Positions 1-64,000 of a stretch of 64,000 nucleotides of DNA are shown here, in pieces. How positions within the stretch are numbered: position 1 is the first letter of the stretch; every line of letters begins with the position of its first letter. This DNA is from Candidatus Elulimicrobium sp. (GTDB taxonomy: Bacteria; Patescibacteriota; Minisyncoccia; Phycocordibacterales; UBA918). The position numbers and the translations under genes are program-made. The notes under the pieces are model-generated. The model was not told the origin of the DNA, searched no databases, and was given only the letters and a program-made list of their open reading frames with translations. Location: contig DYNY01000002.1 of NCBI GenBank assembly GCA_020720815.1, positions 5,980-69,979 of the forward strand, in the 5' to 3' direction.

Positions 1-453
1 ATTTTTCATCGCCTCTTGTAGCAAGAGCCAAAGGGCTCGTTTGTCTTTTTGCAAAAGTACGTCCGCCAATTGAAAGGGATTGAAGACTTCACCTCCTTCA
101 TTTTTGTATTCAGTAATAGACGTGGCGTGGGCGGTTAGTATCTTTTTAGGACCAACCAACAGTCCCTTCTCCACGACAATAAACGTCTGGCTAGAACTAG
201 CTAAGTCAGACGCCATGGCTTCCACCTCAGCGGAAAAACCTTCAGCTTGCGATGGCGTATCCAAAACATAAACGTACTTCTCCCCAAAGAGTGAGGTAGC
301 CCCAACCAGACTAGCTAGCTGACCAGGTAAATATGTCTCCGCTTCCACTCGTATTACAACCATAGACGGATCAGTATCTTTAAGTGAATCAAGTTGGTTT
401 GAAAGTGCTTCTCTGACCTTTACTTCATTTGCTCCATAAAAAACAATCAACAT
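1..453 (-). CDS. 5' part of a gene that runs off the window start. The N-terminus resembles domain I of DNA polymerase III delta subunit (HolA).
   Basis: Reverse complement of 1..453 opens with ATG (453-451) and reads MLIVFYGANEVKVREALSNQLD...ATSLFGEKYVYVLD with no in-window stop, which explains its absence from the ORF track. It starts 2 nt after the polA stop, so it is operonic. The hydrophobic-YG-x-E and FGE-K-hydrophobic pattern matches HolA N-domains. Confidence 0.4.
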   Translation of the reverse strand, partial: MLIVFYGANEVKVREALSNQLDSLKDTDPSMVVIRVEAETYLPGQLASLVGATSLFGEKYVYVLDTPSQAEGFSAEVEAMASDLASSSQTFIVVEKGLLVGPKKILTAHATSITEYKNEGGEVFNPFQLADVLLQKDKRALWLLLQEAMKN

Positions 454-455
454 AT

Positions 456-2855
456 TTATCGCTTAGGTCTATCAATTAAATCGGCCCAATTTTTACCCAC
501 CGCCACATCAACTTTAATCGGTACACCATGCGTTTCTTTATTTCGCAAAACTCCCTCCATTAACTCAACCAATTTCGGCACTTCCGCTTCTACCAGCTCG
601 TCTTTTATTTCAAACACTAACTCGTCATGGACCGGTAGTAGCATCCTGACTTCAGCTAACTTCCCCTCACGGACTAGATAGTCATACACCTCGTTCATCG
701 CCACCCGCATCACATCCGCCGCCGTACCTTGAATCGGCGCATTAATAGCCATCCGCTCCGCCTGCGCTTTGATAAAAGGTGCAGAAGACTTAATCCCCGG
801 AAAATGACGTCGGCGACCAAACAACGTTTCGGTGTAGCCATGCTCGCGAGCAAATTCTTTTGTCTCTTCTAGATAATCTGCCAGCCTGGTAAAGGTGTGG
901 AAATAGGCATTTAAAAACGACTGGGCCTCTTCTCGACTGGTGTCTGGACCAAGATTAGTGCGCAGAGCATTAACTCCCATCCCATAAAGAATACCGAAAT
1001 TAATTACCTTAGCCTTCCGACGCATGTCACTGCTTACCTCGTCGGCATTTACCCCAAAGACTCGTATCGCGACCCCCGTATGTACGTCTTCACCGCGCTT
1101 AAAGATATCCAGCATTTTGGCGTCATGAGAAAGAATAGCGGCAATCCGAAGCTCAATTTGCGAATAGTCTATTCCTACCATCGTGTAGCCTGGGGTTGCT
1201 ACAAAAGCGCGCCGAATCGCTTTGCTCTCATCGGTCCTCGTGGGAATGTTTTGCAGATTTGGATCCTTGGAGGACAGTCGTCCGGTCACCGTCCCGGTTA
1301 GCATAAAAGTAGAATGAACTCGTCCATCCTCCCCCACCTGTGTCGGCAAGGTATCGACGTAAGTGGAGACTAATTTTTGTAGTTCCCGGTAACGTAACAG
1401 TGAAACTATTATCGGGTGCACGTCACGTAATTTTTCGAGCTCAGATTCTTTAGTCGACCTTTGTCCGCCGGCGGTCTTCTTCTGATTTTTGGGCTTTAGT
1501 CCTAGAGTATCAAATAGCACCTCCCCTAATTGCTTAGGTGAGTTTATATTAAATTCACTCCCAGCCTCTTTATATATTTCTGTCTGTAACAAAGTTAGCT
1601 CTTGATGCATTTTTACCCCCAACTCCTTTAGATAAGGAATATCGAGTAAGACGCCGTTCTGCTTCAATTCTTTTACCACCTTAATCAATGGTTGCTCAAT
1701 TTTTTCGTAGACCGATTTAAGCTCGCCGGTTTTATCAATCAACTCCTCAAGCCGATTTTTAGTAGCGACAAAATCATTAGTCTGTAAGTAAGCTCGACCG
1801 AAATCAATAATATCAGCTGAAGTAGCATTAGTGCGTTCACTCTCCAAAAGCCAAAGCATAATGCTGGCTTCCAGCAACTCATCTTTCGACATATTCACGA
1901 CCTCAGGTAAAGCTTGAACATCACCAAAAGTTGGTAAATCTAAAACTGTTTTAAGTCTTACACTAAGTGTCCTAAAACCAAGCTCACTAAATAACGAAAT
2001 TATCTTTTCTCTATCAACTGCGTCTTTCCAGTACTGTTCTGGTGGTTTAAAATCTATTGGCACGTCGGTACGAATGGTCGCCAGCATTTTTGAGAAACGA
2101 GCCTCTTCTTCCCCTTCCTTCAAGAGATTAATAATCCTGGGTTTTATTCCTACCTCTAGAAATGTCCCCTCGTCTTTTTTTAGTTTTTTATAAATAGCAT
2201 CTAGGTCACCAAATTTTAGAATCAAATCGGTGCCGGTCTTTTCCCCAATACCAACTATCCCGGGAATATTATCCGAAGTATCACCGCGCAGGCCTTTGTA
2301 ATCTGGCACAAGCTTGGGCGGAAAACCAAAACGCTCCTTGACTGCTTCTTCATCATATAAAATAGTCTCATTGATTCCTTTTTTTAAAGTGTAGACCTGG
2401 ACTCTTTTCCCTTCTACACATTGCATGGTGTCCATATCACCAGAAGCAATCACTACCCCTAGGTCAGTAATATTTTTTGTTTTCAGTGCAATCGTACCTA
2501 AAACATCATCGGCCTCAAAGCCAGGGTTTTCATAAATCGGAATACCGAAAGCGGCGAAGATATCCCGCGAACGAATAATTTGTGCCACTAAAGCTTCGTC
2601 TGTTTTTTCTCGTTTAGCTTTGTAGCCTTCAAAGGCAGTATGACGGTAAGTTGGCTCTGGCAAATCATAACAAGCTACTACATAGTCTGGCTTTAGATCT
2701 TCAATAATTTTAAGCAACATCGCTACCACTCCATAAAGAGCCCCAGTTGGTTCTCCTGATGGAGAGGTGAAATCTGGCAAAGCATGATAAGCACGGTGCA
2801 AGATGGCGTGGGTATCTAATAGAATTAGTCTTTTTTTGTATTTTTGAGTAGACAC
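456..2855 (-). CDS. polA: DNA polymerase I (5'-3' exonuclease domain plus family A polymerase domain)
   Basis: 799 aa. The N-terminal 5' nuclease region (LILLDTHAILHRAYHA) and the C-terminal Pol A motifs (DYSQIELRI, FGILYGMG, LLPVHDELVFE) are both present. Confidence 0.92.
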   Translation of the reverse strand: MSTQKYKKRLILLDTHAILHRAYHALPDFTSPSGEPTGALYGVVAMLLKIIEDLKPDYVVACYDLPEPTYRHTAFEGYKAKREKTDEALVAQIIRSRDIFAAFGIPIYENPGFEADDVLGTIALKTKNITDLGVVIASGDMDTMQCVEGKRVQVYTLKKGINETILYDEEAVKERFGFPPKLVPDYKGLRGDTSDNIPGIVGIGEKTGTDLILKFGDLDAIYKKLKKDEGTFLEVGIKPRIINLLKEGEEEARFSKMLATIRTDVPIDFKPPEQYWKDAVDREKIISLFSELGFRTLSVRLKTVLDLPTFGDVQALPEVVNMSKDELLEASIMLWLLESERTNATSADIIDFGRAYLQTNDFVATKNRLEELIDKTGELKSVYEKIEQPLIKVVKELKQNGVLLDIPYLKELGVKMHQELTLLQTEIYKEAGSEFNINSPKQLGEVLFDTLGLKPKNQKKTAGGQRSTKESELEKLRDVHPIIVSLLRYRELQKLVSTYVDTLPTQVGEDGRVHSTFMLTGTVTGRLSSKDPNLQNIPTRTDESKAIRRAFVATPGYTMVGIDYSQIELRIAAILSHDAKMLDIFKRGEDVHTGVAIRVFGVNADEVSSDMRRKAKVINFGILYGMGVNALRTNLGPDTSREEAQSFLNAYFHTFTRLADYLEETKEFAREHGYTETLFGRRRHFPGIKSSAPFIKAQAERMAINAPIQGTAADVMRVAMNEVYDYLVREGKLAEVRMLLPVHDELVFEIKDELVEAEVPKLVELMEGVLRNKETHGVPIKVDVAVGKNWADLIDRPKR

Positions 2856-2897
2856 TTCCCTACAGTATACTGATTTTTAAGCACCACCGCACTAGGC

Positions 2898-3401
2898 TTA
2901 GGATTTATCTACTTTAGTAATAGTTAGCTCTCTTTCCTCCTGGCTTATGGTTTTGAATTTTAGCAAAAAATGAGCTGGTAGGGCTTTTGCGATTTTTTCC
3001 GGCCACTCAATACAGAACAGTGTCTCCGGACTATTTAATAAATCCCGAAAATGTAAAGGTTCTAATTCCAAGAGTGAATCTATCCGGTAGGCGTCCATAT
3101 GAATTAGCTGTTTAAACTTCGGATGATTAGTTTTATACAACTTAAGAATCGTAAAAGTTGGACTCTGCACCGTATCTTTAACTCCCAGCTCTTGTGCTAA
3201 GGCTTGTACAAAAGTCGTCTTACCAGCCCCCAGCTCTCCAGACAGTCCAATCACCATAGCTTCATTTACAGCATAATTGTTTAAGGCTATATCCGCTATA
3301 AATTTTTGCGCGACTTCAGGTAGAGCGGCTAAATTTTTAATTACCAACTTTTCGGTCATATAATACAAAATAACATACAGTAATTTTTGGAATCCGTACA
3401 T
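2898..3401 (-). CDS. tsaE: tRNA threonylcarbamoyladenosine biosynthesis protein TsaE (YjeE P-loop ATPase)
   Basis: About 150-167 aa with the P-loop GLSGELGAGKTTFVQALAQELGV typical of TsaE. The true start may be the internal Met (MTEKL). Confidence 0.75.
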   Translation of the reverse strand: MYGFQKLLYVILYYMTEKLVIKNLAALPEVAQKFIADIALNNYAVNEAMVIGLSGELGAGKTTFVQALAQELGVKDTVQSPTFTILKLYKTNHPKFKQLIHMDAYRIDSLLELEPLHFRDLLNSPETLFCIEWPEKIAKALPAHFLLKFKTISQEERELTITKVDKS

Positions 3402-5192
3402 GTTACAATATTATTTAGTATGATGAATTTTAACGACAACATAACCAACGCTCGTTTAGCTGAACTACGCAGTGAAGAGGAAGAAAAGTTAGTCCAAGCC
3501 ATGGCACCTCAATACGGACTGGAGTATGTAAATCTTCATGGCTACACCTTAAATCCAGAGGCGGTTGCTACTATTCCCGAAAATAAAGCCCGGTCGGCTG
3601 GTATTGTAGCCTTTGATCACTCACACCAAACACTAAATGTGGCTATGAGGAGTCCTAATAACGCTGTCACCTTACAGGTTCTAGATGAAATCCAAACCAG
3701 TAACCGTCTAACTATCATTCCCTACCTTTGTTCTACTGGCAGTCTCGAACATGCCTGGAAACGCTACGCTGATTTAGTTACATCTAAATCCAGCGAGAAG
3801 GGAGTATTCGATATCGACCCACAAGAAATTATTAAGTTTGTTAAAAGCATTAACAAAAAAGAAGACGCTGCGGAAATGATGGATAAGGTAGGAGGCATCA
3901 ACAATGCCAGACGCGTGACTGAGACACTTGAACTGATATTTGCTGGAGCCATTGCTCTTCGCTCTTCTGATATTCATATCGAACCAGAAGAAAAGGTTGT
4001 CCGTCTTCGTTATCGCCTAGATGGTATTCTGTATGACATCTACGACATTGACCGCTACATCTATGAGCGCATGGTGTCACGCCTAAAACTCCTAGCCGGC
4101 ATGACCCTCAACCAAAAACAACAAGCTCAAGACGGTCGTTTTACTTTTAATGCTGGAGACCGCGAAGTAGAAATTCGCGCCTCAGTTATACCTGGCTCAT
4201 CGGGCGAATCTATTGTTATGCGTATTCTTGACCCATCAGTTGCGAGTTTTACTTTAGAAAAAATCGACCTCAGTCCTGTCTTACGCGAAGCGATGATGTT
4301 GGAGTTAAAAAAGCCTAATGGTCTAATAGTGACCACCGGGCCAACTGGTTCAGGTAAGACCACCGCTCTTTACGCATTTTTGCGAGCCTCTCACACTGAA
4401 GGTGTAAAAATTATAACGATTGAGAATCCAGTTGAATATAAACTCGAAGGTATTGTCCAGACCCAAACTGGTGATGATTACACTTTCGCCTCTGGCTTAC
4501 GAGCAGTTCTACGCCAAGATCCCGACATCATTATGGTGGGAGAAATCCGTGACAAAGAGGTAGCCGAGACAGCTATTCACGCCGCCCAGACTGGACACTT
4601 GGTGTTCTCTACTCTGCATACTAACAGTGCGGTTGGTGGCTTCCCTCGTTTGATTGACCTGGGCATAGAACCACGCATCCTCGGCAGTGCTGTAAGTGCC
4701 TTTCTTGGTCAACGTTTAGTCAGACGACTATGTAATGAATGCAAACAAAGCTACCAAGCGTCTGACGCTGAATTTGCTATTCTAGCCCAAATCATGGCCG
4801 GGCACCCTAAACCCGTAATTTTAGAAAAACCCCTCACCTTATATAAGGCCGTCGGCTGTGCAACCTGTAGCGGACAAGGTTACAAAGGCCGGATGGGTAT
4901 CTTTGAAGCAGTATTGATGGATAAGGCAGTGGAAGAGGTGGTGATTAGAGACCCACGCGAACATCTAATTTTGGAAGCAGCCAGACCTCAGGGTATACCA
5001 ACCATGGTAGAAGATGGTGCAGAAAAAGTCCTTAGAGGTGATACAACCCTAGAAGAGCTTGAGCGTGTAATTGAACTTCCAAAAATTAATCCAATATCCC
5101 CTAACACCAACATTCCGCCAAGGACAGGAGCGACTGAAAAACCAACTGATAACAATAATCCTGACTTATTTCTATCGCACGTAGTTAACTAA
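3387..5192 (+). CDS. pilB: GspE/PilB-family type II/IV secretion or type IV pilus assembly ATPase
   Basis: N-terminal GspII_E-like domain, Walker A GPTGSGKTT, Walker B IIMVGEIRD, and a C-terminal tetracysteine (CNEC...CATC). The start is probably at MMNFND near 3420, since the track start overlaps the tsaE 5' end. Confidence 0.88.
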   Translation: MESVHVTILFSMMNFNDNITNARLAELRSEEEEKLVQAMAPQYGLEYVNLHGYTLNPEAVATIPENKARSAGIVAFDHSHQTLNVAMRSPNNAVTLQVLDEIQTSNRLTIIPYLCSTGSLEHAWKRYADLVTSKSSEKGVFDIDPQEIIKFVKSINKKEDAAEMMDKVGGINNARRVTETLELIFAGAIALRSSDIHIEPEEKVVRLRYRLDGILYDIYDIDRYIYERMVSRLKLLAGMTLNQKQQAQDGRFTFNAGDREVEIRASVIPGSSGESIVMRILDPSVASFTLEKIDLSPVLREAMMLELKKPNGLIVTTGPTGSGKTTALYAFLRASHTEGVKIITIENPVEYKLEGIVQTQTGDDYTFASGLRAVLRQDPDIIMVGEIRDKEVAETAIHAAQTGHLVFSTLHTNSAVGGFPRLIDLGIEPRILGSAVSAFLGQRLVRRLCNECKQSYQASDAEFAILAQIMAGHPKPVILEKPLTLYKAVGCATCSGQGYKGRMGIFEAVLMDKAVEEVVIRDPREHLILEAARPQGIPTMVEDGAEKVLRGDTTLEELERVIELPKINPISPNTNIPPRTGATEKPTDNNNPDLFLSHVVN

Positions 5193-5300
5193 AACCAACC
5201 TGCGATGAAAGATAAAAAACCACTCCGGTCAAGCTGTTTTTTATTGCCACTGTGCTATATTGCAAAGTAGTTACCCGGTCCTTCACATTAGTTCCAGAAT

Positions 5301-5425
5301 ATAACTCTCTAAGCAAGGCTTCCGCATTGAAAGTGAATACCGCGCTAAGGAAGCATGTAGCACCCTCACTCAAAGGTGAGCGCCACAAACCCCTCGCAAC
5401 GTATTCAAGTTGCTTAGAGAGTTAT
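5301..5425. ncRNA. Candidate structured RNA element of unknown identity, about 125 nt, closed by a perfect 16-bp terminal stem.
   Basis: ataactctctaagcaa (5301-5316) pairs perfectly with ttgcttagagagttat (5410-5425). Internal nested helices include tgaatac/gtattca, gcgct/agcgc and ctcac-tcaaag-gtgag. It contains an AGGAAGCA and AUGUAGC stretch. It lies in the 410-nt pilB-ruvB spacer with no plausible ORF. Confidence 0.25.
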
Positions 5426-5603
5426 CGTCTGGAAATTGAGAATCAAAAGAAAAAATGGTAACTACTGTTACCGAGAACAACCTTACTTTTATATATTAGC
5501 ACAAATAACTTATTTGTCAACTACTTTTTTCTCATCTTTCTAATTTGCCCTCATTTTATATAATAAACAAGAAATTAACCCTTTAATTTGCTATTATATT
5601 GTC

Positions 5604-6611
5604 ATGGCAGAAAATACTACTCAGACACCCATAAAACGCGATGAGGCCAGTAATCTTGACCAAGCTCTCCGTCCACAAACTTGGGAAAATTACGTTGGCC
5701 AAGAAAAGATTAAGGAAAATTTACGAATTTTGTTGACCGCTGCCAAGGAACGTGGGCATGCCGCTGAGCACGTCTTACTTTACGGACCGCCAGGACTCGG
5801 CAAGACGACACTTGCCCACCTAATTGCCAAAACCCTCGGTACCAACATGCGCGGAACTTCTGGCCCAGCCATCGAACGAGTGGGTGACCTCGCCGCTATT
5901 TTAACGAACTTATCTCCAGGTGATGTACTATTCATTGACGAAATTCACCGTTTATCAAAGACGATTGAAGAGGTGCTCTACCCCGCCATGGAATCTGGTG
6001 TGCTCGATATTATTATTGGTAAAGGGCCTTCGGCCAGAACCGTCCAGCTCGATTTACCGCCCTTTACCTTGGTCGCCGCGACTACCCGCATATCAATGCT
6101 TTCAGCTCCTTTGCGATCACGTTTCTCCGGCGGTACCTTCCGGTTGGAGTTTTACTCCAGCTCAGAAATAGCTCTAATACTAGAACACTCTACTACCACT
6201 TTAGGTATCTCTGCTGACGCCGATACGATTATGGCTATTGCTGAGCGTAGCAGGGCAACCCCGCGCACCGCCAACTACCTACTCAAACGGTGTCGGGATA
6301 TGGCACAACTTGCTAGTTGTGACCTTACTACCGACATTATCTCTAAAACCTTCACTCTCCTTGGGGTAGATAACTTGGGACTTAACGCGCAAGACCGAGC
6401 CGTGCTTGAAGTTATAATAGAAAAATTTAATGGTGGTCCAGTTGGCCTTAACACCATTGCAGCCGCCACTGGCGAGGAGCAGGCCACGATTGAAGATGTA
6501 ATCGAACCCTACCTAATTCGTCTTGGCTTACTCGAGAGAACGCCACGTGGTCGAGTAGCCAGTAGCGATGGTTACAAACATTTACAAACCCTTACTATAA
6601 ATTCAAAATAA
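5604..6611 (+). CDS. ruvB: Holliday junction branch-migration helicase RuvB
   Basis: 335 aa AAA+ protein with LLYGPPGLGKTTLAHLIA and a RuvB-type C-terminal winged helix. Confidence 0.95.
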   Translation: MAENTTQTPIKRDEASNLDQALRPQTWENYVGQEKIKENLRILLTAAKERGHAAEHVLLYGPPGLGKTTLAHLIAKTLGTNMRGTSGPAIERVGDLAAILTNLSPGDVLFIDEIHRLSKTIEEVLYPAMESGVLDIIIGKGPSARTVQLDLPPFTLVAATTRISMLSAPLRSRFSGGTFRLEFYSSSEIALILEHSTTTLGISADADTIMAIAERSRATPRTANYLLKRCRDMAQLASCDLTTDIISKTFTLLGVDNLGLNAQDRAVLEVIIEKFNGGPVGLNTIAAATGEEQATIEDVIEPYLIRLGLLERTPRGRVASSDGYKHLQTLTINSK

Positions 6612-6613
6612 AT

Positions 6614-7153
6614 ATGTCTGGACATAATAAATGGTCAAAAATAAAACATAAAAAGGCCGCTACCGATTCGCAAAAAAGTAGGGTATTTTCTAAACATTCT
6701 AGTCTTATCGCCATGGAATCGCGCAAAGCTGGAGGAGATGTAAATTCGCCAAGTTTATTTGTCGCCATCGAACGAGCCAAAAAAGATTCTATGCCCAAAG
6801 AAAATATTGAGCGAGCCGTGGCCAAAGGTAGAGGTAATGACGGGTCTGAATTACAAGAAGTATTATTTGAAACCTATGGCCCGGGTGGCGTCGCTATGCT
6901 TATTACTGCCATCACTGATAACAACAACCGAACTAGTCAAGAAATTAAACATGCCCTCAGTCACTTAGGATACCAGCTCGGTGGTCCAGGTTCAGCTAGT
7001 TGGGCTTTCACTAAGAAAGACCGTGTCTACACTCCAAATAGCCCCCTAGCCCTCTCTGAAGAAGATGGTGAACAATTGGCTCATTTGGTAGAAACCCTAG
7101 AGGAGCTAGACGACATTCACGACATCTTTACGACAGCTGACGAAGTGAATTAA
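6614..7153 (+). CDS. yebC: YebC/PmpR (TACO1) family DNA-binding regulator, short form
   Basis: N-terminus MSGHNKWSKIKHKKAA...NIERAVAKG is the family signature. At 179 aa it is shorter than the usual ~240 aa. Confidence 0.85.
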   Translation: MSGHNKWSKIKHKKAATDSQKSRVFSKHSSLIAMESRKAGGDVNSPSLFVAIERAKKDSMPKENIERAVAKGRGNDGSELQEVLFETYGPGGVAMLITAITDNNNRTSQEIKHALSHLGYQLGGPGSASWAFTKKDRVYTPNSPLALSEEDGEQLAHLVETLEELDDIHDIFTTADEVN

Positions 7154-7155
7154 AA

Positions 7156-7647
7156 ATGAACCAGCCTTTACGAGTTTTGGCGATTGACCCTGGTTATGAT
7201 CGAATTGGTTTAGCGATAGTAGAAAAAGACGGTAATAAAGACAAGGTAATTTATTCCACCTGCATTGAAACTAAACGCCACCTAGCCTTTGCTAATCGAC
7301 TTCTGGTAGTTGGTGATTCGGTAGAAAAGGTTCTTGCCGAGTTCGCACCTCAATGTGTTGCAATTGAGACTTTATTCTTTAATAAAAATATTAAAACCGC
7401 TATTGGTGTAGCAGAGGCTCGAGGTATGATTATGTACTTAGCTAAAAAAGCTAAGTGTGAAATTTATGAATATGGTCCACAAGAAATAAAGGTAGCTATC
7501 ACTGGTTATGGTAAGAGTGATAAAACGGCTGTTTTAGATATGGTTAAGCGTTTAGTTAACAACGTCCCAATTTCCGCCCTTGATGATGAATACGATGCGA
7601 TTGCAGTTGGGGTTACCTGCCTTGCACAATACCGCCAGTCTAGGTAA
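7156..7647 (+). CDS. ruvC: Holliday junction resolvase RuvC
   Basis: LRVLAIDPGYDRIGLAIVE matches the RuvC N-terminus. It is adjacent to ruvB and yebC. Confidence 0.9.
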   Translation: MNQPLRVLAIDPGYDRIGLAIVEKDGNKDKVIYSTCIETKRHLAFANRLLVVGDSVEKVLAEFAPQCVAIETLFFNKNIKTAIGVAEARGMIMYLAKKAKCEIYEYGPQEIKVAITGYGKSDKTAVLDMVKRLVNNVPISALDDEYDAIAVGVTCLAQYRQSR

Positions 7648-7718
7648 AATCGCAGACGGGTTTAGCAGGGTTGAAATTCTTTAATAACTCTGCTAAAACA
7701 ATTCCTAATTAGTAATCA

Positions 7719-7991
7719 ATGAACGTTATGGTATTTTTACGACGCGACGATGAAGAGGAAGAGTTAGAGACCCCTGAAGATGAGGAGGCTACTTTGGCTG
7801 ACGATATTCTTGATGAAGTTGAAGAGGAGGTGGCCGATATCGTTGAACCAGGAGACATTGAGGGATTTGGTTTAATTGTAGAGAGTGGTACCGAAGAGGA
7901 AGAAGAGGAAGAAGAAGATGGTGATGAGTCTCTAGAAGAAGACGCAGAAGATGTTGATTTTGACACTTTTGATGATGTCGATGAAATGTAG
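7719..7991 (+). CDS. Highly acidic (Asp/Glu-rich) small protein, function unknown
   Basis: 90 aa dominated by D/E runs (EEEEEEEEDGDE). It is followed directly by a strong terminator. The antisense Ser-rich ORF on the other strand is a mirror artefact. Confidence 0.5.
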   Translation: MNVMVFLRRDDEEEELETPEDEEATLADDILDEVEEEVADIVEPGDIEGFGLIVESGTEEEEEEEEDGDESLEEDAEDVDFDTFDDVDEM

Positions 7992-7994
7992 TAA

Positions 7995-8034
7995 AAACGA
8001 AAGGGCCGGCTTGAAAGCCGGCCCTTTCGTTTGG
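7995..8034. terminator. Bidirectional intrinsic terminator between the acidic protein gene (+) and tyrS (-)
   Basis: aaaaacgaaagggccggctt-gaaa-gccggccctttcgttt is a perfect GC-rich hairpin flanked by an A-run and a T-run. Confidence 0.7.
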
Positions 8035-8035
8035 T

Positions 8036-9277
8036 CTATTTTAAAGTTAGCAAAGAGACATTTTTCTTACCTCGTTTAAGGTGGACCAATTCCCCGTCCT
8101 GATTTTTATCTAACACATAGGCCAGGTCGATAACCTTCACACTGTTTACCGACACCGCTCCACTCTCAACAAATGTTCTAGCTTCTCTTTTACTTGAAGC
8201 TAACCCACTAGTTACTAATGCATCCAATAATGGCATACTATTATCAACGGTGGTAGTTGGAGCATTAGCAAGCAAAATATCTTTTTCGGTCATAGTAAGT
8301 TCATCAATGGCCACATCACCAAATAAATATTTGGTGGCTTTTTCTACATTACTACAAAGAACAGACCCGTGCACAAGAGTGGTTACTTCCTTGGCCAACA
8401 ACCTTTGGGCCTCTCTTTGTCCTAGGTTATTTCCTGACTCTTCTTCAACTTGTAAAATTTGTTCTCTACTCAACAAAGTAAACAGCTTCAAATAATCAAA
8501 CACATTCTCATCAGTCACATTCAACCAAAACTGATAAAAAGCAAACGGTGAAGTTTTCTCCGGGTCTAACCAAACTGCATTACCTTCACTTTTACCAAAT
8601 TTCTTACCAGTACTTTTATCAACAATTAAAGGTACCGTTAAAGCATGTACCTCTGCTCTTTCTACTCGTCTTATTAGATCTACTCCAGCCACCATATTAC
8701 CCCATTGATCTGAACCACCAACTTGTAGCGTACAACCATGCTCTTTAAAGAGAGTCAAATAGTCATATGCCTGTAATAAAGGATAAGCAAACTCGGTATA
8801 AGAGAGGCCGGTTTCAGTAGCTAGTCTTTTAGCAATAGCATCTTTTTTAATTAATTCATTGACCGTGAAGTGTTTCCCGATATCCCGCAAGAATTCGAGC
8901 AAACTCAAAGAAGACAGCCAGTCATAGTTATTAATGAAAGTAATTGAACCAACATCCAAAATTGTTTCCGCCTGTTTTTTAATTTTCTTTACTCTTTCCT
9001 CTACTTCCACTTGACTAGAAAGAACTCTTTCTTTATCTGGCTTTGGATCGCCGATCATACCGGTACCACCACCAACTAAAAAAATTACTTTATGTCCATC
9101 ATTAATAAGGTGTTTCAATAACAACCAAACCACAAAATTACCCACATGGGCTGAATCCGCGGTAGGATCAATACCGTGATAAACCGTCCTTTTCTTATTA
9201 TTAATAATAATTGCTAAAGAGTCAGCTGAAAACTGCCCCACAAAACCACGCCACTGTAATTCTTCCACTAAATTCAT
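8036..9277 (-). CDS. tyrS: Tyrosyl-tRNA synthetase
   Basis: HIGH-type motif (DPTADSAHVGN), KMSKS motif (KFGKS) and a C-terminal S4-like domain. 413 aa. Confidence 0.95.
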   Translation of the reverse strand: MNLVEELQWRGFVGQFSADSLAIIINNKKRTVYHGIDPTADSAHVGNFVVWLLLKHLINDGHKVIFLVGGGTGMIGDPKPDKERVLSSQVEVEERVKKIKKQAETILDVGSITFINNYDWLSSLSLLEFLRDIGKHFTVNELIKKDAIAKRLATETGLSYTEFAYPLLQAYDYLTLFKEHGCTLQVGGSDQWGNMVAGVDLIRRVERAEVHALTVPLIVDKSTGKKFGKSEGNAVWLDPEKTSPFAFYQFWLNVTDENVFDYLKLFTLLSREQILQVEEESGNNLGQREAQRLLAKEVTTLVHGSVLCSNVEKATKYLFGDVAIDELTMTEKDILLANAPTTTVDNSMPLLDALVTSGLASSKREARTFVESGAVSVNSVKVIDLAYVLDKNQDGELVHLKRGKKNVSLLTLK

Positions 9278-9354
9278 AAAAATACTCTAGCACAGAATCA
9301 CCCTAAGTTGTCTAGACAAGTTGTGCTACTATTGGCAATATAAGCATCTATTGT

Positions 9355-11544
9355 ATGATAAAAAAATGGTGGAAACACGTCAGTGTTAAAGAATTAATCA
9401 AAGATTTAGTGGCTACGGTTTTTGCCCTATCCATCATCATTTTGGCCGGCTTTTTAATTTGGGTTTCTACATTAGAAATACCAGATCTTTCCTCATTTGA
9501 AGAAAGGCGCGTTCTGCAATCAACTAAAATTTATGACCGCACCGGTGAAGTATTACTTTACGACTTATTTCAAGATGTTCGTCGCACCGTTGTACCATTT
9601 GAAGAAATTTCCCGACATATCAAAAATGCCACCATCGCAATTGAAGACGATCAGTTTTATAACCACCACGGTGTTGAACCAAAAGCGATTGTCCGGGCTG
9701 CTTTAACCAACCTCGGTCAAGGCGATTTATTGGGTGGACAAGGTGGATCAACCCTAACCCAACAAGTCATTAAAAACTCAGTCCTACAGAGAGAGAAAAC
9801 TCTAACTCGTAAAGTTAAAGAGTGGATTTTGGCGATTAAACTTGAGCGGGTTTTAAGCAAGGATGATATTCTTGGTATTTATTTAAATGAATCACCTTAC
9901 GGCGGAACTATTTACGGAGTCGAAGAAGCATCTCAGGCTTTTTTTGCCAAAAAAGCGATCGATGTTTCCTTGAGTGAGGCCGCTTATTTAGCCGCCCTGC
10001 CTCAATCACCTACCTATTTGTCTCCTTATGGAAATAACAAAGAGGCCTTGGACACCAGACAAAAACTAGTCTTGAAAAGAATGCTCGAACAAGGAATGGT
10101 TTCTGAAGAGGAATACAAAATTGCAGAAACTGAGAGTGTTAAATTTCAACCACAGGCTGTTACCGGAATCAGGGCCCCTCACTTTGTGATGTTTGTGCGT
10201 GATCAAATAGTTCGTAAATATGGGGAAGAGGCTCTTTCACAGCGTGGTTTACGTATCATAACCACCCTAGATTGGGATTTACAAAAAGAAGCTGAACGAA
10301 TCGTGGCCGAACGTGGTGCAAGTAACGTCGAAAAATTTAAAGCTACTAATGCCGGTATGGTAGCTACCGATCCAAAAACCGGTGACTTACTTGTAATGGT
10401 CGGTTCGCGTGATTATTTTAGTGAGGAAATAGAAGGCAACTTCAATATCGCCCTAGCCTCCAGACAGCCAGGCTCATCAATCAAGCCATTTATTTATGCA
10501 ACCGCTTTTAGTAAAGGCTTCTTGCCTGATACTATTGTTTTTGATGTTCGCACCCAATTCTCACCACTTTGTCCGCCAGACAGCTTTAGCTCAGAATCTC
10601 CTTGTTATTCTCCTAATAATTACAACAATAAATTTAAGGGTCCAATTAATTTAAGAAATGCTCTAGCTCAATCACTAAACATACCAGCGGTGAAGGTTCT
10701 TTATTTGGCCGGAGTAAAGGATTCCTTAAAATTAGCTGCCGACATGGGTATTACCACCCTCAATGACCCGGAACGCTACGGTCTAACCTTAGTCCTTGGT
10801 GGTGGTGAAGTTAGATTGATAGACATGACTTATGCCTACGGCGTTTTTGCTAATGAGGGTATCGTTGCTGAACCACGGAGTATCCTTAAAGTAGAAGATA
10901 ATCGTGGCAATATCATAGATGAAACTCCTATTGCAACTAAACGTGTTCTTGATAAAAATGTCGCTTTAATGATTAGCAATATACTTTCCGATAATGTGGC
11001 TCGCACGCCACTTTGGGGAGCCAACTCTTTGGTAAACTTTCCTAATCGTTCGGTAGCATCTAAAACCGGTAGTACTAATAATCTACGAGATGCTTGGCTG
11101 ATGGGCTATGCACCAAACATTGCGGTTGGTACCTGGGTTGGTAACAACAATAATAGCCCTATGGGGGGAGGTCTATCTGGCTTAATTGTTACTCCAATGT
11201 GGCGTGAGTTTATGGATTATGCTTTAACTAAATTACCAGAGGAAAGTTTTTCCCAACCAACTATTAATCGAGTCGGGGTAAAGCCGATTATTCGAGGTGA
11301 ATTTATTGACACTACAGAACTATTACAAACTGTATCTACTAGCGGAAAAATTGATATAACACAAATTTACAACAATATTCACACCATTCTCTATTATGTT
11401 GATAAAAATAACTCTACTGGACCAGATCCTATAAACCCCGCCAATGATCCACAATACGAAAACTGGGAATATGCTGTCCAAGCCTGGAAAAAAGAGACCT
11501 ATGGCCTTCCTTTTACATCTAGCACTACTCCAGAGATAAACTAA
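9355..11544 (+). CDS. Class A penicillin-binding protein (bifunctional glycosyltransferase/transpeptidase, PBP1A-like)
   Basis: N-terminal TM, GT51 motifs (EDDQFYNHHGV, GGSTLTQQ), and transpeptidase motifs (SxxK: SIKP, SxN, KTGS). Confidence 0.9.
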   Translation: MIKKWWKHVSVKELIKDLVATVFALSIIILAGFLIWVSTLEIPDLSSFEERRVLQSTKIYDRTGEVLLYDLFQDVRRTVVPFEEISRHIKNATIAIEDDQFYNHHGVEPKAIVRAALTNLGQGDLLGGQGGSTLTQQVIKNSVLQREKTLTRKVKEWILAIKLERVLSKDDILGIYLNESPYGGTIYGVEEASQAFFAKKAIDVSLSEAAYLAALPQSPTYLSPYGNNKEALDTRQKLVLKRMLEQGMVSEEEYKIAETESVKFQPQAVTGIRAPHFVMFVRDQIVRKYGEEALSQRGLRIITTLDWDLQKEAERIVAERGASNVEKFKATNAGMVATDPKTGDLLVMVGSRDYFSEEIEGNFNIALASRQPGSSIKPFIYATAFSKGFLPDTIVFDVRTQFSPLCPPDSFSSESPCYSPNNYNNKFKGPINLRNALAQSLNIPAVKVLYLAGVKDSLKLAADMGITTLNDPERYGLTLVLGGGEVRLIDMTYAYGVFANEGIVAEPRSILKVEDNRGNIIDETPIATKRVLDKNVALMISNILSDNVARTPLWGANSLVNFPNRSVASKTGSTNNLRDAWLMGYAPNIAVGTWVGNNNNSPMGGGLSGLIVTPMWREFMDYALTKLPEESFSQPTINRVGVKPIIRGEFIDTTELLQTVSTSGKIDITQIYNNIHTILYYVDKNNSTGPDPINPANDPQYENWEYAVQAWKKETYGLPFTSSTTPEIN

Positions 11545-11549
11545 CCATT

Positions 11550-11840
11550 TTAAAAAATATACAAGGGTGAATTTTTTTTTTCCAACCGCTTGTTAAGTTC
11601 TTTAAGAATTTCACGACTCTTTATTTTAATCTCCTGTTTTATCATCCCTGACACTTGTAAATTAACCGTTCTAGTACTAACTGTATAAGTGATTTGATTT
11701 TCTTTTATAGAAAGGCCCGTACACTCACCAATTACTCTAATAGTTTCCATTTCCACAGTTTTTTGTGGTGGAATTAGAATATTTTTATATTTACTAAATA
11801 AATCCTTAATAGAAATAACTTCTCCTCTTCTTTTTAACAT
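11550..11840 (-). CDS. DUF721/DciA-like small protein downstream of dnaN
   Basis: 96 aa. Its position immediately after dnaN, plus the pattern IRVIGECTG...TVNLQVSGMIKQEIKIKSREILKELN, fits DUF721 (hydrophobic-G...T...L.V.V.S...EL....IL..LN). The start is 2 nt after the dnaN stop. Confidence 0.45.
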   Translation of the reverse strand: MLKRRGEVISIKDLFSKYKNILIPPQKTVEMETIRVIGECTGLSIKENQITYTVSTRTVNLQVSGMIKQEIKIKSREILKELNKRLEKKNSPLYIF

Positions 11841-11841
11841 A

Positions 11842-12939
11842 CTAACGATTCATTGGCATTACTAAATAACGTAAGGTTTTATCTGACACACCAGTAATAA
11901 CGAGTGGTCTACCAATTCCTGCAAAATGTAAAATTATACTCTCGTCTGAAATATGAGATAAAGGATCACTAATATATTGTTGATTAAAATTAAGCGTTAA
12001 TTCATCTCCCTCAACCACAGCTGGTACCGAGTCTGTAACATGTCCTACTTCATTATTTTGTGAAGACAAGGAAATATTACCTTCTAATACAGATAAAGTG
12101 ACTTGTTGATATTTATTTAAAAAGACTGAGGTTTTTTTAAGGGCTTTCAAAAGGTCATTTTTGAGTACTGTGGCGTGTGAACTGTATTCTTTAGGAATTA
12201 TCTGTTCGTAGTCTGGAAAAGAGCCTGAAACGAGCCTAGAGGTAATATAGACCCCTTCCTCATTAAAAGAGAGAGCACATTGATTTTCAGTTACTAATAA
12301 GTCTGGATCATTTTTTAATAAATCACACAGTCGTGAAAGTTCTACTGCATTTTTTTGTGGTATCAAAAAACCTTGTTCTAAAATAACTCCTTTTTGTGGC
12401 ACAGTTTTTTCCATTAAACGAAAAGAGTCAGTTGAAACAAAAGTTAATGAATGTTCTTTCTTTTGTTGAATATAAACACTGCCAAGCTCTGGCTTAATTG
12501 AAGATAAGGAAGCTGCAAAAGAGGCAGTTTTTATTCCTAATGAAAACAAAGCTCTATTTATTTTAATTACTTCTCCTTTTAGACGATTGATAACTGGAAA
12601 TTCATCGTGTGGAATGGATTTAATAGAAGTATTAGTTTTTTGGGATTCAATTAATAACAAACCTTCTTCTGCCCGTAAACAGATTTCTCCTTCTGTATTA
12701 TATTGGATACTTTGTAATAAAGTATTAGCTGGTACAGCAATAATACCTACTTCTATTACCCGGCAAGGAATCTCTATTTCAATACTTAATTCTAAATTGG
12801 TGGCTTTTAAAATTAATTTTTCTTCTTTAGCTTCTAATAAGACACACTGTAAAACAGGTAGTGTAACATGCTTAGTACTAATTCTAGTCAATAACTCTAA
12901 GGTTTGTGCTAACTGTGGACGAGAAATGTTTATTTCCAT
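11842..12939 (-). CDS. dnaN: DNA polymerase III beta sliding clamp
   Basis: 365 aa with the three-domain clamp architecture. It is adjacent to dnaA. Confidence 0.9.
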   Translation of the reverse strand: MEINISRPQLAQTLELLTRISTKHVTLPVLQCVLLEAKEEKLILKATNLELSIEIEIPCRVIEVGIIAVPANTLLQSIQYNTEGEICLRAEEGLLLIESQKTNTSIKSIPHDEFPVINRLKGEVIKINRALFSLGIKTASFAASLSSIKPELGSVYIQQKKEHSLTFVSTDSFRLMEKTVPQKGVILEQGFLIPQKNAVELSRLCDLLKNDPDLLVTENQCALSFNEEGVYITSRLVSGSFPDYEQIIPKEYSSHATVLKNDLLKALKKTSVFLNKYQQVTLSVLEGNISLSSQNNEVGHVTDSVPAVVEGDELTLNFNQQYISDPLSHISDESIILHFAGIGRPLVITGVSDKTLRYLVMPMNR

Positions 12940-13204
12940 ATTAAAACTATTTTACTATTTATTATTAGGGCTGTGGAAGTGTGCATATATAAAATATATG
13001 TTCTATTGTTTGGCTATTTTATACACAGCTAAGTATTAATAAGTTTAGGATAGAGTAAATTTGCTTGTGTATAAAGAAAATTCTATCTAGTGTTTAGTAA
13101 TTTTGTGGGGATAATATATTTTATACTACCTACTTATACAAAGCTATATATTAGTTTTTACTATACCCTGTCCTTAGTTTGTACACACCCTTTTCCAAGG
13201 TTTA
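12940..13204. promoter_or_regulatory. Probable oriC module: an AT-rich dnaA-dnaN spacer with DnaA-box-like 9-mers
   Basis: TTATACACA at 13019-13027, TGTGTATAA at 13066-13074, TGTGGGGATAA at 13102-13112, TTATACAAA at 13134-13142, and a very AT-rich stretch at 13110-13160. Confidence 0.6.
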
Positions 13205-13232
13205 AAAATAGGGCCGAAGCCCTATTTTTAAA
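13205..13232 (-). terminator. Intrinsic terminator just downstream of the dnaA stop
   Basis: aaaaatagggccgaagccctattttta forms a hairpin with flanking A/T runs. Confidence 0.6.
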
Positions 13233-13234
13233 CT

Positions 13235-14620
13235 CTATTTAAGGAGAATACGAATCTGAGATATTTCCTCTTCTAGCTCAGTATTTAGTTTTAGTTCCGC
13301 TTTAATCTTTTCACAAGAGTGAATAACTGTGGTGTGATCTCTTCCTCCTAATTTTTTACCAATTGCTGGATAAGAAACTTGAAAATCTTCACGGAGTAAG
13401 TACATAATAATTTGTCGTGGTTTTACAATTTCTTTACGACGAGTTTTCTCATAAATACTACTTTGATCAATATCAAAGTAGTGTGCCACTTTATCCACTA
13501 CATCTGAAACTGCTAGAGTCTTACGTGGTCTGGAACTATTCTTAATTATTACCTTGACTTCATCTAGAGACAAAGTTCGACCTAGGAGTTGTGATTGACA
13601 CATAATAGTATTTAGAGCCCCTTCAAGTTCACGTATATTACCTTCAATGGTATAAGCTAAATGATTTACCACTTCGTCAGCTAGGGTAATACTGTTTTGA
13701 GCTGCTTTAGCACGTAAAATAGCGGCCCGAGATTCTAGGTCAGGAGCTGGAATATCAACAATCATACCTTGAGCAAAACGAGAACGGAGTCGATCTTCTA
13801 ATCCAGCTAGTAAAGCTGGGTGCATATCACTAGAAAAAACAATTTGTTTATTAGTATCATGTAAGGCATTAAAAAGATGAAAAAGTTCCTCTTGAGTTTT
13901 TTCTTTAGTAGCTAAGAATTGCACATCGTCCATGATAAGTACGTCATACTGGCGATATTTATCTTTAAATGTATTAGCTGAACCACTTTGGAGGGAGTTA
14001 AAATAATCTACAGCAAAGCGTTCACTAGTGACATAAAATACCTTCTTACCAGTTTTTTTAATCTGATTACCAACCGCTTGAATTAGATGTGTTTTACCGT
14101 GACCGGTTTTGCCATAAATAAAGAGAGGGTTATAAGCAATACCAGGCTTTTCACTAACCGTTTTGGCTGCAGCATGAGCCAAAGCATTATAAGGCCCAAT
14201 AACAAAGGTTTCAAAAGAATATTTAGGATTTAGGTTATCACTTTTATTAATATAATATTCCTCTAAAGGTAAAGCAGCGTTAACGGTTTGGGTCTTACTA
14301 CTCTCCCCGCGACGATCACTTCTTTGTACAACATCATACTCAATACTGCGCACATAAGGAGTTAGTTCACGTAAAGTTTTAAGGATCATTGACTGAAATT
14401 TGTCTTGAAGCCAATCTTTAACAAATACGCTCGGTACGGCTAAGGTAGCCGTACCGTCTTCTAGTGAGAGAATGTAAGTATCTCGAAACCAAGTTTTAAA
14501 GTTGGCTGGAGTAATAGCCAGTTCAATTTTTACTAAAGCATCATCCCAAAGCTTTTTAATATCAATATGTTCAGTCCGTACGATACTAGAGGCAGATGAA
14601 GGATGTGTAATTGGATTCAT
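13235..14620 (-). CDS. dnaA: Chromosomal replication initiator DnaA
   Basis: 461 aa with AAA+ Walker A GKTGHGKTHL and the C-terminal DnaA signature (KKLGGRDHTTVIHS). Confidence 0.95.
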   Translation of the reverse strand: MNPITHPSSASSIVRTEHIDIKKLWDDALVKIELAITPANFKTWFRDTYILSLEDGTATLAVPSVFVKDWLQDKFQSMILKTLRELTPYVRSIEYDVVQRSDRRGESSKTQTVNAALPLEEYYINKSDNLNPKYSFETFVIGPYNALAHAAAKTVSEKPGIAYNPLFIYGKTGHGKTHLIQAVGNQIKKTGKKVFYVTSERFAVDYFNSLQSGSANTFKDKYRQYDVLIMDDVQFLATKEKTQEELFHLFNALHDTNKQIVFSSDMHPALLAGLEDRLRSRFAQGMIVDIPAPDLESRAAILRAKAAQNSITLADEVVNHLAYTIEGNIRELEGALNTIMCQSQLLGRTLSLDEVKVIIKNSSRPRKTLAVSDVVDKVAHYFDIDQSSIYEKTRRKEIVKPRQIIMYLLREDFQVSYPAIGKKLGGRDHTTVIHSCEKIKAELKLNTELEEEISQIRILLK

Positions 14621-14806
14621 ATCAAGATAAATAATCTAAACAGTAATGAGCATTATACCTGCATTAAGGCGACTGTAAAATATTTTGGTTTCGATTAGGA
14701 AATAACAAATCATTTTGAGTCTTTAAAAGTGCAACTGTGTATAACCGGTGTATAAATTAAGACAAACCATTCCCCTTTTGTCGACTATTGAATTATTTAG
14801 GAGTTC
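14621..14806. promoter_or_regulatory. dnaA upstream region carrying two more DnaA-box-like repeats
   Basis: TGTGTATAA at 14737-14745 and GGTGTATAA at 14747-14755 in tandem, the same 9-mer as in the dnaA-dnaN spacer. Confidence 0.55.
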
Positions 14807-14845
14807 ATGTATAGTGTGTCGGTATTTCAAATACTAAATATTTCT

Positions 14846-14995
14846 ATGAGTAAAAGAACCTACCAACCAAGTAAGAAAAAAAGAGCTACAACCCATGGTT
14901 TTCTAGTACGAAGTGAAACTACTTCTGGGGCCAAGGTGCTACGAGAACGTCGTCGAAAGGGGCGTGCCCAACTAACCGTAAAAAAAGCTCGTTAA
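14846..14995 (+). CDS. rpmH: 50S ribosomal protein L34
   Basis: [22 protein letters not shown]...[11 protein letters not shown] is the canonical L34. The track start at 14807 adds a non-conserved extension. Confidence 0.9.
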
Positions 14996-15007
14996 GAGCT
15001 TTTTTTA
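14982..15007 (+). terminator. Hairpin overlapping the rpmH stop, a likely attenuator between rpmH and rnpA
   Basis: aaaaaagctc-gttaa-gagctttttt. Equivalent rpmH-rnpA attenuators are known in other bacteria. Confidence 0.5.
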
Positions 15008-15008
15008 T

Positions 15009-15359
15009 TTGTTATACTTACATCTAATGCTTAAGAAACAGCAACGATTACCCCGATTTCAATTTAGAGAAGTTTTTGCGGAGGGAAAGAGAATCCAAGG
15101 CTTAAACACTACCTTAATTGTTAGTAAAGATACAACATTTAAATGTTCTGTTGTAGTGAGTAAAAAAGTGGCTAAAAAAGCTCATGATAGAAATCGGATT
15201 AGGCGCCGACTCTATACTTTGGTTGGGGAATTAATTTCTCTAAGACCGCTAGCTTTAGCTTTAATAATAGTTGTAAAACCAGTTATTATGAAGTTAAATA
15301 AAAGCGATTTCAGAGAAATACTGAAGGTTGAGATTGGACGTGGCTTTAATAACAGGTAG
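15009..15359 (+). CDS. rnpA: RNase P protein component
   Basis: The KKAHDRNRIRRRL motif is present. The start is probably MLKKQQR at 15027. Confidence 0.85.
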   Translation: MLYLHLMLKKQQRLPRFQFREVFAEGKRIQGLNTTLIVSKDTTFKCSVVVSKKVAKKAHDRNRIRRRLYTLVGELISLRPLALALIIVVKPVIMKLNKSDFREILKVEIGRGFNNR

Positions 15360-15369
15360 AATAGCACTT

Positions 15370-16098
15370 ATGTTTATTTATATTTGGCATACATTTTTTT
15401 TTGACCCCGTTTATAACGGGCTGATCTTTTTTATTGATGTAATACCCCGGGGTGACGTTGGATTAGCAATTATAGCTATAGTGATTTTAGTTAAAACTAT
15501 TCTTCTCCCCCTTTCTATCAAGGCCGTTAAAACGCAAAAGATAATGCGTGAAATTGAACCAAAGTTAAAAGAATTAAAAGAGAAATACAAAGACAATCGA
15601 GAAGAACAAGCTAGGGCTATGATGTCTATCTATAAAGAAGCAGGGATGAACCCGTTCGTCAGTATTGTCCTAATGTTTATACAAATTCCCATTATTATTT
15701 CCCTTTACTACTCGGTTTATAGTGGCGGTGGAATTGCTCTGCCTGATATAAATAACGAACTCCTATACTCTTTTGTGGCTAGCCCAGTGACAGTTAGTAT
15801 GAATTTTCTTGGTCATATTGATATTGCTGCTAAAAGCGTCTGGTTGGCTCTACTGGCTTCTGGAACGCAGTTTTTCCAGATAAAACTATCTATGCCAGCT
15901 ATAGAACCTAGAGATCCTTCTACTCCAGGAAATATGAAAGAAGATTTTATGAGAAATCTACAACTACAAATGCGTTATGGTATGCCAGTACTCATATTCT
16001 TTGCCGCTTACTTTATTTCCGCTGCGATTGCACTTTATTTCTTTGTCAGTAATGCGGTAGCAATTTTACAGGAGTTTTACGTTAGACGACACCGCTAA
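15370..16098 (+). CDS. yidC: Membrane protein insertase YidC/Oxa1, short form
   Basis: Multi-TM protein following rnpA (classical rpmH-rnpA-yidC order). The start is taken at MFIYIW, after the rnpA stop. Confidence 0.85.
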   Translation: MFIYIWHTFFFDPVYNGLIFFIDVIPRGDVGLAIIAIVILVKTILLPLSIKAVKTQKIMREIEPKLKELKEKYKDNREEQARAMMSIYKEAGMNPFVSIVLMFIQIPIIISLYYSVYSGGGIALPDINNELLYSFVASPVTVSMNFLGHIDIAAKSVWLALLASGTQFFQIKLSMPAIEPRDPSTPGNMKEDFMRNLQLQMRYGMPVLIFFAAYFISAAIALYFFVSNAVAILQEFYVRRHR

Positions 16099-17042
16099 GG
16101 AACAGGCACCGAGACACAAACCAAGTAACCTGGGTAATCTAATTTTATCACCTGTTTAACATTTAAATTAGTAGCTCTAGCAAACTGATGACAGGTATCT
16201 GCAAAAGTTGAAAGGTTGGCAGCATCAATCCAGTTTATGGAAAACGCAGGTACTTGATTAGTACCATCTAAGTAATCAACAGCTAGAAATACACCATAAG
16301 GTGAATCTGGTGAATTTTTAAGAGTGGAGTCGTGGGCTACAGCAAGGGCTTTTAATTTTACTGGGTCGGTAATCATATGTGGTCGGTGGGCAATTTGGTA
16401 ACGGTTAATAATTTTAGGTAAATTAAAAGCTGAGGCTGGTTTAAAAATGGCCTCCAACTCAACAGTTAAGCCGTTTGGTAGTGGATCATAACAAACTTCC
16501 TTATTACCTAGGAAAGAATTGGTTTCATACACATAGCCATTTGAAGTATCACAACCGGCCTTGAAGTTAGGGTCGGTAGGGATTATTGGTCTATAGGTAT
16601 AACCCACACCATGTATGGGTGCCACAGCAGGGACATTGACAACGTTTCCAACAACCGGTTCCGGAAGGGTTATTGGATTCGTAAATATTTCTGTCTCGGC
16701 TAGTTGCGGATTAATGATGGTCAGTACCAAAACCGCTGAAATAACTACCACCAAGCCAAGTAAAGAGCCTCTAATATCACCAATCGCTTCTTGTTTACTA
16801 GTTACTACATCAGACAGCATATACTTAACACCGGCAATAATTATTTTAATGACAGCCATTAGAGCCGCGATAGCAATTGATAGGCCATAAAGAGCATTAA
16901 TATAATCACCAAAACCACTATTAGCTTGAATTCCAGGAATACTGACAAGTGATTTATAGACAAGGGGTTCAGCTGCAAAAGCCAAGATTGGTAGGAGACA
17001 AAAGACAAAGAGTGAAATAAGAATAAAAGATTTAGAGTTCAT
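16095..17042 (-). CDS. Secreted protein with an N-terminal VirB2/TrbC-like pilin topology fused to a roughly 190-aa C-terminal domain
   Basis: Signal peptide (MNSKSFILISLFVFCLLPILAFA), then two hydrophobic helices separated by a charged loop (ALYGLSIAIAALMAVIKIIIAG ... GSLLGLVVVISAVLVLTII), then a Cys-containing soluble domain. The start is taken at the internal Met to avoid overlap with the upstream gene. Confidence 0.5.
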   Translation of the reverse strand: MNSKSFILISLFVFCLLPILAFAAEPLVYKSLVSIPGIQANSGFGDYINALYGLSIAIAALMAVIKIIIAGVKYMLSDVVTSKQEAIGDIRGSLLGLVVVISAVLVLTIINPQLAETEIFTNPITLPEPVVGNVVNVPAVAPIHGVGYTYRPIIPTDPNFKAGCDTSNGYVYETNSFLGNKEVCYDPLPNGLTVELEAIFKPASAFNLPKIINRYQIAHRPHMITDPVKLKALAVAHDSTLKNSPDSPYGVFLAVDYLDGTNQVPAFSINWIDAANLSTFADTCHQFARATNLNVKQVIKLDYPGYLVCVSVPVP

Positions 17043-18213
17043 ACATCCAAAGCGTGTTATCATTTTTGTTAATGAAGTAAAGAGCTTTTTCGCTTTCACC
17101 GATTGCCATATTAATAATATCTAGCTCTCGACCGCCACTTTCACTAAAAGTGTCTACGAGCGGACTAGCTTGTGCCGCCAATAAATCTACTCGCCAAATA
17201 GTATCTTTAAAAGAAATTTTTCCGCGGTACCAGTTGTCAGGGAACTCAACTGGCATAGTATTGCCTTCAACAGCGCACCAAACAAAATCATTGTCCTTTT
17301 GGCTGGCGGAACATTTATCTGGCACAATGATGACTGGACTTTCTACTCGGCTATCACTGGATTTGTTGTATAGATAACTGTAAGGAATAAGATTTTGAAT
17401 TTTAGTGTAAGCAATATGGGTCGGTGTATTGAATGTAATCAGCCCAAAGCCAGCTACCGGAACGCGAGACATAGCTCCTTTACTAAACTTATAGGTGTAG
17501 CCTTCTAGAAGATAAGTCGGTTTGGTATACACGTAGTGATTATCAGTACTACTAGTTCCCCACTGCATCGTCGCTTCATAAAATGGTACGGTAAACAGTT
17601 CGTTTTCTGTATTATTATTTAGATTATAAACACTATTAAGTAAACCAGATGAAGTGGCGGTCACAAAAACTAATTCAGATGAGTTGATGATTTTAAAGTC
17701 ACTCACTGGTTTATCTAATGAGTAAAATTCATAGCCACCTCCAGAGCTCAAATTGCCAATAGTTAACTCCCCAGTGCGGCGATCGTTTCCAAGCCGCACC
17801 GCTACTGTCTTACCATCCTTTGAGAAAGAGGCCATACTAGCCTCTTTTAGGGTGGTATTGGACAAACGTACCTCTTCTTCAGTCGTAAAAGGATTTATGG
17901 TGTAAATATTACCGTTACCAGCCTCGGCGTAGTAAACCAAAATAGGCGTAGAGGTAGAGGCTGGGGCTTCAGTAAAACCAATTACTGGCTTAGTGGTAAG
18001 TTGACGTAGTCTTGGTCGGTCGACATTTACTACTGGCTCGGGAACTGGTGGTGGCGGTATAACCTCCCCACCATTTTCCTGACCTGCTTGTCCAAATGGG
18101 TTCCAGATTTCACTGGGGTTTTTAGGTGTGCCGAAAAATATTAGATAGAGCCAAACTGCCAAGAGTAAAAAAATGATAAGAGTAGCAATTACGACGTAGG
18201 TTTTTTGTGACAT
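17032..18213 (-). CDS. Membrane-anchored protein with a Pro-rich linker and TolB-like beta-propeller repeats
   Basis: N-terminal TM (VVIATLIIFLLLAVWLYLIFF), then PPPPVPEPVV, then repeated DGKTVAV and NGNIYTIN-type blades. Confidence 0.6.
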   Translation of the reverse strand: MSQKTYVVIATLIIFLLLAVWLYLIFFGTPKNPSEIWNPFGQAGQENGGEVIPPPPVPEPVVNVDRPRLRQLTTKPVIGFTEAPASTSTPILVYYAEAGNGNIYTINPFTTEEEVRLSNTTLKEASMASFSKDGKTVAVRLGNDRRTGELTIGNLSSGGGYEFYSLDKPVSDFKIINSSELVFVTATSSGLLNSVYNLNNNTENELFTVPFYEATMQWGTSSTDNHYVYTKPTYLLEGYTYKFSKGAMSRVPVAGFGLITFNTPTHIAYTKIQNLIPYSYLYNKSSDSRVESPVIIVPDKCSASQKDNDFVWCAVEGNTMPVEFPDNWYRGKISFKDTIWRVDLLAAQASPLVDTFSESGGRELDIINMAIGESEKALYFINKNDNTLWMYEL

Positions 18214-18217
18214 AAAA

Positions 18218-19240
18218 TTAATAACTTACTCTAAAACCTCCTTGCACTCCTTGTAATAATTGAACGGTATTGCGGACATGAAAATCAACATTAGTCTTGC
18301 CACTGAAACCTCCTTCAGTAGCCAAGGTCACCTCGTAGGGGTTGTTAACATTATTGACACTCGTCACGCCATTAATAGACCATTCTAAGAGATCAGGATT
18401 ATTAAAAGTTTTTATATCTAGATAGTAAGGTTCCGCTCGTAAAGTAATACTATTTCCTAGTAGTAGGACTTCTTTATCAACAGCTTTTTGTTTTAAGCCG
18501 TAAAAACCGGTAGATTCATAAAAAGATAAGTTTGGGTAAACTTTAATTAGGTCAAAGATTCGTCGGGCGATTGGTTCACCAGAATCTTTTCTAATATCTA
18601 GGTTAATAGTGGCGTATTTACCTTGGGGCATAGTAAAAGTAATTACGTTACGTCCACGAATTGATCCACCTTCGAGTACCTTTCCATTAAGTTTCCAAGT
18701 ATAGAGAAGGCTGGCTGGCGGAATAGCATTACCATTAACAATAGCGGTTAGGTTAACGATACTTTCGATTGAAGGTAAAGGGCGACCTTTATAAAAGGCT
18801 GGTACTCGGGTCTGAGGTTCAATGATAACATCAAGAAAAACTGGGGCCACCAGTCTTTCGGTCGAAAGACTGCCACCACCAGGATAATCGATAACCAGTT
18901 TAATTTTGGTTAATTCACCTACTTTACCAGAGGTAAGTTTAATGGTGCGTTGATTGATGGCTGAGCTCAACAATTCATCATTAATAAACCAACGCATACC
19001 CGAACCTTGAATTGGTAAACCATAGTCATTAGCAGTAGCTGTAAATTCTGATTCTGGTTCAGGAAAAAATGGGTCAAGGTTAATTTCTAGTTGGGTTTGA
19101 CCATAATCAAGGTTGGGTGAAGACTGAGCATTAATCACTAAAAAAGGTGTGAGTAACAGAACCAAAAATAGTAGTACGTATTTCATATCGCTTATAAATA
19201 CATTGTAACAAAGTTTTTTTTCAAAAAAGCGACTATTCAC
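18218..19240 (-). CDS. Secreted hypothetical protein in the T4SS-like operon
   Basis: Signal peptide (MKYVLLFLVLLLTPFLVINAQ) from an internal Met, then a beta-rich domain. It is tightly packed within the operon. Confidence 0.6.
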   Translation of the reverse strand: MNSRFFEKKLCYNVFISDMKYVLLFLVLLLTPFLVINAQSSPNLDYGQTQLEINLDPFFPEPESEFTATANDYGLPIQGSGMRWFINDELLSSAINQRTIKLTSGKVGELTKIKLVIDYPGGGSLSTERLVAPVFLDVIIEPQTRVPAFYKGRPLPSIESIVNLTAIVNGNAIPPASLLYTWKLNGKVLEGGSIRGRNVITFTMPQGKYATINLDIRKDSGEPIARRIFDLIKVYPNLSFYESTGFYGLKQKAVDKEVLLLGNSITLRAEPYYLDIKTFNNPDLLEWSINGVTSVNNVNNPYEVTLATEGGFSGKTNVDFHVRNTVQLLQGVQGGFRVSY

Positions 19241-19243
19241 TGC

Positions 19244-20116
19244 TTATTTGGGATGGTACCAGACGGCTGCCATCCATAACAGTACAAAAGGAAATATGTT
19301 AAGCATGGGTGTACTGTAACCGATAATAGACAGTAGTAACATACCAGTTTTTAACCCGCTTCCCCGACCAGTGGTAGGCCTAAGGCCGGCTGCGATGTAC
19401 TGAAAGTAGACAGTTAATATAGAAAGTAGTCCTAGAGCTAATATTAAGGCATATAAACCAGCTGCGATGGAAAAGGCTATTTCGGCGAAGTCGACACCAA
19501 TAAATTTAGCTACTTCATTTACGAGCGAAACAGCCTTGGCTGCTATCCATTTTAACACCCCACCCTCACTTTTGGTTATAGCATCTAAGCCGGCCACAAT
19601 ACCAAAGCTCAAAATTGATAAAATGGCCAATGGTAGTTGTACAAAAATCCAACTATATGTAATCCACGAAGCATTTCTAATAGTGACACTACTAGCGGTC
19701 ATTTTTGCTTTAATGTCAACACCGACGTTATGGTTGATTTTTGGGAGTTGTTTTTTTTGTCTAGAGCTTGAACTTACTTGCGTCCTGGCGCTAGCTTGGG
19801 CATTGCTAATAGCTTGATTAGTCTGGGCTTCGGGTAAACTTTTTTCCTTATCTAGTTTGTCAGTCTTAGCTGAATTACTGCCTAGCCCAAGCGGTCCAAG
19901 CATCTTCTCTCTAAAGGCTTGGTAAGCATAATCTTCATCTATGGTGGATCGGGAAAATCGACCAGTATTGTTGTCTTGTGGAGATACAGGCCCTCGTTGT
20001 TGCCCACCTTCCCAATCGGGGTTTATACCAGACTTACCACTGTAAGGTTTTGCACTTCTGTCCTGACCAGGAATTGGTTTTGGTTTAATTTTATGGTTAT
20101 CATCAAGTAGCGCCAT
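19244..20116 (-). CDS. Membrane protein with a roughly 150-aa disordered N-terminal tail and 3-4 C-terminal TM helices
   Basis: Low-complexity Q/S/K-rich N-terminus and hydrophobic C-terminal segments. Confidence 0.6.
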   Translation of the reverse strand: MALLDDNHKIKPKPIPGQDRSAKPYSGKSGINPDWEGGQQRGPVSPQDNNTGRFSRSTIDEDYAYQAFREKMLGPLGLGSNSAKTDKLDKEKSLPEAQTNQAISNAQASARTQVSSSSRQKKQLPKINHNVGVDIKAKMTASSVTIRNASWITYSWIFVQLPLAILSILSFGIVAGLDAITKSEGGVLKWIAAKAVSLVNEVAKFIGVDFAEIAFSIAAGLYALILALGLLSILTVYFQYIAAGLRPTTGRGSGLKTGMLLLSIIGYSTPMLNIFPFVLLWMAAVWYHPK

Positions 20117-20131
20117 AATAGTACCAGTATA

Positions 20132-21928
20132 CTATGCGCGAGAAGCTTTTAGTTCATCCCGGGAACGTTTTATCTGGAGAAGTTGTGAAGGATCGGAAGT
20201 AATAATCTGATCTTCGGTATATGAGGCAATAACTTTAATCGCAACATGTTTAAGGCCGACGAAGAAGATACCTTCCCCTACTCCTGATTCAAGTAAAAGA
20301 AACTTTTCTTGGTCAGTTAGGTTAAAAGTTTTTTGGATATTGTCAATCGCGGTTGGTGATTGTTTCATCAAAAACTGGATAGAAGAGTTGGTAATCATTG
20401 GTACACCATAAGGCGAACGTAAGAAGTCGTCGACGTCTTGAGTAATGGTAGCAATGCCAAGATAGTACTTACGACCACGCTTGGCTAAGCTAAATAAGAA
20501 GGAGGCTGTGTCTTCAGACTTCATCATCCACCAAGCTTCATCTATCACCAATAGACGCTTTGCTAGGCGACGGCGAACTGATCCCCAAATAAAGTTGGTG
20601 ATAATGTACATGGCGATGGTCTTGAGTTCGTCTTCCATATCGCGCAAAGAGAAAACCACGAACTTTTGGTTAATGTCGACATTAGTAGGTTTATTCATAA
20701 AGCCTGACCAGGTACCAGAGGTATATTTTTGTAATCTGGTAAGGAGCGAGTTGCTACCGTCCATACCAGCTAATACCATTTCAAAGTCGGTTAGTAACGG
20801 TGGTTCTTGGTTGCTGAAGTCTGCGTCACCGGTAATATCCTTAAGAGCATAGGTTTCTTGAATAGCAAGATCTAATACAGTCTCTTCTTCGGGGGTAAGT
20901 CCGCCCATCATAAGGCGGAAGAGACCGATGAGTTCAATAATATGCGTGCGTAAAATATCACTCGGACTTTCGTCAGCTCCTGGTGGTGGTAAGTCAAAGG
21001 GATTGATATGATGATCGGAAGAGAGAGAAATGTTAAAGAATCGCCCACCGGTGGCTTCGGCCAAATACTCGTACTCTTTTTCAGGATCAAGCACAATAAC
21101 TTCTGAACCAAACATTAAGGAGCGGAGAATTTCTAGTTTTAAGCCATATGACTTACCAGCACCAGAAGTAGCAAATGTCACTGAGTTGTAGTTGGTGAGA
21201 GAGAAGCGATCAAATAGTACTAGTGAAGAGTTATGGCGGTTAACTCCATAGAGAATACCGGTATCTGAAGTTAAATCAAAAGATGTAAATGGAAAAAAGC
21301 TCGATAATGGAGCAGAGTTAAACTTGCTGTGCACCAATAATTCATCGGTAGCCATCGGGAGGACACTCTTAATACCCTGTTCTTGTTGGAAAAGCGCTGG
21401 TTTTATGTACACGAGTTTTGAATCGAGCATCCCTTTAATGTTATTTTCAGCCTTATTTAATTCAGCTTCATCCTTGCCATAGATAGTAATGTATAGCCCA
21501 ACATCAAAAAGCTTTTCTTCGGCTTGTTGGAGTTTATCACGTAACTCTTCTAGGTTACGGAAAGCCGCTTCTAGTTGGGGGTCACGCACTTCCCCACGTT
21601 CGGCCTTGATGTTAATTTGACTCTGTACCTCGGCCACTTTTTTTTGGAATTTTTTTAGGGTATCGGCTGTGTCTATCGGGTGAACATAAATTGCTACATC
21701 AAGTTCTTTCTCAATACTTAAAATTGGCTCTAGCCAGCCTTCAGTTAGGTAGCGAGGATAGGCTACAGCATAAAGTACTCGGGCTTGTATCCCACTGATA
21801 TTTAAACTACGAGGAGTAAATTGAATAGCTGATGGCGCAACAACGTCGATAAGGGTCATTAGTTCATCACTAATTTTATCGCCTCTTGGTGTGCTGGTTT
21901 GTGGTTTTAAGAAATCAAAAAGTCCCAT
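20132..21928 (-). CDS. VirB4/TrbE/CagE-family type IV secretion ATPase
   Basis: Walker A ATSGAGKSYGLK, Walker B LLVIDEAWWMM (the DEAW signature), and the motif LAKRGRKYYLGIATITQ. Confidence 0.85.
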   Translation of the reverse strand: MGLFDFLKPQTSTPRGDKISDELMTLIDVVAPSAIQFTPRSLNISGIQARVLYAVAYPRYLTEGWLEPILSIEKELDVAIYVHPIDTADTLKKFQKKVAEVQSQINIKAERGEVRDPQLEAAFRNLEELRDKLQQAEEKLFDVGLYITIYGKDEAELNKAENNIKGMLDSKLVYIKPALFQQEQGIKSVLPMATDELLVHSKFNSAPLSSFFPFTSFDLTSDTGILYGVNRHNSSLVLFDRFSLTNYNSVTFATSGAGKSYGLKLEILRSLMFGSEVIVLDPEKEYEYLAEATGGRFFNISLSSDHHINPFDLPPPGADESPSDILRTHIIELIGLFRLMMGGLTPEEETVLDLAIQETYALKDITGDADFSNQEPPLLTDFEMVLAGMDGSNSLLTRLQKYTSGTWSGFMNKPTNVDINQKFVVFSLRDMEDELKTIAMYIITNFIWGSVRRRLAKRLLVIDEAWWMMKSEDTASFLFSLAKRGRKYYLGIATITQDVDDFLRSPYGVPMITNSSIQFLMKQSPTAIDNIQKTFNLTDQEKFLLLESGVGEGIFFVGLKHVAIKVIASYTEDQIITSDPSQLLQIKRSRDELKASRA

Positions 21929-21931
21929 ATA

Positions 21932-22579
21932 CTATGCGTTTTTAGACGGTGCCGAGCCGGTAGGGTCAGCTGGATTATAGATGTGATAAAATAGCTCAAC
22001 TAAGTCGTCAGTCTTTAGTGGTACAGTCCTTACTCCTACTCCACCAAGTCCATCTTGTACTAGTGCTAAACGTTGATCTAGTTGAATCCGGTGTTCTTCA
22101 AATTGTTGTTCACCAGGTAGGTTGGTTTTTCGTGGACTACCCATAAACATAGAAGTGATACCTTTGGTAATGTTAATTGGGGCTGGAGAATATGGCACTA
22201 CCACATAGAAGTTTTTTTGCATAATATCAACTTCGGTGGTAAAGGTGCGAATAAAATCAATATATTCTCGTAGCTGAATCCGCATGAGGTCGTTATCTTG
22301 GTTGGCCTCACGTGTACCTAGGAGTGCTAGGTAAGGGTCAATATTAAGTCGACGAGATTGTACATAGATCTGTAAAGAAAAATCTAGGGTGTTTAAAAAA
22401 GTTTGAAACTGTTGGAGAATAGCTTGTTGTTCATCGGTTGATTTGAGAGCAAAGTTGACTGATGAAGCTAGTAGGATTGAGCACATCTGGCCGTTCTTAA
22501 GTAAGACCACCCCGTCACGGATGTCTTTAATGGTTACAAAATCTTGGGTAGTAGCTGATGTTTTTGGCATATTATTCAA
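21932..22579 (-). CDS. Cytoplasmic hypothetical protein, possibly a split-off VirB4 N-terminal domain
   Basis: 215 aa sitting immediately upstream of the 598-aa VirB4-like ATPase. The combined length (about 813 aa) equals a canonical VirB4. Confidence 0.5.
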   Translation of the reverse strand: MNNMPKTSATTQDFVTIKDIRDGVVLLKNGQMCSILLASSVNFALKSTDEQQAILQQFQTFLNTLDFSLQIYVQSRRLNIDPYLALLGTREANQDNDLMRIQLREYIDFIRTFTTEVDIMQKNFYVVVPYSPAPINITKGITSMFMGSPRKTNLPGEQQFEEHRIQLDQRLALVQDGLGGVGVRTVPLKTDDLVELFYHIYNPADPTGSAPSKNA

Positions 22580-22988
22580 TTTTCTGCATCGCTTCTAACT
22601 CTAGGCGTCGTGCGAGCGAGATTGGTGGTGATTTAGGAACCACCACACTACTGTTAGTCGGCTTTTCCTCGGTAGAATTTGGCGTGAAAGAATACTTGTA
22701 AGTCTTTTGTTCTTTTTGACGCCAAAGATAGAGTTTAGTTCCTTGAAAATAGTTAATAATTGCTTCGAGGAAAAATGAGAAGGGGCGATTATTAACCGGA
22801 TAAAAAGCTAGTGCTCCGGCCAAAATAGCTAAGGGTAAACCAACTAAAATAAAGATAATAATATTAGCGGTAAAGAAAAGTACCACCCCCATCCCCACTC
22901 CGCCACCTAGATATAAAAATTGTCGCCAGGTTAGAGGGCCAAATATTTTATCCTCAATATCAATAAACTGTGGAACTTCAAATCTCAT
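22572..22988 (-). CDS. Small two-TM protein, VirB3-like by position and topology
   Basis: 138 aa with two adjacent hydrophobic helices (GVVLFFTANIIIFILVGLPLAILAGALAFY). It is encoded just upstream of the VirB4 genes, as in many T4SS loci. Confidence 0.45.
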   Translation of the reverse strand: MRFEVPQFIDIEDKIFGPLTWRQFLYLGGGVGMGVVLFFTANIIIFILVGLPLAILAGALAFYPVNNRPFSFFLEAIINYFQGTKLYLWRQKEQKTYKYSFTPNSTEEKPTNSSVVVPKSPPISLARRLELEAMQKIE

Positions 22989-23066
22989 GTCTTCTATTAT
23001 ACATGTCTAAGTACCAATGAGACACCGCTAGTTCTGTGTCTATCCACAATTAACTTGGATAATTTT

Positions 23067-23594
23067 TTATTCGGTTTCCCAGCGTGGGGTGCTAGAAGAT
23101 GGCGGTGGCGGCGGTATGCGAGTAGTCAAAGTGGCTTTAGCTTCAGTTAAGATAGCTGATTGAGTGGTGGTATAGACGTTTTCTGTGGGATGAGGAATGG
23201 GTTTAGGAATAGCCTTCAAGACCGCTTCAGCTTCAAGGATTTCAGATTCCAATAGATTGGTACTTGGTGACAAAAATGTTTCACTATAAATTTCCTCGTA
23301 GGCGCTTACTATTGGTAGCGGTAAGGCTTGAATAAAGCCTTCGACTAGTAATTCACCATCACTCCTAGGTATACCACATTCCTCTTCGGCAAAGATTATA
23401 AATTCTGGTCGATCAAAGAAGAAAGTCATTAGTAAGACAAAACCATTTTCTAAAACAACAGATTGTTCATCATTTAAATTACTCGTGTCAACAAAGACAC
23501 CACATATCTCTTCAAAATAATCACTAAGGACAAAGTCTCGGTAGGTGGGGTCAAGCGACAGTAGTCTTTGTTCGATGGTTTGTTGTGGTGTCAT
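23067..23594 (-). CDS. Hypothetical cytoplasmic protein with a Pro-rich C-terminus
   Basis: 175 aa with operon context and no recognisable motif. Confidence 0.5.
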   Translation of the reverse strand: MTPQQTIEQRLLSLDPTYRDFVLSDYFEEICGVFVDTSNLNDEQSVVLENGFVLLMTFFFDRPEFIIFAEEECGIPRSDGELLVEGFIQALPLPIVSAYEEIYSETFLSPSTNLLESEILEAEAVLKAIPKPIPHPTENVYTTTQSAILTEAKATLTTRIPPPPPSSSTPRWETE

Positions 23595-23609
23595 ATTAAT
23601 TATTTGAAG

Positions 23610-25721
23610 CTAGGCCGCTGGTGCTGGTTTTGCTTCAGCAGATTTTTCTTTTTCATCTTTAAGACTCTTTTGTAGCTCTTTTAACAGTTTATCTCTGTTA
23701 AGATTGTCTTTGGCATTTGTCTCTGTCTTCAAGATGTTGGCTTGTGCTTTTTGACCATACTCGCCATAGTAATTTTTCATGTGGTCGGCTACGTCTTTAT
23801 TTCTCCGACCAAAAGAGTGATTATTTCTTATGATTGGAACTTTATTCCAGGTATCAGCCCTACCTTGGATAGTTTTTGCATAGGCTATTTGATTGGCGTA
23901 TATCGTGGCAGATTCAGCCTTGGTTTTTAGACTATCCATTACACCTTTCAATACCGTCTGTGAAGTAGCAAAATTTTTCTGAGCGGTCGCGACATCATTT
24001 TTCAAATCAGCTAAGCCACTTGTTTCTTCTATCTTGTCTAATTCGGCTTTGGTCGTATTTAGTTTCTTTTCTATCTCATCACTTTGATCTTTGGTTTGAT
24101 ACTTCTTGGCGTCTTTTAGTTCCGCTTCAAGTTTAGCAATCTCTGCCTCCTTAGCTGACTTCTCCGTCGCTATTTCTGCTTCTTTGGTTGCTACCGCGGC
24201 GGTAGTTGAAGCTACCGCGGCGGTATTAGTGGTATGAGTACCATCGGCTTTATGTAGTTCACTACCTACCTTGGTCTTCTCTTCGTCCACTAAGTTTTTT
24301 GTATTTTCTTCTAAGGCTTTCTTTCCTGCCTCACTTTTTATATCAATTTTATCTAAGCTATTATTAAACTTAATTTCACGCTCTCGTCTTTTCTTATCGG
24401 CTTCCTCTTTGCGCGCCAAATAGCCTTTATCGTTACCACCACCCAGGCCGAAAGCCTTACCGACTCCACCAATATTACGAACATCATAAGAACTATTGGC
24501 GACACCTTTAGTTGTTTTCAGCAAGGCCTTACCTGTCCTGCTCTCGGCAGCCCATTTATTGAAGGATGGGTTATTGGCGAGCCTATTTCCTGCCCGACCA
24601 GCCAGTTGCCGACCGGCAAAGGCGGCGGTACCGGCCGTTGCACCACCGGCAGCTCGCTTGCCGTACGACTTGGCCTTACCAACCATCTTATTACCAATCG
24701 ACATAACCGCCCCGCTACCATTAGCACCCATCTTTTGCGCGACAACAACGGCCGCAATAAGAAAGACGGCGGTAAGGATAAAAGGTGGAAAAACCTGAAT
24801 AAAGGAGGCCGGAGCTTCTTTTGTCCACATAGCACTAAGTGACTTTGGCCCGCCACCGGTAATAGAAAAATTTGCTAACACTTTAGCTGAAAAGTAGATC
24901 ATTAGAATATAAGCCGGGGCGACAAAACAACGACTCAAAAAACCACTCCAATATTCAGTGGAGTACTTGGACATTGAGGGGAAAACCCAACCAATAAACA
25001 TAATTGGTGACAGTACCATGTAGATGTTTAGTACCACAAAACGAATAATTAGCAAAAACGACCCGGCAAAAAACACAAAGGCTGTTATGATATATAAGAA
25101 CATCGTGCCAAAAATATAGCCAAAAGATCCTCCCCCTCTTAATTTTTCAAAATCTGCCCCAGACTTGCTAGAGAAGTCCAAGACACTGGTTAGACCCATA
25201 AGACGCATAAATTCACCAGAAATACTAACAGCACCATCGGCATCTTTTGGAAACGAATTTACTAGTTGTACCGTGGAGATGTTAGAAAAATCAACCACAA
25301 ACTTTGTGATAAAGAGACTAAAATTTACTAAGAGAGCGGCCAGGATAATTGAAATTAGCATTTTTTTGGTATTACTGTCACTGCCGAAAATCATCCGTAG
25401 GCCAATAAAGACTAAGCCAAAGATAAAGGTTAGATTGAAAATGTCCCGCACCGTTACCCAAAGTGTATCGATGGTTAGGCCGAGTCCACTCTCTGCAAAG
25501 AGCTTGCCAAAACCAATCACCATATGGTTAATTGTGTAGTCCAGAAACATTCCACTAATCCAGACCAACCAGCCAAACAGTAAGTTGACCAACGTCCATA
25601 GAAATTCTTCCAATAGGTTAGCGTAAGTTATGTGCGGAACAAAAACCACCAGTAATAGTAAACCAAGCACCGCTACCAAGGCGCTTTTTTGGTTTAATCT
25701 CTTACTAAAACTCTTAAACAT
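23610..25721 (-). CDS. Polytopic membrane protein with a long C-terminal coiled coil, VirB6/TrbL-like
   Basis: 703 aa with at least six TM helices in the first ~400 aa, then a Gly/Ala-rich linker and a K/E-rich coiled coil (EAEIAKLEAELKDAKK). Confidence 0.55.
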   Translation of the reverse strand: MFKSFSKRLNQKSALVAVLGLLLLVVFVPHITYANLLEEFLWTLVNLLFGWLVWISGMFLDYTINHMVIGFGKLFAESGLGLTIDTLWVTVRDIFNLTFIFGLVFIGLRMIFGSDSNTKKMLISIILAALLVNFSLFITKFVVDFSNISTVQLVNSFPKDADGAVSISGEFMRLMGLTSVLDFSSKSGADFEKLRGGGSFGYIFGTMFLYIITAFVFFAGSFLLIIRFVVLNIYMVLSPIMFIGWVFPSMSKYSTEYWSGFLSRCFVAPAYILMIYFSAKVLANFSITGGGPKSLSAMWTKEAPASFIQVFPPFILTAVFLIAAVVVAQKMGANGSGAVMSIGNKMVGKAKSYGKRAAGGATAGTAAFAGRQLAGRAGNRLANNPSFNKWAAESRTGKALLKTTKGVANSSYDVRNIGGVGKAFGLGGGNDKGYLARKEEADKKRREREIKFNNSLDKIDIKSEAGKKALEENTKNLVDEEKTKVGSELHKADGTHTTNTAAVASTTAAVATKEAEIATEKSAKEAEIAKLEAELKDAKKYQTKDQSDEIEKKLNTTKAELDKIEETSGLADLKNDVATAQKNFATSQTVLKGVMDSLKTKAESATIYANQIAYAKTIQGRADTWNKVPIIRNNHSFGRRNKDVADHMKNYYGEYGQKAQANILKTETNAKDNLNRDKLLKELQKSLKDEKEKSAEAKPAPAA

Positions 25722-25739
25722 AACCTAATGCTAAGCCAA

Positions 25740-27224
25740 TTAGTCTTTCAAGAAATTTTTCCAAATTATTTCTTTTCCATTTACTTCTGGCTCTGAGTGC
25801 AAGTCACGATTGTTGGTAAATTCGTTAGTTAGCTCTTGTAAGGTGGTAGGGTTTACACCATCGACCATCATGTCATCAAATCGTAGTAAGATACCATTTA
25901 AGGATTTTAAGAATATAGGTTCTGGATCTGCTGGGTCTCCGATATTGGAAATAATGATAGGCCGAGTCTCATCCATCTCATTGAGAATTTCTTGTGCCTC
26001 AGTCCTTCGTTCCAGACTATTGTTGATGATATCTAGTATAAAGGCTTCAAATAATGGATGGTAATTATTAATCAAAGCCAAATAGTCATTTTCCACAATA
26101 ATTGCGTCTTCGATTAACTCTCTAAAGACCGCTGGACTAAGTGATGAATCAGCTTCGGCCACTTGGGTAGTGTAGGCTTGTCCATTGTAGACGTAGCCTG
26201 AACCCCCTGATAATCCTAGTAAACCAGCCGCTCCGGTAAAGGCTTTCTGGGTGATTTGTGCAAATAAGGCACTAACCAACTCATTTATTTCGTCGGCAGA
26301 AATGAGTGACTGTGGTCCGGTAGAGGTTTGAAAAGTAAGAGCTTCATTTATTACTTTACCAGGAGTAGTGATAGTGCAGTTTTTGCGCGGAGAATCGGCT
26401 CCTTCCACAACTTCACAGAGTTTACTAGAGAGGAAGCCTGAACCGTAATCTAAAAGCTTGAATTCCTCACCTCGAGCATTGGTGATGCGAGCACTTGCCT
26501 CAGATTGGGCTGATAGTATTCCACCGAGAGGAGTCAAAGCCTTCGGGTTTTGGGTAATAGCAAAGAAACTGTCCCAACCGCCGTTTTCGACAAAAGTAGC
26601 TGTTCCTTCAATAAACTTATCGACATTTTCGATCGCACCGCTTAAGGTGCAGGCGGTTGATTTACCAGGCGCTTCTCCATTCATGCGTTGGTAGTCGTAT
26701 GATATCGCTAAAGCTAGACGCACATCAAGCTTAAAAGGGGCGCAGATAAAAGAGAAGGCACCACCAAGTTCTTCCAAATATTGACCAAACTGCTCGTCTG
26801 CTATCTGCGTGACAAACCCTTTGAAATCAGTGATAAAAGCCGGGCTACCTTCAAAGCCTGAATTTACCCAATTAACCATACTAGAGGTCATCTGCGAAAG
26901 AATATTTTTTGCTAATGACCAAGCTATACCGTCTAAGACGTTTTCAAGCACAAAGGATGAACTAGTCATTGCTGCGGTAACACCATCTAGACTGACAGAG
27001 GCTGTGGTAGCCGCATTGACACCAAGAAGTTGAAACATATTCAATATCTGGGTTGCTTCACTAGATCCGCCCGCCATTGGTCCACCGGCTTCAACCTTAT
27101 CTATTTTATTAAAATCGTGTGGTATATAAAGACTAACTAAGCCAAAACAAAAAACAAAAATAAATATTAGAAATCGTTCGATTATTTGGTGTATTTTTAT
27201 CATATTAGAGTTGTTACTGAACAT
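25740..27224 (-). CDS. N-terminally anchored, exported hypothetical protein in the T4SS-like operon
   Basis: TM helix (FLIFIFVFCFGLVSLYI), then a roughly 450-aa soluble domain. The start is probably the internal Met at 27203. Confidence 0.6.
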   Translation of the reverse strand: MFSNNSNMIKIHQIIERFLIFIFVFCFGLVSLYIPHDFNKIDKVEAGGPMAGGSSEATQILNMFQLLGVNAATTASVSLDGVTAAMTSSSFVLENVLDGIAWSLAKNILSQMTSSMVNWVNSGFEGSPAFITDFKGFVTQIADEQFGQYLEELGGAFSFICAPFKLDVRLALAISYDYQRMNGEAPGKSTACTLSGAIENVDKFIEGTATFVENGGWDSFFAITQNPKALTPLGGILSAQSEASARITNARGEEFKLLDYGSGFLSSKLCEVVEGADSPRKNCTITTPGKVINEALTFQTSTGPQSLISADEINELVSALFAQITQKAFTGAAGLLGLSGGSGYVYNGQAYTTQVAEADSSLSPAVFRELIEDAIIVENDYLALINNYHPLFEAFILDIINNSLERRTEAQEILNEMDETRPIIISNIGDPADPEPIFLKSLNGILLRFDDMMVDGVNPTTLQELTNEFTNNRDLHSEPEVNGKEIIWKNFLKD

Positions 27225-28116
27225 TTTGGCTAAAATTGGTTAGTAAGATGGCCGAATCATTCATACCAAAAACTTTTGCATGAGGAACTAAAGCATCATA
27301 TATATTGGTTAAAGCCAAACCCAAACCCTTAATATCGTCTTCGTAACGTTTTATTCTTATATAAGGAACCATCGGGTCGGAAATGGCTTCGCTCATGCTT
27401 TTAATATTTTCATACATAGCGTTATAAACATTTATTAAGTCCAAGTGTTGTTTGATGAATTCTCTCGGTACAGCAATAGAAGCTGTCGAATCCCGATAGT
27501 CCTTATAGACTTGGGCTAACCGCTTTAGGTCAGAATCGTCTCTTGTGTCCTCCGGTGAAGCAAGATAGTCACGTAGTAAGAGCATTTCGTTGTCCAAATC
27601 TTTTTGACTTTTGGTAAGCAGAATATCGGCAATGGCATTACCGTAATTACGAATATCCTTATCTTGGCTTTGATTGGAAATTATTATGTCTTTTACGTCA
27701 TAAATTTTGTCTTCGGTAGCCACATCACCTAGTCTTTCAACCGCTTCTTGCAATAGCAACTCTTTTGGTTTAGCGATTGGTCCAGCCGCTTTAGTGGCTA
27801 ATAAGTTTTCAAGAAGTGTAACACCAAGTTGCCCGGTTAAAGTCTTAGGCGTTTCATAAGCCGAAGCGTCAGTCGTGGTTAGTGTCACGGCTGGAGTGGT
27901 AACAAATTGGTCACGCCAATCCTCAACCCCATCGATATCATTGTCAGTTGTAGGAATAAAAACCCGCATCGGGGCTTCGTCTGCCTTAGCGGATTCTATT
28001 TTTGTTAAAGATGAGGTGCGTGGTTCACCAAAATTACTAACTACATAAGCTCCAGCCACGATAGCAAAACCAATCATGAAAGAACCAACTACTTTTGGGT
28101 TTCGAAAGTATTCCAT
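27214..28116 (-). CDS. N-terminally anchored, exported hypothetical protein, first gene of the T4SS-like operon
   Basis: TM helix (VVGSFMIGFAIVAGAYVV) and an acidic soluble domain. The upstream region (28117-28174) is AT-rich, promoter-like. Confidence 0.6.
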   Translation of the reverse strand: MEYFRNPKVVGSFMIGFAIVAGAYVVSNFGEPRTSSLTKIESAKADEAPMRVFIPTTDNDIDGVEDWRDQFVTTPAVTLTTTDASAYETPKTLTGQLGVTLLENLLATKAAGPIAKPKELLLQEAVERLGDVATEDKIYDVKDIIISNQSQDKDIRNYGNAIADILLTKSQKDLDNEMLLLRDYLASPEDTRDDSDLKRLAQVYKDYRDSTASIAVPREFIKQHLDLINVYNAMYENIKSMSEAISDPMVPYIRIKRYEDDIKGLGLALTNIYDALVPHAKVFGMNDSAILLTNFSQNVQ

Positions 28117-28174
28117 AAATATAGTATAGCAGTCATCAGCCTACAAAATGACTAGTTATGTATACATCTGTGAA

Positions 28175-29086
28175 CTACTTGATTTGATTTGTCATACTAA
28201 CTGGTACTCCTTTTAATGCTTTAGCTAAAGCCAACCAAGTCTCTAAGTCTAAGTCCTCTCCGCGGACAGTTAGTGATAGTTTAAGCTTGGTAAAAATAGT
28301 AGTAATATCAGTTCGTTTAAATTCATGACCTAGATTATGAATTAGTTGTTTGCGTTTTTTACCAAGTCCAAGGTGTAGTAAATAAAAGAAAAAATCAGCT
28401 TTAAGATCAGTAAAATTATTTTGATTTATGTTCAAAATGGCCAAAATGGCTGAGTCGACATTGGGTTGAGGGTGAAAATGACCCCTGACCACAGTTCTTA
28501 CATAGTTTGGTTCGCCAAAAGCTCGCACCGAAAGGGATAGCAAAGATTCCTTTTTTGCTCGAGCGATTCTGGAAACTAATTCTTTTTGCATTAAAAAAAC
28601 TAGAGTATTTGGCTGGATGGGACTTTCTAAAAATTGTCTAAGTAATAAGCCTGAAAGATAATAAGGAATATTAGCCACCACCTTAAATTGTTTATTTTTA
28701 AGACCCAAGGTAGTGGGAGTGATATAACGTGCATCACCATGAATGAGTTTTAGTTTGCCAACCTTGATTTCTAGGGCGAAGGCCTCTTTTAGGTGAGGCA
28801 ATACCCTTTCATCAGCTTCAATCGCCAGCACACTTACTCCCCTTTTTAGGAGCGCACCAGTCAAACGTCCGGTACCAGGCCCAATTTCTAGTACAGTTTC
28901 TCCGGCCTCTAACCTACCGGCATCACAAAGCCACTCAGGGACAACATTACTGGTAAGGAAATTTTGCCCAAGGGATTTTTTGTGCTTGAAAGTAGGTCTT
29001 TCGGCTGGATTTGAGTTTGTTTTGTCCTCTTTCATACTGCGAGCATACAAAGAGCCAGTAAAAATAGCAATAGTTAAGTAAAACAA
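28175..29086 (-). CDS. rsmA: 16S rRNA (adenine1518/1519-N6)-dimethyltransferase RsmA/KsgA
   Basis: LGQNFL motif, SAM site EIGPGTGRLT, and NIPY motif. The true start is likely MKEDKT near 29035. Confidence 0.9.
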   Translation of the reverse strand: MFYLTIAIFTGSLYARSMKEDKTNSNPAERPTFKHKKSLGQNFLTSNVVPEWLCDAGRLEAGETVLEIGPGTGRLTGALLKRGVSVLAIEADERVLPHLKEAFALEIKVGKLKLIHGDARYITPTTLGLKNKQFKVVANIPYYLSGLLLRQFLESPIQPNTLVFLMQKELVSRIARAKKESLLSLSVRAFGEPNYVRTVVRGHFHPQPNVDSAILAILNINQNNFTDLKADFFFYLLHLGLGKKRKQLIHNLGHEFKRTDITTIFTKLKLSLTVRGEDLDLETWLALAKALKGVPVSMTNQIK

Positions 29087-29198
29087 AGAGTGGCGCAGCC
29101 ACGACTATGTTTTACTTATGCAGGCGCTTAGCTGAGCCGCGACCCCACAGGGAGCGGGCAGCTAAGTTATATGTCCGGTCACTACATTCCTTTGTTTA

Positions 29199-31169
29199 TT
29201 AATCCAAGAAAATAGTGGTCTCATAGCCAGAATCAGTGCCAAATTCGCCGGGATTGGTGTTTTCTATATGTTTGGTATTGATGTCATTTAGGAAAGAAGA
29301 CGGTAGATTTACCCTTTGGCTACCATATATGGTGCGTAAGTGAGCGTAGGTTAGATAGACTTTTTCTGAGGCTCGGGTCAGAGCGACGTAAAATAGTCGT
29401 CTCTCCTCTTCGTGATCAATACTGGTATCATCTAGTCTTTCGTGTGGAAACAACCCTTCTTCTAAACCACAGATAAAAACAACTGGGAATTCTAGTCCTT
29501 TGGAGGCATGAATTGTCATTAGACGGGTGGCGTCCTGTTCTTCCTTATCTTTGAGTTCATCCTGATCACTCTGGAGAGCCGCTGTTTCTAGTAATAACTC
29601 TATCGCTTCTTCTGGATTCATTTCATCGTAGCGTCTAGCTAAGGTAACTAGTTCTTGCAGGTTTTCTAGGCGTGACAGGTCATCTTCGGTGCCGTTTTTC
29701 TTTAATTCAGTTTCAATCCCGGTTCTTTTTATGATAAATTTAAGTGTCTCGGCTAGTGGCTTGGTGCGAGCTTCATCCGCAATGTCTTGCATAATTTGGT
29801 CAAATCGACCCACTTTTTCTAGCACGGCTCCTTTAAGTTCTGCTCGCTTTCCCTCAACAATTTTAAGCATGGTGACCTTGCCTATGCCACGAGCTGGTTC
29901 GTTGATTACCCGTACCAGGTCCGCCATACTTCCCGGGTTTAGGGCTAGACGAAGGTAAGACAAAACATCCTTTACTTCTTTCCGTTCGTAAAATTTTGTA
30001 CCCAAAAGTTGGTACGGTACCGAAAAATTTAGGAATGCTTCCTCAAGCGCGCGTGATTGGAAGTTGGTACGGTAAAGCACCGCAATATCGGATGGTTTAC
30101 GACCGGTAGTGATAAGTGCCTTAGCCGTAGTAGCTATATATTCAGCCTCATCATTACCGGTCATGGCCACGTAAAGACTAATCTTTTCACCTTGGTGATT
30201 GCTTGTAAAAACGGCTTTAGGAATACGATTTTTATTTTTTTCAATAATCTCGTTTGAGGCCGAGATAATGGTTTTAGTGGAGCGGTAGTTCTCTTCCAGT
30301 AGAATCGTGGCGGCGGTAGGGAACTCACGTTCAAATTGAAGGACATTCTTAATGTCAGCCCCACGCCAGGAATAAATATTTTGATCGATGTCCCCTACCA
30401 CACAGATATTTTGCTCAGCCCCACAAAGTATTTTAGCCATTGCAAATTGAACAGCGTTGGTGTCTTGGTATTCGTCTATATGTATATATAGGTAGCGTTT
30501 TTGTAAAATTTCTCGGACAGTGGTCTGTGATTGTAGTAAGGTTAAGGTTTTGGCCAACAAATCATCAAAATCAAGCGCGTGCTCTGTTTTAAGAATTGCT
30601 TCATATTTTTCCCACACGGTGGCGGTTACTTGGTCTGGGAAAGTGCTAGCGCTGGCTTTATAACTACTAACTGTTTGGGCGTCTCCCTTAGCGCGTGATA
30701 TTTTGCCCAATATTTTACGAGGCTCAAACTCTTTAGGACTATAGTTTGCCTGTTCGATGGCAGTTTTAATAGTGCGTAAGCTATCGCTACGATCATAAAT
30801 AGTGAAATGTCTCGGTAGATTTAGATATTCATGAAACTCTCGGAGCAAGCGTACACCAAGAGAGTGAAAAGTAGTCACCGTTGGGAGTGAATCAATAACC
30901 GCCCGATTGCTTGGTGGAAAGTGATGGACTAAGCTTTCCACGCGTTCGCGCATTTCTTTAGCCGCTTTGTTGGTAAAAGTTACGGCTAGAATATTATGTG
31001 GAGCAATGCCGATATGAATGAGGTGAACAATCCGGTGAGTAATTACTCTAGTTTTACCGGATCCTGCACCAGCCAAGATTAGGAGGGGACCATTAGTTTT
31101 CAAAACAGCTTCCGTTTGCTTGTCATTTAATCCTTCTAGGTACGGCTTACAAATAGACATAGGTGACAC
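29199..31169 (-). CDS. pcrA: UvrD/PcrA/Rep-family ATP-dependent DNA helicase
   Basis: Walker A AGAGSGKTRVITHR and SF1 helicase motifs, including the DEYQDTN variant IDEYQDTNAVQ. Confidence 0.9.
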   Translation of the reverse strand: MSPMSICKPYLEGLNDKQTEAVLKTNGPLLILAGAGSGKTRVITHRIVHLIHIGIAPHNILAVTFTNKAAKEMRERVESLVHHFPPSNRAVIDSLPTVTTFHSLGVRLLREFHEYLNLPRHFTIYDRSDSLRTIKTAIEQANYSPKEFEPRKILGKISRAKGDAQTVSSYKASASTFPDQVTATVWEKYEAILKTEHALDFDDLLAKTLTLLQSQTTVREILQKRYLYIHIDEYQDTNAVQFAMAKILCGAEQNICVVGDIDQNIYSWRGADIKNVLQFEREFPTAATILLEENYRSTKTIISASNEIIEKNKNRIPKAVFTSNHQGEKISLYVAMTGNDEAEYIATTAKALITTGRKPSDIAVLYRTNFQSRALEEAFLNFSVPYQLLGTKFYERKEVKDVLSYLRLALNPGSMADLVRVINEPARGIGKVTMLKIVEGKRAELKGAVLEKVGRFDQIMQDIADEARTKPLAETLKFIIKRTGIETELKKNGTEDDLSRLENLQELVTLARRYDEMNPEEAIELLLETAALQSDQDELKDKEEQDATRLMTIHASKGLEFPVVFICGLEEGLFPHERLDDTSIDHEEERRLFYVALTRASEKVYLTYAHLRTIYGSQRVNLPSSFLNDINTKHIENTNPGEFGTDSGYETTIFLD

Positions 31170-31519
31170 TATAACACGGGGTAAGGAATGGAAGTTCCCT
31201 TACACCGAAGTTTTTTGGTGTAAGATTTTTACACCAGGCTATAATTTTTTTGTCAATAAAAAAATAAGGCTTAAAATATGAACGACAGGGGCATTTTTTT
31301 CAAAGGCTTTAAAAATGTGTATTCGTCAATTGCCCTACCCCGGTAGTTTAGTACAATATGGGAGTACCAACAGTTTTGGTAAATGTAGGAGAGCACAATC
31401 ATGTTGCTTTTTTTGTTTCAGAAATTTACCGTAGTGAAAGAATGGCGGCGAGTCCCTAAAAAAAATTTATTCAACGACACACACAAGATTCTGATCAGAT
31501 ACTATCATTTATAGATCAG

Positions 31520-32548
31520 ATGACAGATAATGCCGAAAAAGCATTACCACGCCACTTTAGCCATATCGAGTGGATACTTTTTTTAGTGGTTATTGCTTTG
31601 CCTATTTCGTTACATACTGGTTTTTTTGACGTGGTGACAGCTGAAGGCAATAATCTTCCTGTGGTTGAAAATATTGTCCCAGCTTATATTTCTCCCTTAG
31701 ATACACCAGTTCTGTCGGCGGTTAAAAATCCTAATCCACAAGGTTCTCGTGGTGGGGCTGAGGTCTTGGTCAATGAAGGGGCTTTGGTTTCCTCTGGTCC
31801 GGTCGGAGAGGATATCATTGCCGCGTCAAAGAACCCTACCGGAGAAATTAGTGTTTACACAGTTAGAGCTGGCGATACCCTTTCTCATATTGCGCAAATG
31901 TATGGAGTAACCGCCAACACTATTTTGTGGGCCAACGATTTACCACGAGCGACTGCGATTCGTGAAGGACAAACTCTAGTTATATTACCAGTGGCTGGTG
32001 TACGTCACGTAGTAAAGAAGGGTGACACACTTAGTTCTATTGCAAAAAAATACAGTGGCAAGGAAGATGATATTTTAACGTATAATCAAATTGGAGATGA
32101 TACGGATTTAGTCATTGGAGAAGTGTTAGTGATACCAGGAGGAACAATAAAAGTTGCCCCAAGTTCTGGTAGTGGTAGTAAGTCAGGTAGCAAGTTAGCT
32201 GGTAGTTCATGGTTGACCCATCCAGTACCTGGTGCAATTAAGACCCAAGGCATTCATGGTTTTAATGCAGTTGACTTGGCATCGGCTGTCGGTACCTCTA
32301 TTAGAGCCGCTGGTACTGGTGAAGTAATTGTTTCGAAAAGTTCTGGATGGAATGGTGGTTATGGGCAGTATATAGTTATCCGTCATAGTAACGGAGCACA
32401 AACTCTCTATGCCCATCTTTCTCGTAATGATGTTGGCGTAGGTGCTTATGTAAGTCAAGGAGAAGTGATTGGTGCGATGGGAAATACTGGACGATCAACC
32501 GGACCACACCTACACTTTGAAGTACGCGGAGCTAGTAATCCATTCTAA
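31520..32548 (+). CDS. LysM-domain plus M23 (LytM) peptidoglycan endopeptidase
   Basis: Two LysM repeats (YTVRAGDTLSHIA, HVVKKGDTLSSIA) and an M23 catalytic core (HGFNAVDLA...HLHFEVR). Confidence 0.88.
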   Translation: MTDNAEKALPRHFSHIEWILFLVVIALPISLHTGFFDVVTAEGNNLPVVENIVPAYISPLDTPVLSAVKNPNPQGSRGGAEVLVNEGALVSSGPVGEDIIAASKNPTGEISVYTVRAGDTLSHIAQMYGVTANTILWANDLPRATAIREGQTLVILPVAGVRHVVKKGDTLSSIAKKYSGKEDDILTYNQIGDDTDLVIGEVLVIPGGTIKVAPSSGSGSKSGSKLAGSSWLTHPVPGAIKTQGIHGFNAVDLASAVGTSIRAAGTGEVIVSKSSGWNGGYGQYIVIRHSNGAQTLYAHLSRNDVGVGAYVSQGEVIGAMGNTGRSTGPHLHFEVRGASNPF

Positions 32549-32569
32549 CTATCTAGACAGTTTGTTGAT

Positions 32570-32628
32570 AAAACTAAAACCACTGAACACCTACTCTGTA
32601 ATTAGGTGTGTTCAGTGGTTTTAGTTTG
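32570..32628. terminator. Long bidirectional terminator hairpin between the convergent M23 gene and comM
   Basis: aaaactaaaaccactgaacacc...ggtgtgttcagtggttttagttt forms a 22-bp stem. Confidence 0.7.
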
Positions 32629-34132
32629 GAATACGGTAAGAAAGGGCTTCTAGGACATGTTTAGCTTCAATTTCAGTGGCTTCATCGAGGTCGGCAATTG
32701 TCCGAGATACTTTTAATAAGCGGTGATAACTTCGTGGTGATAGATTAAGTTTGGTGGCTGAAAGCTTAAGTAAATCTTTTACCTCGTCATTAATAATTAA
32801 ATAGTGATCAATATCACGACTAGTCATTTCAGCATTGGTGAATATTCCACGGTCGACTAATCTAGCTACTTGGATTGACCTGGCTTTGGTAATTTCTGTC
32901 CTAGCCCTCTCTGTCTCTCCTTCTGGGCGCACTAAATTGGCTAATGTTTCATGTGGTATATGAAGTACTTCAATCCATAAATCAATACGGTCAAGAATTG
33001 GGCCAGATATTTTTTCTTTATAAGTTTCTTTCATTGCTCTAGCTAGGTTGGTAGTACCATCTTCTACTCCACGGTAGGGATTCATTGCCGCTACTAAAAT
33101 AAAATCAGCTGGAAAAACCGCCGTACCCTGGATCCTAGAAATACTAACTACCCTATCTTCTAGTGGTTGTCTTAAAGCATCCAAACTACGTCTTTCAAAC
33201 TCTGGAAACTCATCCATAAATAAGACACCTTTATGAGCGAGAGTCACTTCGCCTGGTTTTGGTTGTGAACCACCACCCACAAGCGCTGTATAAGAGGCTG
33301 TGTGATGGGGAGATCTGAAAGGGGGTATCGAGCTGATAGTTTCCAGGTTCCCGTTAGTGGAATGAATAGCTGTGACGGCCAAGGCATCACTACGGGATAG
33401 TGGTGGTAGTAAACCCTGAAAAGCTCTGGCCAACATTGTCTTACCAGTACCGGGTGGGCCGACTAAAATGACATTATGCCGGCCCGCTGCAGCAATTATT
33501 AGCGCTCGTTTGGCGCTTTCTTGCCCCTTGATATCTTCTAGTACCACTTTACTTTGTCCCCAGGCGGGGGCTATTTCAGTAGTTTTTTGTATCAGGAGTA
33601 GTTGGTGATTGGGATGATTTATTTCACAATGTAGAATAACTTCACGCAATGAGGTGGCTCCATAAATATCAATTCCTTCTACCAAACCTGCTTCCTCAGC
33701 ATTAGCTTTAGGTACAATGACTTTTTTGTAACCATTTAGTTTAGCCACCAGAACGATATTCAAGACTCCTTTTATTGGTCTTAAACTGCCATCCAGACCA
33801 AGCTCACCAACAAAAATAGTATCGGTCACTGGAGAAATTTCTTCCGTGGCGATTAAATAAGCCAAAGCGATAGGGAGATCAAATAAAGGTCCTTCCTTTT
33901 TTAAATCAGCCGGTGATAGCGAAATAGTTATTTTTTGGTTTTGACTTTTTGGTGAATCATAATCAGTATGTTTAATAGCACTACTAACCCTGTCCCTAGC
34001 TTCCTCAATAGCTTTACCAGCCAAACCAACAATTGAAAATGAATGTAATCCTCTAGATAAGTCGGCCTCGATACAAACAACGGTGCCAGATAGAATGTGT
34101 GGTTGTACCGTGTATGTCTTCGCGATGGCCAT
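32621..34132 (-). CDS. comM: YifB/ComM-family Mg-chelatase-like AAA+ ATPase
   Basis: Lon-like N-domain, Walker A ILVGPPGTGKTML, Walker B VLFMDEFPEF, and a C-terminal ChlI-like domain. Confidence 0.9.
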   Translation of the reverse strand: MAIAKTYTVQPHILSGTVVCIEADLSRGLHSFSIVGLAGKAIEEARDRVSSAIKHTDYDSPKSQNQKITISLSPADLKKEGPLFDLPIALAYLIATEEISPVTDTIFVGELGLDGSLRPIKGVLNIVLVAKLNGYKKVIVPKANAEEAGLVEGIDIYGATSLREVILHCEINHPNHQLLLIQKTTEIAPAWGQSKVVLEDIKGQESAKRALIIAAAGRHNVILVGPPGTGKTMLARAFQGLLPPLSRSDALAVTAIHSTNGNLETISSIPPFRSPHHTASYTALVGGGSQPKPGEVTLAHKGVLFMDEFPEFERRSLDALRQPLEDRVVSISRIQGTAVFPADFILVAAMNPYRGVEDGTTNLARAMKETYKEKISGPILDRIDLWIEVLHIPHETLANLVRPEGETERARTEITKARSIQVARLVDRGIFTNAEMTSRDIDHYLIINDEVKDLLKLSATKLNLSPRSYHRLLKVSRTIADLDEATEIEAKHVLEALSYRIPN

Positions 34133-34137
34133 GAAGT

Positions 34138-34512
34138 TTAGAGAGTGAGTTGTCCTTCTGTGTCCATGTTCTTGCTTGTGGTACGGGCAGTGGGCTTTGC
34201 TTCTAGACGTGCCTCATCAATTAGTTCTCCGGAAATTTCGCAAATTCCGTATGTCCCATTTTGTATTTTTCTTAAGGCTCGTTTTATATCGCGGTATTCA
34301 GTTTCTAGGCTAGCTAGTGTAGAACGACGCTCGTTGTATTCTTCTACTGCATCGGCTTCAGTATTAATATCGGCTTCAGATAATTCTTCAGTATCTGGCC
34401 TAGCTTCCCAATTGTCAGTTTTTTCGTTTAGATAACCAATCGTACGGAGTTCGGCTGTTATAGTAGCTAGTTGTACCTCTAGGCGATTTTGGTATTTTAT
34501 CAAGTCCAACAT
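34138..34512 (-). CDS. DksA/TraR-like coiled-coil protein with a degenerate zinc finger
   Basis: 124 aa with a long N-terminal coiled coil and C-terminal YGICEISGELIDEARLEAKP resembling the DksA C-terminus, though only one Cys is retained. Confidence 0.4.
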   Translation of the reverse strand: MLDLIKYQNRLEVQLATITAELRTIGYLNEKTDNWEARPDTEELSEADINTEADAVEEYNERRSTLASLETEYRDIKRALRKIQNGTYGICEISGELIDEARLEAKPTARTTSKNMDTEGQLTL

Positions 34513-34515
34513 AAA

Positions 34516-36207
34516 TTATTTTAATAGGTTAGTAATTTCAATAAAAGCGGTAGAGTTAGTAGTAATAATAACAGTATCACGATTTTTTAGTCCGTAAACT
34601 AAAAGTTCCACGCCTGATAGGGTGCGTAATATCCTAACGTCATTTTTTTCTATTACGGCGTCTGTAAATACAGCTGTCTTAATGGAACCAGTGTCATAAA
34701 GTTGATTGTAATTGAATAGTAGTGATACATCCTCATAAATGGTCGTTTCCCAATTTAACATTCCGCCCCGAGCGGTGGTGTAGTCGGCCGTATCTAACAA
34801 GATAAATGGAACGCTCTTACGAAGACCACCAAAGTAAATATAAGATATTGACTTAGTAAAAGCTGGCTCTAATGGAAACTCTAGAGTTTTCATTACCGTC
34901 TCGGGCTTAAGTAAGGTTTCCCCTCCGGCGCCGGCCACAAAAATTTGTTGTGCTACATCTCCTTCGGTGGTCTTGAAGGAATTGACCACATCTTCAAATA
35001 GACCAGCTTTGGTTAAAGTACCAGGATAGATAAGTTGCAGTGGACCCTCGATTAATGTTTTGTAACTAGGGGTCGTATTTAGAGAGTAATCAGGTATTCT
35101 GTTACTAATCCAAAAATAGCTAGTGGCAGAAATTATAATTAAAGCTAACACAACACTAAATACACCGATAGATATAGTATTAATATTAATGCTAAAGAGC
35201 CATTCTTTGAGATTAGTTGGTTGTAGTTTACTAACTTTCCCTCCCGCCAGCTCTTCTGGTTGGACAACCGTTATAGGCGTTACCTCCGGAGTAACTGAAT
35301 CTTCTTTCGCTACGGGTGCTGGAGTAGTCACGACTGGCGTTACCGCGACTAATGGTCTTGCTACTACTGGCTCTACCACCTCATGTAGTGTGCCTCTAAC
35401 ATTTGGCAAACTGCCCATGGCTATTATCTCTGGGGTTTTTGGTTGTGGCAAAGTTTTCTTGCTTGGTGTAGCCTCACTTAAATTAAGGAAACTTTTTTTA
35501 AGCACTACCTGAACATTACTTATGTTATTTTCACCAGCTTCAAGTAGTGGGAAGCCTGGTTCTGTATTAGCTGTCCAGATAGTGGTTGGAGTTTTTGGTG
35601 TTGCCCTCTCTTTACGTAATCTGACACGTTCATGGATACTTAGTGCATCAGCGCTGGCAAATTTTCCAGTTTTAGAAGTGGCTTTTTGGATGACTCCTTT
35701 TCGATGTGAAGTTGGAGGTACAGTATATTTTGGAGTTTTTTTAGCTACTTGTTTTTCTCTTAGATCAGCAAACCACTGACTTATACTTTTAATAATGGCT
35801 GGGAATAAGCGAAAGCGGTTTCTCTTGGCATCGGTAATAATGACTCCTGGTCGAGTGTTACTACTTTCGACAATTATAGTCTCCCCTTCTGTCTTAGGGG
35901 CTGATATGGGTTTAAGAGTTTGCTCTGGTTCTTCCTCATCCCTTCTAACATCAGACTTATTGTCAATTGACTTTACAACTTTTACTATAGGTTCAGTTTT
36001 AACACCTGGTTTAATTTTATTACCAGTCCAACTAGGTGCGCGGTAGATTTGAGGCTCTTCTCTCGTTTCAAACTCATCTGATAAGGAAGCATCATTTGTT
36101 TCAGTTTTAGTCGAGGCATTGTCAAAAGCTTGTTTTTTTGCCATGTCCTTAGCAAAAGTACGAACACTTGGAAGTGAGTTAGAAGATTTATGCTTATCCA
36201 TTACCAT
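34516..36207 (-). CDS. Bitopic membrane protein: disordered Pro/Thr-rich cytoplasmic N-half, one TM, and an extracellular C-domain
   Basis: 563 aa with TM GVFSVVLALIIISATSYFWI near residue 340. No recognisable motif. Confidence 0.6.
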   Translation of the reverse strand: MVMDKHKSSNSLPSVRTFAKDMAKKQAFDNASTKTETNDASLSDEFETREEPQIYRAPSWTGNKIKPGVKTEPIVKVVKSIDNKSDVRRDEEEPEQTLKPISAPKTEGETIIVESSNTRPGVIITDAKRNRFRLFPAIIKSISQWFADLREKQVAKKTPKYTVPPTSHRKGVIQKATSKTGKFASADALSIHERVRLRKERATPKTPTTIWTANTEPGFPLLEAGENNISNVQVVLKKSFLNLSEATPSKKTLPQPKTPEIIAMGSLPNVRGTLHEVVEPVVARPLVAVTPVVTTPAPVAKEDSVTPEVTPITVVQPEELAGGKVSKLQPTNLKEWLFSININTISIGVFSVVLALIIISATSYFWISNRIPDYSLNTTPSYKTLIEGPLQLIYPGTLTKAGLFEDVVNSFKTTEGDVAQQIFVAGAGGETLLKPETVMKTLEFPLEPAFTKSISYIYFGGLRKSVPFILLDTADYTTARGGMLNWETTIYEDVSLLFNYNQLYDTGSIKTAVFTDAVIEKNDVRILRTLSGVELLVYGLKNRDTVIITTNSTAFIEITNLLK

Positions 36208-36272
36208 CTAGTATTGCACGAAATTGTTAGTTTGTGAGTAGGAAACTGTGATTCCCGTTAATAAATAATATC

Positions 36273-38411
36273 CTAAGTAATTTTTTTAAGACCTCTGTTT
36301 TTGGTGAAATCAGGGTTTATTTGCTTAATTGATAGTCCAATTTTACCCTCTTCTACCTTACTTACTACTACCTGTACTACTTCACCGACAGTTAGAATTC
36401 CTTCCATACTTTCAATTCGGAAAGGAGCAATTTCTGAAATATGAATTAATCCTTCATTGTAGCTATCGAGCTTAGCGAAAGCACCAAAAGTAGCAATTTT
36501 GGTTATAGTGGCAGTGGCTTTGTCACCGACCAGGTACCTTTTAGTTAGAGACATAATCTTATCAGCTGCTAGACTGGGTGTGCCATTTTTACCGGTGATA
36601 TAAACTGCACCATCATCTTCAATAACAATTTCATCAACCCCGGTGTCGTCTTTTATACTATTGATTGTTTTGCCACCAGAACCAATTACCAAACCAATTT
36701 GATCAGGTAAAATCATTAACGAAATTATTTGTGGAGCTCGGGGAGAGATCGTTGCTCGTGGGGCTGACAGGGCCTTCTTCATTGTCTCTAATATTTGTAG
36801 TCGAGCCAGCCTGGCCTTTTCTAAAGCTTCAATAAGTATTTGTATAGAAATTCCAGTTATTTTTACATCCATCTGGATAGCGGTAACTCCTTCGGTCGTC
36901 CCAGCTACTTTGAAATCCATGTCACCGTATTCGTCTTCTGGGCCTTGGATGTCGGTCAAAAGTTGATAGGAATCATCTAGTATCATTACCCCAGAAGCGA
37001 TACCAGCCACACCTCTTATAATCGGTACCCCACCGTCCATTAGAGCTAAGGTTGAAGCACAGACTGAACCCATTGAACTAGAGCCATTGCTAGACATCGT
37101 TTCTGAAACTAGTCTTATTGTATAAGGAAAAGTTTCTTTATCTGGGATAACTGGTAAAAGGGCTTTTTCGGCTAAGGCACCATGACCAATCATTCTTCGA
37201 TTAAAACCACCAACCCGACCAGTTTCTCCAACCGAAAAGGGTGGGAAATTGTAGTGGTGCATAAAATTTTTTTTCACTGAGCGTTCTTCCATAGTATCAA
37301 TCATTTGAGCAGCTTCAGGACCACCTAAAGTTAAAGCAGAAAAGATACGTGTGCCACCTCTATAAAATATACCTGAACCATGCAGGACAGGGGAGATTCC
37401 ACCAGCTTCAGCATAAAGTTCTCTCACCTCATCAAATCCCCTCCCGTCAGCTCTTTTACCGTCAACTACTGCGCCCTTGTGTAGTTCGATACTTATCTGT
37501 TCCTCAAAGTAAGAGCTGGCAATTTTTTTATCAATTGGCTCTTCTTGGGAAGTGGCTGCTTCGATGAAAATGTTTTTTAGTTCTTGAAGATGGTCTTTTC
37601 CTGGGCGATTGCTAAAAAGTGTTATCTGTAATTGGGACTTATAATTTTTTTTATATAAATCTATCAGTGCGATGGGTGTTTCTTGTATTGATATTAGGCG
37701 CTTGGGTTTACCAATTTCAGCGATAATATTTTTTTGCCAAATCTCTAATTCGGCTTGGATTTTTAGGGCAGTTTCTAAAGCAGAAATAATCTCACTTTCG
37801 CTTACTTCATAAGCAGTCGTCTCAATCATATTTATCTTGCCATCCTTTCCACAAGCCAACACTTCATAATCAGCTATTTCAGGAGTGCGGTCTTGGTAGC
37901 TTGGGTTTATTATTATCCCTTTGCTAGTTTTGATACGAGCTAGGCGAACTGCTCCCACTGGTCCAGCCCAAGGAATATCTGATATGCCCAAAGCTAGAGA
38001 GGCACCAATTACACCAAGAATATCAGGGTCATCTTCACCAATTGATAGGACAGTAATAACAACTTGTACGTCAATCCGCAGTTGCGAAGAAAAAAGTGGG
38101 CGGATCGTTCTGTCAACGATACGAGCCGAGAGAATTGCCTCGTCACTGGGGCGACCTTCGCGACGCATAAAACGACTACCAAGAATTTCACCGGCTGCAT
38201 AGAACTTTTCTTCAAATTCAACTGACAGTGGAAAATATGGTAGACTAGGATTATCACTCTTACCCATTACAGCCGTGACTAAAACAACCGTCTCACCATA
38301 AGTTAAAAGTACAGAACCATTGGCGTGCAAGGTTAAGTCATTAAATTCGGCCGTCAGTGTCTTGCCTCCTAACTCCGTGGTAAAGATTTTTCTTTGCATA
38401 ACTACTATCAA
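36273..38411 (-). CDS. pnp: Polyribonucleotide nucleotidyltransferase (PNPase)
   Basis: 712 aa with two RNase PH domains plus C-terminal KH and S1 domains. Confidence 0.95.
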   Translation of the reverse strand: MIVVMQRKIFTTELGGKTLTAEFNDLTLHANGSVLLTYGETVVLVTAVMGKSDNPSLPYFPLSVEFEEKFYAAGEILGSRFMRREGRPSDEAILSARIVDRTIRPLFSSQLRIDVQVVITVLSIGEDDPDILGVIGASLALGISDIPWAGPVGAVRLARIKTSKGIIINPSYQDRTPEIADYEVLACGKDGKINMIETTAYEVSESEIISALETALKIQAELEIWQKNIIAEIGKPKRLISIQETPIALIDLYKKNYKSQLQITLFSNRPGKDHLQELKNIFIEAATSQEEPIDKKIASSYFEEQISIELHKGAVVDGKRADGRGFDEVRELYAEAGGISPVLHGSGIFYRGGTRIFSALTLGGPEAAQMIDTMEERSVKKNFMHHYNFPPFSVGETGRVGGFNRRMIGHGALAEKALLPVIPDKETFPYTIRLVSETMSSNGSSSMGSVCASTLALMDGGVPIIRGVAGIASGVMILDDSYQLLTDIQGPEDEYGDMDFKVAGTTEGVTAIQMDVKITGISIQILIEALEKARLARLQILETMKKALSAPRATISPRAPQIISLMILPDQIGLVIGSGGKTINSIKDDTGVDEIVIEDDGAVYITGKNGTPSLAADKIMSLTKRYLVGDKATATITKIATFGAFAKLDSYNEGLIHISEIAPFRIESMEGILTVGEVVQVVVSKVEEGKIGLSIKQINPDFTKNRGLKKIT

Positions 38412-38432
38412 GGAATATATAAGTCTTGGTAA

Positions 38433-39071
38433 TTAATTCTCAGTTTCGTCCGGATTATTTTTTTTGCCATTTCTGCGACCGAGGTTTTTATTCTGATTAT
38501 TCTTCTTGGTGGTTTTATAACCAATTAAAAATTCGTGCGGATAATCATCCATGTCAATAAAGTCATCAACGATTTCGCGCAGTTTGGCTGAGGCTGAGCG
38601 ACCAAAGGTGATAACTTCCACTTGGCAACCCTGACTTTTTACGTACTCCACCAGAGGAATAAAGTCCCCGTCTCCAGTCGCTAAAACAATAGCATCTACC
38701 TTATGGGCTAGCTTGATAGCATCGATTGCTAGACCAACATCCCAGTCCGCTTTTTTAGCACCGCCATAAAATATTTGTAGGTCTTTAGTTTTAATTTCAA
38801 TGCCGACTTTTTCTAGAGCTTCAAAAAATGGTGCCTCTTCCCCACTCTCTGTATTTACGACATAAGAAAGGGCGCGGATAAGTTTACGATCACCGAGAGC
38901 AGCTTTTACAACAGCTCCGAAATTCACTTTTGATTTGTATAAATTTTTGGCACTGTGATAGAGATTTTGTGTATCAATTAAAACAGCGACCCGTTGTTCA
39001 GGATGGCGAATGATTCCCATATAAAAATAAGTTATGTAAAAATGATCTGTATAAAAATACCCTAACTTCAA
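38433..39071 (-). CDS. NYN/LabA-like (DUF88) PIN-fold protein
   Basis: VAVLIDTQNLY...DWDVGLAIDAIKLAHKVDAIVLATGDGDFIPLV. The start is probably the internal Met at 39020. Confidence 0.8.
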   Translation of the reverse strand: MKLGYFYTDHFYITYFYMGIIRHPEQRVAVLIDTQNLYHSAKNLYKSKVNFGAVVKAALGDRKLIRALSYVVNTESGEEAPFFEALEKVGIEIKTKDLQIFYGGAKKADWDVGLAIDAIKLAHKVDAIVLATGDGDFIPLVEYVKSQGCQVEVITFGRSASAKLREIVDDFIDMDDYPHEFLIGYKTTKKNNQNKNLGRRNGKKNNPDETEN

Positions 39072-39091
39072 CTATAACGTGAAATATAAAA

Positions 39092-39114
39092 ATGCTCCAG
39101 ACGGAGCATTTTTA
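39092..39114 (-). terminator. rpsO terminator
   Basis: aaaaatgctcc-agac-ggagcattttt lies immediately downstream of the rpsO stop. Confidence 0.65.
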
Positions 39115-39116
39115 TA

Positions 39117-39383
39117 TTAGCGTTTCAACCCGAGTTTCTTAATGAGAGATTGGTATGATTTCTCATCTTTACTTTCGAGATAGTTTAGATGCTTGCGCCG
39201 ATCAGCTACCATCTGCAATAGACCACGGCGGGAGTGAAAGTCTTTCTTATGCTTTCGCAAATGAGAAGACAACTCCTCAATCTGACGGGTCAATAATGCG
39301 ACTTGCGCCTCAGGCGAACCAGTGTCACTATCGTGACGACGACTATCCTTAAGGACGTTTTCTTTGACTCGTTTTGTTAACAT
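39117..39383 (-). CDS. rpsO: 30S ribosomal protein S15
   Basis: 88 aa with [29 protein letters not shown]. Confidence 0.95.
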
Positions 39384-39550
39384 ATATTATGTGTGAAGTG
39401 TGTCCAATTTATATAGATACGCACGTCAGTGCTTATAAATAAGTACACTTGATTAACCGCGAAGGTTGTATCTACTATAGCACAAAAATTAGGAAAATGC
39501 AAGCCAGACAAATGGTTAGACAGTTTGTCAAAACAGTGTCGGTATAACCG

Positions 39551-40489
39551 TTGTATACTATCTTCTATATGCAGTTAGTTGAATTGAAACGACTCTTTTT
39601 AGAGTACCTAGAGATTGAGCGTGGCCGTAGTGTTAAAACTATTGAGAACTATGACCGCTACCTCACCCGTTTGTTTACTTTTGTTAAAGTAGACAAACCT
39701 GGTGAACTCACTGAAGAGCAAATACGAGAGTTTAGACTATACCTGAATCGGCAAGCCGGAACAAAAGTTGGTGGAAGAATGGAATCGATGAAAAGACGAA
39801 CACAAAATTACTACCTGATTGCCCTTAGAGCCTTTTTGAAGTTTTTGCGCAAGCGGGGTGTGACGTCTGTCTCACCTGAGAGAATTGAATTAGCCAAAGT
39901 GCCTGAACGATCGCTTGATTTGATTTCTAGTGTTGAATTAGACAGATTGTTGGCTACCCCACTTTTAACTACTCTCGAAGGAAAAAGAGATCGAGCTATT
40001 TTGGAGTTGTTATTTTCTACTGGTTTACGTATTTCTGAATTATGCGGATTAGAGATTCAAGATGTAGATCTTACTCGCGATGAATTTTCCGTTAGAGGTA
40101 AGGGTGATAAAGTTAGAGTAGTGTTTCTTTCCGAGGCAGCCCGAAGCGCAATTAAAGATTATTTAGCCTCTCGTAAAGATATGGAAGACGCCCTCTTTAT
40201 TCGTTATGGAAAAAAAGCGCATGTTGGAGAAGAAGCACGGATTTCGCCTCGTACGGTTCAAAGGCTACTAAAGCATTATGCCACTAAGGCAGGTATTACC
40301 CGCAAAGTCACTCCACATGTCATTAGACATAGTTTTGCTACAGACCTTCTAAGTAATGGTGCAGATTTAAGGTCGGTCCAAGCTTTACTTGGTCATGCTA
40401 ATATTGGTACGACACAAATTTACACCCATGTTACTGATGCGCACCTAAGAGCAGTTCATAAACAGTTTCACTCAAAACGTAAGGTTTAA
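39551..40489 (+). CDS. Tyrosine recombinase of the XerC/XerD type
   Basis: R...HxxR...Y catalytic residues (RHSFATDLL, LGHANIGTTQIYTHV) and an N-terminal SAM-like domain. It cannot be assigned to C versus D from sequence alone. Confidence 0.88.
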   Translation: MYTIFYMQLVELKRLFLEYLEIERGRSVKTIENYDRYLTRLFTFVKVDKPGELTEEQIREFRLYLNRQAGTKVGGRMESMKRRTQNYYLIALRAFLKFLRKRGVTSVSPERIELAKVPERSLDLISSVELDRLLATPLLTTLEGKRDRAILELLFSTGLRISELCGLEIQDVDLTRDEFSVRGKGDKVRVVFLSEAARSAIKDYLASRKDMEDALFIRYGKKAHVGEEARISPRTVQRLLKHYATKAGITRKVTPHVIRHSFATDLLSNGADLRSVQALLGHANIGTTQIYTHVTDAHLRAVHKQFHSKRKV

Positions 40490-40604
40490 TAGTTAGGATA
40501 ATTTTGGTTTGTGAAAGCTGGCGAGAGTTATCGTTACAAACTTATGATTAAGTCCAATCATATTTAACTGACAATTTTATTTACCGGAACTATATTAGTA
40601 AGTT

Positions 40605-41513
40605 TTATTTAGAATAAAGTTTAAGTAATGCTTCTATCCCCCTTTTATTCTTTTCCCATTCCGTGCTAGTACGAGTTTCTAACTCCACCGTTATTGCCGG
40701 GATTCCAATGGAAGCTAACCAACCCTCGGCATCGCCACTTACTGGATAGGCATCAAAGCTAGAGACAGATTTATATTTAGCCGCTACAGCATAAGTATTC
40801 ATTACAATAATTGTCTGTGCCAAAATTCCAGATTCACACTCCGAAGCATAGACAGCATTAGCTTGACTGTGCCAGAAGACAACTACCTGCGGAGAAATTT
40901 TTTTCACCAACTCGCGTAAGGCGACTGCTTCTGGTTCAGAAAAAGCCTCGGTTCCAGCCACCACTGTCTTGCCACGCCAAGTACTGGTTGGTTGCCACTT
41001 ACAATCAAAGTTTCGATTAAGGTCAACGTTGTTGGCGTTAAACCTACCGGCGCCAGTTTGATGGGCGTCATTTGGGGGAATTTCTTCGCTGGTAAATCTC
41101 CCCTCTTTTTTTACAACGTCATAAAGCCCATCTGGATTGAGAGACGGTACTACAGTGATACTTAAATTGTTTGGTAATACAAATTTACCACTTTCTAGTT
41201 CATCAATAAATTGATAGGCTAACAGGACACTGTTCCACTCATAACCTCCGTGTATACCGCCAACGAAAAGTAAATTATCCGTTCCGGTTCCAAAAGTGTA
41301 GCTTTCAATAACTCGACCCTCAACGGAGGTACCAATTACTGTTTTACCAAGAATGGTTGGTGCGGAAAGAGTGTCAGCTATTTCTGGTATTACTTTTTCT
41401 TCTGGCTTTGGAGCGATTAACTGGCCGGGGAATAGTGCCCAGGTTGTAACTAAGCAAACACCGAAGATTACTATAAAAGTGATCAACCAAACTTTTTTTA
41501 TGGCGGGGGGCAT
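40605..41513 (-). CDS. Secreted M14-family zinc carboxypeptidase
   Basis: Signal/TM N-terminus, GGIHGGYEWN (GIHxREW-like), LNPDG, VDLNRNF and WHSQ motifs. Confidence 0.75.
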   Translation of the reverse strand: MPPAIKKVWLITFIVIFGVCLVTTWALFPGQLIAPKPEEKVIPEIADTLSAPTILGKTVIGTSVEGRVIESYTFGTGTDNLLFVGGIHGGYEWNSVLLAYQFIDELESGKFVLPNNLSITVVPSLNPDGLYDVVKKEGRFTSEEIPPNDAHQTGAGRFNANNVDLNRNFDCKWQPTSTWRGKTVVAGTEAFSEPEAVALRELVKKISPQVVVFWHSQANAVYASECESGILAQTIIVMNTYAVAAKYKSVSSFDAYPVSGDAEGWLASIGIPAITVELETRTSTEWEKNKRGIEALLKLYSK

Positions 41514-42445
41514 TATTGTTTAGTAACGTAGTTTAATACAGCTTTTACCCCTTCTTGATTTTTAGCCAGCTCAGTACTTTTATGGTCACTTAGCAGGACA
41601 CTAATGGCGGGAATATTTTGGCTAGCAAACCAGTTAACCATGTCTCCAGTAATTTCGTAATAATCAAATTTCTCGTAAGCAGTATAGCCGGCTGCTTTGG
41701 CAAAAAGATTAGTCAAAGCCTCAGTCCCACTTGATACTCCGTTATTGCAGTTTGAAGCGTAAACACCAGAAGCCGCACTGTACCAGGTCACAATGGCTAC
41801 GGGTTCAGTTTGTGAAACATAGGATTTAATAGCTGAGCTCTCTGGTTCTGAGAAGGCCTCACTACCACCACTGACGCTTCTATTTTGCCAAGTACCAGTC
41901 GCTTGCCACTCACAAGCGAAGTTACGATTGAGATCAACTTCATTGGCATTAAAGCGACCACTAATGAGATTGGCCGGAGAGGTTGAAACATCAGTGGCTG
42001 TGAAACGACCATTTTTCCCAGTTACTAATTTCAAACCATCTGGATTTAATATTGGTATAATGGTGACGGTAACATCTGCGGGGACAATGTTCGGATTGGC
42101 TTTCAGCCAATCAATTACCTCATAAGCCAAAAGTGCGGTGTTCCACGAGTAGCCTCCATGAATGCCTCCAATAAAGAGAACCTCTTTATCACCGACACCA
42201 AAGTGATAAGCTTTTATGTCCAAACCATCTACTGTTTTACCAATAATACTTTCCGGCCCGCGAGTAATCGGAGTGATGGGTACCGGGGTTGTAGTTGATA
42301 CTTCTTCAACTACCGGAGTGATGGGGGTTACTTTGACGCTCGGTTTTTCGTAGGTGGTATCTGTATCACGAGAATTACTAAAGTAATAATAAATGCCACC
42401 AGAGATTATTAGTAAAACAGCGACTACAACTAAAATATTTTTCAT
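41513..42445 (-). CDS. Secreted M14-family zinc carboxypeptidase, a tandem paralog
   Basis: The same motif set (GGIHGGYSWN, LNPDG, VDLNRNF, WYSAAS). It overlaps the downstream paralog by 1 nt. Confidence 0.75.
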   Translation of the reverse strand: MKNILVVVAVLLIISGGIYYYFSNSRDTDTTYEKPSVKVTPITPVVEEVSTTTPVPITPITRGPESIIGKTVDGLDIKAYHFGVGDKEVLFIGGIHGGYSWNTALLAYEVIDWLKANPNIVPADVTVTIIPILNPDGLKLVTGKNGRFTATDVSTSPANLISGRFNANEVDLNRNFACEWQATGTWQNRSVSGGSEAFSEPESSAIKSYVSQTEPVAIVTWYSAASGVYASNCNNGVSSGTEALTNLFAKAAGYTAYEKFDYYEITGDMVNWFASQNIPAISVLLSDHKSTELAKNQEGVKAVLNYVTKQ

Positions 42446-42698
42446 ACCTACACATTGTATTCCTCTTGTGCAGACTTAGCTACCGTTATCAAAAATTTTC
42501 AGAATACAGCCCGATTTTATACAGGCAGGTTAACCAGGGAATTTAAGGGTAGTGGAACTGGTGGATAGCTAGTTGTAACTTTAAGGGTGTGAGGTGGGTA
42601 TTTTTACATATTTTATAAAAGTAAATTTCCACAAAACATTAAATTACTTTTGATCGATGTGGAACTAATTTAGAATAAGTAACGTCTAGTCAGTTACA

Positions 42699-45134
42699 TT
42701 AAGATACTGCCAGTTCTGCTTCGGTAAAATTATCTTTACTGAGAGTAATATTTCCACCCTTAATGACAGCACCACTAATTATTAATTGGGCAATTTTTTC
42801 TTCTAGTACATCTTGTAAAACTCGTTGCATAGGCCTGGCACCAAACTGTGGGTTGTATCCTTTTTCCACTAAAAAGTCCATCAGTTCACGATTTACTGTG
42901 AGTTCGTAGCCACGCTCTTTCACTCGTTCGTAAAGTCCTCCGAGCATAAGTCCGGCTATCTGTCCCTGCTCCTCCAATTTTAATGGTTCAAAAATAATTG
43001 TGCTGTCAAAGCGATTAAGAAGTTCTGGACGGAATACTCCTTCTTTAACGATGTGGTTAATTATTTCTTGCGTTAGGGTGGATAGTTCTTGGCGTTGATT
43101 TACGGTACGCAAGATTAGTTGACTTCCGGCATTGCTGGTAGCGATGACAATAGTATTTCGGGCGTTGACCTTATTACCCCTAGCATCAGTAAAAATCCCC
43201 TCATCTAGAATTTGTAGGAAGATATCGTGAACGGCTTTGGCTCCTTTTTCAAACTCATCTAGAAGAAGTACAGCATAGGGATGTTCGCGCAACATGTCAC
43301 CTAGTGTACCGGAGTTTACACCGTCACCAATCAATCTAGTTAGGGCATCAGCACCACTAAATTCTGACATGTCGATGCGGTGCATATTTTTTTCATCACC
43401 AAAAAATACATAGGCCAGGGCTTTAGCGGTTTCGGTTTTACCGACACCGGTTGGGCCAAGAAAAAGAAATGAGCCAATTGGTTTTTCACTGGATTGAATG
43501 CCTGCCCTAGCTCTACGCATGGTACGTGAAATAGCATCAATGGCTCGCTGCTGACCAATGACTCGTTCGTGTAGTTTACTTTCAAGATTGAGTAATAAAT
43601 TTTTTTCGACTTCACCGATAGGTCCGACCGGAATACCAGTTTTTTCACTGACAACACTGTATACATATTCTGGTGTAATCATTACTACCCCTGCATATTG
43701 TGCCCGTGTAGCGATGTCGATAAGCAGTTCAATGGCTTTGTCCGGCATTGCTCCTTCGACAATATATCGATCAGCCGTGTTAGTAATAGTTTGTAATGAA
43801 GCGTAGGTAAACAATACTCCGTAACGAGCCTCGTTTTGTTCGGCGATTCCTTGTAGAAGTTTAGTGGTACTACTTAAGTCTGGGGCGTCTAGTAGAACTT
43901 CTGCAAATCTACGCGAAAAGGCCCCGAGCGGTTCTAGAAAGGTGTGATATGCACCAGGCGTATCGGTGGCGATTATATGAAGCATTGGTGAAGCTAAGTA
44001 CGGGTCTAGTATTTCTGGGATAAATATTCCCATCGCTTCTGCTTCACGGATAAAACTACTAAGATTTTCGATAACAATAATAATATTGCCAGCATTATGA
44101 GCTTCAGTAAAAAGTGAAATGATAGTGTATTCCAACTCTTGTTTATCATGGTGGGTAGCGAAGAGTCTGCTCGTGTCAAGCAAAACCATTTTTTGATCCT
44201 CTACAGCTCCGATTGAGCTACCAGTTTTTAGACGACGATCTACTTCAAGTAATAAGTCAATTGTACCGACCCCGGCTTCACCAATTAGTAGCACATTAGC
44301 TGCTTTTGCTCTAGCTAAAGCTACTTCTACTTCAGCAATTTTCTCCTCAGTAAAAGCATTGTTACTGGTGGTCAAGTTTGAGAAGACGGCACTAGTTTTA
44401 ATATCTCGCGAAAATTTCTCTAATTGGAAAGGGGTGCCGTATGCCCACTCTCGGCCTATACCTTTGGTTTTAGAGAGATTATCTTTACCCCACCAACGCA
44501 TTATCTTTTTCTTTTGGTGGTGCGCTAGGACTACCCAATTTAGGGCACCAAAAAATGCCTCTTCGTTGATACCTTGTTTGGCAATCATTTTTTTAAAGGC
44601 CGTGTCTTGCTGAAGCAAATAATTTCCCAGAGTAATTAAAGAAAAAATCTGATTTTCTGGCAGAGGTATCATCGAAGTGGTAATTTTTACTCTAGGGCTA
44701 GCAAGAAACCCATCAAGAATATCAACAGCCACTCCAGTGCGCAGTAGAATTTCCGTACCCATTTGTGAAATACAAAAAGCTTTCGTCACGTCTTCTTCAT
44801 CGGAAAAAATTTCCGCTACTTCATAGGTAGTGCCGGAAATTTTTTCTTTGTTTAGTCCAAGAATAGAATTGAGTCCGTAAAAATAATAACTGTTAAAGTA
44901 GCTATAGATGAGAATTTGCTCCAACCATAAGGCGGTGGCTATAAGACACACTCCCAATGAAGTATAAGCATAGCTGTTTGAATGAGTAATGGTGAAGCCG
45001 GCACTAGCTAACCCTGAAATTAAAGCAATAGAAAAAAAACTTACTCGCAAAAAACTCAAGGTTCGTCTTTCAATAAAACGTGCAAAAGTAAGAACGGGGC
45101 GGTATTTTTTTATATCTTCAGCAATAGTATACAT
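42699..45134 (-). CDS. Membrane-anchored Clp/Hsp100-family AAA+ protein with a degenerate D1 and an intact D2
   Basis: Two N-terminal TM helices. In D1, Walker A is replaced by LLIGEAGVGTIDLL (no GK[ST]) and Walker B by IIIVIENL. D2 is intact: FLGPTGVGKTETAKALA, LLLDEFEKG, GARPMQRV. Confidence 0.8.
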   Translation of the reverse strand: MYTIAEDIKKYRPVLTFARFIERRTLSFLRVSFFSIALISGLASAGFTITHSNSYAYTSLGVCLIATALWLEQILIYSYFNSYYFYGLNSILGLNKEKISGTTYEVAEIFSDEEDVTKAFCISQMGTEILLRTGVAVDILDGFLASPRVKITTSMIPLPENQIFSLITLGNYLLQQDTAFKKMIAKQGINEEAFFGALNWVVLAHHQKKKIMRWWGKDNLSKTKGIGREWAYGTPFQLEKFSRDIKTSAVFSNLTTSNNAFTEEKIAEVEVALARAKAANVLLIGEAGVGTIDLLLEVDRRLKTGSSIGAVEDQKMVLLDTSRLFATHHDKQELEYTIISLFTEAHNAGNIIIVIENLSSFIREAEAMGIFIPEILDPYLASPMLHIIATDTPGAYHTFLEPLGAFSRRFAEVLLDAPDLSSTTKLLQGIAEQNEARYGVLFTYASLQTITNTADRYIVEGAMPDKAIELLIDIATRAQYAGVVMITPEYVYSVVSEKTGIPVGPIGEVEKNLLLNLESKLHERVIGQQRAIDAISRTMRRARAGIQSSEKPIGSFLFLGPTGVGKTETAKALAYVFFGDEKNMHRIDMSEFSGADALTRLIGDGVNSGTLGDMLREHPYAVLLLDEFEKGAKAVHDIFLQILDEGIFTDARGNKVNARNTIVIATSNAGSQLILRTVNQRQELSTLTQEIINHIVKEGVFRPELLNRFDSTIIFEPLKLEEQGQIAGLMLGGLYERVKERGYELTVNRELMDFLVEKGYNPQFGARPMQRVLQDVLEEKIAQLIISGAVIKGGNITLSKDNFTEAELAVS

Positions 45135-45143
45135 ATAATATAT

Positions 45144-45530
45144 TTATATCAGCAAAAGTATTCCGTAGTATAGACAGCCAACTATTATAATAGGAGCCGT
45201 AACCCAAAAAATATATGTTAAAACTATCCCGACTGAAAGTACTAATAATGAAGTTACCCCTATTACTATTATAACGGTACGCATAAGCATTCCGATTAAG
45301 CGGGAGATTAAATTAATAATAATAAATCCCGCTAAGTCTTCAAAGTTAAAAGAGTTACCGCGTTCTTCAGTCATGCGTTTAAAAGGTGCAAAATATGATT
45401 TGGTTAGTTGTGGTAGAGAAAAGAAATTAGTAACAAACCAAAGAAAGTTTTTCCAAATGTGAAAAATTTCACCGAAGGCGGATGTGTAGTGCCAAAGCAA
45501 ATAATGATGCAAAACAGAAATGAACAACAT
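45144..45530 (-). CDS. Small polytopic membrane protein upstream of the Clp-like gene
   Basis: 128 aa with hydrophobic helices at both ends. Confidence 0.55.
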   Translation of the reverse strand: MLFISVLHHYLLWHYTSAFGEIFHIWKNFLWFVTNFFSLPQLTKSYFAPFKRMTEERGNSFNFEDLAGFIIINLISRLIGMLMRTVIIVIGVTSLLVLSVGIVLTYIFWVTAPIIIVGCLYYGILLLI

Positions 45531-45582
45531 ACATATATAGTATACATGGTGGTATACATTTAGTGTGTAGTGGTAATAAACA

Positions 45583-45617
45583 ACAAAAGCCGCGCCCTTA
45601 GGGGTGCGGCTTTTGTT
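45583..45617 (-). terminator. Terminator downstream of the cold-shock gene
   Basis: aacaaaagccgcgccc-tta-ggggtgcggcttttgtt. Confidence 0.7.
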
Positions 45618-45629
45618 GTTTAGCTTTAA

Positions 45630-45875
<246 letters not shown>

Positions 45876-45968
45876 TCAATGCTTTCACCTTGCCTTGGAG
45901 GAGTTTGTTTCGCTACGTATATTAAAGCACAAATACAGATAAACACAAGCGTTTAGCCATCGTAAACT

Positions 45969-46373
45969 TTAGATTTTAATATTTCTACCCCATTTTCCTA
46001 TATATGGTAGCTCTTTCTCGGTTAGTTTTAGGGCATTAATAATACCAATGATGGAGAATACTAATGCCACAAATGATGCCAGCTTTAGAAAAGGACTAAG
46101 ACCAAAAAGCCAATTACTAAAAATCCAGATGACAAAAGTCATGATGAATACTTGTAGTCCTTGTCTTATGTGGAAATTAATAAAAGGATCTTCTTTCTTG
46201 GTTAGGAATGGAACTAAAACTAGCGGACCAATATATGAGAGGCTAGCCATAATAGTCTGCTCGTTAAAAGTAAAAGTGGTAGCTGGCTTTGGACTTGTAG
46301 TGGTCGTAGTAGTAACAATAGTCGGAGGGGTATTTGGTGAAGTGTTTTCTCCTGGGGTTTGATTATTATCCAT
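45969..46373 (-). CDS. DUF4870-like small membrane protein
   Basis: ASLSYIGPLVLVPFLTKKEDPFINFHIRQGL. Confidence 0.6.
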   Translation of the reverse strand: MDNNQTPGENTSPNTPPTIVTTTTTTSPKPATTFTFNEQTIMASLSYIGPLVLVPFLTKKEDPFINFHIRQGLQVFIMTFVIWIFSNWLFGLSPFLKLASFVALVFSIIGIINALKLTEKELPYIGKWGRNIKI

Positions 46374-46485
46374 AGTTTAAAATATTAGTAGTTTAGTTTT
46401 AATGCATCTAATATAAGTGTAGTACTTTGTCTCACTAATGCAAGACCCGTAGTAAAACTACGGGTCTAACCTGGTCTAAGTGGTA

Positions 46486-46686
46486 TTACCAATGTCCGCG
46501 CCAGGAGCGCATTATTTCTTTCATAGTTTTCTTAGCTTGTACTGGATGAAAGATGGCCCAGATAAAAAAACCGAAAATTGTTATTAAACCACCAAACAAT
46601 AATCCGATGAAGATAATGGCAAGCATTACCGGTAACACTAATAGACTTAAAAAAGTTGGTCTACCAATTTTCTTCATGTTTGCCAT
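46486..46686 (-). CDS. Small two-TM membrane protein
   Basis: 66 aa, hydrophobic. Confidence 0.45.
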   Translation of the reverse strand: MANMKKIGRPTFLSLLVLPVMLAIIFIGLLFGGLITIFGFFIWAIFHPVQAKKTMKEIMRSWRGHW

Positions 46687-46785
46687 TTAGAGCTTCCTTT
46701 CTAAATCTGGTATAGGTTGGTGTATTCGAATGTAGAACTGAGAGACTGTCTGTAAGATAGCAGAAACTAATGACTAAGCAAGGAA

Positions 46786-46832
46786 AAACACCCTTAAAAC
46801 TCTCTTCTAAAGAGTTTTAAGGGTGTTTTTCC
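46786..46832. terminator. Strong bidirectional terminator hairpin
   Basis: aaaaacacccttaaaactctctt-ctaa-agagttttaagggtgttttt. Confidence 0.65.
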
Positions 46833-47205
46833 AGCATAAGTAACGGCTTCACTGCCACAAGCGGACGTGGCATTATCCACGTAAAAATAATATTAAGAAT
46901 CGGACACCACTGTTGGTGGTGTCCGAGGGCCTCAGTAGCAGTTAGCAAAGCCATCTCCGAGTTCGCTTTCGTCAGGGTAGTTAAATTCTTCCGGCGATGT
47001 CGTCTTCTTATTGGACCTTGCCAAAGGAAGCTTTACTTCTTTTGTTGGGAGAAGACCTTGGGTTTGCTGTTGATTTTGCAGGTTCTGATTAATAATTGGT
47101 CCGTCTGGTATCGGTGTGAACATGTGACACATCCTTCCGCATTATTGGGTCACCTATATAGTTTACCTCTCCTCAAACTCCAGTAACTAAATTTATACAC
47201 TACAT

Positions 47206-47970
47206 CTACCCTTTCCCCATCCCCCACAACATATTAAAGAAAGCCCGGTAGTTATCGGCAATTTGCTTGGATTTTATTACATACACTAGTGGTGGGTTGA
47301 GAAAGGTATAAAATGAGACAGAGTCATGACGGATTACTAAGTGAGTGACGCCTTTTGGTAGATTGATGAGGAAGCGGTATTCCTGGTTGGCAAATTTACC
47401 AATGTATTCTTCGTAGAATGGTCGCTCATCATCACTCCCTAGATATTTCACCGAGAGTTCCTTTTTTCGCATCTCGTCTAGATGTTCGTCAAGGGATTCT
47501 CCCATAATGGCGGAGTATCCGGCTGAGGCACCACCAATAATGTAACACTCCCAGGTATCATCTGCCCTAGTAACCAGATCCCTTTCATATTGTTGGATCG
47601 CCCGCATACCTTGAAGTACCTCAAACTCTTGTTCGTTACCGATGTTGCTGATCTGGTTGAGTTCCCGTGCCAGGTCCCCGGCCTCGATAGCCTTTCTGCG
47701 ACCCAGGGTTTCAATTACCTGCGGGGGACGAGCTTTGTATTTGGCTTGCTTTCCTTTCTTGATTTCCTCTACTAACCTCTGACTAATAAGCTTCGGAAGA
47801 GCAATATATATGTATTGGCGCGGCATGTGAGTCAGTAGCGCTAATTTGCTACCGCCGAGCTCCTTTCCGTATTCCAGCAGGGTTACGTAGACTCTAGCTT
47901 CACTGTTGCTCAGGCCAAAGTCCACTAATTTTTCTACTAGGATTGTATTTGAAGTTTTAATATCTGTCAT
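47206..47970 (-). CDS. TrmB-family HTH transcriptional regulator
   Basis: N-terminal LVEKLVDFGLSNSEARVYVTLLEYG winged helix. 254 aa. Confidence 0.7.
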   Translation of the reverse strand: MTDIKTSNTILVEKLVDFGLSNSEARVYVTLLEYGKELGGSKLALLTHMPRQYIYIALPKLISQRLVEEIKKGKQAKYKARPPQVIETLGRRKAIEAGDLARELNQISNIGNEQEFEVLQGMRAIQQYERDLVTRADDTWECYIIGGASAGYSAIMGESLDEHLDEMRKKELSVKYLGSDDERPFYEEYIGKFANQEYRFLINLPKGVTHLVIRHDSVSFYTFLNPPLVYVIKSKQIADNYRAFFNMLWGMGKG

Positions 47971-48037
47971 AAATATAATGACACTATACTATAATAACTA
48001 TAAAAAACAACTATACTTGTCTATAAAAAGTGACATA

Positions 48038-48083
48038 TCTAACATTGACAAAATACCATAAAGATGCCATAATAGATGTTAGA
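48038..48083 (+). promoter_or_regulatory. Sigma70-like promoter (TTGACA-N17-CATAAT) bracketed by an 8-bp inverted repeat, a candidate operator
   Basis: TTGACA at 48045-48050 and CATAAT at 48068-48073. The IR is tctaacat (48038-48045) / atgttaga (48076-48083). Confidence 0.5.
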
Positions 48084-48148
48084 AAGTTCAGAGCAAACTA
48101 GCGGTCGGAAGACCAAAGGCACCTGAACAGCACCTTGAAAGGAAATCC

Positions 48149-48490
48149 ATGAACAAGATTGAAGCTATAAATAATCTCCGTGCATTTGCGGACGAAGTTT
48201 CTACGTACGGAAGGTTTACTGTCGGGGAAGGTCCCATCTATCGGTACTTCTACAAAACAGCAGCGTCAATGATTGACGCGTCAAGTTTGGCCGGGGACTT
48301 TTCTCTTGAGACCACTGGTTGGACGTTGGACCTGAAGATGGTGTTGTCAAACGGCAATGCCCTTAATCTCCTCCGGGTTTTCATGGACACGTTCGACCTT
48401 AATGGTGTTCACCACCTGAAGATCGGGGTCAGCGGAGACCTTGAGAAGTTGAAGGTCACCCTAGACACCTACGATCTATTTAAGCCGTGA
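48149..48490 (+). CDS. Hypothetical protein (113 aa), GC-richer than neighbours
   Basis: It follows the promoter above and is closed by an intrinsic terminator. No motif recognised. Confidence 0.55.
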   Translation: MNKIEAINNLRAFADEVSTYGRFTVGEGPIYRYFYKTAASMIDASSLAGDFSLETTGWTLDLKMVLSNGNALNLLRVFMDTFDLNGVHHLKIGVSGDLEKLKVTLDTYDLFKP

Positions 48491-48497
48491 CTGGTTT

Positions 48498-48530
48498 GGA
48501 GAAGTGTGCAACCCACACTTCTCCTCTTTA
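48498..48530 (+). terminator. Intrinsic terminator
   Basis: ggagaagtgtg-caaccc-cacacttctcc followed by tcttta. Confidence 0.7.
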
Positions 48531-48601
48531 TAAAGATTTTGAATACTTCAAAATCTTTTAGAGAATTTGTTCTTTAATTACGTACCTTGAAAGGAAGAGT
48601 C

Positions 48602-48814
48602 ATGTTGCAGGAAGTTTTTCGTGAAATGAAAACCGGAAGGTACTACGTTGTGTCTTACCTCAACGGTATGGGTGGTGATTGGAATCACAAAATTGAATGG
48701 GAAGGTGCCACGTACGAAGAAGGAGTGCAATACATCAGGGATAACAATCCCTCGCTCTGGCATAGGTTCGCCCTATATTACAACGGAGAAAAGCGCTATA
48801 GCCGGTGTAGATAA
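48602..48814 (+). CDS. Hypothetical small protein (about 70 aa)
   Basis: ATG at 48602 is preceded by AAGGAAG (48591-48597). The track start at 48587 is a TTG. Confidence 0.45.
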   Translation: MLQEVFREMKTGRYYVVSYLNGMGGDWNHKIEWEGATYEEGVQYIRDNNPSLWHRFALYYNGEKRYSRCR

Positions 48815-48922
48815 GCGCAAAACTAACCACTCTAGCCCGAGCGTGATCGGTGCCTAAGGCGAGTTGAACTATGCTCCTCGCTTTTTCTTTTGTCTGAAAC
48901 AGCAAAATGTTAGACTGTAGAC

Positions 48923-49717
48923 ATGAAAATATACTCGTGGAATGTGAATGGTATTCGGGCAGTCTTGAAAAAGGGTGATTTTCAGCGTTTCATGGCCGAA
49001 CATAAGCCTGATATTATCTGTCTGCAAGAGACAAAAGCTGAGCGTGGACAGGTTGAAATTGACCTGCCAGATTATGAGGAATACTGGAATAGCGCTCTAA
49101 AAAAGGGTTATTCTGGTACAGCCATCTTTAGTAAGGAGGCCCCCGTATCGGTTATTGAGGGAATTCCTGCGGATATCGCAAAACGGTATAACTTGACCGA
49201 TAGCTACGGAGACACGACCAAAGAGGGCCGGGTGCTAACTCTAGAATTTGAGGGTTTCTATGTCAGTACGGTCTATACTCCGAATGCCAAGGATGATCTG
49301 TCGCGAATCCCGATGCGTCAGGCTTGGGATCCAGCTTATTTGGAATTCATGAAACGTTTACAGGAGGAGAAGCCGGTAATATTTTGTGGCGATCTAAACG
49401 TGGCACACACGGAGCTCGATCTGGCGAGGCCAAAGGAAAACGAGGGAAAAAAAGGATTTACACAAGAAGAAAGAGATGGACTAAGTGCATACGTGAGGGC
49501 TGGCATTGTGGATACTTTTCGATTGAGAGAAAAAGATAATGGGCACTACACTTGGTGGTCGCATTGGGGGGCAGCCCGAGAGAGAAATGTTGGTTGGCGA
49601 ATTGATTATGTCTTTGCGAGCGAATCACTTGTGCCTATCATAAAGTATGCGCGGATTCATCCTGAAGTGATGGGTTCTGATCATTGCCCAGTCTCACTGG
49701 AACTTGCTCTACAATAA
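48923..49717 (+). CDS. xth: Exodeoxyribonuclease III (AP endonuclease)
   Basis: MKIYSWNVNGIRA, LQETK, and the C-terminal SDHCPV motif. Confidence 0.9.
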   Translation: MKIYSWNVNGIRAVLKKGDFQRFMAEHKPDIICLQETKAERGQVEIDLPDYEEYWNSALKKGYSGTAIFSKEAPVSVIEGIPADIAKRYNLTDSYGDTTKEGRVLTLEFEGFYVSTVYTPNAKDDLSRIPMRQAWDPAYLEFMKRLQEEKPVIFCGDLNVAHTELDLARPKENEGKKGFTQEERDGLSAYVRAGIVDTFRLREKDNGHYTWWSHWGAARERNVGWRIDYVFASESLVPIIKYARIHPEVMGSDHCPVSLELALQ

Positions 49718-50280
49718 CAGGAAATAGTTGTACACAGTGAAAATAGAATCAAACATTTCTTAGAAATGTCAAGAGTAAGAGTTTGGTAGCCAGTATATGG
49801 CTAATAATAAAGCTGAATTTACTATAAATTTTTTGTTTATGAGGCGTGTTCATTATAAAGGACACGCTAGAGATAGTTATACACAACTATTCACCACCAT
49901 GTCCTTTACACTCTTTTATAAAGGACATAATATATATGTAGGCCCAGAAAGGGCGAGCAGGTACCTCCAGAGTTCTCCCCTGAAACAACTTCAGAGAAGA
50001 ACCCTGGGGATACCCCTTAAAGAGATCTTTCAAAAAACAATTGAGTATTACCTCCAAAAAACTCAAATAAAAAACGTTCATAATAACCCCACCCACATAG
50101 AGAAGTCTCCTTACTCGCAGAGCTGGAATGAGAAGCAGAAAGCATCCACATTCCAACCGTACAGTAAGTGAAATAGATTTCTCAAAAAGTACAACGTAGG
50201 GCTTTGGCTTTTGGTTAGCCCATGAGGCGCCATCTAGGGTTACATAACCCGCAAAAATATAAAGCTCGAACTAATCAAAA

Positions 50281-50341
50281 GGCCTGAGGGCATCGCCAGC
50301 GAATCTAATAGATTAGCTTACGATACCCCCAGGCCTTTTTT
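50281..50341 (+). terminator. Elaborate terminator-like stem-loop with a T-run, possibly the 3' end of an sRNA
   Basis: ggcctgagggcatcg (50281-50295) pairs with cgatacccccaggcc (50321-50335). The loop contains the palindrome aatcta-a-tagatt. It is followed by tttttt. Confidence 0.5.
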
Positions 50342-50478
50342 AAATGAGCAAATACCCGTAAGGGCATATTGCGAATTAATGCAGGCACCTCAGTAGATTT
50401 TACTTAGGGAGAATCTACTGGCGGTGAGTTGTACAATCGCTAAATTTAAGGTATTTTACCCTTAACTAACCTTGTTCC

Positions 50479-50724
50479 TTGGAGGATTACATGAAGCAAG
50501 ATTTTGATACTAGTGATTCACTTGAGGAAGTAGTTTACGATTTTGCTTTGGGTTTAGTTATTACACCTATCTTAACCTACCCTTTTACAACGTATATTTT
50601 CAGTGTGTGGTGGGAAAACCTGAGTCTTTGGGCAGGAGTTGCCTGGTTGGTCTGCCTTTGGCAAATTGTTACAGTTTGCTTGGTCCAGCCTGGTCGAGAG
50701 CGCCTAATGAGAAAGAGTAACTAA
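50479..50724 (+). CDS. Small two-TM membrane protein
   Basis: GGAGG sits 6 nt upstream of the ATG. 81 aa with two hydrophobic helices. Confidence 0.55.
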   Translation: MEDYMKQDFDTSDSLEEVVYDFALGLVITPILTYPFTTYIFSVWWENLSLWAGVAWLVCLWQIVTVCLVQPGRERLMRKSN

Positions 50725-50745
50725 ATGCCACAAGGAAATTGCCAT

Positions 50746-50783
50746 AAAAACCCCGACAAGGCTCTGCTCTTGGCGGGGTTTCG
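50746..50783. terminator. Bidirectional terminator between the small membrane gene and cca
   Basis: aaaaccccgacaagg-ctctgct-cttggcggggttt. Confidence 0.6.
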
Positions 50784-50797
50784 TTATATTTAGCCAC

Positions 50798-52333
50798 TTA
50801 ACCCACTTTATGTTCGCGGGCTATATTTTTAAGGGCGGCAGCTTCCTCCTCAGCTTGTTTTTCCTTTCCCGCTTCTGCCAGAGATAATAATTCATCTTCC
50901 GGCAGTTTCAGTAGCTCTAAAACCCTTGTTTCTAGGTACTTTTCAGTATTTTTCCCCGGCTCTATCAACACCTCTTCCAACAACGCATGCAGTATATATC
51001 CCAGCTTTTTCCCCGGCTTTTCCCCAGACATTTCCATTACTTTATCCCCATTAATCTTCAATAGCTTTACAGATATAGGGTCGCGCAAGGCTTCGTCGAC
51101 CATGGCTTTGTATTTACGGAAGCGGAAAGGCTGTTCTTTTGGTCGACCGGTACCGATGCGATCACAAACCCTTAAATTAAGGAGATTTTCAATCTGGCCT
51201 TTTCCTATTCGTACAATAGTGCGACGAACGGCTGCTAAGGTAATTTCATCTGGGTCTGAGAAAAACATATGCCAGCGCACCAGTCCCTCTACCCTTTCAA
51301 TAGTTTCGCGGGGCATTTTCAATCGTTCGAGAATCTTTTTAGTCATTTTTGCACCTACCACCTCATGTCCAAAGAAAGTATAAAGCTTGTTTTTGCCCCC
51401 AGTACGTCTGGTAGCTGGCTTACCAACATCGTGTAGTAACCCGGCTAGGCGAATTTCGGTTGAATGTCCTTTATCCGCTGCCGCTTGCAGGGTTCTTAAA
51501 TTATGTTCAAACACATCAAAATCATGAATACCCCCTTGCTCACAGCTGATTCCTTCTAGTAGCTCAGGTAAAATATACTCGAGTAAATCTAGTTTTTGAA
51601 GGAAAATGATCCCTTGCATAGGGGCGGATGAATCAATTAGGCGAATGAATTCGGTCGCGACACGCTCAATAGCAATCTTTTTTAATTGTGGGGCGTTTCT
51701 CACGATGCCTGCCATAGTTTCGGCATCAATAACGAAGTCGAGTTCAGCCGCTAGGCGCACCGCCCGCATCATCCGTAGGGCATCTTCGGCAAACCGTTCA
51801 TCCGGTATACCGACGGCCTTTAGGCGTTTTGCCTTCAGGTCTTCAATTCCACCATATAAATCGACAATTTTTTGGTCGGTAATCCGGAAAGCAATGGCGT
51901 TAACGGTAAAGTCTCGACGAGCGAGGTCTTCTTCTAGAGTAACACCGAAAGTAACGTTATCTGGACGTCTAGCATCGCTGTACCCGCTTTCGCTACGGTA
52001 GGGTGTTACTTCTACCACCTTTAGTCTTTCGTCAGTCTCTAATTCATTTTTAACCCCGACTGTGCCATATTCGTTATTACAGAAACTATCAGGAAATAAA
52101 GCTTGGATTTGCGCAGGATGGGCAGTCGTGGTGAAGTCCCAATCCTTAGGTGTTTTACCGAGCATGAGGTCACGCACACAACCACCGACTAGATACGCTT
52201 CAAAACCAGCTTTTTCTAGTATTTCATTAATGTTTCTTACTGTTAACGGGATAGAGTTGATATCAATCATGTACCGATATTGTAGCAGAAAGTCGTTGCT
52301 TTTTCCTTTGTTACAGCGTATGATTTTCGACAC
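50798..52333 (-). CDS. cca: CCA-adding tRNA nucleotidyltransferase with an HD domain
   Basis: LVGGCVRDLMLGKTPKDWDFTT head domain and an HD motif (LLHDVGK). The start is probably MIDINS at 52270. Confidence 0.9.
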   Translation of the reverse strand: MSKIIRCNKGKSNDFLLQYRYMIDINSIPLTVRNINEILEKAGFEAYLVGGCVRDLMLGKTPKDWDFTTTAHPAQIQALFPDSFCNNEYGTVGVKNELETDERLKVVEVTPYRSESGYSDARRPDNVTFGVTLEEDLARRDFTVNAIAFRITDQKIVDLYGGIEDLKAKRLKAVGIPDERFAEDALRMMRAVRLAAELDFVIDAETMAGIVRNAPQLKKIAIERVATEFIRLIDSSAPMQGIIFLQKLDLLEYILPELLEGISCEQGGIHDFDVFEHNLRTLQAAADKGHSTEIRLAGLLHDVGKPATRRTGGKNKLYTFFGHEVVGAKMTKKILERLKMPRETIERVEGLVRWHMFFSDPDEITLAAVRRTIVRIGKGQIENLLNLRVCDRIGTGRPKEQPFRFRKYKAMVDEALRDPISVKLLKINGDKVMEMSGEKPGKKLGYILHALLEEVLIEPGKNTEKYLETRVLELLKLPEDELLSLAEAGKEKQAEEEAAALKNIAREHKVG

Positions 52334-52346
52334 AGCAAAGATATAG

Positions 52347-52418
52347 GCACCTGTAGTGAAATGGATATCATTTTTGACTTCGGATCAAACGTTCCAGGTT
52401 CGAGTCCTGGCAGGTGCA
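52347..52418 (+). tRNA. tRNA-Arg (anticodon TCG)
   Basis: Manual fold: acceptor GCACCTG/CAGGTGC, D arm GTGA-AATGGATA-TCAT, anticodon arm TTTGA-CTTCGGA-TCAAA, T arm CCAGG-TTCGAGT-CCTGG, discriminator A. CCA is not encoded. Confidence 0.8.
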
Positions 52419-52420
52419 CC

Positions 52421-52465
52421 TAAAATACAAAATGCCGGCCTTGCGCTGGCATTTTGTATTTTAGG
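52421..52465. terminator. 15-bp hairpin immediately 3' of tRNA-Arg
   Basis: aaaatacaaaatgcc...ggcattttgtatttt. Confidence 0.6.
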
Positions 52466-52544
52466 TCCAGGACTCGAAGCTGATGCGAGATATCTTTTCG
52501 AGCGAAGCGAAGGAAAGTATCCGCATCGGGTACTGAACATGTAA

Positions 52545-52567
52545 GGTTCGAGTCCTGGCAGGTGCAC
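52545..52567 (+). repeat. Exact 23-bp direct repeat of the tRNA-Arg 3' end
   Basis: ggttcgagtcctggcaggtgcac at 52397-52419 and again at 52545-52567. Between them, 52466-52478 is an inverted copy of the T arm. There is no matching 5' tRNA half. Confidence 0.65.
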
Positions 52568-52663
52568 ATCGTAAATTACAAAAAGAGCCGGCGTTTTAGT
52601 GGTTCCTTGTATTTTAGTCTTTGTACAGGAGGTTGATTTATAGTGTGCTACTATTTATAGTAT

Positions 52664-53038
52664 ATGGCTAACACAGTCGTTCTTATTGTTGAAGATGATG
52701 AGAGTATTCTAGAACTTTATGCGACCGCTTTTATACAGATAGGAATCAAGGTCCTTAAAGCCAATAATGGTCTGAAGGGAGTGGAACTGGCGTTAAAGCA
52801 CCACCCAGACGCTATTTTAATGGATATTATGATGCCTATAATGCCTGGACATGAAGCAGTGAAGAAAATTCGTCTTGATCCCTGGGGTAAAGATGCCAAG
52901 GTAATTTTTCTTACTAATATGAGTGATGCCGAAAATGTTTTTCTGGCAGTGAAGCAAGGCAGTGAAGAGTATATTATTAAAGCCAATACTCCAGTGAAAG
53001 AAGTTGTAAACCAGACCAGAATGGCGATGCGAGCTTAG
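52664..53038 (+). CDS. Stand-alone receiver (REC, CheY-like) domain response regulator
   Basis: 124 aa with IVEDDESI and MDIMMPIMPG phospho-acceptor context and no output domain. Confidence 0.8.
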   Translation: MANTVVLIVEDDESILELYATAFIQIGIKVLKANNGLKGVELALKHHPDAILMDIMMPIMPGHEAVKKIRLDPWGKDAKVIFLTNMSDAENVFLAVKQGSEEYIIKANTPVKEVVNQTRMAMRA

Positions 53039-53075
53039 GCCTAACTTTCACTCTACAGCCAGTAGGATATATACG

Positions 53076-53110
53076 AAAACAGCTTGCCAGAAACAACCAA
53101 GCTGTTTTTT
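53076..53110. terminator. Bidirectional terminator
   Basis: aaaacagcttg-ccagaaacaa-ccaagctgttttttt. Confidence 0.65.
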
Positions 53111-53122
53111 TGCAAGCTGTTG

Positions 53123-53452
53123 CTAAAAATTGATTCGAAATTCCCTTCCGTGGTCTGTAAATCCGATACGACGATACCAAGCCTGTACTTCTTTCCTGGT
53201 ACCATCATCCCGGCTGGTGGCTATAAGCTTGTAGCAGTGATTATTTCTTGCGTAGTCTATGACCGCTACAAGAATTTCTCTGGCAATCCCCTGTCCCCGG
53301 TATTTTTCTTCTACATTTACATCTTCAAGTAAGCCAAAAGGTTCTGGGTGAAGATCATTTCGTAGAAGGTAAAGAAAAGCCCGGCCTGCTTCTTTGCCGT
53401 CACGGGTAATGGAAAATCTAACTCCTACGCAAGGTACTTTAATGCAGTGCAT
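53123..53452 (-). CDS. GNAT-family N-acetyltransferase
   Basis: RGQGIAREILVAVIDYARNN (motif A). 109 aa. Confidence 0.8.
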   Translation of the reverse strand: MHCIKVPCVGVRFSITRDGKEAGRAFLYLLRNDLHPEPFGLLEDVNVEEKYRGQGIAREILVAVIDYARNNHCYKLIATSRDDGTRKEVQAWYRRIGFTDHGREFRINF

Positions 53453-53559
53453 GTTTAGCTCCTAGTTAGCCTATGTTTTAAAACCGATGTCTAAGCTTAG
53501 AAGTTGTTTATATGTCAAAATCGAACAGTTGACGTAGTATATAATATACGAATCTTTCT

Positions 53560-54240
53560 ATGGCAGATTCATCTGGTCACTACAAACAAGAAGCCTACGA
53601 GCAAGCAATTGCCTTTCGGAAGCGAGGTTTTACGTATACAGAGATTGCTAAGATTTGTGGCGTATCGGTCGGTACTGCCAGTACTTGGCTTAAGCCACTA
53701 CCGTTCTCATTTAAGATAACGGCCCAAAATAAAGCTAGAGCGGCACAGGATAATAAGAAACGCATGGTTTCAATCAACAAGGCGCGCACTGCCGAACGGG
53801 CGAAGCAATATGACCAGGTGGTACGAATGGCGGAGACTGAATATCAAAATTATCGGCATTCCCCTCTCTTTATAGCCGGTCTAATGCTTTATATTAGCGA
53901 GGGAGACAATGTTAGTACCAGGCTAATACGGCTATCTAGTAGTCGGCCGGAGTTACATAAAATTTTTATTAAATTTCTCTTAACCTACCTGGGAGTAGTT
54001 AAATCTTCGATTAAGTTTTGGCTACTCTTGTACCCAGATCTAGATGAAGTCACTTGTATGAAACATTGGAGTAAAAAAACAGGTATTTCAGTTGCCCAAT
54101 TTTATAAGAATCAATTTATAAACGGTCGTAGTACCAAACCAACGTTGCATTTTGGCGTTGGGAATACTATAATCGGCAATACTCTACTAAAACAGAAGCT
54201 CGCAAAATGGGTCGAACTACTGCATAAAGAGTTAAAATAA
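53560..54240 (+). CDS. Hypothetical protein with an N-terminal HTH and a degenerate LAGLIDADG-like segment
   Basis: GFTYTEIAKICGVSVGTASTWLK is a resolvase/sigma-like HTH. PLFIAGLMLYISEGDN is reminiscent of, but does not match, LAGLIDADG. Confidence 0.5.
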   Translation: MADSSGHYKQEAYEQAIAFRKRGFTYTEIAKICGVSVGTASTWLKPLPFSFKITAQNKARAAQDNKKRMVSINKARTAERAKQYDQVVRMAETEYQNYRHSPLFIAGLMLYISEGDNVSTRLIRLSSSRPELHKIFIKFLLTYLGVVKSSIKFWLLLYPDLDEVTCMKHWSKKTGISVAQFYKNQFINGRSTKPTLHFGVGNTIIGNTLLKQKLAKWVELLHKELK

Positions 54241-54246
54241 TTAAAT

Positions 54247-54317
54247 GCGGCCATGGTTAAGTGGCATAACGAGTCCTTGCCAAGGATTAGTCGGGGTTTC
54301 GATTACCCCTGGCCGCA
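54247..54317 (+). tRNA. tRNA-Gly (anticodon GCC)
   Basis: Manual fold: acceptor GCGGCCA/TGGCCGC, D arm GTTA-AGTGGCA-TAAC, anticodon arm AGTCC-TTGCCAA-GGATT, T arm GGGGT-TTCGATT-ACCCC, discriminator A. Confidence 0.85.
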
Positions 54318-54324
54318 CGAGTAC

Positions 54325-54356
54325 AAAAATAGCACCCTTGGAGGTGCTATTTTTGT
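54325..54356 (+). terminator. Terminator 3' of tRNA-Gly
   Basis: aaaaatagcacc-cttggag-ggtgctattttt. Confidence 0.7.
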
Positions 54357-54479
54357 TCGTACGGCCAGAGTAAGTGCCTTGTGGCACTTACGTAGGTAAT
54401 CGAAAAAGCTTTTGAGGTGAATTATGAGTTCGTGAAATAATTCATCCAAAAGGTGTACAGCGACTGTAGGTCGGCGAAT

Positions 54480-54495
54480 TTACCCCTGGCCGCAC
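54480..54495 (+). repeat. Exact 16-bp direct repeat of the tRNA-Gly 3' end
   Basis: ttacccctggccgcac at 54303-54318 and at 54480-54495. Downstream of it the sequence turns markedly AT-rich. Confidence 0.65.
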
Positions 54496-54700
54496 CAATA
54501 ATAAACAGTCACAACATACATTGTGACTGTAAAATTAGAAAAACTTTAAAGATAAATATTCACAATGCGGTAAAGTCAGGTCTAATATATAAGACATCCT
54601 GCACTGTCTTATATGGGGATAAGACAGTGCATAAGTGGATAAAGGACAACAAATTAATAACTAAATATTAGATTAGCCATATTTGCCAATAGATTATATA

Positions 54701-54744
54701 AATATGTACCACGTGAAACATTTATTATTTGTTACACGTAGAAC
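54701..54744 (+). repeat. Upstream repeat block of the yraN-like gene
   Basis: ccacgtgaaacat (54709-54721) recurs at 55309-55321. gttacacgtagaac (54731-54744) recurs inside the ORF at 55016-55029. Confidence 0.6.
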
Positions 54745-54784
54745 AAGTTGAAGTATGACTTTAATACGATGATATAATCTACTA

Positions 54785-55207
54785 GTGTTAGATTATCTTA
54801 GCGGTAACAGTAAATCTACAAATAAACAGATTGGATCTTGGGGTGAAACTATTGCTACTAATTATTTAAAAAGAAAGGGATATACGATTCTTGATCGTAA
54901 TTATCTTAAGAAATGGGGTGAGATTGACATAGTAGCACGTGGAACTAATGGAAAAATTCATTTTGTTGAAGTAAAGGCTGTTTCATATGAAACAAAACGA
55001 CATTTAAGCAATGCCGTTACACGTAGAACCTGGCGTCCTGAGGAAAATGTTCATTTTTTTAAGTTAAAAAAGCTAAATCGAGTTATAGAGTCTTGGCTAA
55101 TGGAAAAGAATTATACAAAGGAATGGCAAATTGATGTTATTGCAGTTAGGCTTGTTCCACGTGAAAAGTACGCCTCATTAAAGCTAATTCCTAACATTGT
55201 ATTGTGA
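54785..55207 (+). CDS. yraN: YraN/UPF0102-family PD-(D/E)xK endonuclease-like protein
   Basis: GSWGETIATNYLKRKGYTIL...GEIDIVARGTNGKIHFVEVKAV...IDVIAV matches the UPF0102 signature. Confidence 0.8.
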   Translation: MLDYLSGNSKSTNKQIGSWGETIATNYLKRKGYTILDRNYLKKWGEIDIVARGTNGKIHFVEVKAVSYETKRHLSNAVTRRTWRPEENVHFFKLKKLNRVIESWLMEKNYTKEWQIDVIAVRLVPREKYASLKLIPNIVL

Positions 55208-55300
55208 TTTTGTTATAATTTCATTTACTTTATTAAATTACTGGTTGAGTTTCATGTGTAACAAAAGATTATTTTATTTAATTAATCGAGTAAAGTAAAT

Positions 55301-55321
55301 AATGTATGCCACGTGAAACAT
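55301..55321 (+). repeat. Downstream copy of the CACGTG-containing flank repeat
   Basis: aatgtatgccacgtgaaacat versus the upstream aatatgtaccacgtgaaacat. Further CACGTG cores lie inside the ORF at 54936 and 55161. Confidence 0.6.
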
Positions 55322-55440
55322 AAATTTATAATAATGCATACAAAAATATAGGTTTTTTCTTAAATGTGTTTTTACAACTAATTCGTAATAATAAGTTATC
55401 TTACTTTGAGATAATCATTTTAATGATGTAATATTAAAAT

Positions 55441-55713
55441 ATGAATGAAGGATATATTAAGAAATTACAACCTGATAATGAATTAAGTAAAGGTAAAAAA
55501 TCAGCACAAACGATTTCTTTTGAAGCTATAGCAGGAACTGATAAATTAAGATTAACTATGTGTGATGGTGTGAATCATTGGTTTGAGGAGGAAGAGGTGA
55601 CAGAAGGTGTGACAGGAGGACTTGATTTATCAATTGACAAATTAGACGGAAAATTTAAGTGTGATTGTCCTGATAAAGATAATCGAAAAGATGCTTTTGG
55701 ACTTTTTAAATAA
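55441..55713 (+). CDS. Hypothetical small protein (90 aa), very AT-rich gene
   Basis: The ORF has a C-terminal CDC pair. No motif recognised. Confidence 0.45.
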   Translation: MNEGYIKKLQPDNELSKGKKSAQTISFEAIAGTDKLRLTMCDGVNHWFEEEEVTEGVTGGLDLSIDKLDGKFKCDCPDKDNRKDAFGLFK

Positions 55714-55814
55714 GGATAATTAGTTTAAATGGGGAGTTGTAAAGTTTTAAGTTTACTTGAAGAGGTGAACATAATAATCTAATTCAATTAAGCCTTAATT
55801 TCTTCGCGATCATT

Positions 55815-55845
55815 TAATAAAACTCAACTAAAAGTTGAGTTTTAT
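55815..55845. terminator. Bidirectional terminator between the 90-aa gene and tRNA-Pro
   Basis: aataaaactcaac-taaaa-gttgagttttatt. Confidence 0.7.
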
Positions 55846-55852
55846 TAAACAT

Positions 55853-55923
55853 GTCGGGGAGCCGGGAATCGAACCCGGACCACTCGGTCCCAAACCGAGT
55901 ACACTACCACTATGCTACACCCC
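55853..55923 (-). tRNA. tRNA-Pro (anticodon TGG)
   Basis: Reverse complement CGGGGTG-TA-GCAT-AGTGGTA-GTGT-A-CTCGG-TTTGGGA-CCGAG-TGGT-CCGGG-TTCGATT-CCCGG-CTCCCCG-A. There is one U-U mismatch in the acceptor stem (position 6:67). Confidence 0.75.
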
Positions 55924-56000
55924 GATGAGTGAGAGGAGTCAGAAGACTTTGTTCCGGGGTGTAAGGAGCACACGTTTTCTGACTTCCGAGCGAAGAAAGG

Positions 56001-56990
56001 GTGAAAGCTTTGCTTACAACCCTACTCGCTACTTATCTAAACCAGATGAACCGATTTAGTGCTCACGATAATAGCATATTGAGCGGAAAATGCGAGACCG
56101 TGTTTAGCTCATTATTAATGTATAATATAAACCTTATGCCTGAAAGCTTTTCAAAAATAGAAATTAACTTTACATATAAAGAACGTGATTTTTATCAAAG
56201 ACTTGCTTCTCTACCACATGAAATTGCCGAACGATGGCGTGAAGAATATGAGAATTTGCCGGAAATAACAGATGATTTTTTCATTCGCTTTGACCAGTTT
56301 TGTATTTTTAGGAATCAAGCAATGGATAGTTCGCTTGAATTAGATGAAGAAATTAGTGATGAAATTAGACTTGAAATTGAGGGAGTTAAAAAAGTAGTTA
56401 GAGAAACTTTTGGCGACCCACAGCATTTTCTGGGTAATGGATACACCGCTGAGGTTTACGAATTACCGGTCGCTCCGCATTTGTGTGTAAAGTATATTCA
56501 TAATCAAGAAGCTTATAACGAAAATAATCATATTCGCGTGGAGCATAATTTTCTAGCGGAACTAAGAAAATTTACTGTAGAAGGAGTGCGAAGTCCGCTT
56601 CCTTACTTTGTTCGTATACACCCGAGTGAGGGTCACTCATATGGTATGGAAAAAATTAATGGTAAAAACTTGTCTCAAATACTAGAACGCCAGTCTGATA
56701 ATATTGAACTAATAGCAATGCTTAAGACACTAGACAGAGAAACTGTAAAGAAAAATTTGTTGGCCTACGTTACTTCACTGCATGATACATGTAAAATTAC
56801 ACACGGAGATCTATTCCAGCGGAATATCATGGTAGATGAAGAAGGAAAATTTTACATTATTGATTTCGGTAAAGCTAAACGAGAGGAAATTGGGGAAGAT
56901 CACGAAGGGCGCCGCAAAATAGACATTGCTACATTAACTTCTGAGATAGGGGTTTTCTTTAATGCTATTGACAAACTAGATATAGTTTGA
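56001..56990 (+). CDS. Protein-kinase-like (APH/Kdo-kinase/RIO-like) fold protein with a roughly 110-aa N-terminal extension
   Basis: Gly-rich loop LGNGYTAEVY, lysine CVKYI, catalytic HGDLFQRNIMV, and IIDFG. The start is uncertain (GTG 56001, or ATG at 56046, 56118 or 56136). Confidence 0.65.
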   Translation: MKALLTTLLATYLNQMNRFSAHDNSILSGKCETVFSSLLMYNINLMPESFSKIEINFTYKERDFYQRLASLPHEIAERWREEYENLPEITDDFFIRFDQFCIFRNQAMDSSLELDEEISDEIRLEIEGVKKVVRETFGDPQHFLGNGYTAEVYELPVAPHLCVKYIHNQEAYNENNHIRVEHNFLAELRKFTVEGVRSPLPYFVRIHPSEGHSYGMEKINGKNLSQILERQSDNIELIAMLKTLDRETVKKNLLAYVTSLHDTCKITHGDLFQRNIMVDEEGKFYIIDFGKAKREEIGEDHEGRRKIDIATLTSEIGVFFNAIDKLDIV

Positions 56991-57024
56991 TATAAATAAG
57001 TTTGATTCGTAACAAGGAATAGAC

Positions 57025-57219
57025 ATGGAAATTTCCAAACATATCACAGAGGAGGCAAAGAACCTGTTGCAAGCAGACGCTTCGCTGACTCTGCCGATTC
57101 AGCTGTCGTCGGCGCCGGAATTCTATTTGGCAAAAGGTGATGATGCAACCATCACTGCCTTCACCGCCATCATTCACTCCGGCGCTGAATACAAAATTGG
57201 CACAAAGAAGGCCAATTAA
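57025..57219 (+). CDS. Small hypothetical protein (64 aa), GC-rich gene
   Basis: AAGGAA sits 7 nt upstream of the ATG. It has its own terminator and a GC content clearly above the flanks. Confidence 0.5.
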   Translation: MEISKHITEEAKNLLQADASLTLPIQLSSAPEFYLAKGDDATITAFTAIIHSGAEYKIGTKKAN

Positions 57220-57238
57220 TACGTCGCTTTTTCACTTT

Positions 57239-57263
57239 AGCTCTCCTGCGGGAGAGCTTTGTT
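57239..57263 (+). terminator. Intrinsic terminator
   Basis: agctctcc-tgcg-ggagagct followed by ttgtt. Confidence 0.6.
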
Positions 57264-57316
57264 ATTAAGTCGTAAATATTTCCCAAATTCACTTAAGTAG
57301 GGCACAATAGTCGGCG

Positions 57317-58240
57317 ATGATTCATCATTATTTTAGAAGAACTGTAGAGGGAGCTATGACTGAGGCTGATGATGCAACTTCTGGAGGATGGACTCATGTT
57401 GTGGGACCTTCGCCAGAGGAGTTTTTTAATGTCATAGAGAAGTATAATCTTGAAAATACTATCGTTGAGGATATAAAAGACTTTTTTGAGGTGCCTCGAT
57501 TTGAAATTGAAGGCTCTAATGCATACTTTTTTACCCGGTACCCGTATGATGTAAAAGATCACGATATAGACACGGCTCCGATTTTGTTTATCTTGAACGA
57601 AAATTCAATTATTACTATTGCTGAACAAGAGGTGCCATTTTTAGACGCTTTTGCGGAAGGTAAGCGAGAATTTACTACCACCGAGAAGACAGGGCTATTT
57701 TTGGAATTTTTAACTGAATTAATGGTGGCCTATGAGCGTAAACTGACTCGTATTAGAAAAATGGTGTATAAAGATATGGGGCGGGTGCGTAGTATTAAAG
57801 GGAAGGATTTACAACGTTTGGTATTTATTGAACAGGAGTTAAATGAGGTTATTTCTGCTTTGGTCCCGACTAACGTTTGGGTTAACCAGCTAGCTAAAGG
57901 TAACCGCATTAAGTTTCTGGAAGATGACCGAGAGTTGCTAGAGGACTTGCTCATTGAGTGTGGTCAGTTGATTGATTCGGCTAAGTCAATCCTAAAAACC
58001 ATTCAAAACATTCGTGGTGCTACTGAAGCGATTTTGACCCAGGGTCTTAATAGCACCCTTCGTACCCTTACGGCTGTCACTATCGTCCTTACTATACCAA
58101 CATTAGTTTCTTCACTTTTTGGAATGAACGTACCTAACCCATTGGAGAGTTACCCACAAGCATTTTGGATAGTAGTGGCAATGATTATGTTGGCGGTAGC
58201 ATTTACTGTGTACTTTTTTAATAAAAATCGCTGGATGTAG
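57317..58240 (+). CDS. corA: CorA-family Mg2+/Co2+ transporter
   Basis: Two C-terminal TM helices with an FGMNVPNP (GMN) motif. Confidence 0.85.
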   Translation: MIHHYFRRTVEGAMTEADDATSGGWTHVVGPSPEEFFNVIEKYNLENTIVEDIKDFFEVPRFEIEGSNAYFFTRYPYDVKDHDIDTAPILFILNENSIITIAEQEVPFLDAFAEGKREFTTTEKTGLFLEFLTELMVAYERKLTRIRKMVYKDMGRVRSIKGKDLQRLVFIEQELNEVISALVPTNVWVNQLAKGNRIKFLEDDRELLEDLLIECGQLIDSAKSILKTIQNIRGATEAILTQGLNSTLRTLTAVTIVLTIPTLVSSLFGMNVPNPLESYPQAFWIVVAMIMLAVAFTVYFFNKNRWM

Positions 58241-58279
58241 GGTGGTAAAAGTGAATCAGGGTTGTGATATTATTTTGGG

Positions 58280-58717
58280 ATGAATGAAATTGAATCTAGT
58301 GTTAAAGTGGGTGAATTTGTACCAAAATGGAATGATGGTAATTTAGAAATTCCACTAGAAAATTTACTTAGTGAGCAGCAGTTATTAATGCGGCTGATGG
58401 TGCCAGGAAAAATTAGATCACTTGTGTCAGAGAGCGATGGCGAACAGGTCGGGATTGAAGATGCCTTATTTGAAAAATGGTACGTCAAATATTCCAAACT
58501 TTTTAGAGAGTATTGCAATGACCTCGACCAAAATGACGAGTATGAAAAGGGGCTTATCCCAAGAATTGTGACGGGAAGACTAACCTCTGTAGATTACTCA
58601 ATAATTCAGGAATATTTGGAAAACCCAGCTAACCTAAACGGAGCGGAAGGAATTGGCGGAAAATTTTTTAAAGACGAAGAAGAGGTACAGGAATTCATCA
58701 AGCAATACGTCAACTAA
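58280..58717 (+). CDS. Hypothetical acidic protein (145 aa)
   Basis: ORF only. Confidence 0.5.
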   Translation: MNEIESSVKVGEFVPKWNDGNLEIPLENLLSEQQLLMRLMVPGKIRSLVSESDGEQVGIEDALFEKWYVKYSKLFREYCNDLDQNDEYEKGLIPRIVTGRLTSVDYSIIQEYLENPANLNGAEGIGGKFFKDEEEVQEFIKQYVN

Positions 58718-58790
58718 GGTAGGGAAAGGAGCTAAACCCGTCCATGAACGAAGTTTATGGTCGGGTTTAGGAGTTCCATGGTAAAATACC

Positions 58791-59423
58791 ATGACTATGA
58801 AAAAGCAGGTGTTTTATGTTCATGGCGGCGATTCCTTTACCAAGCCGGAGGATTTTTTGCAGTACATACAAACTAAGACTATTCGTGACTTACCTGGTAG
58901 TATTAAAGAAAAGTCTTGGAAGAAGGCACTACCATTAGACTTGGGTGAAGAATATGAGGTTTTCATGCCTGAGATGCCTAATCGACATAATGCTCATTAT
59001 GCAGAATGGAAGATTTGGTTTGAGCGACATTTCGAATACTTACGGGATGGGGTAATTTTAGTTGGGTGTTCACTGGGCGCGATGTTTCTGGCTAAATATC
59101 TGGCTGAAAATAAACCACCCTTCAAAATTGCTAAGTTATACCTTTTGGCTGGTCCAGGCGGAGATTGGCCACTTCAGCTTGATGGTAACGACTGCCTGAG
59201 CTTTAAGGTCTCGGCCGAAGCGGCTAGTCATATTGCCAAAATGGCTGAAAATATAGAGATCTGGCACTCAGAGGATGATTTTCTTGTACCCTATACGGAA
59301 GCGTATTGGTACCAAAAACACGTGCAAGGTGCAAAACTAAGGCTATTTAAGGACAAAAACCACTTCTTGTTACCGGAATTACCCGAATTAATCGCCGATA
59401 TTAAGCAATTTAGCCAAAACTAG
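58791..59423 (+). CDS. Small alpha/beta serine hydrolase (YdeN/RBBP9-like)
   Basis: GCSLG nucleophile elbow and a roughly 200-aa size. Confidence 0.6.
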   Translation: MTMKKQVFYVHGGDSFTKPEDFLQYIQTKTIRDLPGSIKEKSWKKALPLDLGEEYEVFMPEMPNRHNAHYAEWKIWFERHFEYLRDGVILVGCSLGAMFLAKYLAENKPPFKIAKLYLLAGPGGDWPLQLDGNDCLSFKVSAEAASHIAKMAENIEIWHSEDDFLVPYTEAYWYQKHVQGAKLRLFKDKNHFLLPELPELIADIKQFSQN

Positions 59424-59449
59424 CCAAAAAAGGTTGGTAAGAATTCGTC

Positions 59450-60076
59450 TTGGGGCGCGTCTACGTATATAATGGTTTCCACATGCGGGGTCAAAAACAG
59501 ACAACAGATGCTATGGAAAGCCAAGAAGATCGTTTTTTGAAAGCTTTCGAAGACTACAGTGACGCGCTCTTTCGTCATGCCTCTATCCGAGTCAGTGACC
59601 GAGAGCGAGCGATTGATATCGTGCATGATACTTTTACTAAAGTATGGTCTTATGCCCGAGCTGGTCACCAGATCGACTCCTACCGCTCATTTTTATATAA
59701 AGTACTCAATAATTTAATTATTGATGAGTATCGCAAGCGGAAGGAAGTATCGCTCGATGCACTGTTGTCGGTGGAGGGGGTAGATGAGGGGTCTTTCCCA
59801 GAACTCTCCGAGAATACCGTCGAGGCTTTGGCCGCGACTATCGACGGACGGAAAGCATTTGAGCTATTGGCGGAGCTACCCGATGTTTACCGGGAGGTTA
59901 TCATCATGCGTTTTGTCGACGAGCTCGGGCCACGAGAAATCAGTGATCTGATCGAGGAATCAGAAAACGTCGTTTCGGTCAGGCTTCACCGCGGACTAAA
60001 ACTCCTCCGGGATAAAATAGAAGCCACTATCTTCAGTAAAGAAGAAAACCGTTTGACCAAACAAAAACATACATGA
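59450..60076 (+). CDS. ECF-type RNA polymerase sigma factor
   Basis: Region 2 (LFRHASIRVSDRERAIDIVHDTFTKVW) and region 4 (REVIIMRFVDELGPREISDLIEESENVVSVRLHRGLKLLR). Confidence 0.85.
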   Translation: MGRVYVYNGFHMRGQKQTTDAMESQEDRFLKAFEDYSDALFRHASIRVSDRERAIDIVHDTFTKVWSYARAGHQIDSYRSFLYKVLNNLIIDEYRKRKEVSLDALLSVEGVDEGSFPELSENTVEALAATIDGRKAFELLAELPDVYREVIIMRFVDELGPREISDLIEESENVVSVRLHRGLKLLRDKIEATIFSKEENRLTKQKHT

Positions 60077-61494
60077 AACGCTTCAGCGAACAACTACAAA
60101 AAAAAGCTCTAGATATCCGCCTCAAAGCGGCTGAAAAACGCGAACTACGTGAGCGGGTTGTTTCGTATATGGAATATCATCCAATGTTGGTCAAGGTTCA
60201 GGCTAAGGTAAGGGTCGACAAAAATTTAAATAATGAGCTTGGAGAAGTGACGATTTTGCCAGTTAACTGGTGGAGAGCATTTCAGGTGGCGGGTGCCGTT
60301 TTCGGGGCTTTGGTTTTGAGTATTTCTTATTTTGCTGAACAGGCTGTGCCGGGTGATTCACTTTATGCGGTTAAGGTTAAAGTTAATGAAGAGTTGCGTA
60401 GCACTCTTACCCTTAGCCCTTATGAAAAAGTTGTTTGGGAGACAGAGCGCTTGAATCGACGTATAGCTGAAGCCCGGCTTTTGGCCAGTGAGGGCCGACT
60501 GACTGAGGCGGTAGAAGTAGAGGTAGCTAATGCGGTGCGCGAACACAGTGAAAACGCTAGGCGTGAGATTGAAGTGTTGAAACAAACCGACAAAGAAGAA
60601 GCTACCCTTGCCTCAATTCAATTAACCACAGCGCTTGATGTACAGACCACATCATTACGAAACGATGTAAACGCAAGTACGACCGAAGGGATGTCTACAG
60701 ACCTTATATCTAGTGTTTTGGTGGAAACCCAGCAAAATGAAGTAGCTGCTGGACAAAGTGAACTACCTTCTTATTCACGATTGATGGCTAAGGGAGAACA
60801 AGAGACCACTCGTGCTTTTGAGCTTTTGCAAAGTGTACATAAAGTAGCCACTGAAGAAGAAAAAATTGATATTAAACGTCGACTGGAGGATATAGAACGT
60901 TCGATGGCTGAGGCTATTAACGAAGCGACGGCAGACGATATATTGGCCAGGGAACACTTAATTGAGATTCTGCAACGTACCCAAAAGTTGATTGTTTTCA
61001 TGACTAATATTGACGTGCGTAATTCAGTTACAGTTGAAGAGATTGTGCCGATTACATTGACGACAGAAGAACGTCAAGCGATAGCCAAGAAGACAGCCGA
61101 AGAGATTATTGCGCTACTAGACCGAGCGGATGTGGTTTTATCCGCTACTAGTTCCTATGCAGAACTCAGTGATAAGCTTGCGCCGGCCTCAACCAGAGCC
61201 AGAGCCGATGCCGATAAGGTCTTAGTCGAAATTCTCGTTGCTGATACTGATTTGTCTGCTTTAGAGGCAATAATACAAAATGCTAAGGCAATTACTGATG
61301 ACATCGCTGGCCTACTTAATTTAGCTAATAATGTGACAGAAGAGACGGTACTAGAGCCAGAAGTTATTACGCCGGAAATAGACTTAGAGTTGGCTACTAC
61401 CTCAGCTAGTTCGAGTGAAGAGGTGGCTACCAGTTCAGATGAAGTACGGGAAGAGGTGGAGGTAGAAGAATCAGTCAGCGTTGAGGCTATTTGA
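60073..61494 (+). CDS. Putative anti-sigma factor: cytoplasmic N-terminus, one TM, long extracytoplasmic coiled-coil domain
   Basis: It overlaps the sigma gene stop by 4 nt. TM WWRAFQVAGAVFGALVLSISYFA near residue 85. Confidence 0.5.
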   Translation: MKRFSEQLQKKALDIRLKAAEKRELRERVVSYMEYHPMLVKVQAKVRVDKNLNNELGEVTILPVNWWRAFQVAGAVFGALVLSISYFAEQAVPGDSLYAVKVKVNEELRSTLTLSPYEKVVWETERLNRRIAEARLLASEGRLTEAVEVEVANAVREHSENARREIEVLKQTDKEEATLASIQLTTALDVQTTSLRNDVNASTTEGMSTDLISSVLVETQQNEVAAGQSELPSYSRLMAKGEQETTRAFELLQSVHKVATEEEKIDIKRRLEDIERSMAEAINEATADDILAREHLIEILQRTQKLIVFMTNIDVRNSVTVEEIVPITLTTEERQAIAKKTAEEIIALLDRADVVLSATSSYAELSDKLAPASTRARADADKVLVEILVADTDLSALEAIIQNAKAITDDIAGLLNLANNVTEETVLEPEVITPEIDLELATTSASSSEEVATSSDEVREEVEVEESVSVEAI

Positions 61495-61644
61495 CAATAA
61501 TAACTAGCTTAGTATGTTTATAGACATGAAAGCAAAGGCACTAGCCATCAGGAAAAATCAGAACATAAGTCCAGTTATTGGTTATATTTTCTTCTGGTTT
61601 TTTAGTTTTACCTGGTGGTCGGTTAGTGTCTAAAGAAGTAATCT

Positions 61645-61687
61645 CCTAAAACACAAAACCGGCCTTAGGGCCGGTTTTGTGTTTTAG
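61645..61687 (+). terminator. Strong intrinsic terminator closing the sigma/anti-sigma operon
   Basis: cctaaaacacaaaaccggcc-tta-gggccggttttgtgttttagg. Confidence 0.75.
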
Positions 61688-61720
61688 GAGATTAGAGGTT
61701 TGAGATACGGAGAATGTTGT

Positions 61721-61757
61721 CCGCGGAAGAATTTCAAAGCCTTGAAATTCTTCCGCG
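61721..61757. promoter_or_regulatory. Perfect 16-bp palindrome (4-nt spacer) upstream of the GC-rich cassette. It has no T-run, so it is a candidate operator.
   Basis: ccgcggaagaatttcaa-agcc-ttgaaattcttccgcg. Confidence 0.5.
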
Positions 61758-61878
61758 AAGCGCAGGCAAATACCAAAAGTAATTGCTTAATTCGCACCAT
61801 ATAAAGTAGGGCCAGAATAGTTTCTGGACAGCCTGCGCTAATGATCTTTTACAATCTGACTAACAAGGAGAAAAGAAA

Positions 61879-62436
61879 ATGCTCAAAAACCAAGTAGCGA
61901 TTGGTGTTGATGGCTTTATCACCTACTCGATAGAAAATGGATGGAAGGGGAAAGATTGGTTTGTCGAGCCGATAAAAGTAAACGACTCTGGGGTAATCAA
62001 TCCCGGCTACGCCGTAGATCAGGTTCGGCTCTGTACCGAATTTTCCGAGAAGAAGCAAATACTGCTTCAACACCTGGTGGACTTGCATGAAGCAGCTGAA
62101 GCCGTGGATTGGGGCACGGTTCGGTTTGCTGCGGAGCGACCGGAAGATACCACGAGGGTACTCCGACCGTCGGTTTGGCACAGTCCTGTCTACCGAGCTG
62201 TCACCAAACAGTTGTTTGCGCCAGAAGAAAGAGGTGAGTTGGCTTACGAAATTGAAGGCTTGGCTGATACTGGTTCTAGCGTGATTGATTTTGATGTCAC
62301 GCATCTCTCTCGGGATGAAAGACTCCTGCGGTGGAACCTGCTGAATGCCCTGGCTCCACTGGCGATGGCTTCGGCTCACCGTCAGTTTTGTCTCGGGAAG
62401 CCAGGTTGTCATAAGAGCTGGCGCTACTGTGCGTAG
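61879..62436 (+). CDS. Hypothetical protein (185 aa) encoded in a GC-rich insert
   Basis: AAGGAG sits 8 nt upstream of the ATG. It has a normal amino-acid composition, whereas the antisense 267-aa ORF is R/S/P/L-rich junk. C-terminal CLGKPGCHKSWRYC. Confidence 0.55.
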   Translation: MLKNQVAIGVDGFITYSIENGWKGKDWFVEPIKVNDSGVINPGYAVDQVRLCTEFSEKKQILLQHLVDLHEAAEAVDWGTVRFAAERPEDTTRVLRPSVWHSPVYRAVTKQLFAPEERGELAYEIEGLADTGSSVIDFDVTHLSRDERLLRWNLLNALAPLAMASAHRQFCLGKPGCHKSWRYCA

Positions 62437-62502
62437 AGAGCAAGACTCCCCCTGGGTTGGCGGTGACAAGCAGATTGGTCGGCTTACCAAAGTCAGGTCG
62501 AG

Positions 62503-62823
62503 GTGCTGACTGCCACCTTTGCTGGCCAAGAAAATCGTAGCCGGCAACGCGACGCTTTGGGCAGCGGGCTCTTCTATTGGGCACAGCTGTTGAGTGTGGG
62601 TGGCCGGGAAGTTCTGCGGTTTTGGGTTTTGCCTACGATGGCGCCACAACAAATACTGGTTTGCTTAGAGACAGTCGATGCTTGGCTTGAAGATGCTGTG
62701 TTGGCTATGCAGGGTCTTAAACCCTCGAGTTTGGCAGAAGCGAGTAGTTTTCTTCCGCCCTACCAGGGTCGGCGTATTCCCCACGAACAGTCAGTGAGAT
62801 TGTATTTGTGGGAGTCGCAGTGA
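62503..62823 (+). CDS. Hypothetical protein (106 aa), GTG start, second gene of the GC-rich insert
   Basis: Same strand and the same high GC, ending at a terminator. Weak RBS. Confidence 0.4.
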   Translation: MLTATFAGQENRSRQRDALGSGLFYWAQLLSVGGREVLRFWVLPTMAPQQILVCLETVDAWLEDAVLAMQGLKPSSLAEASSFLPPYQGRRIPHEQSVRLYLWESQ

Positions 62824-62825
62824 AA

Positions 62826-62852
62826 CAGGGAAAGGGCAAAGCCCTTTCCCTG
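62826..62852. terminator. Terminator hairpin shared with the convergent protease gene
   Basis: cagggaaagggc-aaa-gccctttccctg. Confidence 0.65.
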
Positions 62853-62913
62853 TACTCACCTTGTTAGTCCTATTACTGAGTTTGGAAATATTCTTAGTTC
62901 AGTAGTAGCAAAT

Positions 62914-63873
62914 TTAATTACTTAATTCAGTCGCTAAAATATTAATTAGAAAAGGGGAAAGCGTTTCATTGAATATTTTTGCTCGGAAGGGAAGGTTACC
63001 AGAGATGTTTTTTGCTAATGAGAAGCCAGTTTCTTCTAGAATTGTGCGTTCAATATGAGAGAGGGTAATCGCTCTAAGACTGCCTAGTCCATCAGCCTCA
63101 TCATCGCCCCTGGTAACAATGATACCAATCGCCTTACCTTTATTATTGATAACTGGTCCGCCAGAAGAACCTTCAGCTCCGACCGCACTACCACCAATAG
63201 AAATCACATCAGCGTAATTTGAACCAAAGGTATAGAGCTCTGTGATGTGGGTCTTTGCTTTCTTCGGGATGAGGGGAGTGCTGGCGCCGTTGGCGATGAG
63301 GTCAGTGGCCGGGTAGCCAGCCGCTTCGACGGCGTCACCCTTAATCGTGTGTGCAAGTAATTCGGTATCTACCGCTAAGGCTGGGAAACGGGCTGGTAGG
63401 GGCTCTTCATTTAAGGCTTCCGAAACATAGAGTAGGGCGTAATCACGTTCACCGGTTCCGGTTGGTATGGTGGCATCAATGACCGTGGCATTTTTTTGGA
63501 TCCAGGCTGGTGGTAGATAGAGAAGTTCCACTCGATATTTTGCTACGGCCGGGTTGCCTTGGCGAATTACACAGTCAGCTTCCCCGAGAAGATCAGTGCT
63601 TTCCAATAGTAGGTACTGCGCCACGTGCGCGTTAGTCATAATGACGCCATCGCTATGAACAAAAAAACCGGTTCCGGTAGTTGTCCGGATCGTGTCTTTA
63701 GTGATGAAGGTGCAATAAATATTAACCAAAGCATCAAGTGGGTCTTCTACGTAAGTACTGGGTACAGTTGAATCGATGACGGATGCTTGTTGATATTCAG
63801 TACTACGAAGCAAAATATCAGGGATGATACCAGCAGAACTAAATAGAGAGGGTAGGGAAGGTAAGTGAGCCAC
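62914..63873 (-). CDS. Trypsin-like (S1/HtrA-type) serine protease without an obvious PDZ domain
   Basis: Catalytic His (VIMTNAHV) and Ser (AEGSSGGPV) motifs. The track start is a GTG. Confidence 0.8.
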   Translation of the reverse strand: MAHLPSLPSLFSSAGIIPDILLRSTEYQQASVIDSTVPSTYVEDPLDALVNIYCTFITKDTIRTTTGTGFFVHSDGVIMTNAHVAQYLLLESTDLLGEADCVIRQGNPAVAKYRVELLYLPPAWIQKNATVIDATIPTGTGERDYALLYVSEALNEEPLPARFPALAVDTELLAHTIKGDAVEAAGYPATDLIANGASTPLIPKKAKTHITELYTFGSNYADVISIGGSAVGAEGSSGGPVINNKGKAIGIIVTRGDDEADGLGSLRAITLSHIERTILEETGFSLAKNISGNLPFRAKIFNETLSPFLINILATELSN

Positions 63874-64000
63874 ATTGACTGTTTCTTCGACAGTCTCCGG
63901 GGTATTGGTATTGATGTCTAAAATAGCTAATACTTGATTGGCTAGTTGATTAGTGAGGGCGATGTATATGGTAAGTCCAGTGACTAGAATATCGGTGATA

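Follow-up and report, generated by a model that had tools for sequence, protein, structure and literature searches.

The locus examined here raises the question of what an 11-gene type IV secretion system (T4SS) operon does next to the replication origin in an ultra-small bacterium of Paceibacteria type, and whether it is a mobile element or a resident machine. ORF calls confirmed that eleven closely spaced, co-directional minus-strand genes, all intact, fill positions 16095-28116 of the window (the whole 64-kb stretch of DNA analysed), and that the last of them runs convergently into yidC, overlapping its end by 4 nt. The operon is bounded by rsmA and yidC, with rnpA, dnaA and dnaN adjoining, and its transcription runs towards oriC. 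Intergenic spacers range from -68 to +78 nt when longest-ORF starts are used, and the starts called on an identical metagenome contig give a g10/g11 overlap of 11 nt. Six products were assigned (extended VirB6, PrgI/VirB3, TrsD-like, VirB4, beta-propeller and VirB2-type pilin) and a seventh, also recognisable, is secreted and carries three Ig-like repeats (Table 1), leaving g1, g2, g4 and g8 without an assignment. Nothing resembling VirB8 or VirB1 could be recognised among the operon's products.

Table 1. Coordinates of the operon genes and neighbouring features in the window
Feature	Position	Strand	Description	Basis or remark
yidC	15328-16098		convergent with the operon	
g11	16095-17099	-	VirB2/TrbC-type T4SS pilin fusion	Pfam PF18895
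g10	17032-18213	-	bitopic beta-propeller protein	AlphaFold model
g9	18218-19240	-	secreted protein, three Ig-like repeats	signal peptide, orthologue profile
g8	19244-20116	-	290-aa membrane protein	TM prediction
g7	20132-21928	-	VirB4 ATPase, linker and C-terminal motor domain	NCBIfam conju_CD1110
g6	21932-22579	-	TrsD-like, detached VirB4 N-terminal domain	NCBIfam
g5	22572-22988	-	PrgI/VirB3-like small membrane protein	Pfam PrgI PF12666
g4	23067-23594	-	175-aa acidic soluble protein	29 D+E vs 9 K+R
g3	23610-25721	-	extended VirB6/TrbL-like polytopic membrane protein	TrbL PF04610, TrbL_3 PF19590
g2	25740-27224	-	membrane-anchored extracytoplasmic protein	494 aa (487 aa by gene call)
g1	27214-28116	-	300-aa bitopic protein	one N-terminal TM helix, acidic ectodomain
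rsmA-g1 spacer	28117-28174	-	possible operon promoter	58 nt
rsmA	28175-29086		co-directional with the operon	58 nt upstream of g1
Tyrosine recombinase	39551-40489		Xer-type	~250 bits to XerA/XerD/XerC models

What the original prediction called an AT-rich promoter region amounts to the short spacer upstream of g1. It contains TGcTATACT, which resembles an extended -10 element and ends 6 nt ahead of the ATG, and it has no Shine-Dalgarno sequence. Consensus promoter and terminator scans returned sites no more numerous than in shuffled sequence, with no significant promoter in the spacer. Judging from the -10-like element, the spacer might serve as the operon promoter, or the operon may be transcribed together with uvrD and rsmA, which run in the same direction.

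The operon encodes an inner-membrane core made up of an extended VirB6 channel protein, a PrgI/VirB3 anchor and a two-polypeptide VirB4 ATPase. The g7 product bears out the predicted VirB4-family assignment, with a Walker A motif (ATSGAGKS), a Walker B motif (LLVIDEAW) and IATITQ, a score of 352 bits against the NCBIfam conju_CD1110 VirB4 model (cutoff for this CD1110 family 325 bits; profile positions 178-733 of 752) and 87.6 bits against Pfam P-loop_TraG. Its best PDB relatives are Thermoanaerobacter VirB4 (4ag5, E 2.9e-39) and TrwK, with no FtsK, HerA or T4CP among them; it is a genuine VirB4. CD1110 and Mbov_0397 are the best VirB4 family models for this locus. The preceding gene, g6, was overlooked in the original prediction and encodes a TrsD-like protein, the N-terminal domain split off from VirB4. 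It matches the NCBIfam TrsD/TraD family (E 4.6e-7) and aligns with positions 3-118 in the CD1110 profile and 98-233 in the Mbov_0397 profile, the parts absent from g7. The product in its position on a contig with an identical VirB4 carries a precomputed PF26593 (TraC-like) assignment. By profile coverage, VirB4 here is two polypeptides, a TrsD-like N-domain and a motor domain. A frameshift as the cause of the split was rejected: g6 was detected in 80/80 species loci, and related loci carry it as a separate ORF, mostly 206-222 aa long, which makes the split an ancient one.

The predicted VirB3-like and VirB6/TrbL-like proteins were likewise upheld. The g5 product scores 43.9 bits against Pfam PrgI (gathering score 27), was found in every one of the 43 related loci with full flanks, and is expected to be the membrane anchor of VirB4. 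The g3 product has ~7-8 TM segments within residues 1-330 and a Lys/Glu/Ala-rich, coiled-coil-looking tail of ~370 aa. It matches nearly the full TrbL profile (positions 5-210 of 215, E 1.2e-4) at 22.3 bits, below the gathering score of 25.9, and TrbL_3 is precomputed on its counterpart, a 703-aa product in the same position on the contig with the identical VirB4; g3 was found in 42/43 full-flank loci.

The pilin call rests on orthologues of g11. Residues ~20-130 form a pilin domain (signal peptide and two-TM hairpin), followed by a Cys-containing C-terminal domain of ~200 aa that differs between species. Although residues 65-129 score 23.1 bits against the T4SS_pilin family PF18895, below its cutoff of 26.6, 36 of 41 orthologues match it (best 2.4e-10), which confirms the family; TrbC matches two of the orthologues, and NCBIfam NF045849, a pilin-like protein of Mycoplasma ICEs, matches 23. 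Orthologue lengths span 169-556 aa, the pilin domain being the only alignable part. Within the 64 kb g11 is the sole pilin-domain ORF, and across 71 loci with a match there is one such ORF in 64 and two in seven. Carrying a C-terminal domain of 200 aa, such a pilin might be unable to form polymers.

The conserved extracytoplasmic set comprises a pair of bitopic proteins, the secreted protein with its three Ig-like repeats, and the propeller, which stands on a Pro-rich stalk. The g1 product has a TM-like segment at residues 9-27, belongs to no Pfam or NCBIfam family, and gave no match in PDB sequences with a 36-orthologue profile; tblastn detected it in 27/43 full-flank loci, at a constant position. 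The g2 product is mostly helical, with several invariant cysteines (C161, C192, C270 and C283). In g9, three tandem repeats of ~100 aa each carry a conserved W-x-x-N-G motif, with W84, W182 and W287 invariant in a profile of 38 orthologues; this profile hits phage T4 Hoc in its Ig-like domain (E 4.4e-4) and also an LPXTG surface protein (E 0.022). Pfam BiPBP_C matches g9 weakly, self-alignment of the single sequence gave no significant repeats, and the gene is present in 41/43 full-flank loci. The g10 product, found in 42/43, has an N-terminal TM helix, a low-confidence Pro-rich linker (~residues 30-65) and a 7-bladed beta-propeller ectodomain. Its AlphaFold model (pLDDT 90.2, pTM 0.79) is all-beta from residue 69, and a fold comparison with it gave 779 PDB matches at E <= 1e-3, headed by 7-bladed propellers of WD40 type. 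The TolB-like propeller of the original prediction therefore stands as a propeller, of a generic 7-bladed kind, and not as a specifically TolB-like one; TolB matches only weakly by sequence (E 0.2-0.6).

Two accessory products lack any Pfam, NCBIfam or PDB match. The g4 protein has no TM segment and a Pro-rich C-terminus and evolves fast, with tblastn matches in just 2/43 loci; the slot between VirB6 and PrgI usually holds an ORF of 150-250 aa in related loci. In g8, a probably disordered N-terminal part of ~140 aa precedes a polytopic membrane domain with 3-4 TM segments. Sequence similarity to g8 extends to just 8/43 loci, but most loci have an ORF with several TM segments, 110-380 aa long, immediately after VirB4.

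Is the operon a decaying or domesticated ICE that lies beside oriC by chance? Its VirB4 is closest to the VirB4 families of Firmicutes and Mollicutes ICEs, and a tyrosine recombinase lies in the window. However, no relaxase, T4CP or MOB domain occurs in the scanned ORFs of at least 110 aa across the 64 kb (a scan that covered the large ORFs and left out a few small or overlapping ones), in agreement with the predicted absence of a relaxase and a VirD4-type coupling ATPase; for the T4CP this holds for these 64 kb only. The further claim that integrase and att repeats are missing survives in part: no att-like direct repeat brackets the operon, but the recombinase, the only tyrosine recombinase in the window, is there. 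It is of Xer type and sits 11 kb from the operon, behind core genes. Moreover, the order uvrD-rsmA-T4SS-yidC-dnaA-dnaN is kept in 43/43 related species genomes with full flanks (rnpA was detected in 26 of these loci). VirB4, at a median identity of 70% over 80 species loci, is among the region's most conserved genes: its identity is above that of PcrA, YidC, DnaN, RsmA and RnpA in all paired loci, and above that of DnaA in 42/60. Since synteny is complete and VirB4 outconserves most neighbouring core genes, we conclude that the locus is vertically inherited and not an ICE. With all ORFs intact and base composition and GC no different from the flanks, the ICE reading is largely refuted and highly implausible. 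The core of the original prediction, a chromosomal, non-ICE T4SS-like apparatus between core genes next to oriC, is thus supported.

Two other functions were considered. Working backwards, in the manner of Helicobacter ComB or the archaeal Ced system, the T4SS could bring in DNA from the host or the environment to supply nucleotides and genes. The window lacks a T4CP and relaxase, as in ComB, VirB4 partly matches the model of the DNA-import ATPase CedB, ComM/YifB, PcrA and a PilB-like ATPase are encoded in the operon's neighbourhood, and the authors of a 2025 study lean towards import, whether of DNA or of other macromolecules (PMC12102498). However, the CedB match reaches 40.8 bits against a cutoff of 700 and involves the P-loop core only, and the operon has no recognisable DNA-binding component. 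In Southlakia, deletion of comEC ends competence and leaves cells viable, whereas the T4SS is essential (PMC12857230; PMC12102498); its essential role is therefore not ComEC-dependent transformation. We regard DNA uptake as rather unlikely. Alternatively, proteins or toxins might be exported into or onto the host bacterium, forcing nutrient release, on the model of the T4CP-less Ptl, Brucella VirB or the bacteria-killing T4SS of Xanthomonas. Protein-secreting T4SSs independent of a T4CP exist (PMC12102498; PMC12857230), Wang et al. list protein export as one option (PMC10633639), and the small, acidic, fast-evolving, cytoplasmic g4 product could be a chaperone or substrate. Against this, Pfam and NCBIfam searches of the operon and its surroundings yielded no effector, toxin or immunity domain, and Ptl-type secretion needs a periplasm and an outer-membrane complex, absent in a monoderm. 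Effector translocation accordingly strikes us as quite improbable.

We consider it likely that the locus is a Patescibacteria T4SS derived from monoderm conjugation machinery (MPF-FATA), non-conjugative, and mediating attachment to and exchange with a host; it would work as a VirB4-driven pilus or conduit for host interaction rather than conjugation. By analogy with VirB4 in studied T4SSs, the ATPase would dock on VirB3/VirB6, pull the pilin from the membrane and polymerise it into a filament or conduit at the cell surface. Around this structure, the cell wall may be spanned or organised by the propeller on its stalk and by the Ig-like protein, and the variable C-terminal pilin domain would be displayed outside, where it could touch the host cell. 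Because no coupling protein or relaxase is encoded nearby, host attachment and material exchange with the host are the most likely role, with import at least as likely as export; the machine would not transfer its own DNA.

Among known systems, Helicobacter ComB (DNA uptake), Bordetella Ptl and Brucella VirB resemble the locus in being chromosomal, dedicated and T4CP-less. All of these belong to diderms and have an outer-membrane core of VirB7/9/10 that the locus lacks, and there is no evidence of a common substrate. Further comparators are the monoderm conjugative T4SSs of the MPF-FATA class: pCF10 PrgH-PrgI-PrgJ, pGO1/pSK41 TrsC-TrsD-TrsE and Mycoplasma ICE CDS15-16-17. In pCF10 the gene order is VirB6-VirB3-VirB4, as in the locus; pGO1 shares a separate TrsD ahead of VirB4, and the small membrane protein Mbov_0395 resembles the pilin domain. 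The locus differs from MPF-FATA in lacking a relaxase, T4CP, VirB1-type hydrolase, VirB8-like proteins and a PrgB-type adhesin, in possessing a VirB2-type pilin, and in being a fixed chromosomal locus rather than a mobile element.

The suggested kinship with the essential system of Saccharibacteria is supported, although the organism itself is of Paceibacteria type and not a saccharibacterium. The Saccharibacteria T4SS, pilins included, is essential for epibiotic growth independently of ComEC (PMC10633639; PMC12857230), which is known for one species only, Southlakia epibionticum (Saccharimonadia), whose accessory genes differ and include a PEGA protein (PMC10633639). Its cluster (SEML1_0004-0019; Wang et al. 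2023, Cell, PMC10633639) shares with the locus the core order VirB6, PrgI, TrsD-like, VirB4, a position directly adjoining dnaA and dnaN but on the other strand, exported proteins of Ig-like type downstream of VirB4, pilins of the PF18895 family, and the absence of a relaxase and T4CP from the cluster. In contrast, Southlakia has two giant VirB6-like proteins rather than one, an NTF2-like (VirB8-like) protein where the locus has no recognisable VirB8, a lysozyme/cysteine-peptidase and a DD-peptidase protein where the operon has no hydrolase, and an array of six short pilins in place of one long pilin fusion; the propeller of the locus is a further difference.

Exactly such a system, of which the original prediction was unaware, has already been published. 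Quinonero-Coronel et al. 2025 (Microb Genom, PMC12102498) describe Paceibacteria T4SSs beside dnaA, dnaN, rnpA and ksgA, without relaxases and with TrsD, PrgI, VirB6 and VirB2-like components. VirD4 homologues occur in most Patescibacteria genomes, usually distant from virB4 (PMC12102498), and a T4CP may be encoded elsewhere in this genome. A term search of that paper found no mention of the stalked 7-bladed propeller, the three-Ig-repeat protein, a single pilin with a variable C-terminal domain or transcription towards oriC. Their arrangement and the locus show no essential difference: both have the same VirB4, TrsD, PrgI/VirB3 and VirB6, a PF18895/VirB2-like pilin near virB4, neither a relaxase nor a nearby T4CP, and a chromosomal place beside the same four genes with vertical inheritance within the class. 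As all features fit the T4SS that Wang 2023 and Quinonero-Coronel 2025 describe for Patescibacteria, little here is new, and the locus is a well-annotated example, not a discovery, of the relaxase-free, origin-adjacent T4SS described in those papers.

Eleven co-directional minus-strand ORFs (g1 furthest upstream, g11 last) encode a type IV secretion system (T4SS) that almost certainly belongs to the Patescibacteria clade of these machines. ORF calling recovered the same eleven genes in the window and on a second contig, from an independent assembly, with an identical VirB4. With longest-ORF starts, the junctions from g1 to g11 measure −11, 18, 15, 78, −8, 3, 15, 3, 4 and −68 nt, and the g10/g11 overlap shrinks to 11 nt with the starts from the independent contig. 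The end of g11 overlaps the convergent yidC by 4 nt, a 58-nt gap separates g1 from the co-oriented rsmA upstream, and operon GC (~0.39–0.45) is like that of the adjoining core genes. Consensus scans of 15900–29300 found promoter and terminator sites no commoner than in shuffled sequence, and transcript boundaries are therefore not callable. In the 58-nt spacer 5′ of g1, which has no Shine-Dalgarno, we observed an extended -10-like element, TGcTATACT, that ends 6 nt before the ATG and was not flagged by the consensus scan. Its closeness to the g1 ATG, with no Shine-Dalgarno, suggests a leaderless or near-leaderless transcript.

Coordinates of the T4SS genes, the predicted origin and other features discussed, in window numbering
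Feature	Position	Strand	Description
PilB/GspE-type ATPase	3387–5192	+	Type IV pilus ATPase
DnaA-box-like cluster	13019–13114		
Predicted oriC	~13019–14806		dnaA–dnaN region
Single DnaA-box-like site	14736		
g11	16095–17099	−	Pilin
g10	17032–18213	−	Propeller protein
g9	18218–19240	−	Ig-like repeat protein
g8	19244–20116	−	
g7	20132–21928	−	VirB4
g6	21932–22579	−	TrsD-like
g5	22572–22988	−	PrgI/VirB3
g4	23067–23594	−	
g3	23610–25721	−	VirB6-like
15-nt repeat	24190–24225		Within g3
g2	25740–27224	−	
g1	27214–28116	−	
Spacer 5′ of g1	28117–28174		
PcrA-type helicase	29199–31169	−	
M23-LysM peptidase	31520–32548	+	
ComM/YifB	32621–34132	−	
563-aa ORF	34516–36207	−	
Tyrosine recombinase	39551–40489		Xer-type
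Low-GC stretch	53500–57000		

The motor of the system is g7 (598 aa), which scores 352 bits against the NCBIfam conju_CD1110 VirB4 model (cutoff 325), followed by the Mbov_0397 integrative conjugative element (ICE) VirB4, TraC-F and VirB4_CagE models, and which carries Walker A, a DEAW Walker B and the TQ motif. The original prediction had called this product a VirB4-family ATPase, and the family score, PDB relatives and motifs bear it out. An FtsK/HerA or a VirD4/TraG coupling-protein identity, the competing grouping named at that time, was rejected: the best-scoring families are without exception VirB4/TraC-type, the Pfam VirB4-type P-loop_TraG model reaches 87.6 bits and the HerA-type DUF87 model 25.6 bits, and the only PDB matches at E ≤ 1e-3 are Thermoanaerobacter VirB4 (4ag5, E 2.9e-39) and TrwK. 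The archaeal Ced DNA-import system was discarded as well, with the CedB model scoring 40.8 bits on g7 (cutoff 700), over the P-loop segment only, and no CedA-like match found. The Mbov_0397 family matched by g7 is a neighbour of the Mbov_0395 pilin-like family.

Left unassigned in the original prediction, g6 (215 aa) proved to be a TrsD-like N-terminal part of VirB4, with a match to the TrsD/TraD family (NCBIfam, E 4.6e-7). The CD1110 profile is covered at positions 3–118 by g6 and 178–733 by g7, and the Mbov_0397 profile at 98–233 by g6 and 286–893 by g7; g6 thus matches exactly the N-terminal VirB4-profile segments absent from g7, and VirB4 therefore consists of two polypeptides. Related loci were collected from 80 species-representative genomes, and synteny counts use the 43 with full 10-kb flanks. 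The VirB4 split is seen in 80/80 of these loci, and the TrsD-like gene lies beside virB4 in 43/43 with full flanks.

Two further core components accompany the motor. g5 is PrgI/VirB3 (Pfam 43.9 bits, cutoff 27), and g3 is an extended VirB6 with ~8 transmembrane (TM) segments followed by a charged tail of ~370 aa; g3 aligns with TrbL profile positions 5–210 of 215 (E 1.2e-4, under the Pfam gathering score), and TrbL_3 is precomputed for the product at its position on the contig with the identical VirB4. Within the charged-tail region, the 15-nt unit GCTACCGCGGCGGTA occurs as two exact copies 21 nt apart and encodes a short Thr/Ala-rich repeated peptide.

The sole pilin-domain ORF within the window is g11, and most related loci likewise have one. 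Its residues 65–129 match PF18895 at 23.1 bits, slightly under the cutoff of 26.6; a second match of the pilin domain is to NCBIfam NF045849 (Mbov_0395 family pilin-like conjugal transfer protein, from Mycoplasma ICEs). Among 41 orthologues, PF18895 is found in 36 (best E 2.4e-10), NF045849 in 23 (best E 4.9e-10) and TrbC/VirB2 in 2. Beyond the pilin domain follow ~200 Cys-containing residues that cannot be aligned between species, and orthologue lengths range from 169 to 556 aa. PDB-sequence searches with g11, by profile or single sequence, returned chance-level TM matches only. The matches of g11 to Mbov_0395 and of g7 to Mbov_0397 hint at a pilin-like gene in the monoderm ancestor, with no borrowing from diderm T4SSs; this reading stays a lead only, because a 2025 review describes the corresponding Mycoplasma-ICE proteins as VirB3-like (PMC12857230).

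The remaining products are accessory proteins. The AlphaFold model of g10 (pLDDT 90.2, pTM 0.79) comprises an N-terminal TM helix, a Pro-rich low-confidence linker and an all-beta domain closest in the PDB to 7-bladed WD40-type propellers. The TolB-like propeller proposed originally is therefore retained as a propeller but not as TolB, for which the match by sequence reaches E 0.2–0.6. g9 combines a signal peptide with three ~100-aa repeats that show an invariant Trp in a W-x-x-N-G context in its orthologue profile, which matches the Ig-like domain of phage T4 Hoc (E 4.4e-4); the repeats are claimed from the profile because self-alignment of the single sequence gave no support (z 0.6–1.9). g2 is membrane-anchored and largely helical and contains several invariant cysteines; the model of g2 is weak over the conserved central part (pLDDT 67) and confident in the C-terminal helical bundle only, so a fold assignment is unjustified. 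g1 is bitopic, g4 small, acidic and cytoplasmic, and g8 joins a disordered N-terminus to a polytopic domain; Pfam, NCBIfam and PDB-sequence searches detected no relatives of known function for any of them. g4 and g8 diverge too fast for tblastn, and size- and topology-matched ORFs fill their slots in most relatives. By sequence, no product of the operon is recognisable as VirB8-like (NTF2) or VirB1-like, and no cell-wall hydrolase is encoded inside it. The nearest candidate is a divergently oriented M23 peptidase with two LysM domains just beyond uvrD, which we consider a putative stand-in for the absent VirB1 hydrolase. Among related loci with a 10-kb flank long enough to include the peptidase gene, at least 11 have it at this position.

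The operon lies between yidC, rnpA, rpmH, dnaA and dnaN on one flank and rsmA, PcrA/UvrD, the M23-LysM peptidase, ComM/YifB, a DksA-like protein and PNPase on the other. The order [uvrD-rsmA]-T4SS-yidC-[rnpA]-dnaA-dnaN and all orientations are identical in 43/43 full-flank loci, where tblastn found g5, g6 and g7 in all 43, g3 and g10 in 42, g9 in 41, g2 in 40, the pilin in 32 (71 of 82 loci by HMM) and g1 in 27. Close homologues of VirB4 number in the thousands; the best 120 listed are 83–100% identical and come, where the source is named, from Patescibacteria, Paceibacterota/Paceibacteria, Parcubacteria, Nomurabacteria or Kaiserbacteria, and the exact sequence is also found in freshwater metagenome assemblies. 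Across loci that had been picked by VirB4 similarity, and are biased accordingly, VirB4 (median identity 70%) is in every paired genome more conserved than PcrA, YidC, DnaN, RsmA and RnpA, and in 42/60 it also exceeds DnaA. Conservation above the flanking core genes is unusual for a secretion-system gene. To judge from the sequences, this identity and the synteny are the signature of vertical inheritance under strong purifying selection, with no mobile element.

We rejected an ICE or conjugative plasmid, given a locus with no relaxase or type IV coupling protein (T4CP, VirD4 type) among the scanned ORFs of the window, and with no bracketing repeats, that occupies the same site in 43/43 species. 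The absence of relaxase and coupling protein had been predicted, and it was upheld by Pfam and NCBIfam searches, which found no relaxase, T4CP or MOB domain in scanned ORFs ≥110 aa within the 64 kb, a scan that covered the large ORFs throughout and all but a few of the small or overlapping ones. The accompanying claim of no integrase or att repeats stood for the repeats, as no direct repeats bracket the operon, and needs a correction for the integrase: a tyrosine recombinase (~250 bits on XerA/XerD/XerC models), the only recombinase in the window, lies 11 kb from the operon with core genes in between. Between PNPase and the DksA-like gene, we also observed a 563-aa ORF without a Pfam family, whose N-terminal half is long and of low complexity and which has a single TM segment and a globular C-terminal part. 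A T4CP identity was rejected for this ORF, which lacks a P-loop and resembles a disordered membrane protein. Genes for a PilB/GspE-type ATPase, ComM/YifB and a PcrA-type helicase lie ≤17 kb from the T4SS; the helicase gene immediately precedes rsmA and the operon and runs in their direction. Further away is a low-GC stretch (0.32–0.36), perhaps a small island, that is unrelated to the T4SS; it contains tRNA-Gly, tRNA-Pro, an HTH protein, a UPF0102/NERD-like nuclease and a protein-kinase-like ORF.

DnaA-box-like sites and a cumulative GC-skew minimum near 11–13 kb of the window place the predicted oriC in the dnaA–dnaN region. The operon and the co-directional rsmA and uvrD read towards it, head-on to the replication fork, an orientation common to the window, 43/43 relatives and Southlakia epibionticum (Saccharibacteria), in which dnaA is on the plus strand and SEML1_0004–0013 on the minus strand. 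The “gene dosage” argument in the literature leaves the head-on orientation of the T4SS operon unaddressed.

VirB4 acts in pilin extraction and pilus assembly in the T4SSs that have been studied. The operon described here encodes all of the VirB3/VirB4/VirB6 inner-membrane core, a single VirB2-type pilin and five accessory proteins that are exported or anchored in the membrane, with no DNA-processing or coupling functions nearby. By analogy with VirB4 elsewhere, the motor would build a surface filament or conduit by polymerising the pilin, passage through the wall would be organised by the propeller and Ig-like proteins, and the variable pilin domain would contact the host. DNA, nucleotides or other macromolecules may move inwards through the machine, or effectors outwards. 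We regard such a pilus or conduit for host interaction as a moderately plausible mechanism, and system identity and mechanism taken together, as a compromise, as quite probable. The Southlakia data speak against ComEC-dependent transformation as the essential role. A more specific reading, in which a Paceibacteria-lineage VirB3/4/6 motor drives a class-specific outer module unlike the Saccharibacteria one, appears rather unlikely as a whole. Under it, the species-variable C-terminal domain of the pilin would decorate the filament as built-in host recognition, the stalked 7-bladed propeller would span the wall, the three-Ig-repeat protein would complete the module, and the conserved oriC-ward orientation might couple expression to replication. 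If this outer-module reading were true, the pilin fusion would be the host-range determinant of these uncultured episymbionts.

Patescibacteria T4SSs are the first reported to be essential to their bearer, and offer one of few molecular entry points to the way in which ultra-small episymbionts exploit their hosts. The window provides a clean, fully syntenic Paceibacteria example in which split VirB4, pilin fusion, propeller and Ig-like protein are listed gene by gene, a list that could serve to model or tag the machine in a class that still lacks genetics.

Recently, a survey of 3,035 Patescibacteria genomes (Quinonero-Coronel et al. 2025) reported a monophyletic VirB4 clade nested in MPF-FATA, with TrsD, PrgI/VirB3, VirB6 and VirB2-like (PF18895) genes widespread near virB4, relaxases nearly absent, T4CP homologues usually distant from virB4, and a virB4 neighbourhood rich in dnaA, dnaN, rnpA, ksgA and rpmH in Paceibacteria and Microgenomatia (PMC12102498). 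In Southlakia, SEML1_0004–0019, also beside dnaA/dnaN, are essential for epibiotic growth (Wang et al. 2023), lack recognisable coupling or relaxase proteins and include essential pilins; the T4SS requirement for host-dependent growth is known from Tn-seq in this organism only (PMC10633639). A 2025 review (PMC12857230) counts the Patescibacteria systems as a new type of T4SS, one that may assemble a pilus in a monoderm. The window has VirB4, TrsD, PrgI/VirB3, VirB6 and the PF18895 pilin features, no relaxase among the ORFs scanned within the 64 kb, and a position near dnaA, dnaN, rnpA and ksgA. Because the locus matches the published Patescibacteria T4SS, it is a correct rediscovery of an already described kind, and no new kind of system; the observation behind the original prediction is confirmed and its interpretation supported. 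A term search of PMC12102498 found no mention of the stalked 7-bladed propeller and three-Ig-repeat protein as conserved members of the Paceibacteria cluster, the single pilin fusion, the lack of an operon hydrolase or the oriC-ward transcription, and these points may go slightly beyond published accounts. The pilin sets this lineage apart, with one gene fused to a variable C-terminal domain, whereas Saccharimonadia and Microgenomatia have arrays.

Follow-up and report, generated by a model that had tools for sequence, protein, structure and literature searches.

Clp/Hsp100 ATPases are textbook soluble machines, and their subfamilies (ClpA, B, C, E, L, V, X, Hsp104, Skd3 and torsin) are thought to be well charted. 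The locus described here raises the question of what such an ATPase does when it is tethered to the membrane and encoded next to a small membrane protein. It lies within a 64,000-nt stretch of DNA that was analysed as a whole, here called the window. The coordinates of its features are collected in Table 1. An initial annotation had read the ATPase as a membrane-tethered Clp/Hsp100 relative with a single competent ring, and had proposed that it serves as an envelope-associated disaggregase or extraction machine.

The ORF list of the window places two genes in tandem on the minus strand. The upstream gene encodes the 128 aa membrane protein that the initial annotation had reported, and it is separated by 9 nt from the gene for the 811 aa ATPase, a class-I Clp/Hsp100 homologue identical to database protein P0001. 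A hairpin, judged from its sequence to be a likely bidirectional terminator, separates the pair from an upstream cold-shock gene. The two-gene module is thus probably a transcription unit of its own. No Clp paralogue was found elsewhere in the 64-kb window.

Table 1. Positions of the genes, domains and motifs of the module within the window.
Feature	Position	Strand	Basis
Small membrane subunit gene, 128 aa	45144..45530	-	ORF, homologues, AF2 model
Membrane-anchored Clp/Hsp100-like ATPase gene, 811 aa	42699..45134	-	ORF, Pfam, NCBIfam, fold match
N-terminal TM helical hairpin, residues 23-84, predicted N-in/C-in	44883..45068	-	hydropathy, AF2, charge pattern
Helical N-domain, residues 104-211, probable strongly diverged Clp_N double repeat	44502..44825	-	hhalign, AF2
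Linker, residues 212-262, RWW and GIGREW-YG motifs	44349..44501	-	conservation
D1 AAA+ module, residues 263-480, catalytically degenerate	43695..44348	-	alignment, motif counts
D1 Walker A GEAGVGTI	44259-44282	-	alignment
D1 pore-loop region ATHHDKQELE	44130-44159	-	alignment
D1 Walker B IIVIENLS	44058-44081	-	alignment
D1 RR fingers, retained in window protein	43908-43913	-	alignment
D2 AAA+ module and D2-small domain, residues 486-800, catalytically intact	42735..43679	-	alignment, motif counts
D2 Walker A GPTGVGKT	43434-43457	-	alignment
D2 Walker B LLLDEFEK	43245-43268	-	alignment
D2 pore loop, shortened: LIGDGVNSGTL, GYVG deleted	43302-43334	-	alignment
Perfect 20-bp hairpin, A and T runs on flanks	45577..45622	.	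consensus scan only
Two tandem genes, TM-anchored M14 zinc peptidases, weakly MpaA-like	40605..42445	-	directly downstream of module

Pfam gave three matches to the window ATPase, AAA_lid_9 (421-476), AAA_2 (551-711) and ClpB_D2-small (718-797), which is the class-I layout of AAA_lid_9 after D1, an AAA_2-type D2 and then ClpB_D2-small. All matches were of Clp type, and the M41 peptidase domain of FtsH was not among them. D1 aligns to residues 184-399 of E. coli ClpB. In the fold search ClpC and ClpB were the best structural matches (Foldseek E about 1e-42 for ClpC chains), and the top sequence score came from E. coli ClpB (333 bits), to which D2 is about 45% identical. The NCBIfam Clp equivalogs all scored far under cutoff: 421 bits against 1232 for ClpB (TIGR03346) and 336 against 993 for ClpA (TIGR02639), with about one third of the cutoff being reached for ClpA and ClpC. 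Pfam detected Clp_N in none of 59 family members, but it did so in the TM-anchored relatives P0412 and P0413. When the N-domain (AF2 pLDDT 83-90) was compared with 59 canonical Clp_N domains by hhalign, the match spanned both repeats with a probability of 84.8% and an E value of 6.6e-6. From these profiles we read the N-domain as a probable Clp_N remnant below Pfam detection. The linker that follows (residues 212-262) has low AF2 pLDDT and carries two family hallmarks, RWW, of which R213 and W215 are invariant and W214 is conserved, and GIGREW-YG. Residues 400-530 of E. coli ClpB, the M-domain, have no counterpart in the alignment, where 11 residues stand in place of 133, and the M-domain is absent from all 151 family representatives.

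The two N-terminal TM helices of the initial annotation were borne out. The two hydrophobic segments have moderate Kyte-Doolittle maxima of 1.8 and 1.7 (19-residue window), AlphaFold2 models them as helices 23-50 and 53-84 with pLDDT 82-94, and the charge distribution fits the positive-inside rule, with a mean of 4.6 K+R in the N-tail and 0.07-0.29 in the inter-helix loop. At least two such segments are found in 139/151 family representatives and none in the canonical Clp proteins examined. Presence of the anchor goes along with several other features. No relative with a TM anchor has GYVG, the D1 KYRG loop or the M-domain, and among these relatives the D1 RR fingers survive only in the window's clade; relatives without TM segments carry all four features without exception. 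We predict that the hairpin is N-in/C-in, which would place the rings in the cytoplasm. Substrates of ClpA and ClpC enter at the N-domain/D1 face and leave at D2 onto ClpP. An N-terminal anchor would therefore turn the D1 entry face toward the membrane, as in FtsH, an arrangement that fits the pulling of clients from the membrane.

Alignment to E. coli ClpA and ClpB upheld the loss of the Walker A Lys and Thr in D1 (GEAGVGTI vs GE[SP]GVGKT) and the replacement of its Walker B (IIVIENLS vs ILFIDE[IL]H, DE becoming EN). Among the 120 close homologues the EN is near-invariant (E in 120, N in 118) and the Thr of GKT is always replaced (I 100, M 19, V 1). The Lys is retained in 83 of them, and the window protein belongs to the 32 with Thr at this position. 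Across the 151 representatives a canonical D1 Walker A and a DE each occur twice, and 148 different Walker A strings are seen. ClpB and Hsp104 have two competent rings, which the window ATPase, with GEAGVGTI and IEN in D1, does not. The motif set of D2 is complete: GPTGVGKT, LLLDEFEK, sensor-1 TSN, the Arg finger NR (R708, equivalent to ClpB R756) and sensor-2 GARPMQR. These motifs are invariant or nearly so among the close homologues, and the wider family retains GPTGVGKT in 140, TSN in 148, GAR in 141 and NR in 150 of the 151 representatives, in which D2 is essentially invariant while D1 varies freely. The description of a tethered Clp/Hsp100 relative with a degenerate D1 and a D2 carrying Walker A/B, sensor and GARPxxR motifs is thus in good agreement with the alignments.

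The pore-loop tyrosine is considered essential to the Clp/Hsp100 mechanism. In the window's clade KYRG of the D1 pore loop is replaced by HHDKQ, and a 6-residue deletion takes PPGYVG out of the D2 loop, leaving GDGVNSG. Neither loop of this clade contains an aromatic residue, and GYVG is found in 0/151 family representatives. The D2 loop tip is variable within the clade; the D1 loop is polar and highly conserved (H328, K331, Q332, E335). An aromatic "GSF" Phe is retained in the shortened D2 loop in 82/151 family clusters, about half of the wider family, so that clades may differ in mechanism. A check for a ClpP-binding loop (IGF/LGF), as the initial annotation had suggested, gave a negative result: the SIGLI of ClpA, with its IGL/IGF docking tripeptide, aligns to ELSTL in the window ATPase. 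A tripeptide of this type occurs in 1/151 representatives, which is consistent with chance. The absence of the docking loop argues against a protease subunit, the role implied by the database name of the ATPase. The initial annotation had not noted that the M-domain, the ClpP loop and the tyrosines of both pore loops are missing, nor the probable degenerate Clp_N.

The C-terminal helices of the 128 aa protein are strongly hydrophobic (KD up to 2.9), and its AF2 model is all-helical (pLDDT 90.9; H2-15, H17-36, H39-44, H63-127). The model had no PDB fold match and the sequence no Pfam or NCBIfam match. Its 118 homologues are "hypothetical" wherever they are named. Conserved features are an aromatic-rich N-terminal helical region with WHY, WF and FFS motifs, a charged loop (P-W/F-K-R...E-R-G...F-E-D) and a helix with invariant R77 and R84. 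In every assessable locus the ATPase gene is directly preceded by a homologue, which often overlaps it, and these loci have unrelated neighbourhoods (window, L001-L004, L007-L013, L016, L021, L027, L043, L053, L087, L092-L096). None of 66 loci of canonical Clp genes has the small membrane gene. A homology-independent test gave the same picture, with 11/17 module loci against 0/66 canonical ones (Fisher p = 8e-10), and all six misses could be explained. In two lineages the small domain is fused to the ATPase (P0411 and P0420), and the P0420 fusion is present on five contigs from independent samples. The co-conservation that the initial annotation had proposed to test thus holds, and the pairing suggests that the small protein is an obligate membrane partner, probably in a physical complex with the ATPase. 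The window pair has all traits that we propose for the family, namely a TM hairpin, an RWW linker, a degenerate D1, an intact D2 with DEFEK, a shortened pore loop and an abutting upstream gene for a membrane protein of about 115-135 aa.

The locus is not a curiosity of one genome; it represents a conserved two-gene module with many members among Patescibacteria. The 120 close homologues are 63-89% identical and all about 811 aa long, at least 150 further clusters at 50% identity score >600 bits (Parcubacteria/Paceibacteria), and TM-anchored relatives at a greater distance are found in Saccharimonadales and elsewhere in the Patescibacteria. The family is under strong purifying selection. We found no description of the module in the literature searched, and it is apparently undescribed in these ultra-small bacteria.

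Many loci have genes of division or cell-wall synthesis next to the module. In L093 and L016 it lies between MraZ-MraW-FtsL and a MraY/WecA-type GT4, and in L010 it precedes MraZ-MraW. An FtsQ-type POTRA protein precedes it in L007, L008 and L095; the syntenic upstream gene in L009, L092 and L096 is of the same size, with no POTRA match on record. Several of these FtsQ contexts are not independent because they are syntenic with each other. Further neighbours are Amidase_3 (downstream in L096), LCP (upstream in L013), a divergent MurT (L043) and a polyprenyl glycosylphosphotransferase (downstream in L011). Two MpaA-like M14 peptidases follow the module in the window, L001 and L003. This arrangement, which the window shares with L001 to L003, is missing from distant loci; outside the window's clade the peptidases are not conserved beside the module, and we count them as its context and not as part of its core. 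No envelope gene is present in the context of L027, L053, L087 or either fusion locus. Housekeeping synteny near the module includes S15, PNPase, the CCA-adding enzyme, SerRS and dcw genes. Judged by recurrence across loci, the neighbourhoods in many lineages point to the envelope and division.

Genetic data exist for a probable counterpart in Saccharibacteria, where the family is flagged as a "core family". SEML1_0700 of Southlakia epibionticum is an AAA ATPase with matching Pfam layout and no Clp_N (PMC10633639, Tables S1 and S2), and the 127-aa gene SEML1_0701 lies upstream and overlaps it (PMC10633639). Matched by layout alone, the two are likely the orthologues of the module. In Tn-seq both genes were scored NE/NE/GD, with reads dropping in parallel from 4124 to 1638 and from 258 to 51 (PMC10633639), a mild fitness defect that matches between both genes. 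Besides this pair, S. epibionticum has ClpP and a canonical ClpC in which Clp_N and UVR domains are present (PMC10633639).

Taken together, we propose that the two genes encode subunits of a D2-driven membrane remodeller that acts on envelope or divisome clients, a reading to which we would give about an even chance; as far as the data show, the machine is specific to Patescibacteria. The large subunit would be a class-I Clp/Hsp100 derivative, presumably hexameric and anchored by an N-in/C-in hairpin, with its rings in the cytoplasm and the N-domain/D1 face turned to the membrane. D1 would form a structural pseudo-ATPase ring that serves as assembly scaffold, and in some homologues it may still bind nucleotide; D2 would be the sole motor. 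The small polytopic protein and the hairpins probably make up a membrane platform or adaptor, and membrane-associated components of the machinery for division and cell-wall synthesis (dcw) are the most likely clients. As there is neither a ClpP-docking loop nor an M-domain, neither degradation of clients nor cooperation with DnaK is to be expected, and the output would be remodelling, release or dislocation instead of proteolysis or bulk disaggregation. Without an aromatic in either pore loop, a pull or switch that acts over a short range on dedicated clients is likelier than processive threading of arbitrary polypeptides. It speaks against the proposal that, with no pore-loop aromatics and a variable D2 tip, there is no obvious structural basis even for short-range gripping. 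A more specific version is tentative: a lineage-specific two-subunit AAA+ machine of the division and cell-wall apparatus, encoded within or beside the dcw cluster and in some lineages between FtsL and a MraY/WecA-type transferase, might reset or remodel divisome or lipid-linked-precursor enzymes with its one active Clp-type ring and without threading by classical pore loops. If true, this would be a mechanism without counterpart in model bacteria, and an independently arisen bacterial analogue of the torsin-cofactor principle.

The name given by the sources implies a ClpP-dependent Clp protease subunit, and the best fold and sequence matches (ClpC, ClpB, ClpA) and the lack of an M-domain, as in ClpA, are in line with it. 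We nevertheless find this very improbable, given family scores far below the ClpA/ClpC cutoffs, the TM anchor with its obligate membrane partner, and a Saccharibacterium in which the apparent orthologue coexists with ClpP and canonical ClpC; the motif evidence (no docking tripeptide in all but one of 151 members, no pore tyrosines in either ring) contradicts this reading. A membrane-tethered ClpB-type disaggregase, or a general extractase that threads misfolded or aggregated chains processively, would account for the intact D2 motor and the entry face toward the membrane; FtsH and Msp1 are precedents for membrane AAA+ extraction, and the GSF Phe of 82/151 clusters suggests that threading may be ancestral. 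Disaggregation by ClpB and Hsp104, however, requires the M-domain and an active D1. Here there is no M-domain for DnaK coupling, D1 is dead, the window's clade has no aromatic in either loop and a variable loop tip, the conserved polar D1 loop is easier to reconcile with a specific ligand than with unfolded chains in general, and transposon disruption costs only mild fitness. We therefore regard this reading as unlikely. What stands of the function initially proposed is the association with the envelope, to which division and cell-wall neighbours in many lineages have been added; a ClpB-type disaggregase does not fit, and generic threading or extraction is doubtful in the window's clade, where the pore tyrosines are gone.

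The window's clade, with no pore aromatics and an obligate membrane partner, also resembles torsins, which are Clp-D2-derived and membrane-associated, lack aromatic pore loops and have membrane cofactors (PMC5425593). ATP binding and hydrolysis by D2 could then drive assembly and disassembly with the small partner and so regulate an envelope enzyme or complex without threading. This is doubtful in turn: D2 has its own Arg finger (NR 150/151) and all catalytic motifs, and so does not depend on a cofactor for a full active site, the small partner does not have an AAA-like fold, half of the family retains the pore-loop Phe and the window ATPase has two rings. An export motor that pushes substrates through a channel of hairpins and small subunits, in the manner of PTEX HSP101-EXP2, would suit a Clp/Hsp100 ring that sits on a membrane assembly. 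Epibiotic Patescibacteria need to bring proteins to their own surface or to the host, and TatC adjoins the module in L027. We give it very little credence, as its polarity appears wrong: by the N-to-D1-to-D2 direction of ClpA, ClpC and HSP101, the anchor sits at the entry end and the D2 exit face would open into the cytoplasm. In addition, the window's clade lacks pore-loop aromatics and no secretion genes recur in the neighbourhoods. The degenerate D1, and the PADLOC models DolB and PDC-M37B that match the ATPase, could be taken to indicate a decaying Clp paralogue or a defence-system ATPase of the Dodola DolB type. The PADLOC matches cover the generic D2 core only (residues 506-674), though, and the small protein has none. 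Strong purifying selection, constant length across hundreds of genomes, housekeeping synteny instead of a variable island and the core-family flag in Saccharibacteria contradict this reading, which has next to no chance of being right.

The module represents a new, large and conserved branch of Clp/Hsp100 that would be membrane-integrated and one-ringed with an obligate membrane subunit, many of its members being devoid of the pore tyrosine. Patescibacteria, which account for much of the uncultivated diversity of bacteria and can spare very few genes, carry it as a core gene. Through its link to division and the cell wall it offers a concrete, testable entry to how these episymbionts build and divide their envelope, with S. 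epibionticum as a tractable organism for which transposon data already exist. For AAA+ mechanists it is a natural experiment on what a Clp ring can do without aromatic pore loops.

Among known systems, ClpA and ClpC share the tandem AAA+ modules and D2-small, with a probable Clp_N-type domain preceding them in the window ATPase, and ClpA likewise lacks a long M-domain; the window ATPase differs in its TM hairpin and small membrane partner, its dead D1, the lack of a ClpP loop and of the KYRG/GYVG tyrosines, and a probable Clp_N undetected by Pfam. The ClpP loop is absent from ClpB/Hsp104 as well, but these have a coiled-coil M-domain (about 400-530 in ClpB), inserted in D1-small, which is the DnaK/Hsp70 coupling element; the window ATPase lacks this domain, is membrane-anchored, and has an inactive D1 and no pore tyrosines. 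FtsH and Msp1/ATAD1 are also anchored by N-terminal TM helices, with a cytoplasmic AAA+ ring whose entry side is turned to the bilayer, and FtsH has HflK/C as membrane partners. The anchor geometry is alike, by analogy, with homology only at the level of the AAA+ fold; the window ATPase is Clp/Hsp100 and not classic AAA, has two rings (one dead) and no protease domain, and its clade has no aromatic pore loop. The resemblance to torsins with LAP1/LULL1, in the missing aromatic pore loop, membrane association and membrane cofactor, is functional only. Torsins are single-ring proteins of the eukaryotic ER lumen that obtain their Arg finger from an AAA-like cofactor, whereas the window ATPase has its own D2 Arg finger, a D1 ring and an N-domain, and its partner is a small helical membrane protein. 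Plasmodium PTEX HSP101-EXP2 likewise couples a class-I Hsp100 to a membrane assembly; HSP101 is soluble, has pore tyrosines and two active rings and docks by its D2 face, whereas here the anchor is N-terminal and the predicted polarity is the opposite.

The ATPase encoded in the window is a class-I member of the Clp/Hsp100 superfamily by its fold and domain order. Pfam recognises only the three domains listed in the table, and the closest PDB sequences are those of ClpB, ClpC and ClpA. Two stretches align to ClpB, residues 263-476 with ClpB 184-399 (the first AAA+ module, D1) and residues 486-799 with ClpB 531-847 (the second, D2); no stretch matches the ClpB M-domain. All NCBIfam Clp equivalogs scored far under their cutoffs (421 vs. 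1232 bits for ClpB, 336 vs. 993 for ClpA).

Genuine E. coli ClpA and ClpB, aligned with the ATPase, served as the motif reference. The initial annotation had read D1 as having lost both Walker motifs and D2 as intact, and the alignment bears this out. D1 carries GEAGVGTI where E. coli ClpA/ClpB have GE[SP]GVGKT and IIVIENLS where they have ILFIDE[IL]H, and GPTGVGKT, LLLDEFEK, TSN, NR and GARPMQR are all present in D2. The pore loops hold two changes that had been missed: in D1, HHDKQ stands in place of KYRG, and in D2 a six-residue deletion takes out PPGYVG, leaving LIGDGVNSGTL. At the ClpP-docking loop, a check which that annotation had proposed, SIGLI of ClpA aligns to ELSTL.

The same motifs were followed in 120 close homologues (63-89% identity, all ∼811 aa), here called the window's clade. 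Almost without exception they have "EN" at the D1 Walker B, and the Thr of GKT in D1 is replaced in every one (by I in 100, M in 19 and V in 1). The Walker A Lys is kept in 83 of the 120, and 32, including the window's ATPase, have Thr in its place. Conservation extends to the RR fingers and a polar D1 loop (H328, K331, Q332, E335) but not to the tip of the D2 loop, which varies. When 1.84 billion representatives were searched exhaustively with a profile, at least 150 clusters at 50% identity came up, all above 600 bits, nearly all ∼780–860 aa and most aligned from the N-terminus. Three longer members have extra regions (P0269, 1191 aa; P0273, 921 aa; P0399, 902 aa). A motif census was made on 151 sequences of this family of TM-anchored Clp-like ATPases. 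D2 is near-invariant, with GPTGVGKT in 140, DE-F/L-EK in essentially all, TSN in 148, GAR in 141 and the Arg finger NR, counterpart of ClpB R756, in 150. The D1 Walker A is canonical in 2, has the Lys in 49 and occurs as 148 different strings; in D1, DE is found in 2 and RR in 18. This pattern predicts D1 to be a pseudo-ATPase scaffold, its fold conserved and its catalytic positions free, and D2 to be the motor. Neither GYVG nor the M-domain occurs in any of the 151, and a ClpP-type tripeptide occurs in one. All have a short D2 pore loop; an aromatic, mostly as G-S-F, is kept in 82/151 clusters, and the 34 clusters closest to the window have a seven-residue loop with no aromatic.

The two N-terminal TM helices proposed initially find support from several sides. 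The hydrophobic segments at ∼25–50 and ∼58–80 have moderate Kyte-Doolittle values (1.8 and 1.7), and an AlphaFold2 model (59-sequence alignment, mean pLDDT 78.9) has a long hairpin of two helices there, H23-50 and H53-84, with pLDDT 82-94. At least two such segments are found in 139 of the 151 family representatives and none in the canonical Clp proteins examined. The mean K+R count is 4.6 ahead of TM1 and 0.07–0.29 in the inter-helix loop, a positive-inside signature suggesting that the hairpin is N-in/C-in and the AAA rings cytoplasmic. Residues 104-211 form a helical domain (AlphaFold2, pLDDT 83-90) predicted to be a strongly diverged Clp_N. Comparing the family profile with 59 canonical Clp_N domains, hhalign gave 84.8% probability (E 6.6e-6) across both repeats. 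Pfam detects Clp_N in 0/59 family members; it is still detectable by Pfam in two TM-anchored relatives, P0412 and P0413. The linker to D1 contains the family hallmarks RWW (R213 and W215 invariant family-wide, W214 conserved) and GIGREW-YG, and could act at the membrane interface or in partner binding.

The small membrane protein has no Pfam match, and every named one of its 118 homologues is "hypothetical". Its predicted model is all-helical (pLDDT 90.9) and found no match in a PDB fold search (best E 1.8). A homologue lies directly upstream of the ATPase gene, with a few-nt gap or overlap, in the syntenic relatives L001-L004, and likewise in L007-L009, whose 36–38% identical members sit in wholly different neighbourhoods. 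An HMM of the small protein, run against six-frame ORFs of all loci collected, matched only ORFs abutting TM-anchored Clp-like genes, including loci of Parcubacteria DG_74_3, "Patescibacteria group" and Saccharibacteria, and gave no match within ∼5 kb of canonical Clp genes. Three loci (L012, L016, L093) are apparent exceptions only, as they encode divergent small proteins sharing the pattern FPxWWY ... F-x-P-M-[YF]-G ... GR..SF..R; at L019 the contig edge falls at the locus start. A homology-independent test, counting any 90–165-aa ORF with a strongly hydrophobic segment that ends at most 40 nt from the Clp start, was positive at 11/17 anchored loci vs. 0/66 canonical loci (p = 8e-10, Fisher); naive start calls or a fusion locus account for the six misses. 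The small domain is fused to the ATPase in P0411 (residues 4-116, E 6e-19) and in P0420 (residues 7-86; five contigs from independent samples), and neither fusion locus has a separate small gene. Natural fusions in two lineages are classic Rosetta-stone evidence, suggesting that the pair functions as a single unit. The pairing noted initially thus held when its co-conservation was checked. The conserved Glu in TM2 of the ATPase and two invariant Arg in a small-protein helix with essentially no acidic residues could form an inter-subunit charge pair.

To gain taxonomy and gene context for the family, genome contigs were scanned with a family alignment. The scan ran on the pattern GPTGVGKTE, and canonical Clp genes therefore made up 68 of the 80 loci; these 68 were reused as negative controls, and 11 distant TM-anchored relatives were still recovered; a word-index profile search added ∼22 family members, which allowed contexts to be compared. 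By the few organism names that the sources give, the distant relatives (25–31% identity, no GYVG) come from loci labelled Parcubacteria DG_74_3, "Patescibacteria group" and Saccharimonadales/Saccharibacteria, and some Saccharibacteria versions retain the D1 GxxGxGK[ST] motif. Four distant loci (L012, L016, L019, L053) lie in MAGs whose depositors labelled them "uncultured Gammaproteobacteria"; these labels may be wrong, or else the family reaches past Patescibacteria. Across all intermediates compared, the split in motif content is clean: no TM-bearing protein has GYVG, the D1 KYRG loop or the M-domain, and among these proteins only the window's clade has RR fingers, whereas every TM-less protein has all four.

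Features of the window and gene order around the ATPase/small-protein module in comparison loci
Feature or locus	Position	Strand	Description
ComM/YifB-type Mg-chelatase-like AAA+	32621-34132	minus	N-terminal Lon_C/ChlI domain; unrelated to Clp
563-aa ORF	34516-36207	minus	adjoins PNPase; no Pfam match
Two tandem M14 peptidases	40605-42445	minus	N-terminally TM-anchored; weakly MpaA-like (murein tripeptide amidase)
ATPase ORF	42699-45134	minus	ORF call; 811 aa
ATPase linker	residues 212-262 (44349-44501)		N-domain to D1; low pLDDT
AAA_lid_9	ATPase residues 421-476		Pfam
AAA_2	ATPase residues 551-711		Pfam
ClpB_D2-small	ATPase residues 718-797		Pfam
ATPase E72	∼44919-44921		TM2, near cytoplasmic end; WLEQ here, "LE" in wider family
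Small-protein ORF	45144-45530	minus	ORF call; 128 aa; 9 nt from ATPase ORF
Small-protein R77, R84	45279-45302		in helix 67-84
Likely bidirectional intrinsic terminator	45577-45622		perfect 20-bp-stem hairpin between A-run and T-run
cspA	45630-45866	minus	cold-shock gene
DUF4870 membrane protein	45969-46373	minus	Thr-rich low-complexity N-terminus
66-aa ORF	46486-46686	minus	two TM
L093, L016			MraZ-MraW-FtsL-[module]-GT4 (MraY/WecA-type)
L012			TGT-[module]-GT4
L010			[module]-MraZ-MraW
L007, L008, L095			FtsQ-type POTRA protein-[module]-Dus
L009, L092, L096			syntenic with L007/L008/L095; POTRA match recorded for none of their upstream genes
L096			[module]-Amidase_3, overlapping
L013			LCP-[module]
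L043			MurT divergent from module
L011			[module]-polyprenyl glycosylphosphotransferase-GT1
L094			transglycosylase and VanY at most ∼3 kb from module
L094, Roadblock/LC7 (MglB-like) protein	4042-4533		two genes upstream of module; Saccharibacteria-like contig

In the window, the module has a housekeeping neighbourhood (S15, PNPase, NYN protein, XerC-like, CspA, TrmB, ExoIII, CCA-adding enzyme). The likely terminator, a strong hairpin, lies between cspA and the small membrane gene, and the CSD-DUF4870 arrangement upstream is common to the window, L001 and L002. Scanning for promoters and RBSs around the module gave no useful signal: sigma-70-like matches were fewer than in shuffled sequence. 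The M14 peptidase pair is found downstream of the module in the window and in L001-L003 and not elsewhere; the window's pair may act outside the cell to trim peptidoglycan peptides. In independent lineages, division or cell-wall genes recur as the module's immediate neighbours. None was seen in L027 (which has TatC), L053, L087 or the two fusion loci. As several of the FtsQ contexts are mutually syntenic, we regard the envelope link as a strong lead, not proof. The gene content of the four loci labelled Gammaproteobacteria (RsmH-FtsL-module-GT4, small genes) looks Patescibacteria-like.

A similar pair is encoded by the Saccharibacterium Southlakia epibionticum, which has been studied by Tn-seq (PMC10633639). 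SEML1_0700 (860 aa, "AAA family ATPase") carries a core-family flag and has AAA_lid_9 (415-471), AAA_2 (544-706) and D2-small (713-792) domains and no Clp_N; it is overlapped and preceded by SEML1_0701, a 127-aa hypothetical, and MurT and GatD are divergently encoded beside the two (PMC10633639). Both genes are scored NE/NE/GD over three passages, and their normalised reads drop in parallel (4124, 2517 and 1638 for SEML1_0700; 258, 157 and 51 for SEML1_0701), and the species also encodes ClpP (SEML1_0493) as well as SEML1_0512, a canonical ClpC bearing a UVR motif in addition to two Clp_N repeats (PMC10633639). The main text of the study does not discuss the pair (PMC10633639). Judging from domain layout and the Saccharibacteria loci examined, SEML1_0700/0701 are presumably orthologous to the window's pair. 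In the literature searched, which excludes most subscription journals, no paper was found that describes a Clp/Hsp100 of this kind, with a membrane anchor, from CPR, Patescibacteria or Parcubacteria.

We infer the remainder of the mechanism from what was observed: the architecture, the motif states, the neighbourhoods, and a pair of genes conserved together and in places fused. Substrates of ClpA and ClpC enter at the N-domain/D1 face and move on to the D2 face. Given this direction, the N-terminal anchor would turn the entry face to the membrane, an FtsH-like geometry that would suit pulling on the cytoplasmic portions of membrane proteins rather than export. D1 probably serves assembly. With neither ClpP loop nor M-domain, the output would be remodelling or release, neither degradation nor DnaK-coupled disaggregation; the disaggregase suggested by the initial annotation is disfavoured in its DnaK-coupled form, since the ATPase has no M-domain. 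A role as a ClpP partner was likewise rejected for want of the docking loop. For the window's clade, the absence of pore aromatics from both loops, together with the strongly conserved, polar D1 loop, N-domain and RWW linker, favours a few dedicated clients, acted on through a short-range pull or an ATP-driven switch, rather than general threading. Threading may still occur in the roughly half of the wider family that has a pore-loop Phe. The clients would most likely be divisome or cell-wall-synthesis components. We are highly confident of the structural description of the module; its assignment to remodelling of divisome or cell-wall clients is tentative, with chances somewhat short of even. 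A pseudogene reading of the ATPase was also considered and rejected, as was membership in a defence system, the PADLOC matches (DolB and PDC-M37B) spanning the generic D2 core only.

Taken together, the module apparently represents a distinct, undescribed two-gene branch of Clp/Hsp100; it is widespread among Patescibacteria, and databases mis-name it. The ATPase differs from ClpB in its missing M-domain, its lack of two active rings and its equivalog score, and from ClpA/C/E in the ClpP loop and, again, the equivalog score. From torsins it is set apart by its own Arg finger and two rings, and from FtsH by having no protease. It resembles FtsH and Msp1 in geometry, and torsin-LAP1 in the absent pore aromatics and the need for a membrane partner.

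What the first reader, a model, noticed from the sequence alone, without database searches (positions are those of the whole stretch)
54498..55852. AT-rich islet between tRNA-Gly and tRNA-Pro: YraN-like nuclease gene flanked by CACGTG-containing direct repeats
The YraN/UPF0102 PD-(D/E)xK-like gene is bracketed by a roughly 20-bp imperfect direct repeat (aatatgtaccacgtgaaacat at 54701 and aatgtatgccacgtgaaacat at 55301). A second 14-bp repeat, gttacacgtagaac, occurs both upstream (54731) and inside the ORF (55016). The palindromic core CACGTG occurs at least four times in about 700 bp of AT-rich DNA, at 54712, 54936, 55161 and 55312. A 90-aa AT-rich ORF follows. This repeat-flanked nuclease cassette inside a tRNA-bounded islet could be a miniature mobile or defence-related module, or a gene controlled by a CACGTG-binding factor.
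Basis: seen in the sequence. Interest (0 to 1): 0.55.

Follow-up and report, generated by a model that had tools for sequence, protein, structure and literature searches.

The report
parS centromere cluster embedded in yraN
The CACGTG repeats in and around this small nuclease gene are copies of parS, the near-universal bacterial centromere sequence, and they are kept at this locus across a whole class of ultra-small Patescibacteria, so the "islet" is most likely the chromosome's segregation site, not a mobile or defence cassette.

Summary
Its consensus in 80 related genomes, (T/C)GTT(T/C)CACGTGAAAC(A/G), equals the canonical chromosomal parS site TGTTNCACGTGAAACA.

The window has eight parS-like sites in 616 bp (54705-55320): two upstream of yraN, four inside its reading frame and two downstream. 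There is essentially none elsewhere in the 64 kb.

The same arrangement recurs in 77 of 80 Paceibacteria loci, at 33 times the density of the flanks. Synteny is fixed: cca, tRNA-Arg, an HTH gene, tRNA-Gly, yraN, tRNA-Pro. The in-gene sites are held by selection on synonymous codons: Arg is CGT in 41 of 41 genes at one site, against 14% background.

The cluster lies about 43 kb from the replication origin. The origin is placed at dnaN/dnaA by a sign flip of third-codon-position GC skew at about 11.5 kb.

Best reading: a ParB-binding centromere. Mobile or defence cassette: refuted. Ordinary operator: unlikely. No parB gene is in the window, so binding is inferred.

Two side findings: a conserved DnaA-box pair just upstream of the parS sites, and a covarying structured element that follows tRNA genes and copies their 3' ends.

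The parts
54614..54622 (+). DnaA-box-like 9-mer TGGGGATAA, first of a tandem pair
   Evidence: One mismatch to TGTGGATAA. A box at the equivalent position occurs in 73 of 78 related loci, and 132 of 140 boxes share this orientation.
54634..54642 (+). DnaA-box-like 9-mer AGTGGATAA, followed by the conserved AGGACAA; second of the pair, 20 bp from the first
   Evidence: A 20-bp box spacing is the commonest (36 cases). The median distance from the last box to the first parS is 104 bp.
54705..54720 (.). parS-1, TGTACCACGTGAAACA, 1 mismatch; intergenic, upstream of yraN
   Evidence: An equivalent upstream site is present in most related loci.
54730..54745 (.). parS-2, TGTTACACGTAGAACA, 2 mismatches (CACGTA core); intergenic.
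   Evidence: The same TGTTACACGTAGAACA occurs in L003, L004, L007 and L032.
54770..54778 (+). Candidate extended -10 promoter TGaTATAAT, ending 6 nt before the GTG start, which would make the yraN mRNA leaderless
   Evidence: Read from the sequence. L003 has TGcTATAAT at the same position. This is inference only.
54785..55207 (+). yraN (UPF0102, PD-(D/E)xK nuclease), 140 aa, GTG start
   Evidence: Pfam PF02021 at 4e-20 and NCBIfam YraN models. E21, D48, E62 and K64 are identical in all 81 genes.
54931..54946 (.). parS-A, AGTAGCACGTGGAACT, 4 mismatches (2 in the 14-bp core); in the CDS, codons V50-A51-R52-G53-T54
   Evidence: Codon choice is biased only at the four site positions: Arg52 is CGT in 36 of 45 genes.
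54979..54994 (.). parS-B, TGTTTCATATGAAACA, a perfect palindrome with a CATATG core (2 mismatches); in the CDS, V66-S67-Y68-E69-T70
   Evidence: Synonymous positions are fixed: GTT 72/75, TCA 58/69, TAT 53/54, GAA 64/64. The distant relatives L061 and L078 have CACGTG at or near this position.
55015..55030 (.). parS-C, CGTTACACGTAGAACC, 4 mismatches (2 in the core); in the CDS, V78-T79-R80-R81-T82.
   Evidence: Arg80 is CGT in 31 of 33 genes.
55153..55168 (.). parS-D, TGTTCCACGTGAAAAG, 2 mismatches; in the CDS, V124-P125-R126-E127-K128
   Evidence: Arg126 is CGT in 41 of 41 genes and Pro125 is CCA in 42 of 43.
55248..55263 (.). parS-7, AGTTTCATGTGTAACA (reverse complement TGTTACACATGAAACT), 2 mismatches; intergenic, downstream of yraN
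55305..55320 (.). parS-8, TATGCCACGTGAAACA, 2 mismatches; intergenic, downstream of yraN
   Evidence: A downstream site is present in most related loci.
55441..55713 (+). 90-aa ORF, strain-specific filler; not part of the conserved module
   Evidence: No Pfam, NCBIfam, PADLOC or PHROG hit. tblastn finds it only in L001 and L002, which are the same strain.
55813..55849 (.). Perfect 17-bp hairpin between the 90-aa ORF and tRNA-Pro; likely a bidirectional terminator
   Evidence: inverted repeat I2.
11842..14620 (-). dnaN and dnaA, marking the replication origin region (context for the distance to the parS cluster)
   Evidence: Pfam. Third-codon-position GC skew on the + strand flips from about -0.3 to positive at about 11.5 kb, whatever the gene strand. 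The cumulative GC skew minimum is at about 12 kb.

Best explanation
The islet carries the chromosome's centromere: an array of eight parS-like 16-bp palindromes in 616 bp, around and inside yraN.

Shown here:
- The sites match the canonical parS consensus.
- They are confined to this locus within the 64-kb window.
- They are conserved at this locus across a class-level clade.
- The four sites inside the gene are maintained by selection on the DNA itself, while YraN keeps its catalytic residues.
- The array lies about 43 kb from the replication origin.

Inferred from established ParABS biology:
- ParB dimers nucleate on the palindromes, bind CTP, close into clamps and slide onto flanking DNA.
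- This builds a partition complex that ParA moves and that loads SMC near the origin.
- Packing many sites, some degenerate, into 0.6 kb would raise the ParB loading rate and make the centromere robust to loss of single sites.
- The conserved tandem DnaA boxes about 70-100 bp upstream may link the replication initiator to the centromere, as reported for Caulobacter.
- ParB bound at the two upstream sites could also dampen yraN transcription.
For: (1) Motif identity. 131 intergenic CACGTG sites next to yraN in 80 genomes give the consensus (T/C)GTT(T/C)CACGTGAAAC(A/G); 14 match exactly and 33 have one mismatch. The published parS consensus is TGTTNCACGTGAAACA (PMC7022226).

(2) Local excess in the window. 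13 strand-hits against 2.0 +/- 1.5 expected, with 12 of them in 54705-55320.

(3) Conservation. Sites with up to 2 mismatches occur at 2.43 per kb around yraN against 0.073 per kb in the flanks. 77 of 80 loci have at least one site; the median is 4. This holds although the YraN proteins are only 38-70% identical.

(4) Selection on the DNA inside the gene. CGT makes up 14% of Arg codons elsewhere in yraN, but 36/45, 31/33 and 41/41 at three of the sites. The only alignment columns with strong codon-choice bias (G > 60) are residues 51-53, 66-67, 69, 78-81 and 125-126. The 81 genes hold 121 in-CDS sites, against 12.3 +/- 3.5 after resampling synonymous codons.

(5) Origin proximity. dnaN, dnaA, rpmH, rnpA and yidC lie at 11.8-16.1 kb, and the GC3 skew flips sign at about 11.5 kb. 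[quoted passage not shown]

(6) Stable synteny.

(7) ParA and ParB exist in Patescibacteria and score as growth-defective or essential in the transposon screen of cultivated Southlakia (PMC10633639 supplement).
Against: No parB or parA gene lies in the window. None lies in the 80 flanking loci either. I could not check the rest of this genome or any Paceibacteria genome.

Four of the eight window sites depart from the central CACGTG (two CACGTA, one CATATG, one CATGTG), and two sites have 4 mismatches, so not all may bind ParB.

The distance from the origin could not be measured in the related genomes.

In relatives, GC3 skew steps from about 0.02 left of the locus to about 0.17 right of it, independent of gene strand. 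The centromere reading does not explain this.
Confidence: 0.85

Rival explanations
1. The palindromes are operators of a dedicated, non-ParB transcription factor that controls yraN. This is the reader's second suggestion: for example, a dimeric regulator with a TGT-N10-ACA frame.
For: The two upstream sites sit 40-80 bp before the yraN start, next to a candidate promoter. The motif is a dimer-type palindrome.
Against: The consensus is identical over 14-16 positions to parS. Sites also lie at four fixed in-frame positions inside the gene and downstream of it, which an operator does not need. No other promoter in the 64-kb window or in about 730 kb of flanking DNA from relatives carries the motif, apart from a few sites within 2.7 kb of yraN, so there is no sign of a regulon.
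Confidence: 0.05
2. The islet is, or once was, the replication origin: DnaA boxes plus AT-rich DNA, with parS alongside.
For: A tandem DnaA-box pair is conserved upstream of yraN in 73 of 78 loci, at 4.5 per kb against 0.36 per kb elsewhere. The islet is 28.8% GC. In relatives, GC3 skew steps up at the locus, and a few loci show a change of sign (L064: -0.18 left, +0.25 right).
Against: In this window GC3 skew is positive on both sides of yraN and changes sign only at about 11.5 kb, beside dnaN and dnaA. Four further DnaA-box-like 9-mers lie in the two intergenic regions flanking dnaA. Most relatives show a left-flank skew near zero, not negative.
Confidence: 0.05
3. A miniature mobile or defence cassette: a nuclease gene bracketed by direct repeats that are target-site duplications or element ends.
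For: An AT-rich segment between two tRNA genes, a nuclease gene, and flanking similar 20-mers.
Against: The locus and its neighbours are syntenic across most of the 80 species-level genomes. The 'ends' are palindromes that also occur inside the gene. No integrase or transposase is in the islet. PADLOC and PHROGs give only weak partial matches that do not cover any family model. yraN is a conserved gene with invariant catalytic residues.
Confidence: 0.01
4. The motifs act at the RNA level, as small hairpins or protein-binding sites in the yraN mRNA.
For: Each 16-mer can form a 6-bp hairpin with an ACGU loop, and four of them lie inside the transcript.
Against: In many relatives sites lie several hundred bp beyond the yraN stop, and in some they sit inside cca and def, which are encoded on the opposite strand to yraN, so one mRNA cannot carry them all. 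Conservation is of sequence, not of pairing. The sequence equals a well-known DNA site.
Confidence: 0.02

Closest known systems
Chromosomal parS sites of the ParABS system (B. subtilis Spo0J sites and their homologues across bacteria; consensus TGTTNCACGTGAAACA)
   Same: Same 16-bp palindrome. Several copies lie within the origin-proximal domain. Some copies inside coding sequence is also the case in B. subtilis (from memory: one site lies in spo0J).
   Different: Eight sites are packed into 0.6 kb, whereas the chromosomal systems tabulated in PMC7022226 have 2-22 sites in total (their spacing is not given there). Four sites are embedded in frame in one 420-bp gene. The host gene, yraN, is the same across a class of Patescibacteria. 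No parAB operon lies within 54 kb on one side or 9 kb on the other. ParB binding has not been tested.
Caulobacter crescentus centromere, where DnaA binds DnaA boxes in the parS region (Mera et al. 2014, as reviewed in PMC6399470)
   Same: DnaA-box motifs lie immediately beside the parS sites, away from the origin itself.
   Different: Here the evidence is only sequence conservation (two boxes, 20 bp apart, in 73 of 78 loci). No binding or segregation phenotype is known, and the lineage is unrelated.
Plasmid centromere arrays (for example F sopC; from memory)
   Same: A dense array of ParB-binding sites acts as one centromere.
   Different: Those are plasmid-specific repeats in non-coding DNA. 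Here the sites are canonical chromosomal parS overlapping a functional gene.
YraN / UPF0102 nucleases, reported as partners of the ComM helicase in resolving the transformation D-loop (bioRxiv 10.1101/2024.02.06.579203)
   Same: The host gene is a bona fide member of this family. A ComM-type gene (Mg-chelatase/ChlI/Lon-like domains) lies in the same window at 32621-34132.
   Different: No link between yraN and parS is reported in the papers I could search. Whether ParB occupancy affects YraN expression is unknown.

Membership tests
Chromosomal parS (ParABS centromere) | 16-bp palindrome matching TGTTNCACGTGAAACA | tested here: met
   Window sites have 1-4 mismatches. The clade consensus from 131 intergenic sites is identical to the published consensus.
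Chromosomal parS (ParABS centromere) | [quoted passage not shown] | tested here: met
   The cluster lies about 43 kb from the GC3-skew sign change at dnaN/dnaA. The definition is from PMC7022226. Genome size is unknown; the two near-complete relatives are about 1 Mb. This was not testable in the related loci.
Chromosomal parS (ParABS centromere) | Conserved beyond neutral expectation | tested here: met
   33-fold density excess, in 77 of 80 loci. Synonymous-site constraint is confined to the sites.
Chromosomal parS (ParABS centromere) | A cognate ParB (ParB N-terminal domain plus HTH) encoded in the same genome | not testable with these tools
   None in the 64-kb window (Pfam on 54 ORFs; phmmer) or in the 80 loci. 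The rest of the genome is not available. ParAB is present in the cultivated patescibacterium Southlakia.
Chromosomal parS (ParABS centromere) | ParB binds and spreads from the sites | not testable with these tools
   This needs EMSA, BLI or ChIP-seq.
YraN / UPF0102 | Profile match above the curated threshold, and PD-(D/E)xK catalytic residues | tested here: met
   PF02021 at 72.4 bits against a cutoff of 23.6. E21, D48, E62 and K64 are invariant in 81 genes. The NCBIfam equivalog models are matched but below their cutoffs.
Mobile element or defence island | Variable presence, element ends or target-site duplications, recombinase or known defence genes | tested here: not met
   Synteny is fixed across most of the 80 genomes. 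The repeats are internal palindromes. No recombinase is in the islet, and PADLOC gives only weak partial nuclease-domain matches.
Replication origin (oriC) | DnaA-box cluster | tested here: met
   Two boxes with one mismatch each, conserved in 73 of 78 loci.
Replication origin (oriC) | Strand-compositional switch at the site | tested here: not met
   In the window, GC3 skew is positive on both sides of yraN and switches at about 11.5 kb. It is inconclusive in relatives.
Transcription-factor operator | Sites confined to promoter regions of one or more regulated genes | tested here: not met
   Sites also lie inside and downstream of the gene, and no other promoters carry them.

The most novel reading that the evidence does not exclude
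In Paceibacteria the centromere may be a composite control hub rather than a bare set of ParB sites. A tandem DnaA-box pair, a promoter and a parS array are fused to, and partly written into, the gene for the recombination nuclease YraN. DnaA and ParB occupancy would then couple replication initiation, origin segregation and expression of a transformation/recombination nuclease. On this reading the yraN reading frame is retained partly as a scaffold for four in-frame centromere sites, which encode V-x-R-E/G-T pentapeptides.
Probability: 0.2. Interest if true: 0.6.

Novelty: new member of a known kind. Interest (0 to 1): 0.4.

Why it matters
It locates the likely centromere of a large, almost entirely uncultivated bacterial class, using a motif that can be scanned for in any assembled genome. 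The conserved tRNA-Gly, yraN, tRNA-Pro landmark could help to orient and check genome assemblies.

It also supplies cis elements (parS, and possibly DnaA boxes) that would be needed for stable vectors in Patescibacteria, where genetics has only just begun.

It is an unusually clear case of dual coding. Four protein-binding DNA sites are maintained inside a 420-bp gene for a functional enzyme, visible as complete fixation of a rare Arg codon.

A conserved DnaA-box pair beside parS in a lineage unrelated to Caulobacter would suggest that crosstalk between initiator and centromere is more general than thought.

It is also a warning: short repeats flanking a nuclease gene next to tRNAs can look like a mobile element and be nothing of the kind.

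Tried and rejected
- LexA/SOS box of Patescibacteria: considered at first. The primary paper is not held, and a citing paper describes the motif as a direct repeat. I dropped this once the motif matched parS.
- CRP/FNR-type operator (TGT-N10-ACA frame): rejected for the same reason.
- Restriction or methylation site (CACGTG): the hexamer is not depleted or enriched overall, and conservation extends over 16 bp.
- Finding parB: tblastn and phmmer with memory-typed Spo0J and Soj sequences found nothing in the window or in 80 loci. Walking off the window ends gave only 6.7 kb more and no ParB. I ran no further search on ParB, because its top hits could not be restricted to this lineage.
- Literature: no paper in the held library links parS to Patescibacteria or to yraN. 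Livny et al. 2007 is not held.
- Origin at the islet: tested with window-wide and per-gene GC3 skew and rejected for this genome.
- HTH gene 53560-54240 as a candidate site-binding protein: no informative PDB or NCBIfam match.
- Promoter/terminator scan of the islet: uninformative.

Full report
**What is there.** The window comes from a Patescibacteria genome of the Paceibacteria / Nomurabacteria type. The closest YraN relatives are all from such assembled genomes. tRNA-Gly(GCC) lies at 54247-54318 and tRNA-Pro(TGG) at 55853-55924 on the opposite strand. Between them are a 140-aa YraN/UPF0102 nuclease gene (54785-55207; PF02021, E=4e-20) and a 90-aa ORF (55441-55713) with no family match.

**More than chance.** CACGTG is not enriched in the window as a whole (8 copies, 7.1 expected). 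But four of the eight copies lie within about 600 bp. No other rare hexamer clusters like this in the window.

**One motif, not several.** Read in register, all the sites share GTWnCACGTRRAAC.

**The decisive comparison.** I fetched 80 yraN loci from species-level genomes. Nearly all have the same CACGTG cluster around yraN: upstream, at fixed positions inside the gene, and just downstream. Their YraN proteins are only 38-70% identical to this one.

**The motif is parS.**
- The consensus of 131 intergenic sites is (T/C)GTT(T/C)CACGTGAAAC(A/G).
- This is the canonical chromosomal parS site, TGTTNCACGTGAAACA, bound by ParB/Spo0J in most bacteria (PMC7022226).
- Searching the window for that 16-mer with up to 3 mismatches gives 13 strand-hits against 2.0 +/- 1.5 expected. 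Twelve of them lie at six positions in 54705-55320.
- Adding two weaker sites with CACGTG or CACGTA cores (54931, 55015) gives eight parS-like sites in 616 bp.

**Conservation and selection.**
- Across the 80 loci, sites with up to 2 mismatches occur at 2.43 per kb around yraN and 0.073 per kb elsewhere. Most of the sites outside the yraN region lie within 2.7 kb upstream. 77 of 80 loci have at least one site.
- The four in-gene sites sit in frame as xCA-CGT-Gxx and encode V-[A/S/T/P]-[R/Y]-[E/G/R]-[T/K].
- Codon usage shows that the DNA itself is under selection. CGT makes up 14% of Arg codons elsewhere in yraN, but 36/45, 31/33 and 41/41 at three of the sites.
- At the fourth site, GTT-TCA-TAT-GAA is nearly fixed.
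- A per-column test finds strong codon-choice bias only at residues 51-53, 66-67, 69, 78-81 and 125-126.
- Resampling synonymous codons reduces the in-gene sites from 121 to 12.3 +/- 3.5 across 81 genes.
- The nuclease's catalytic residues are invariant, so the gene is functional and carries two overlapping constraints.

**Not mobile, not defence.**
- The order cca, tRNA-Arg(TCG), HTH gene, tRNA-Gly(GCC), yraN, tRNA-Pro(TGG) is conserved across most of the 80 loci.
- The 90-aa ORF and a 72-aa ORF upstream occur only in contigs of the same strain.
- PADLOC and PHROGs give only weak partial matches that do not cover any family model.

**Position on the chromosome.**
- The window contains dnaN (11842-12939), dnaA (13235-14620), rpmH, rnpA and yidC.
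- Third-codon-position GC skew on the + strand is about -0.3 for every gene left of 11.5 kb. It is positive for nearly every gene to the right, whatever the gene's strand.
- So the origin is at dnaN/dnaA, and the parS array lies about 43 kb away. That is inside the origin domain as usually defined.

**What is inferred.**
- ParB binding, CTP-dependent sliding, SMC loading and ParA-driven movement are taken from the established ParABS mechanism.
- No parB or parA gene is in the window (Pfam on all 54 long ORFs; phmmer) or in the 80 loci. I could not search the rest of any Paceibacteria genome.
- A cultivated patescibacterium, Southlakia, does have adjacent parA and parB genes that score as growth-defective or essential (PMC10633639 supplement).
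- I put 0.85 on the centromere reading.

**DnaA boxes.**
- About 70-90 bp upstream of the first parS lie two DnaA-box-like 9-mers, 20 bp apart and in the same orientation (54614 TGGGGATAA; 54634 AGTGGATAA, followed by AGGACAA).
- Boxes at this position occur in 73 of 78 loci, at 4.5 per kb against 0.36 per kb elsewhere. 132 of 140 share the orientation. Many relatives have perfect TGTGGATAA boxes.
- This raised the possibility that the islet is the origin. The window's GC3 skew rules that out for this genome.
- In relatives, GC3 skew steps from about 0.02 to about 0.17 across the locus. I cannot explain that step.
- The closest precedent is Caulobacter, where DnaA binds boxes in the parS region (PMC6399470).

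**Novelty.** parS is a known kind of element, and parS inside genes is known. I found no paper in the held library that describes parS in Patescibacteria or any link between parS and yraN. What is unusual is the density (eight sites in 0.6 kb), four in-frame sites in one small gene, the class-wide fixation on yraN, and the adjacent DnaA boxes. I rate it a new member of a known kind, of moderate interest.

**Side finding.**
- Downstream of tRNA genes in this clade lies a structured element of about 115-150 nt. It begins with the antisense of that tRNA's T-loop and 3' T-stem and ends with a 13-22 nt copy of that tRNA's 3' end.
- The window has two copies: 52454-52572 after tRNA-Arg, and 54381-54500 after tRNA-Gly.
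- A covariance model built from seven units finds 58 hits. Fifty of them lie just downstream of a same-strand tRNA: Gly, Arg or Pro.
- On 34 hits, 30 of 31 pairs show compensatory changes. The covariation score is 0.59, against 0.17 in shuffles and 0.06-0.12 with slid partners. The alignment was fitted to the model, which favours the structure.
- Rfam has no match.
- This may deserve its own study.

Noticed in passing
window 52454-52572 (+) and 54381-54500 (+); 56 further hits in L003-L082: A family of structured elements, about 115-150 nt, lies 34-66 nt downstream of tRNA genes (Gly-GCC, Arg-TCG, Pro-TGG, Gly-TCC). Each starts with the antisense of that tRNA's T-loop and 3' T-stem. It then has a long hairpin, a conserved GGUGUACUG, and a short hairpin with a GUAA loop. 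It ends with a 13-22 nt copy of that tRNA's own 3' end. Covariation is strong (30 of 31 pairs compensatory on 34 hits) and Rfam has no match. It could be a new non-coding RNA or a miniature integrative element; this is unresolved.
   Followed up: partly
window 54614-54642; equivalent positions in 73 of 78 related loci: A conserved tandem pair of DnaA-box-like 9-mers, 20 bp apart in one orientation, followed by AGGACAA, lies about 100 bp upstream of the first parS. A similar pair-plus-AAGACAA arrangement lies in the dnaA-rpmH spacer at 14736.
   Followed up: partly
window 11500-15000: The replication origin region: dnaN, dnaA, rpmH, rnpA and yidC, with very AT-rich spacers (27-28% GC) flanking dnaN, a 35% GC dnaA-rpmH spacer, and four DnaA-box-like 9-mers in the two spacers next to dnaA. 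GC3 skew flips sign at about 11.5 kb.
   Followed up: partly
window 17000-48000: Almost all genes in this 30-kb block next to the origin are on the - strand, so they would be transcribed head-on to replication coming from about 12 kb. Yet their GC3 skew fits the + strand being the leading strand. The orientation is unusual and unexplained.
   Followed up: no
L003-L082, flanks of yraN: In relatives, GC3 skew on the yraN-sense strand steps from about 0.02 (left flank) to about 0.17 (right flank), whatever the gene orientation. A few loci (L064, L059, L082, L030) have clearly negative left flanks. This is not seen in the window and is unexplained.
   Followed up: partly
window 32621-34132 (-): A ComM/YifB-type protein (ChlI, Mg_chelatase and Mg_chelatase_C domains plus a Lon-like N-terminus). 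ComM is the reported helicase partner of YraN in natural transformation (bioRxiv 10.1101/2024.02.06.579203).
   Followed up: no
window 53560-54240 (+); 59 of the 80 related loci, with extra paralogs in L003, L007, L016, L025 and L037: A conserved 226-aa protein with an N-terminal HTH and what looks by eye like a LAGLIDADG motif (FIAGLMLYISEGD; no Pfam LAGLIDADG match). It usually sits between tRNA-Arg and tRNA-Gly and ends 7 nt before tRNA-Gly. Its function is unknown; it may be linked to the tRNA-trailer elements.
   Followed up: partly
L065 3092-4570 (cca); L038 4575-5096 (def); also L034, L039, L073, L079: In some relatives, extra parS-like sites lie 0.4-2.7 kb upstream of yraN, inside the CCA-adding enzyme and deformylase genes. 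In cca, reading by eye, they encode [V/L]-[S/T]-R-[V/E/G]-T. The centromere array appears to spread into neighbouring genes.
   Followed up: partly
window 54770-54787: An extended -10 element (TGaTATAAT) ends 6 nt before the GTG start of yraN, and L003 has TGcTATAAT followed by ATG at the same spacing. The yraN mRNA may be leaderless.
   Followed up: no
window 20132-22988 (-): Genes for a TraG-like P-loop ATPase and a PrgI-family protein lie among ORFs with no family match. This resembles the type IV secretion-like system described for Patescibacteria.
   Followed up: no
window 56001-56990 (+): A protein-kinase-like gene directly after tRNA-Pro, with weak matches to PADLOC PD-T4-6 kinase models (E about 1e-9). 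It is found at this position in only one other locus, L008.
   Followed up: no
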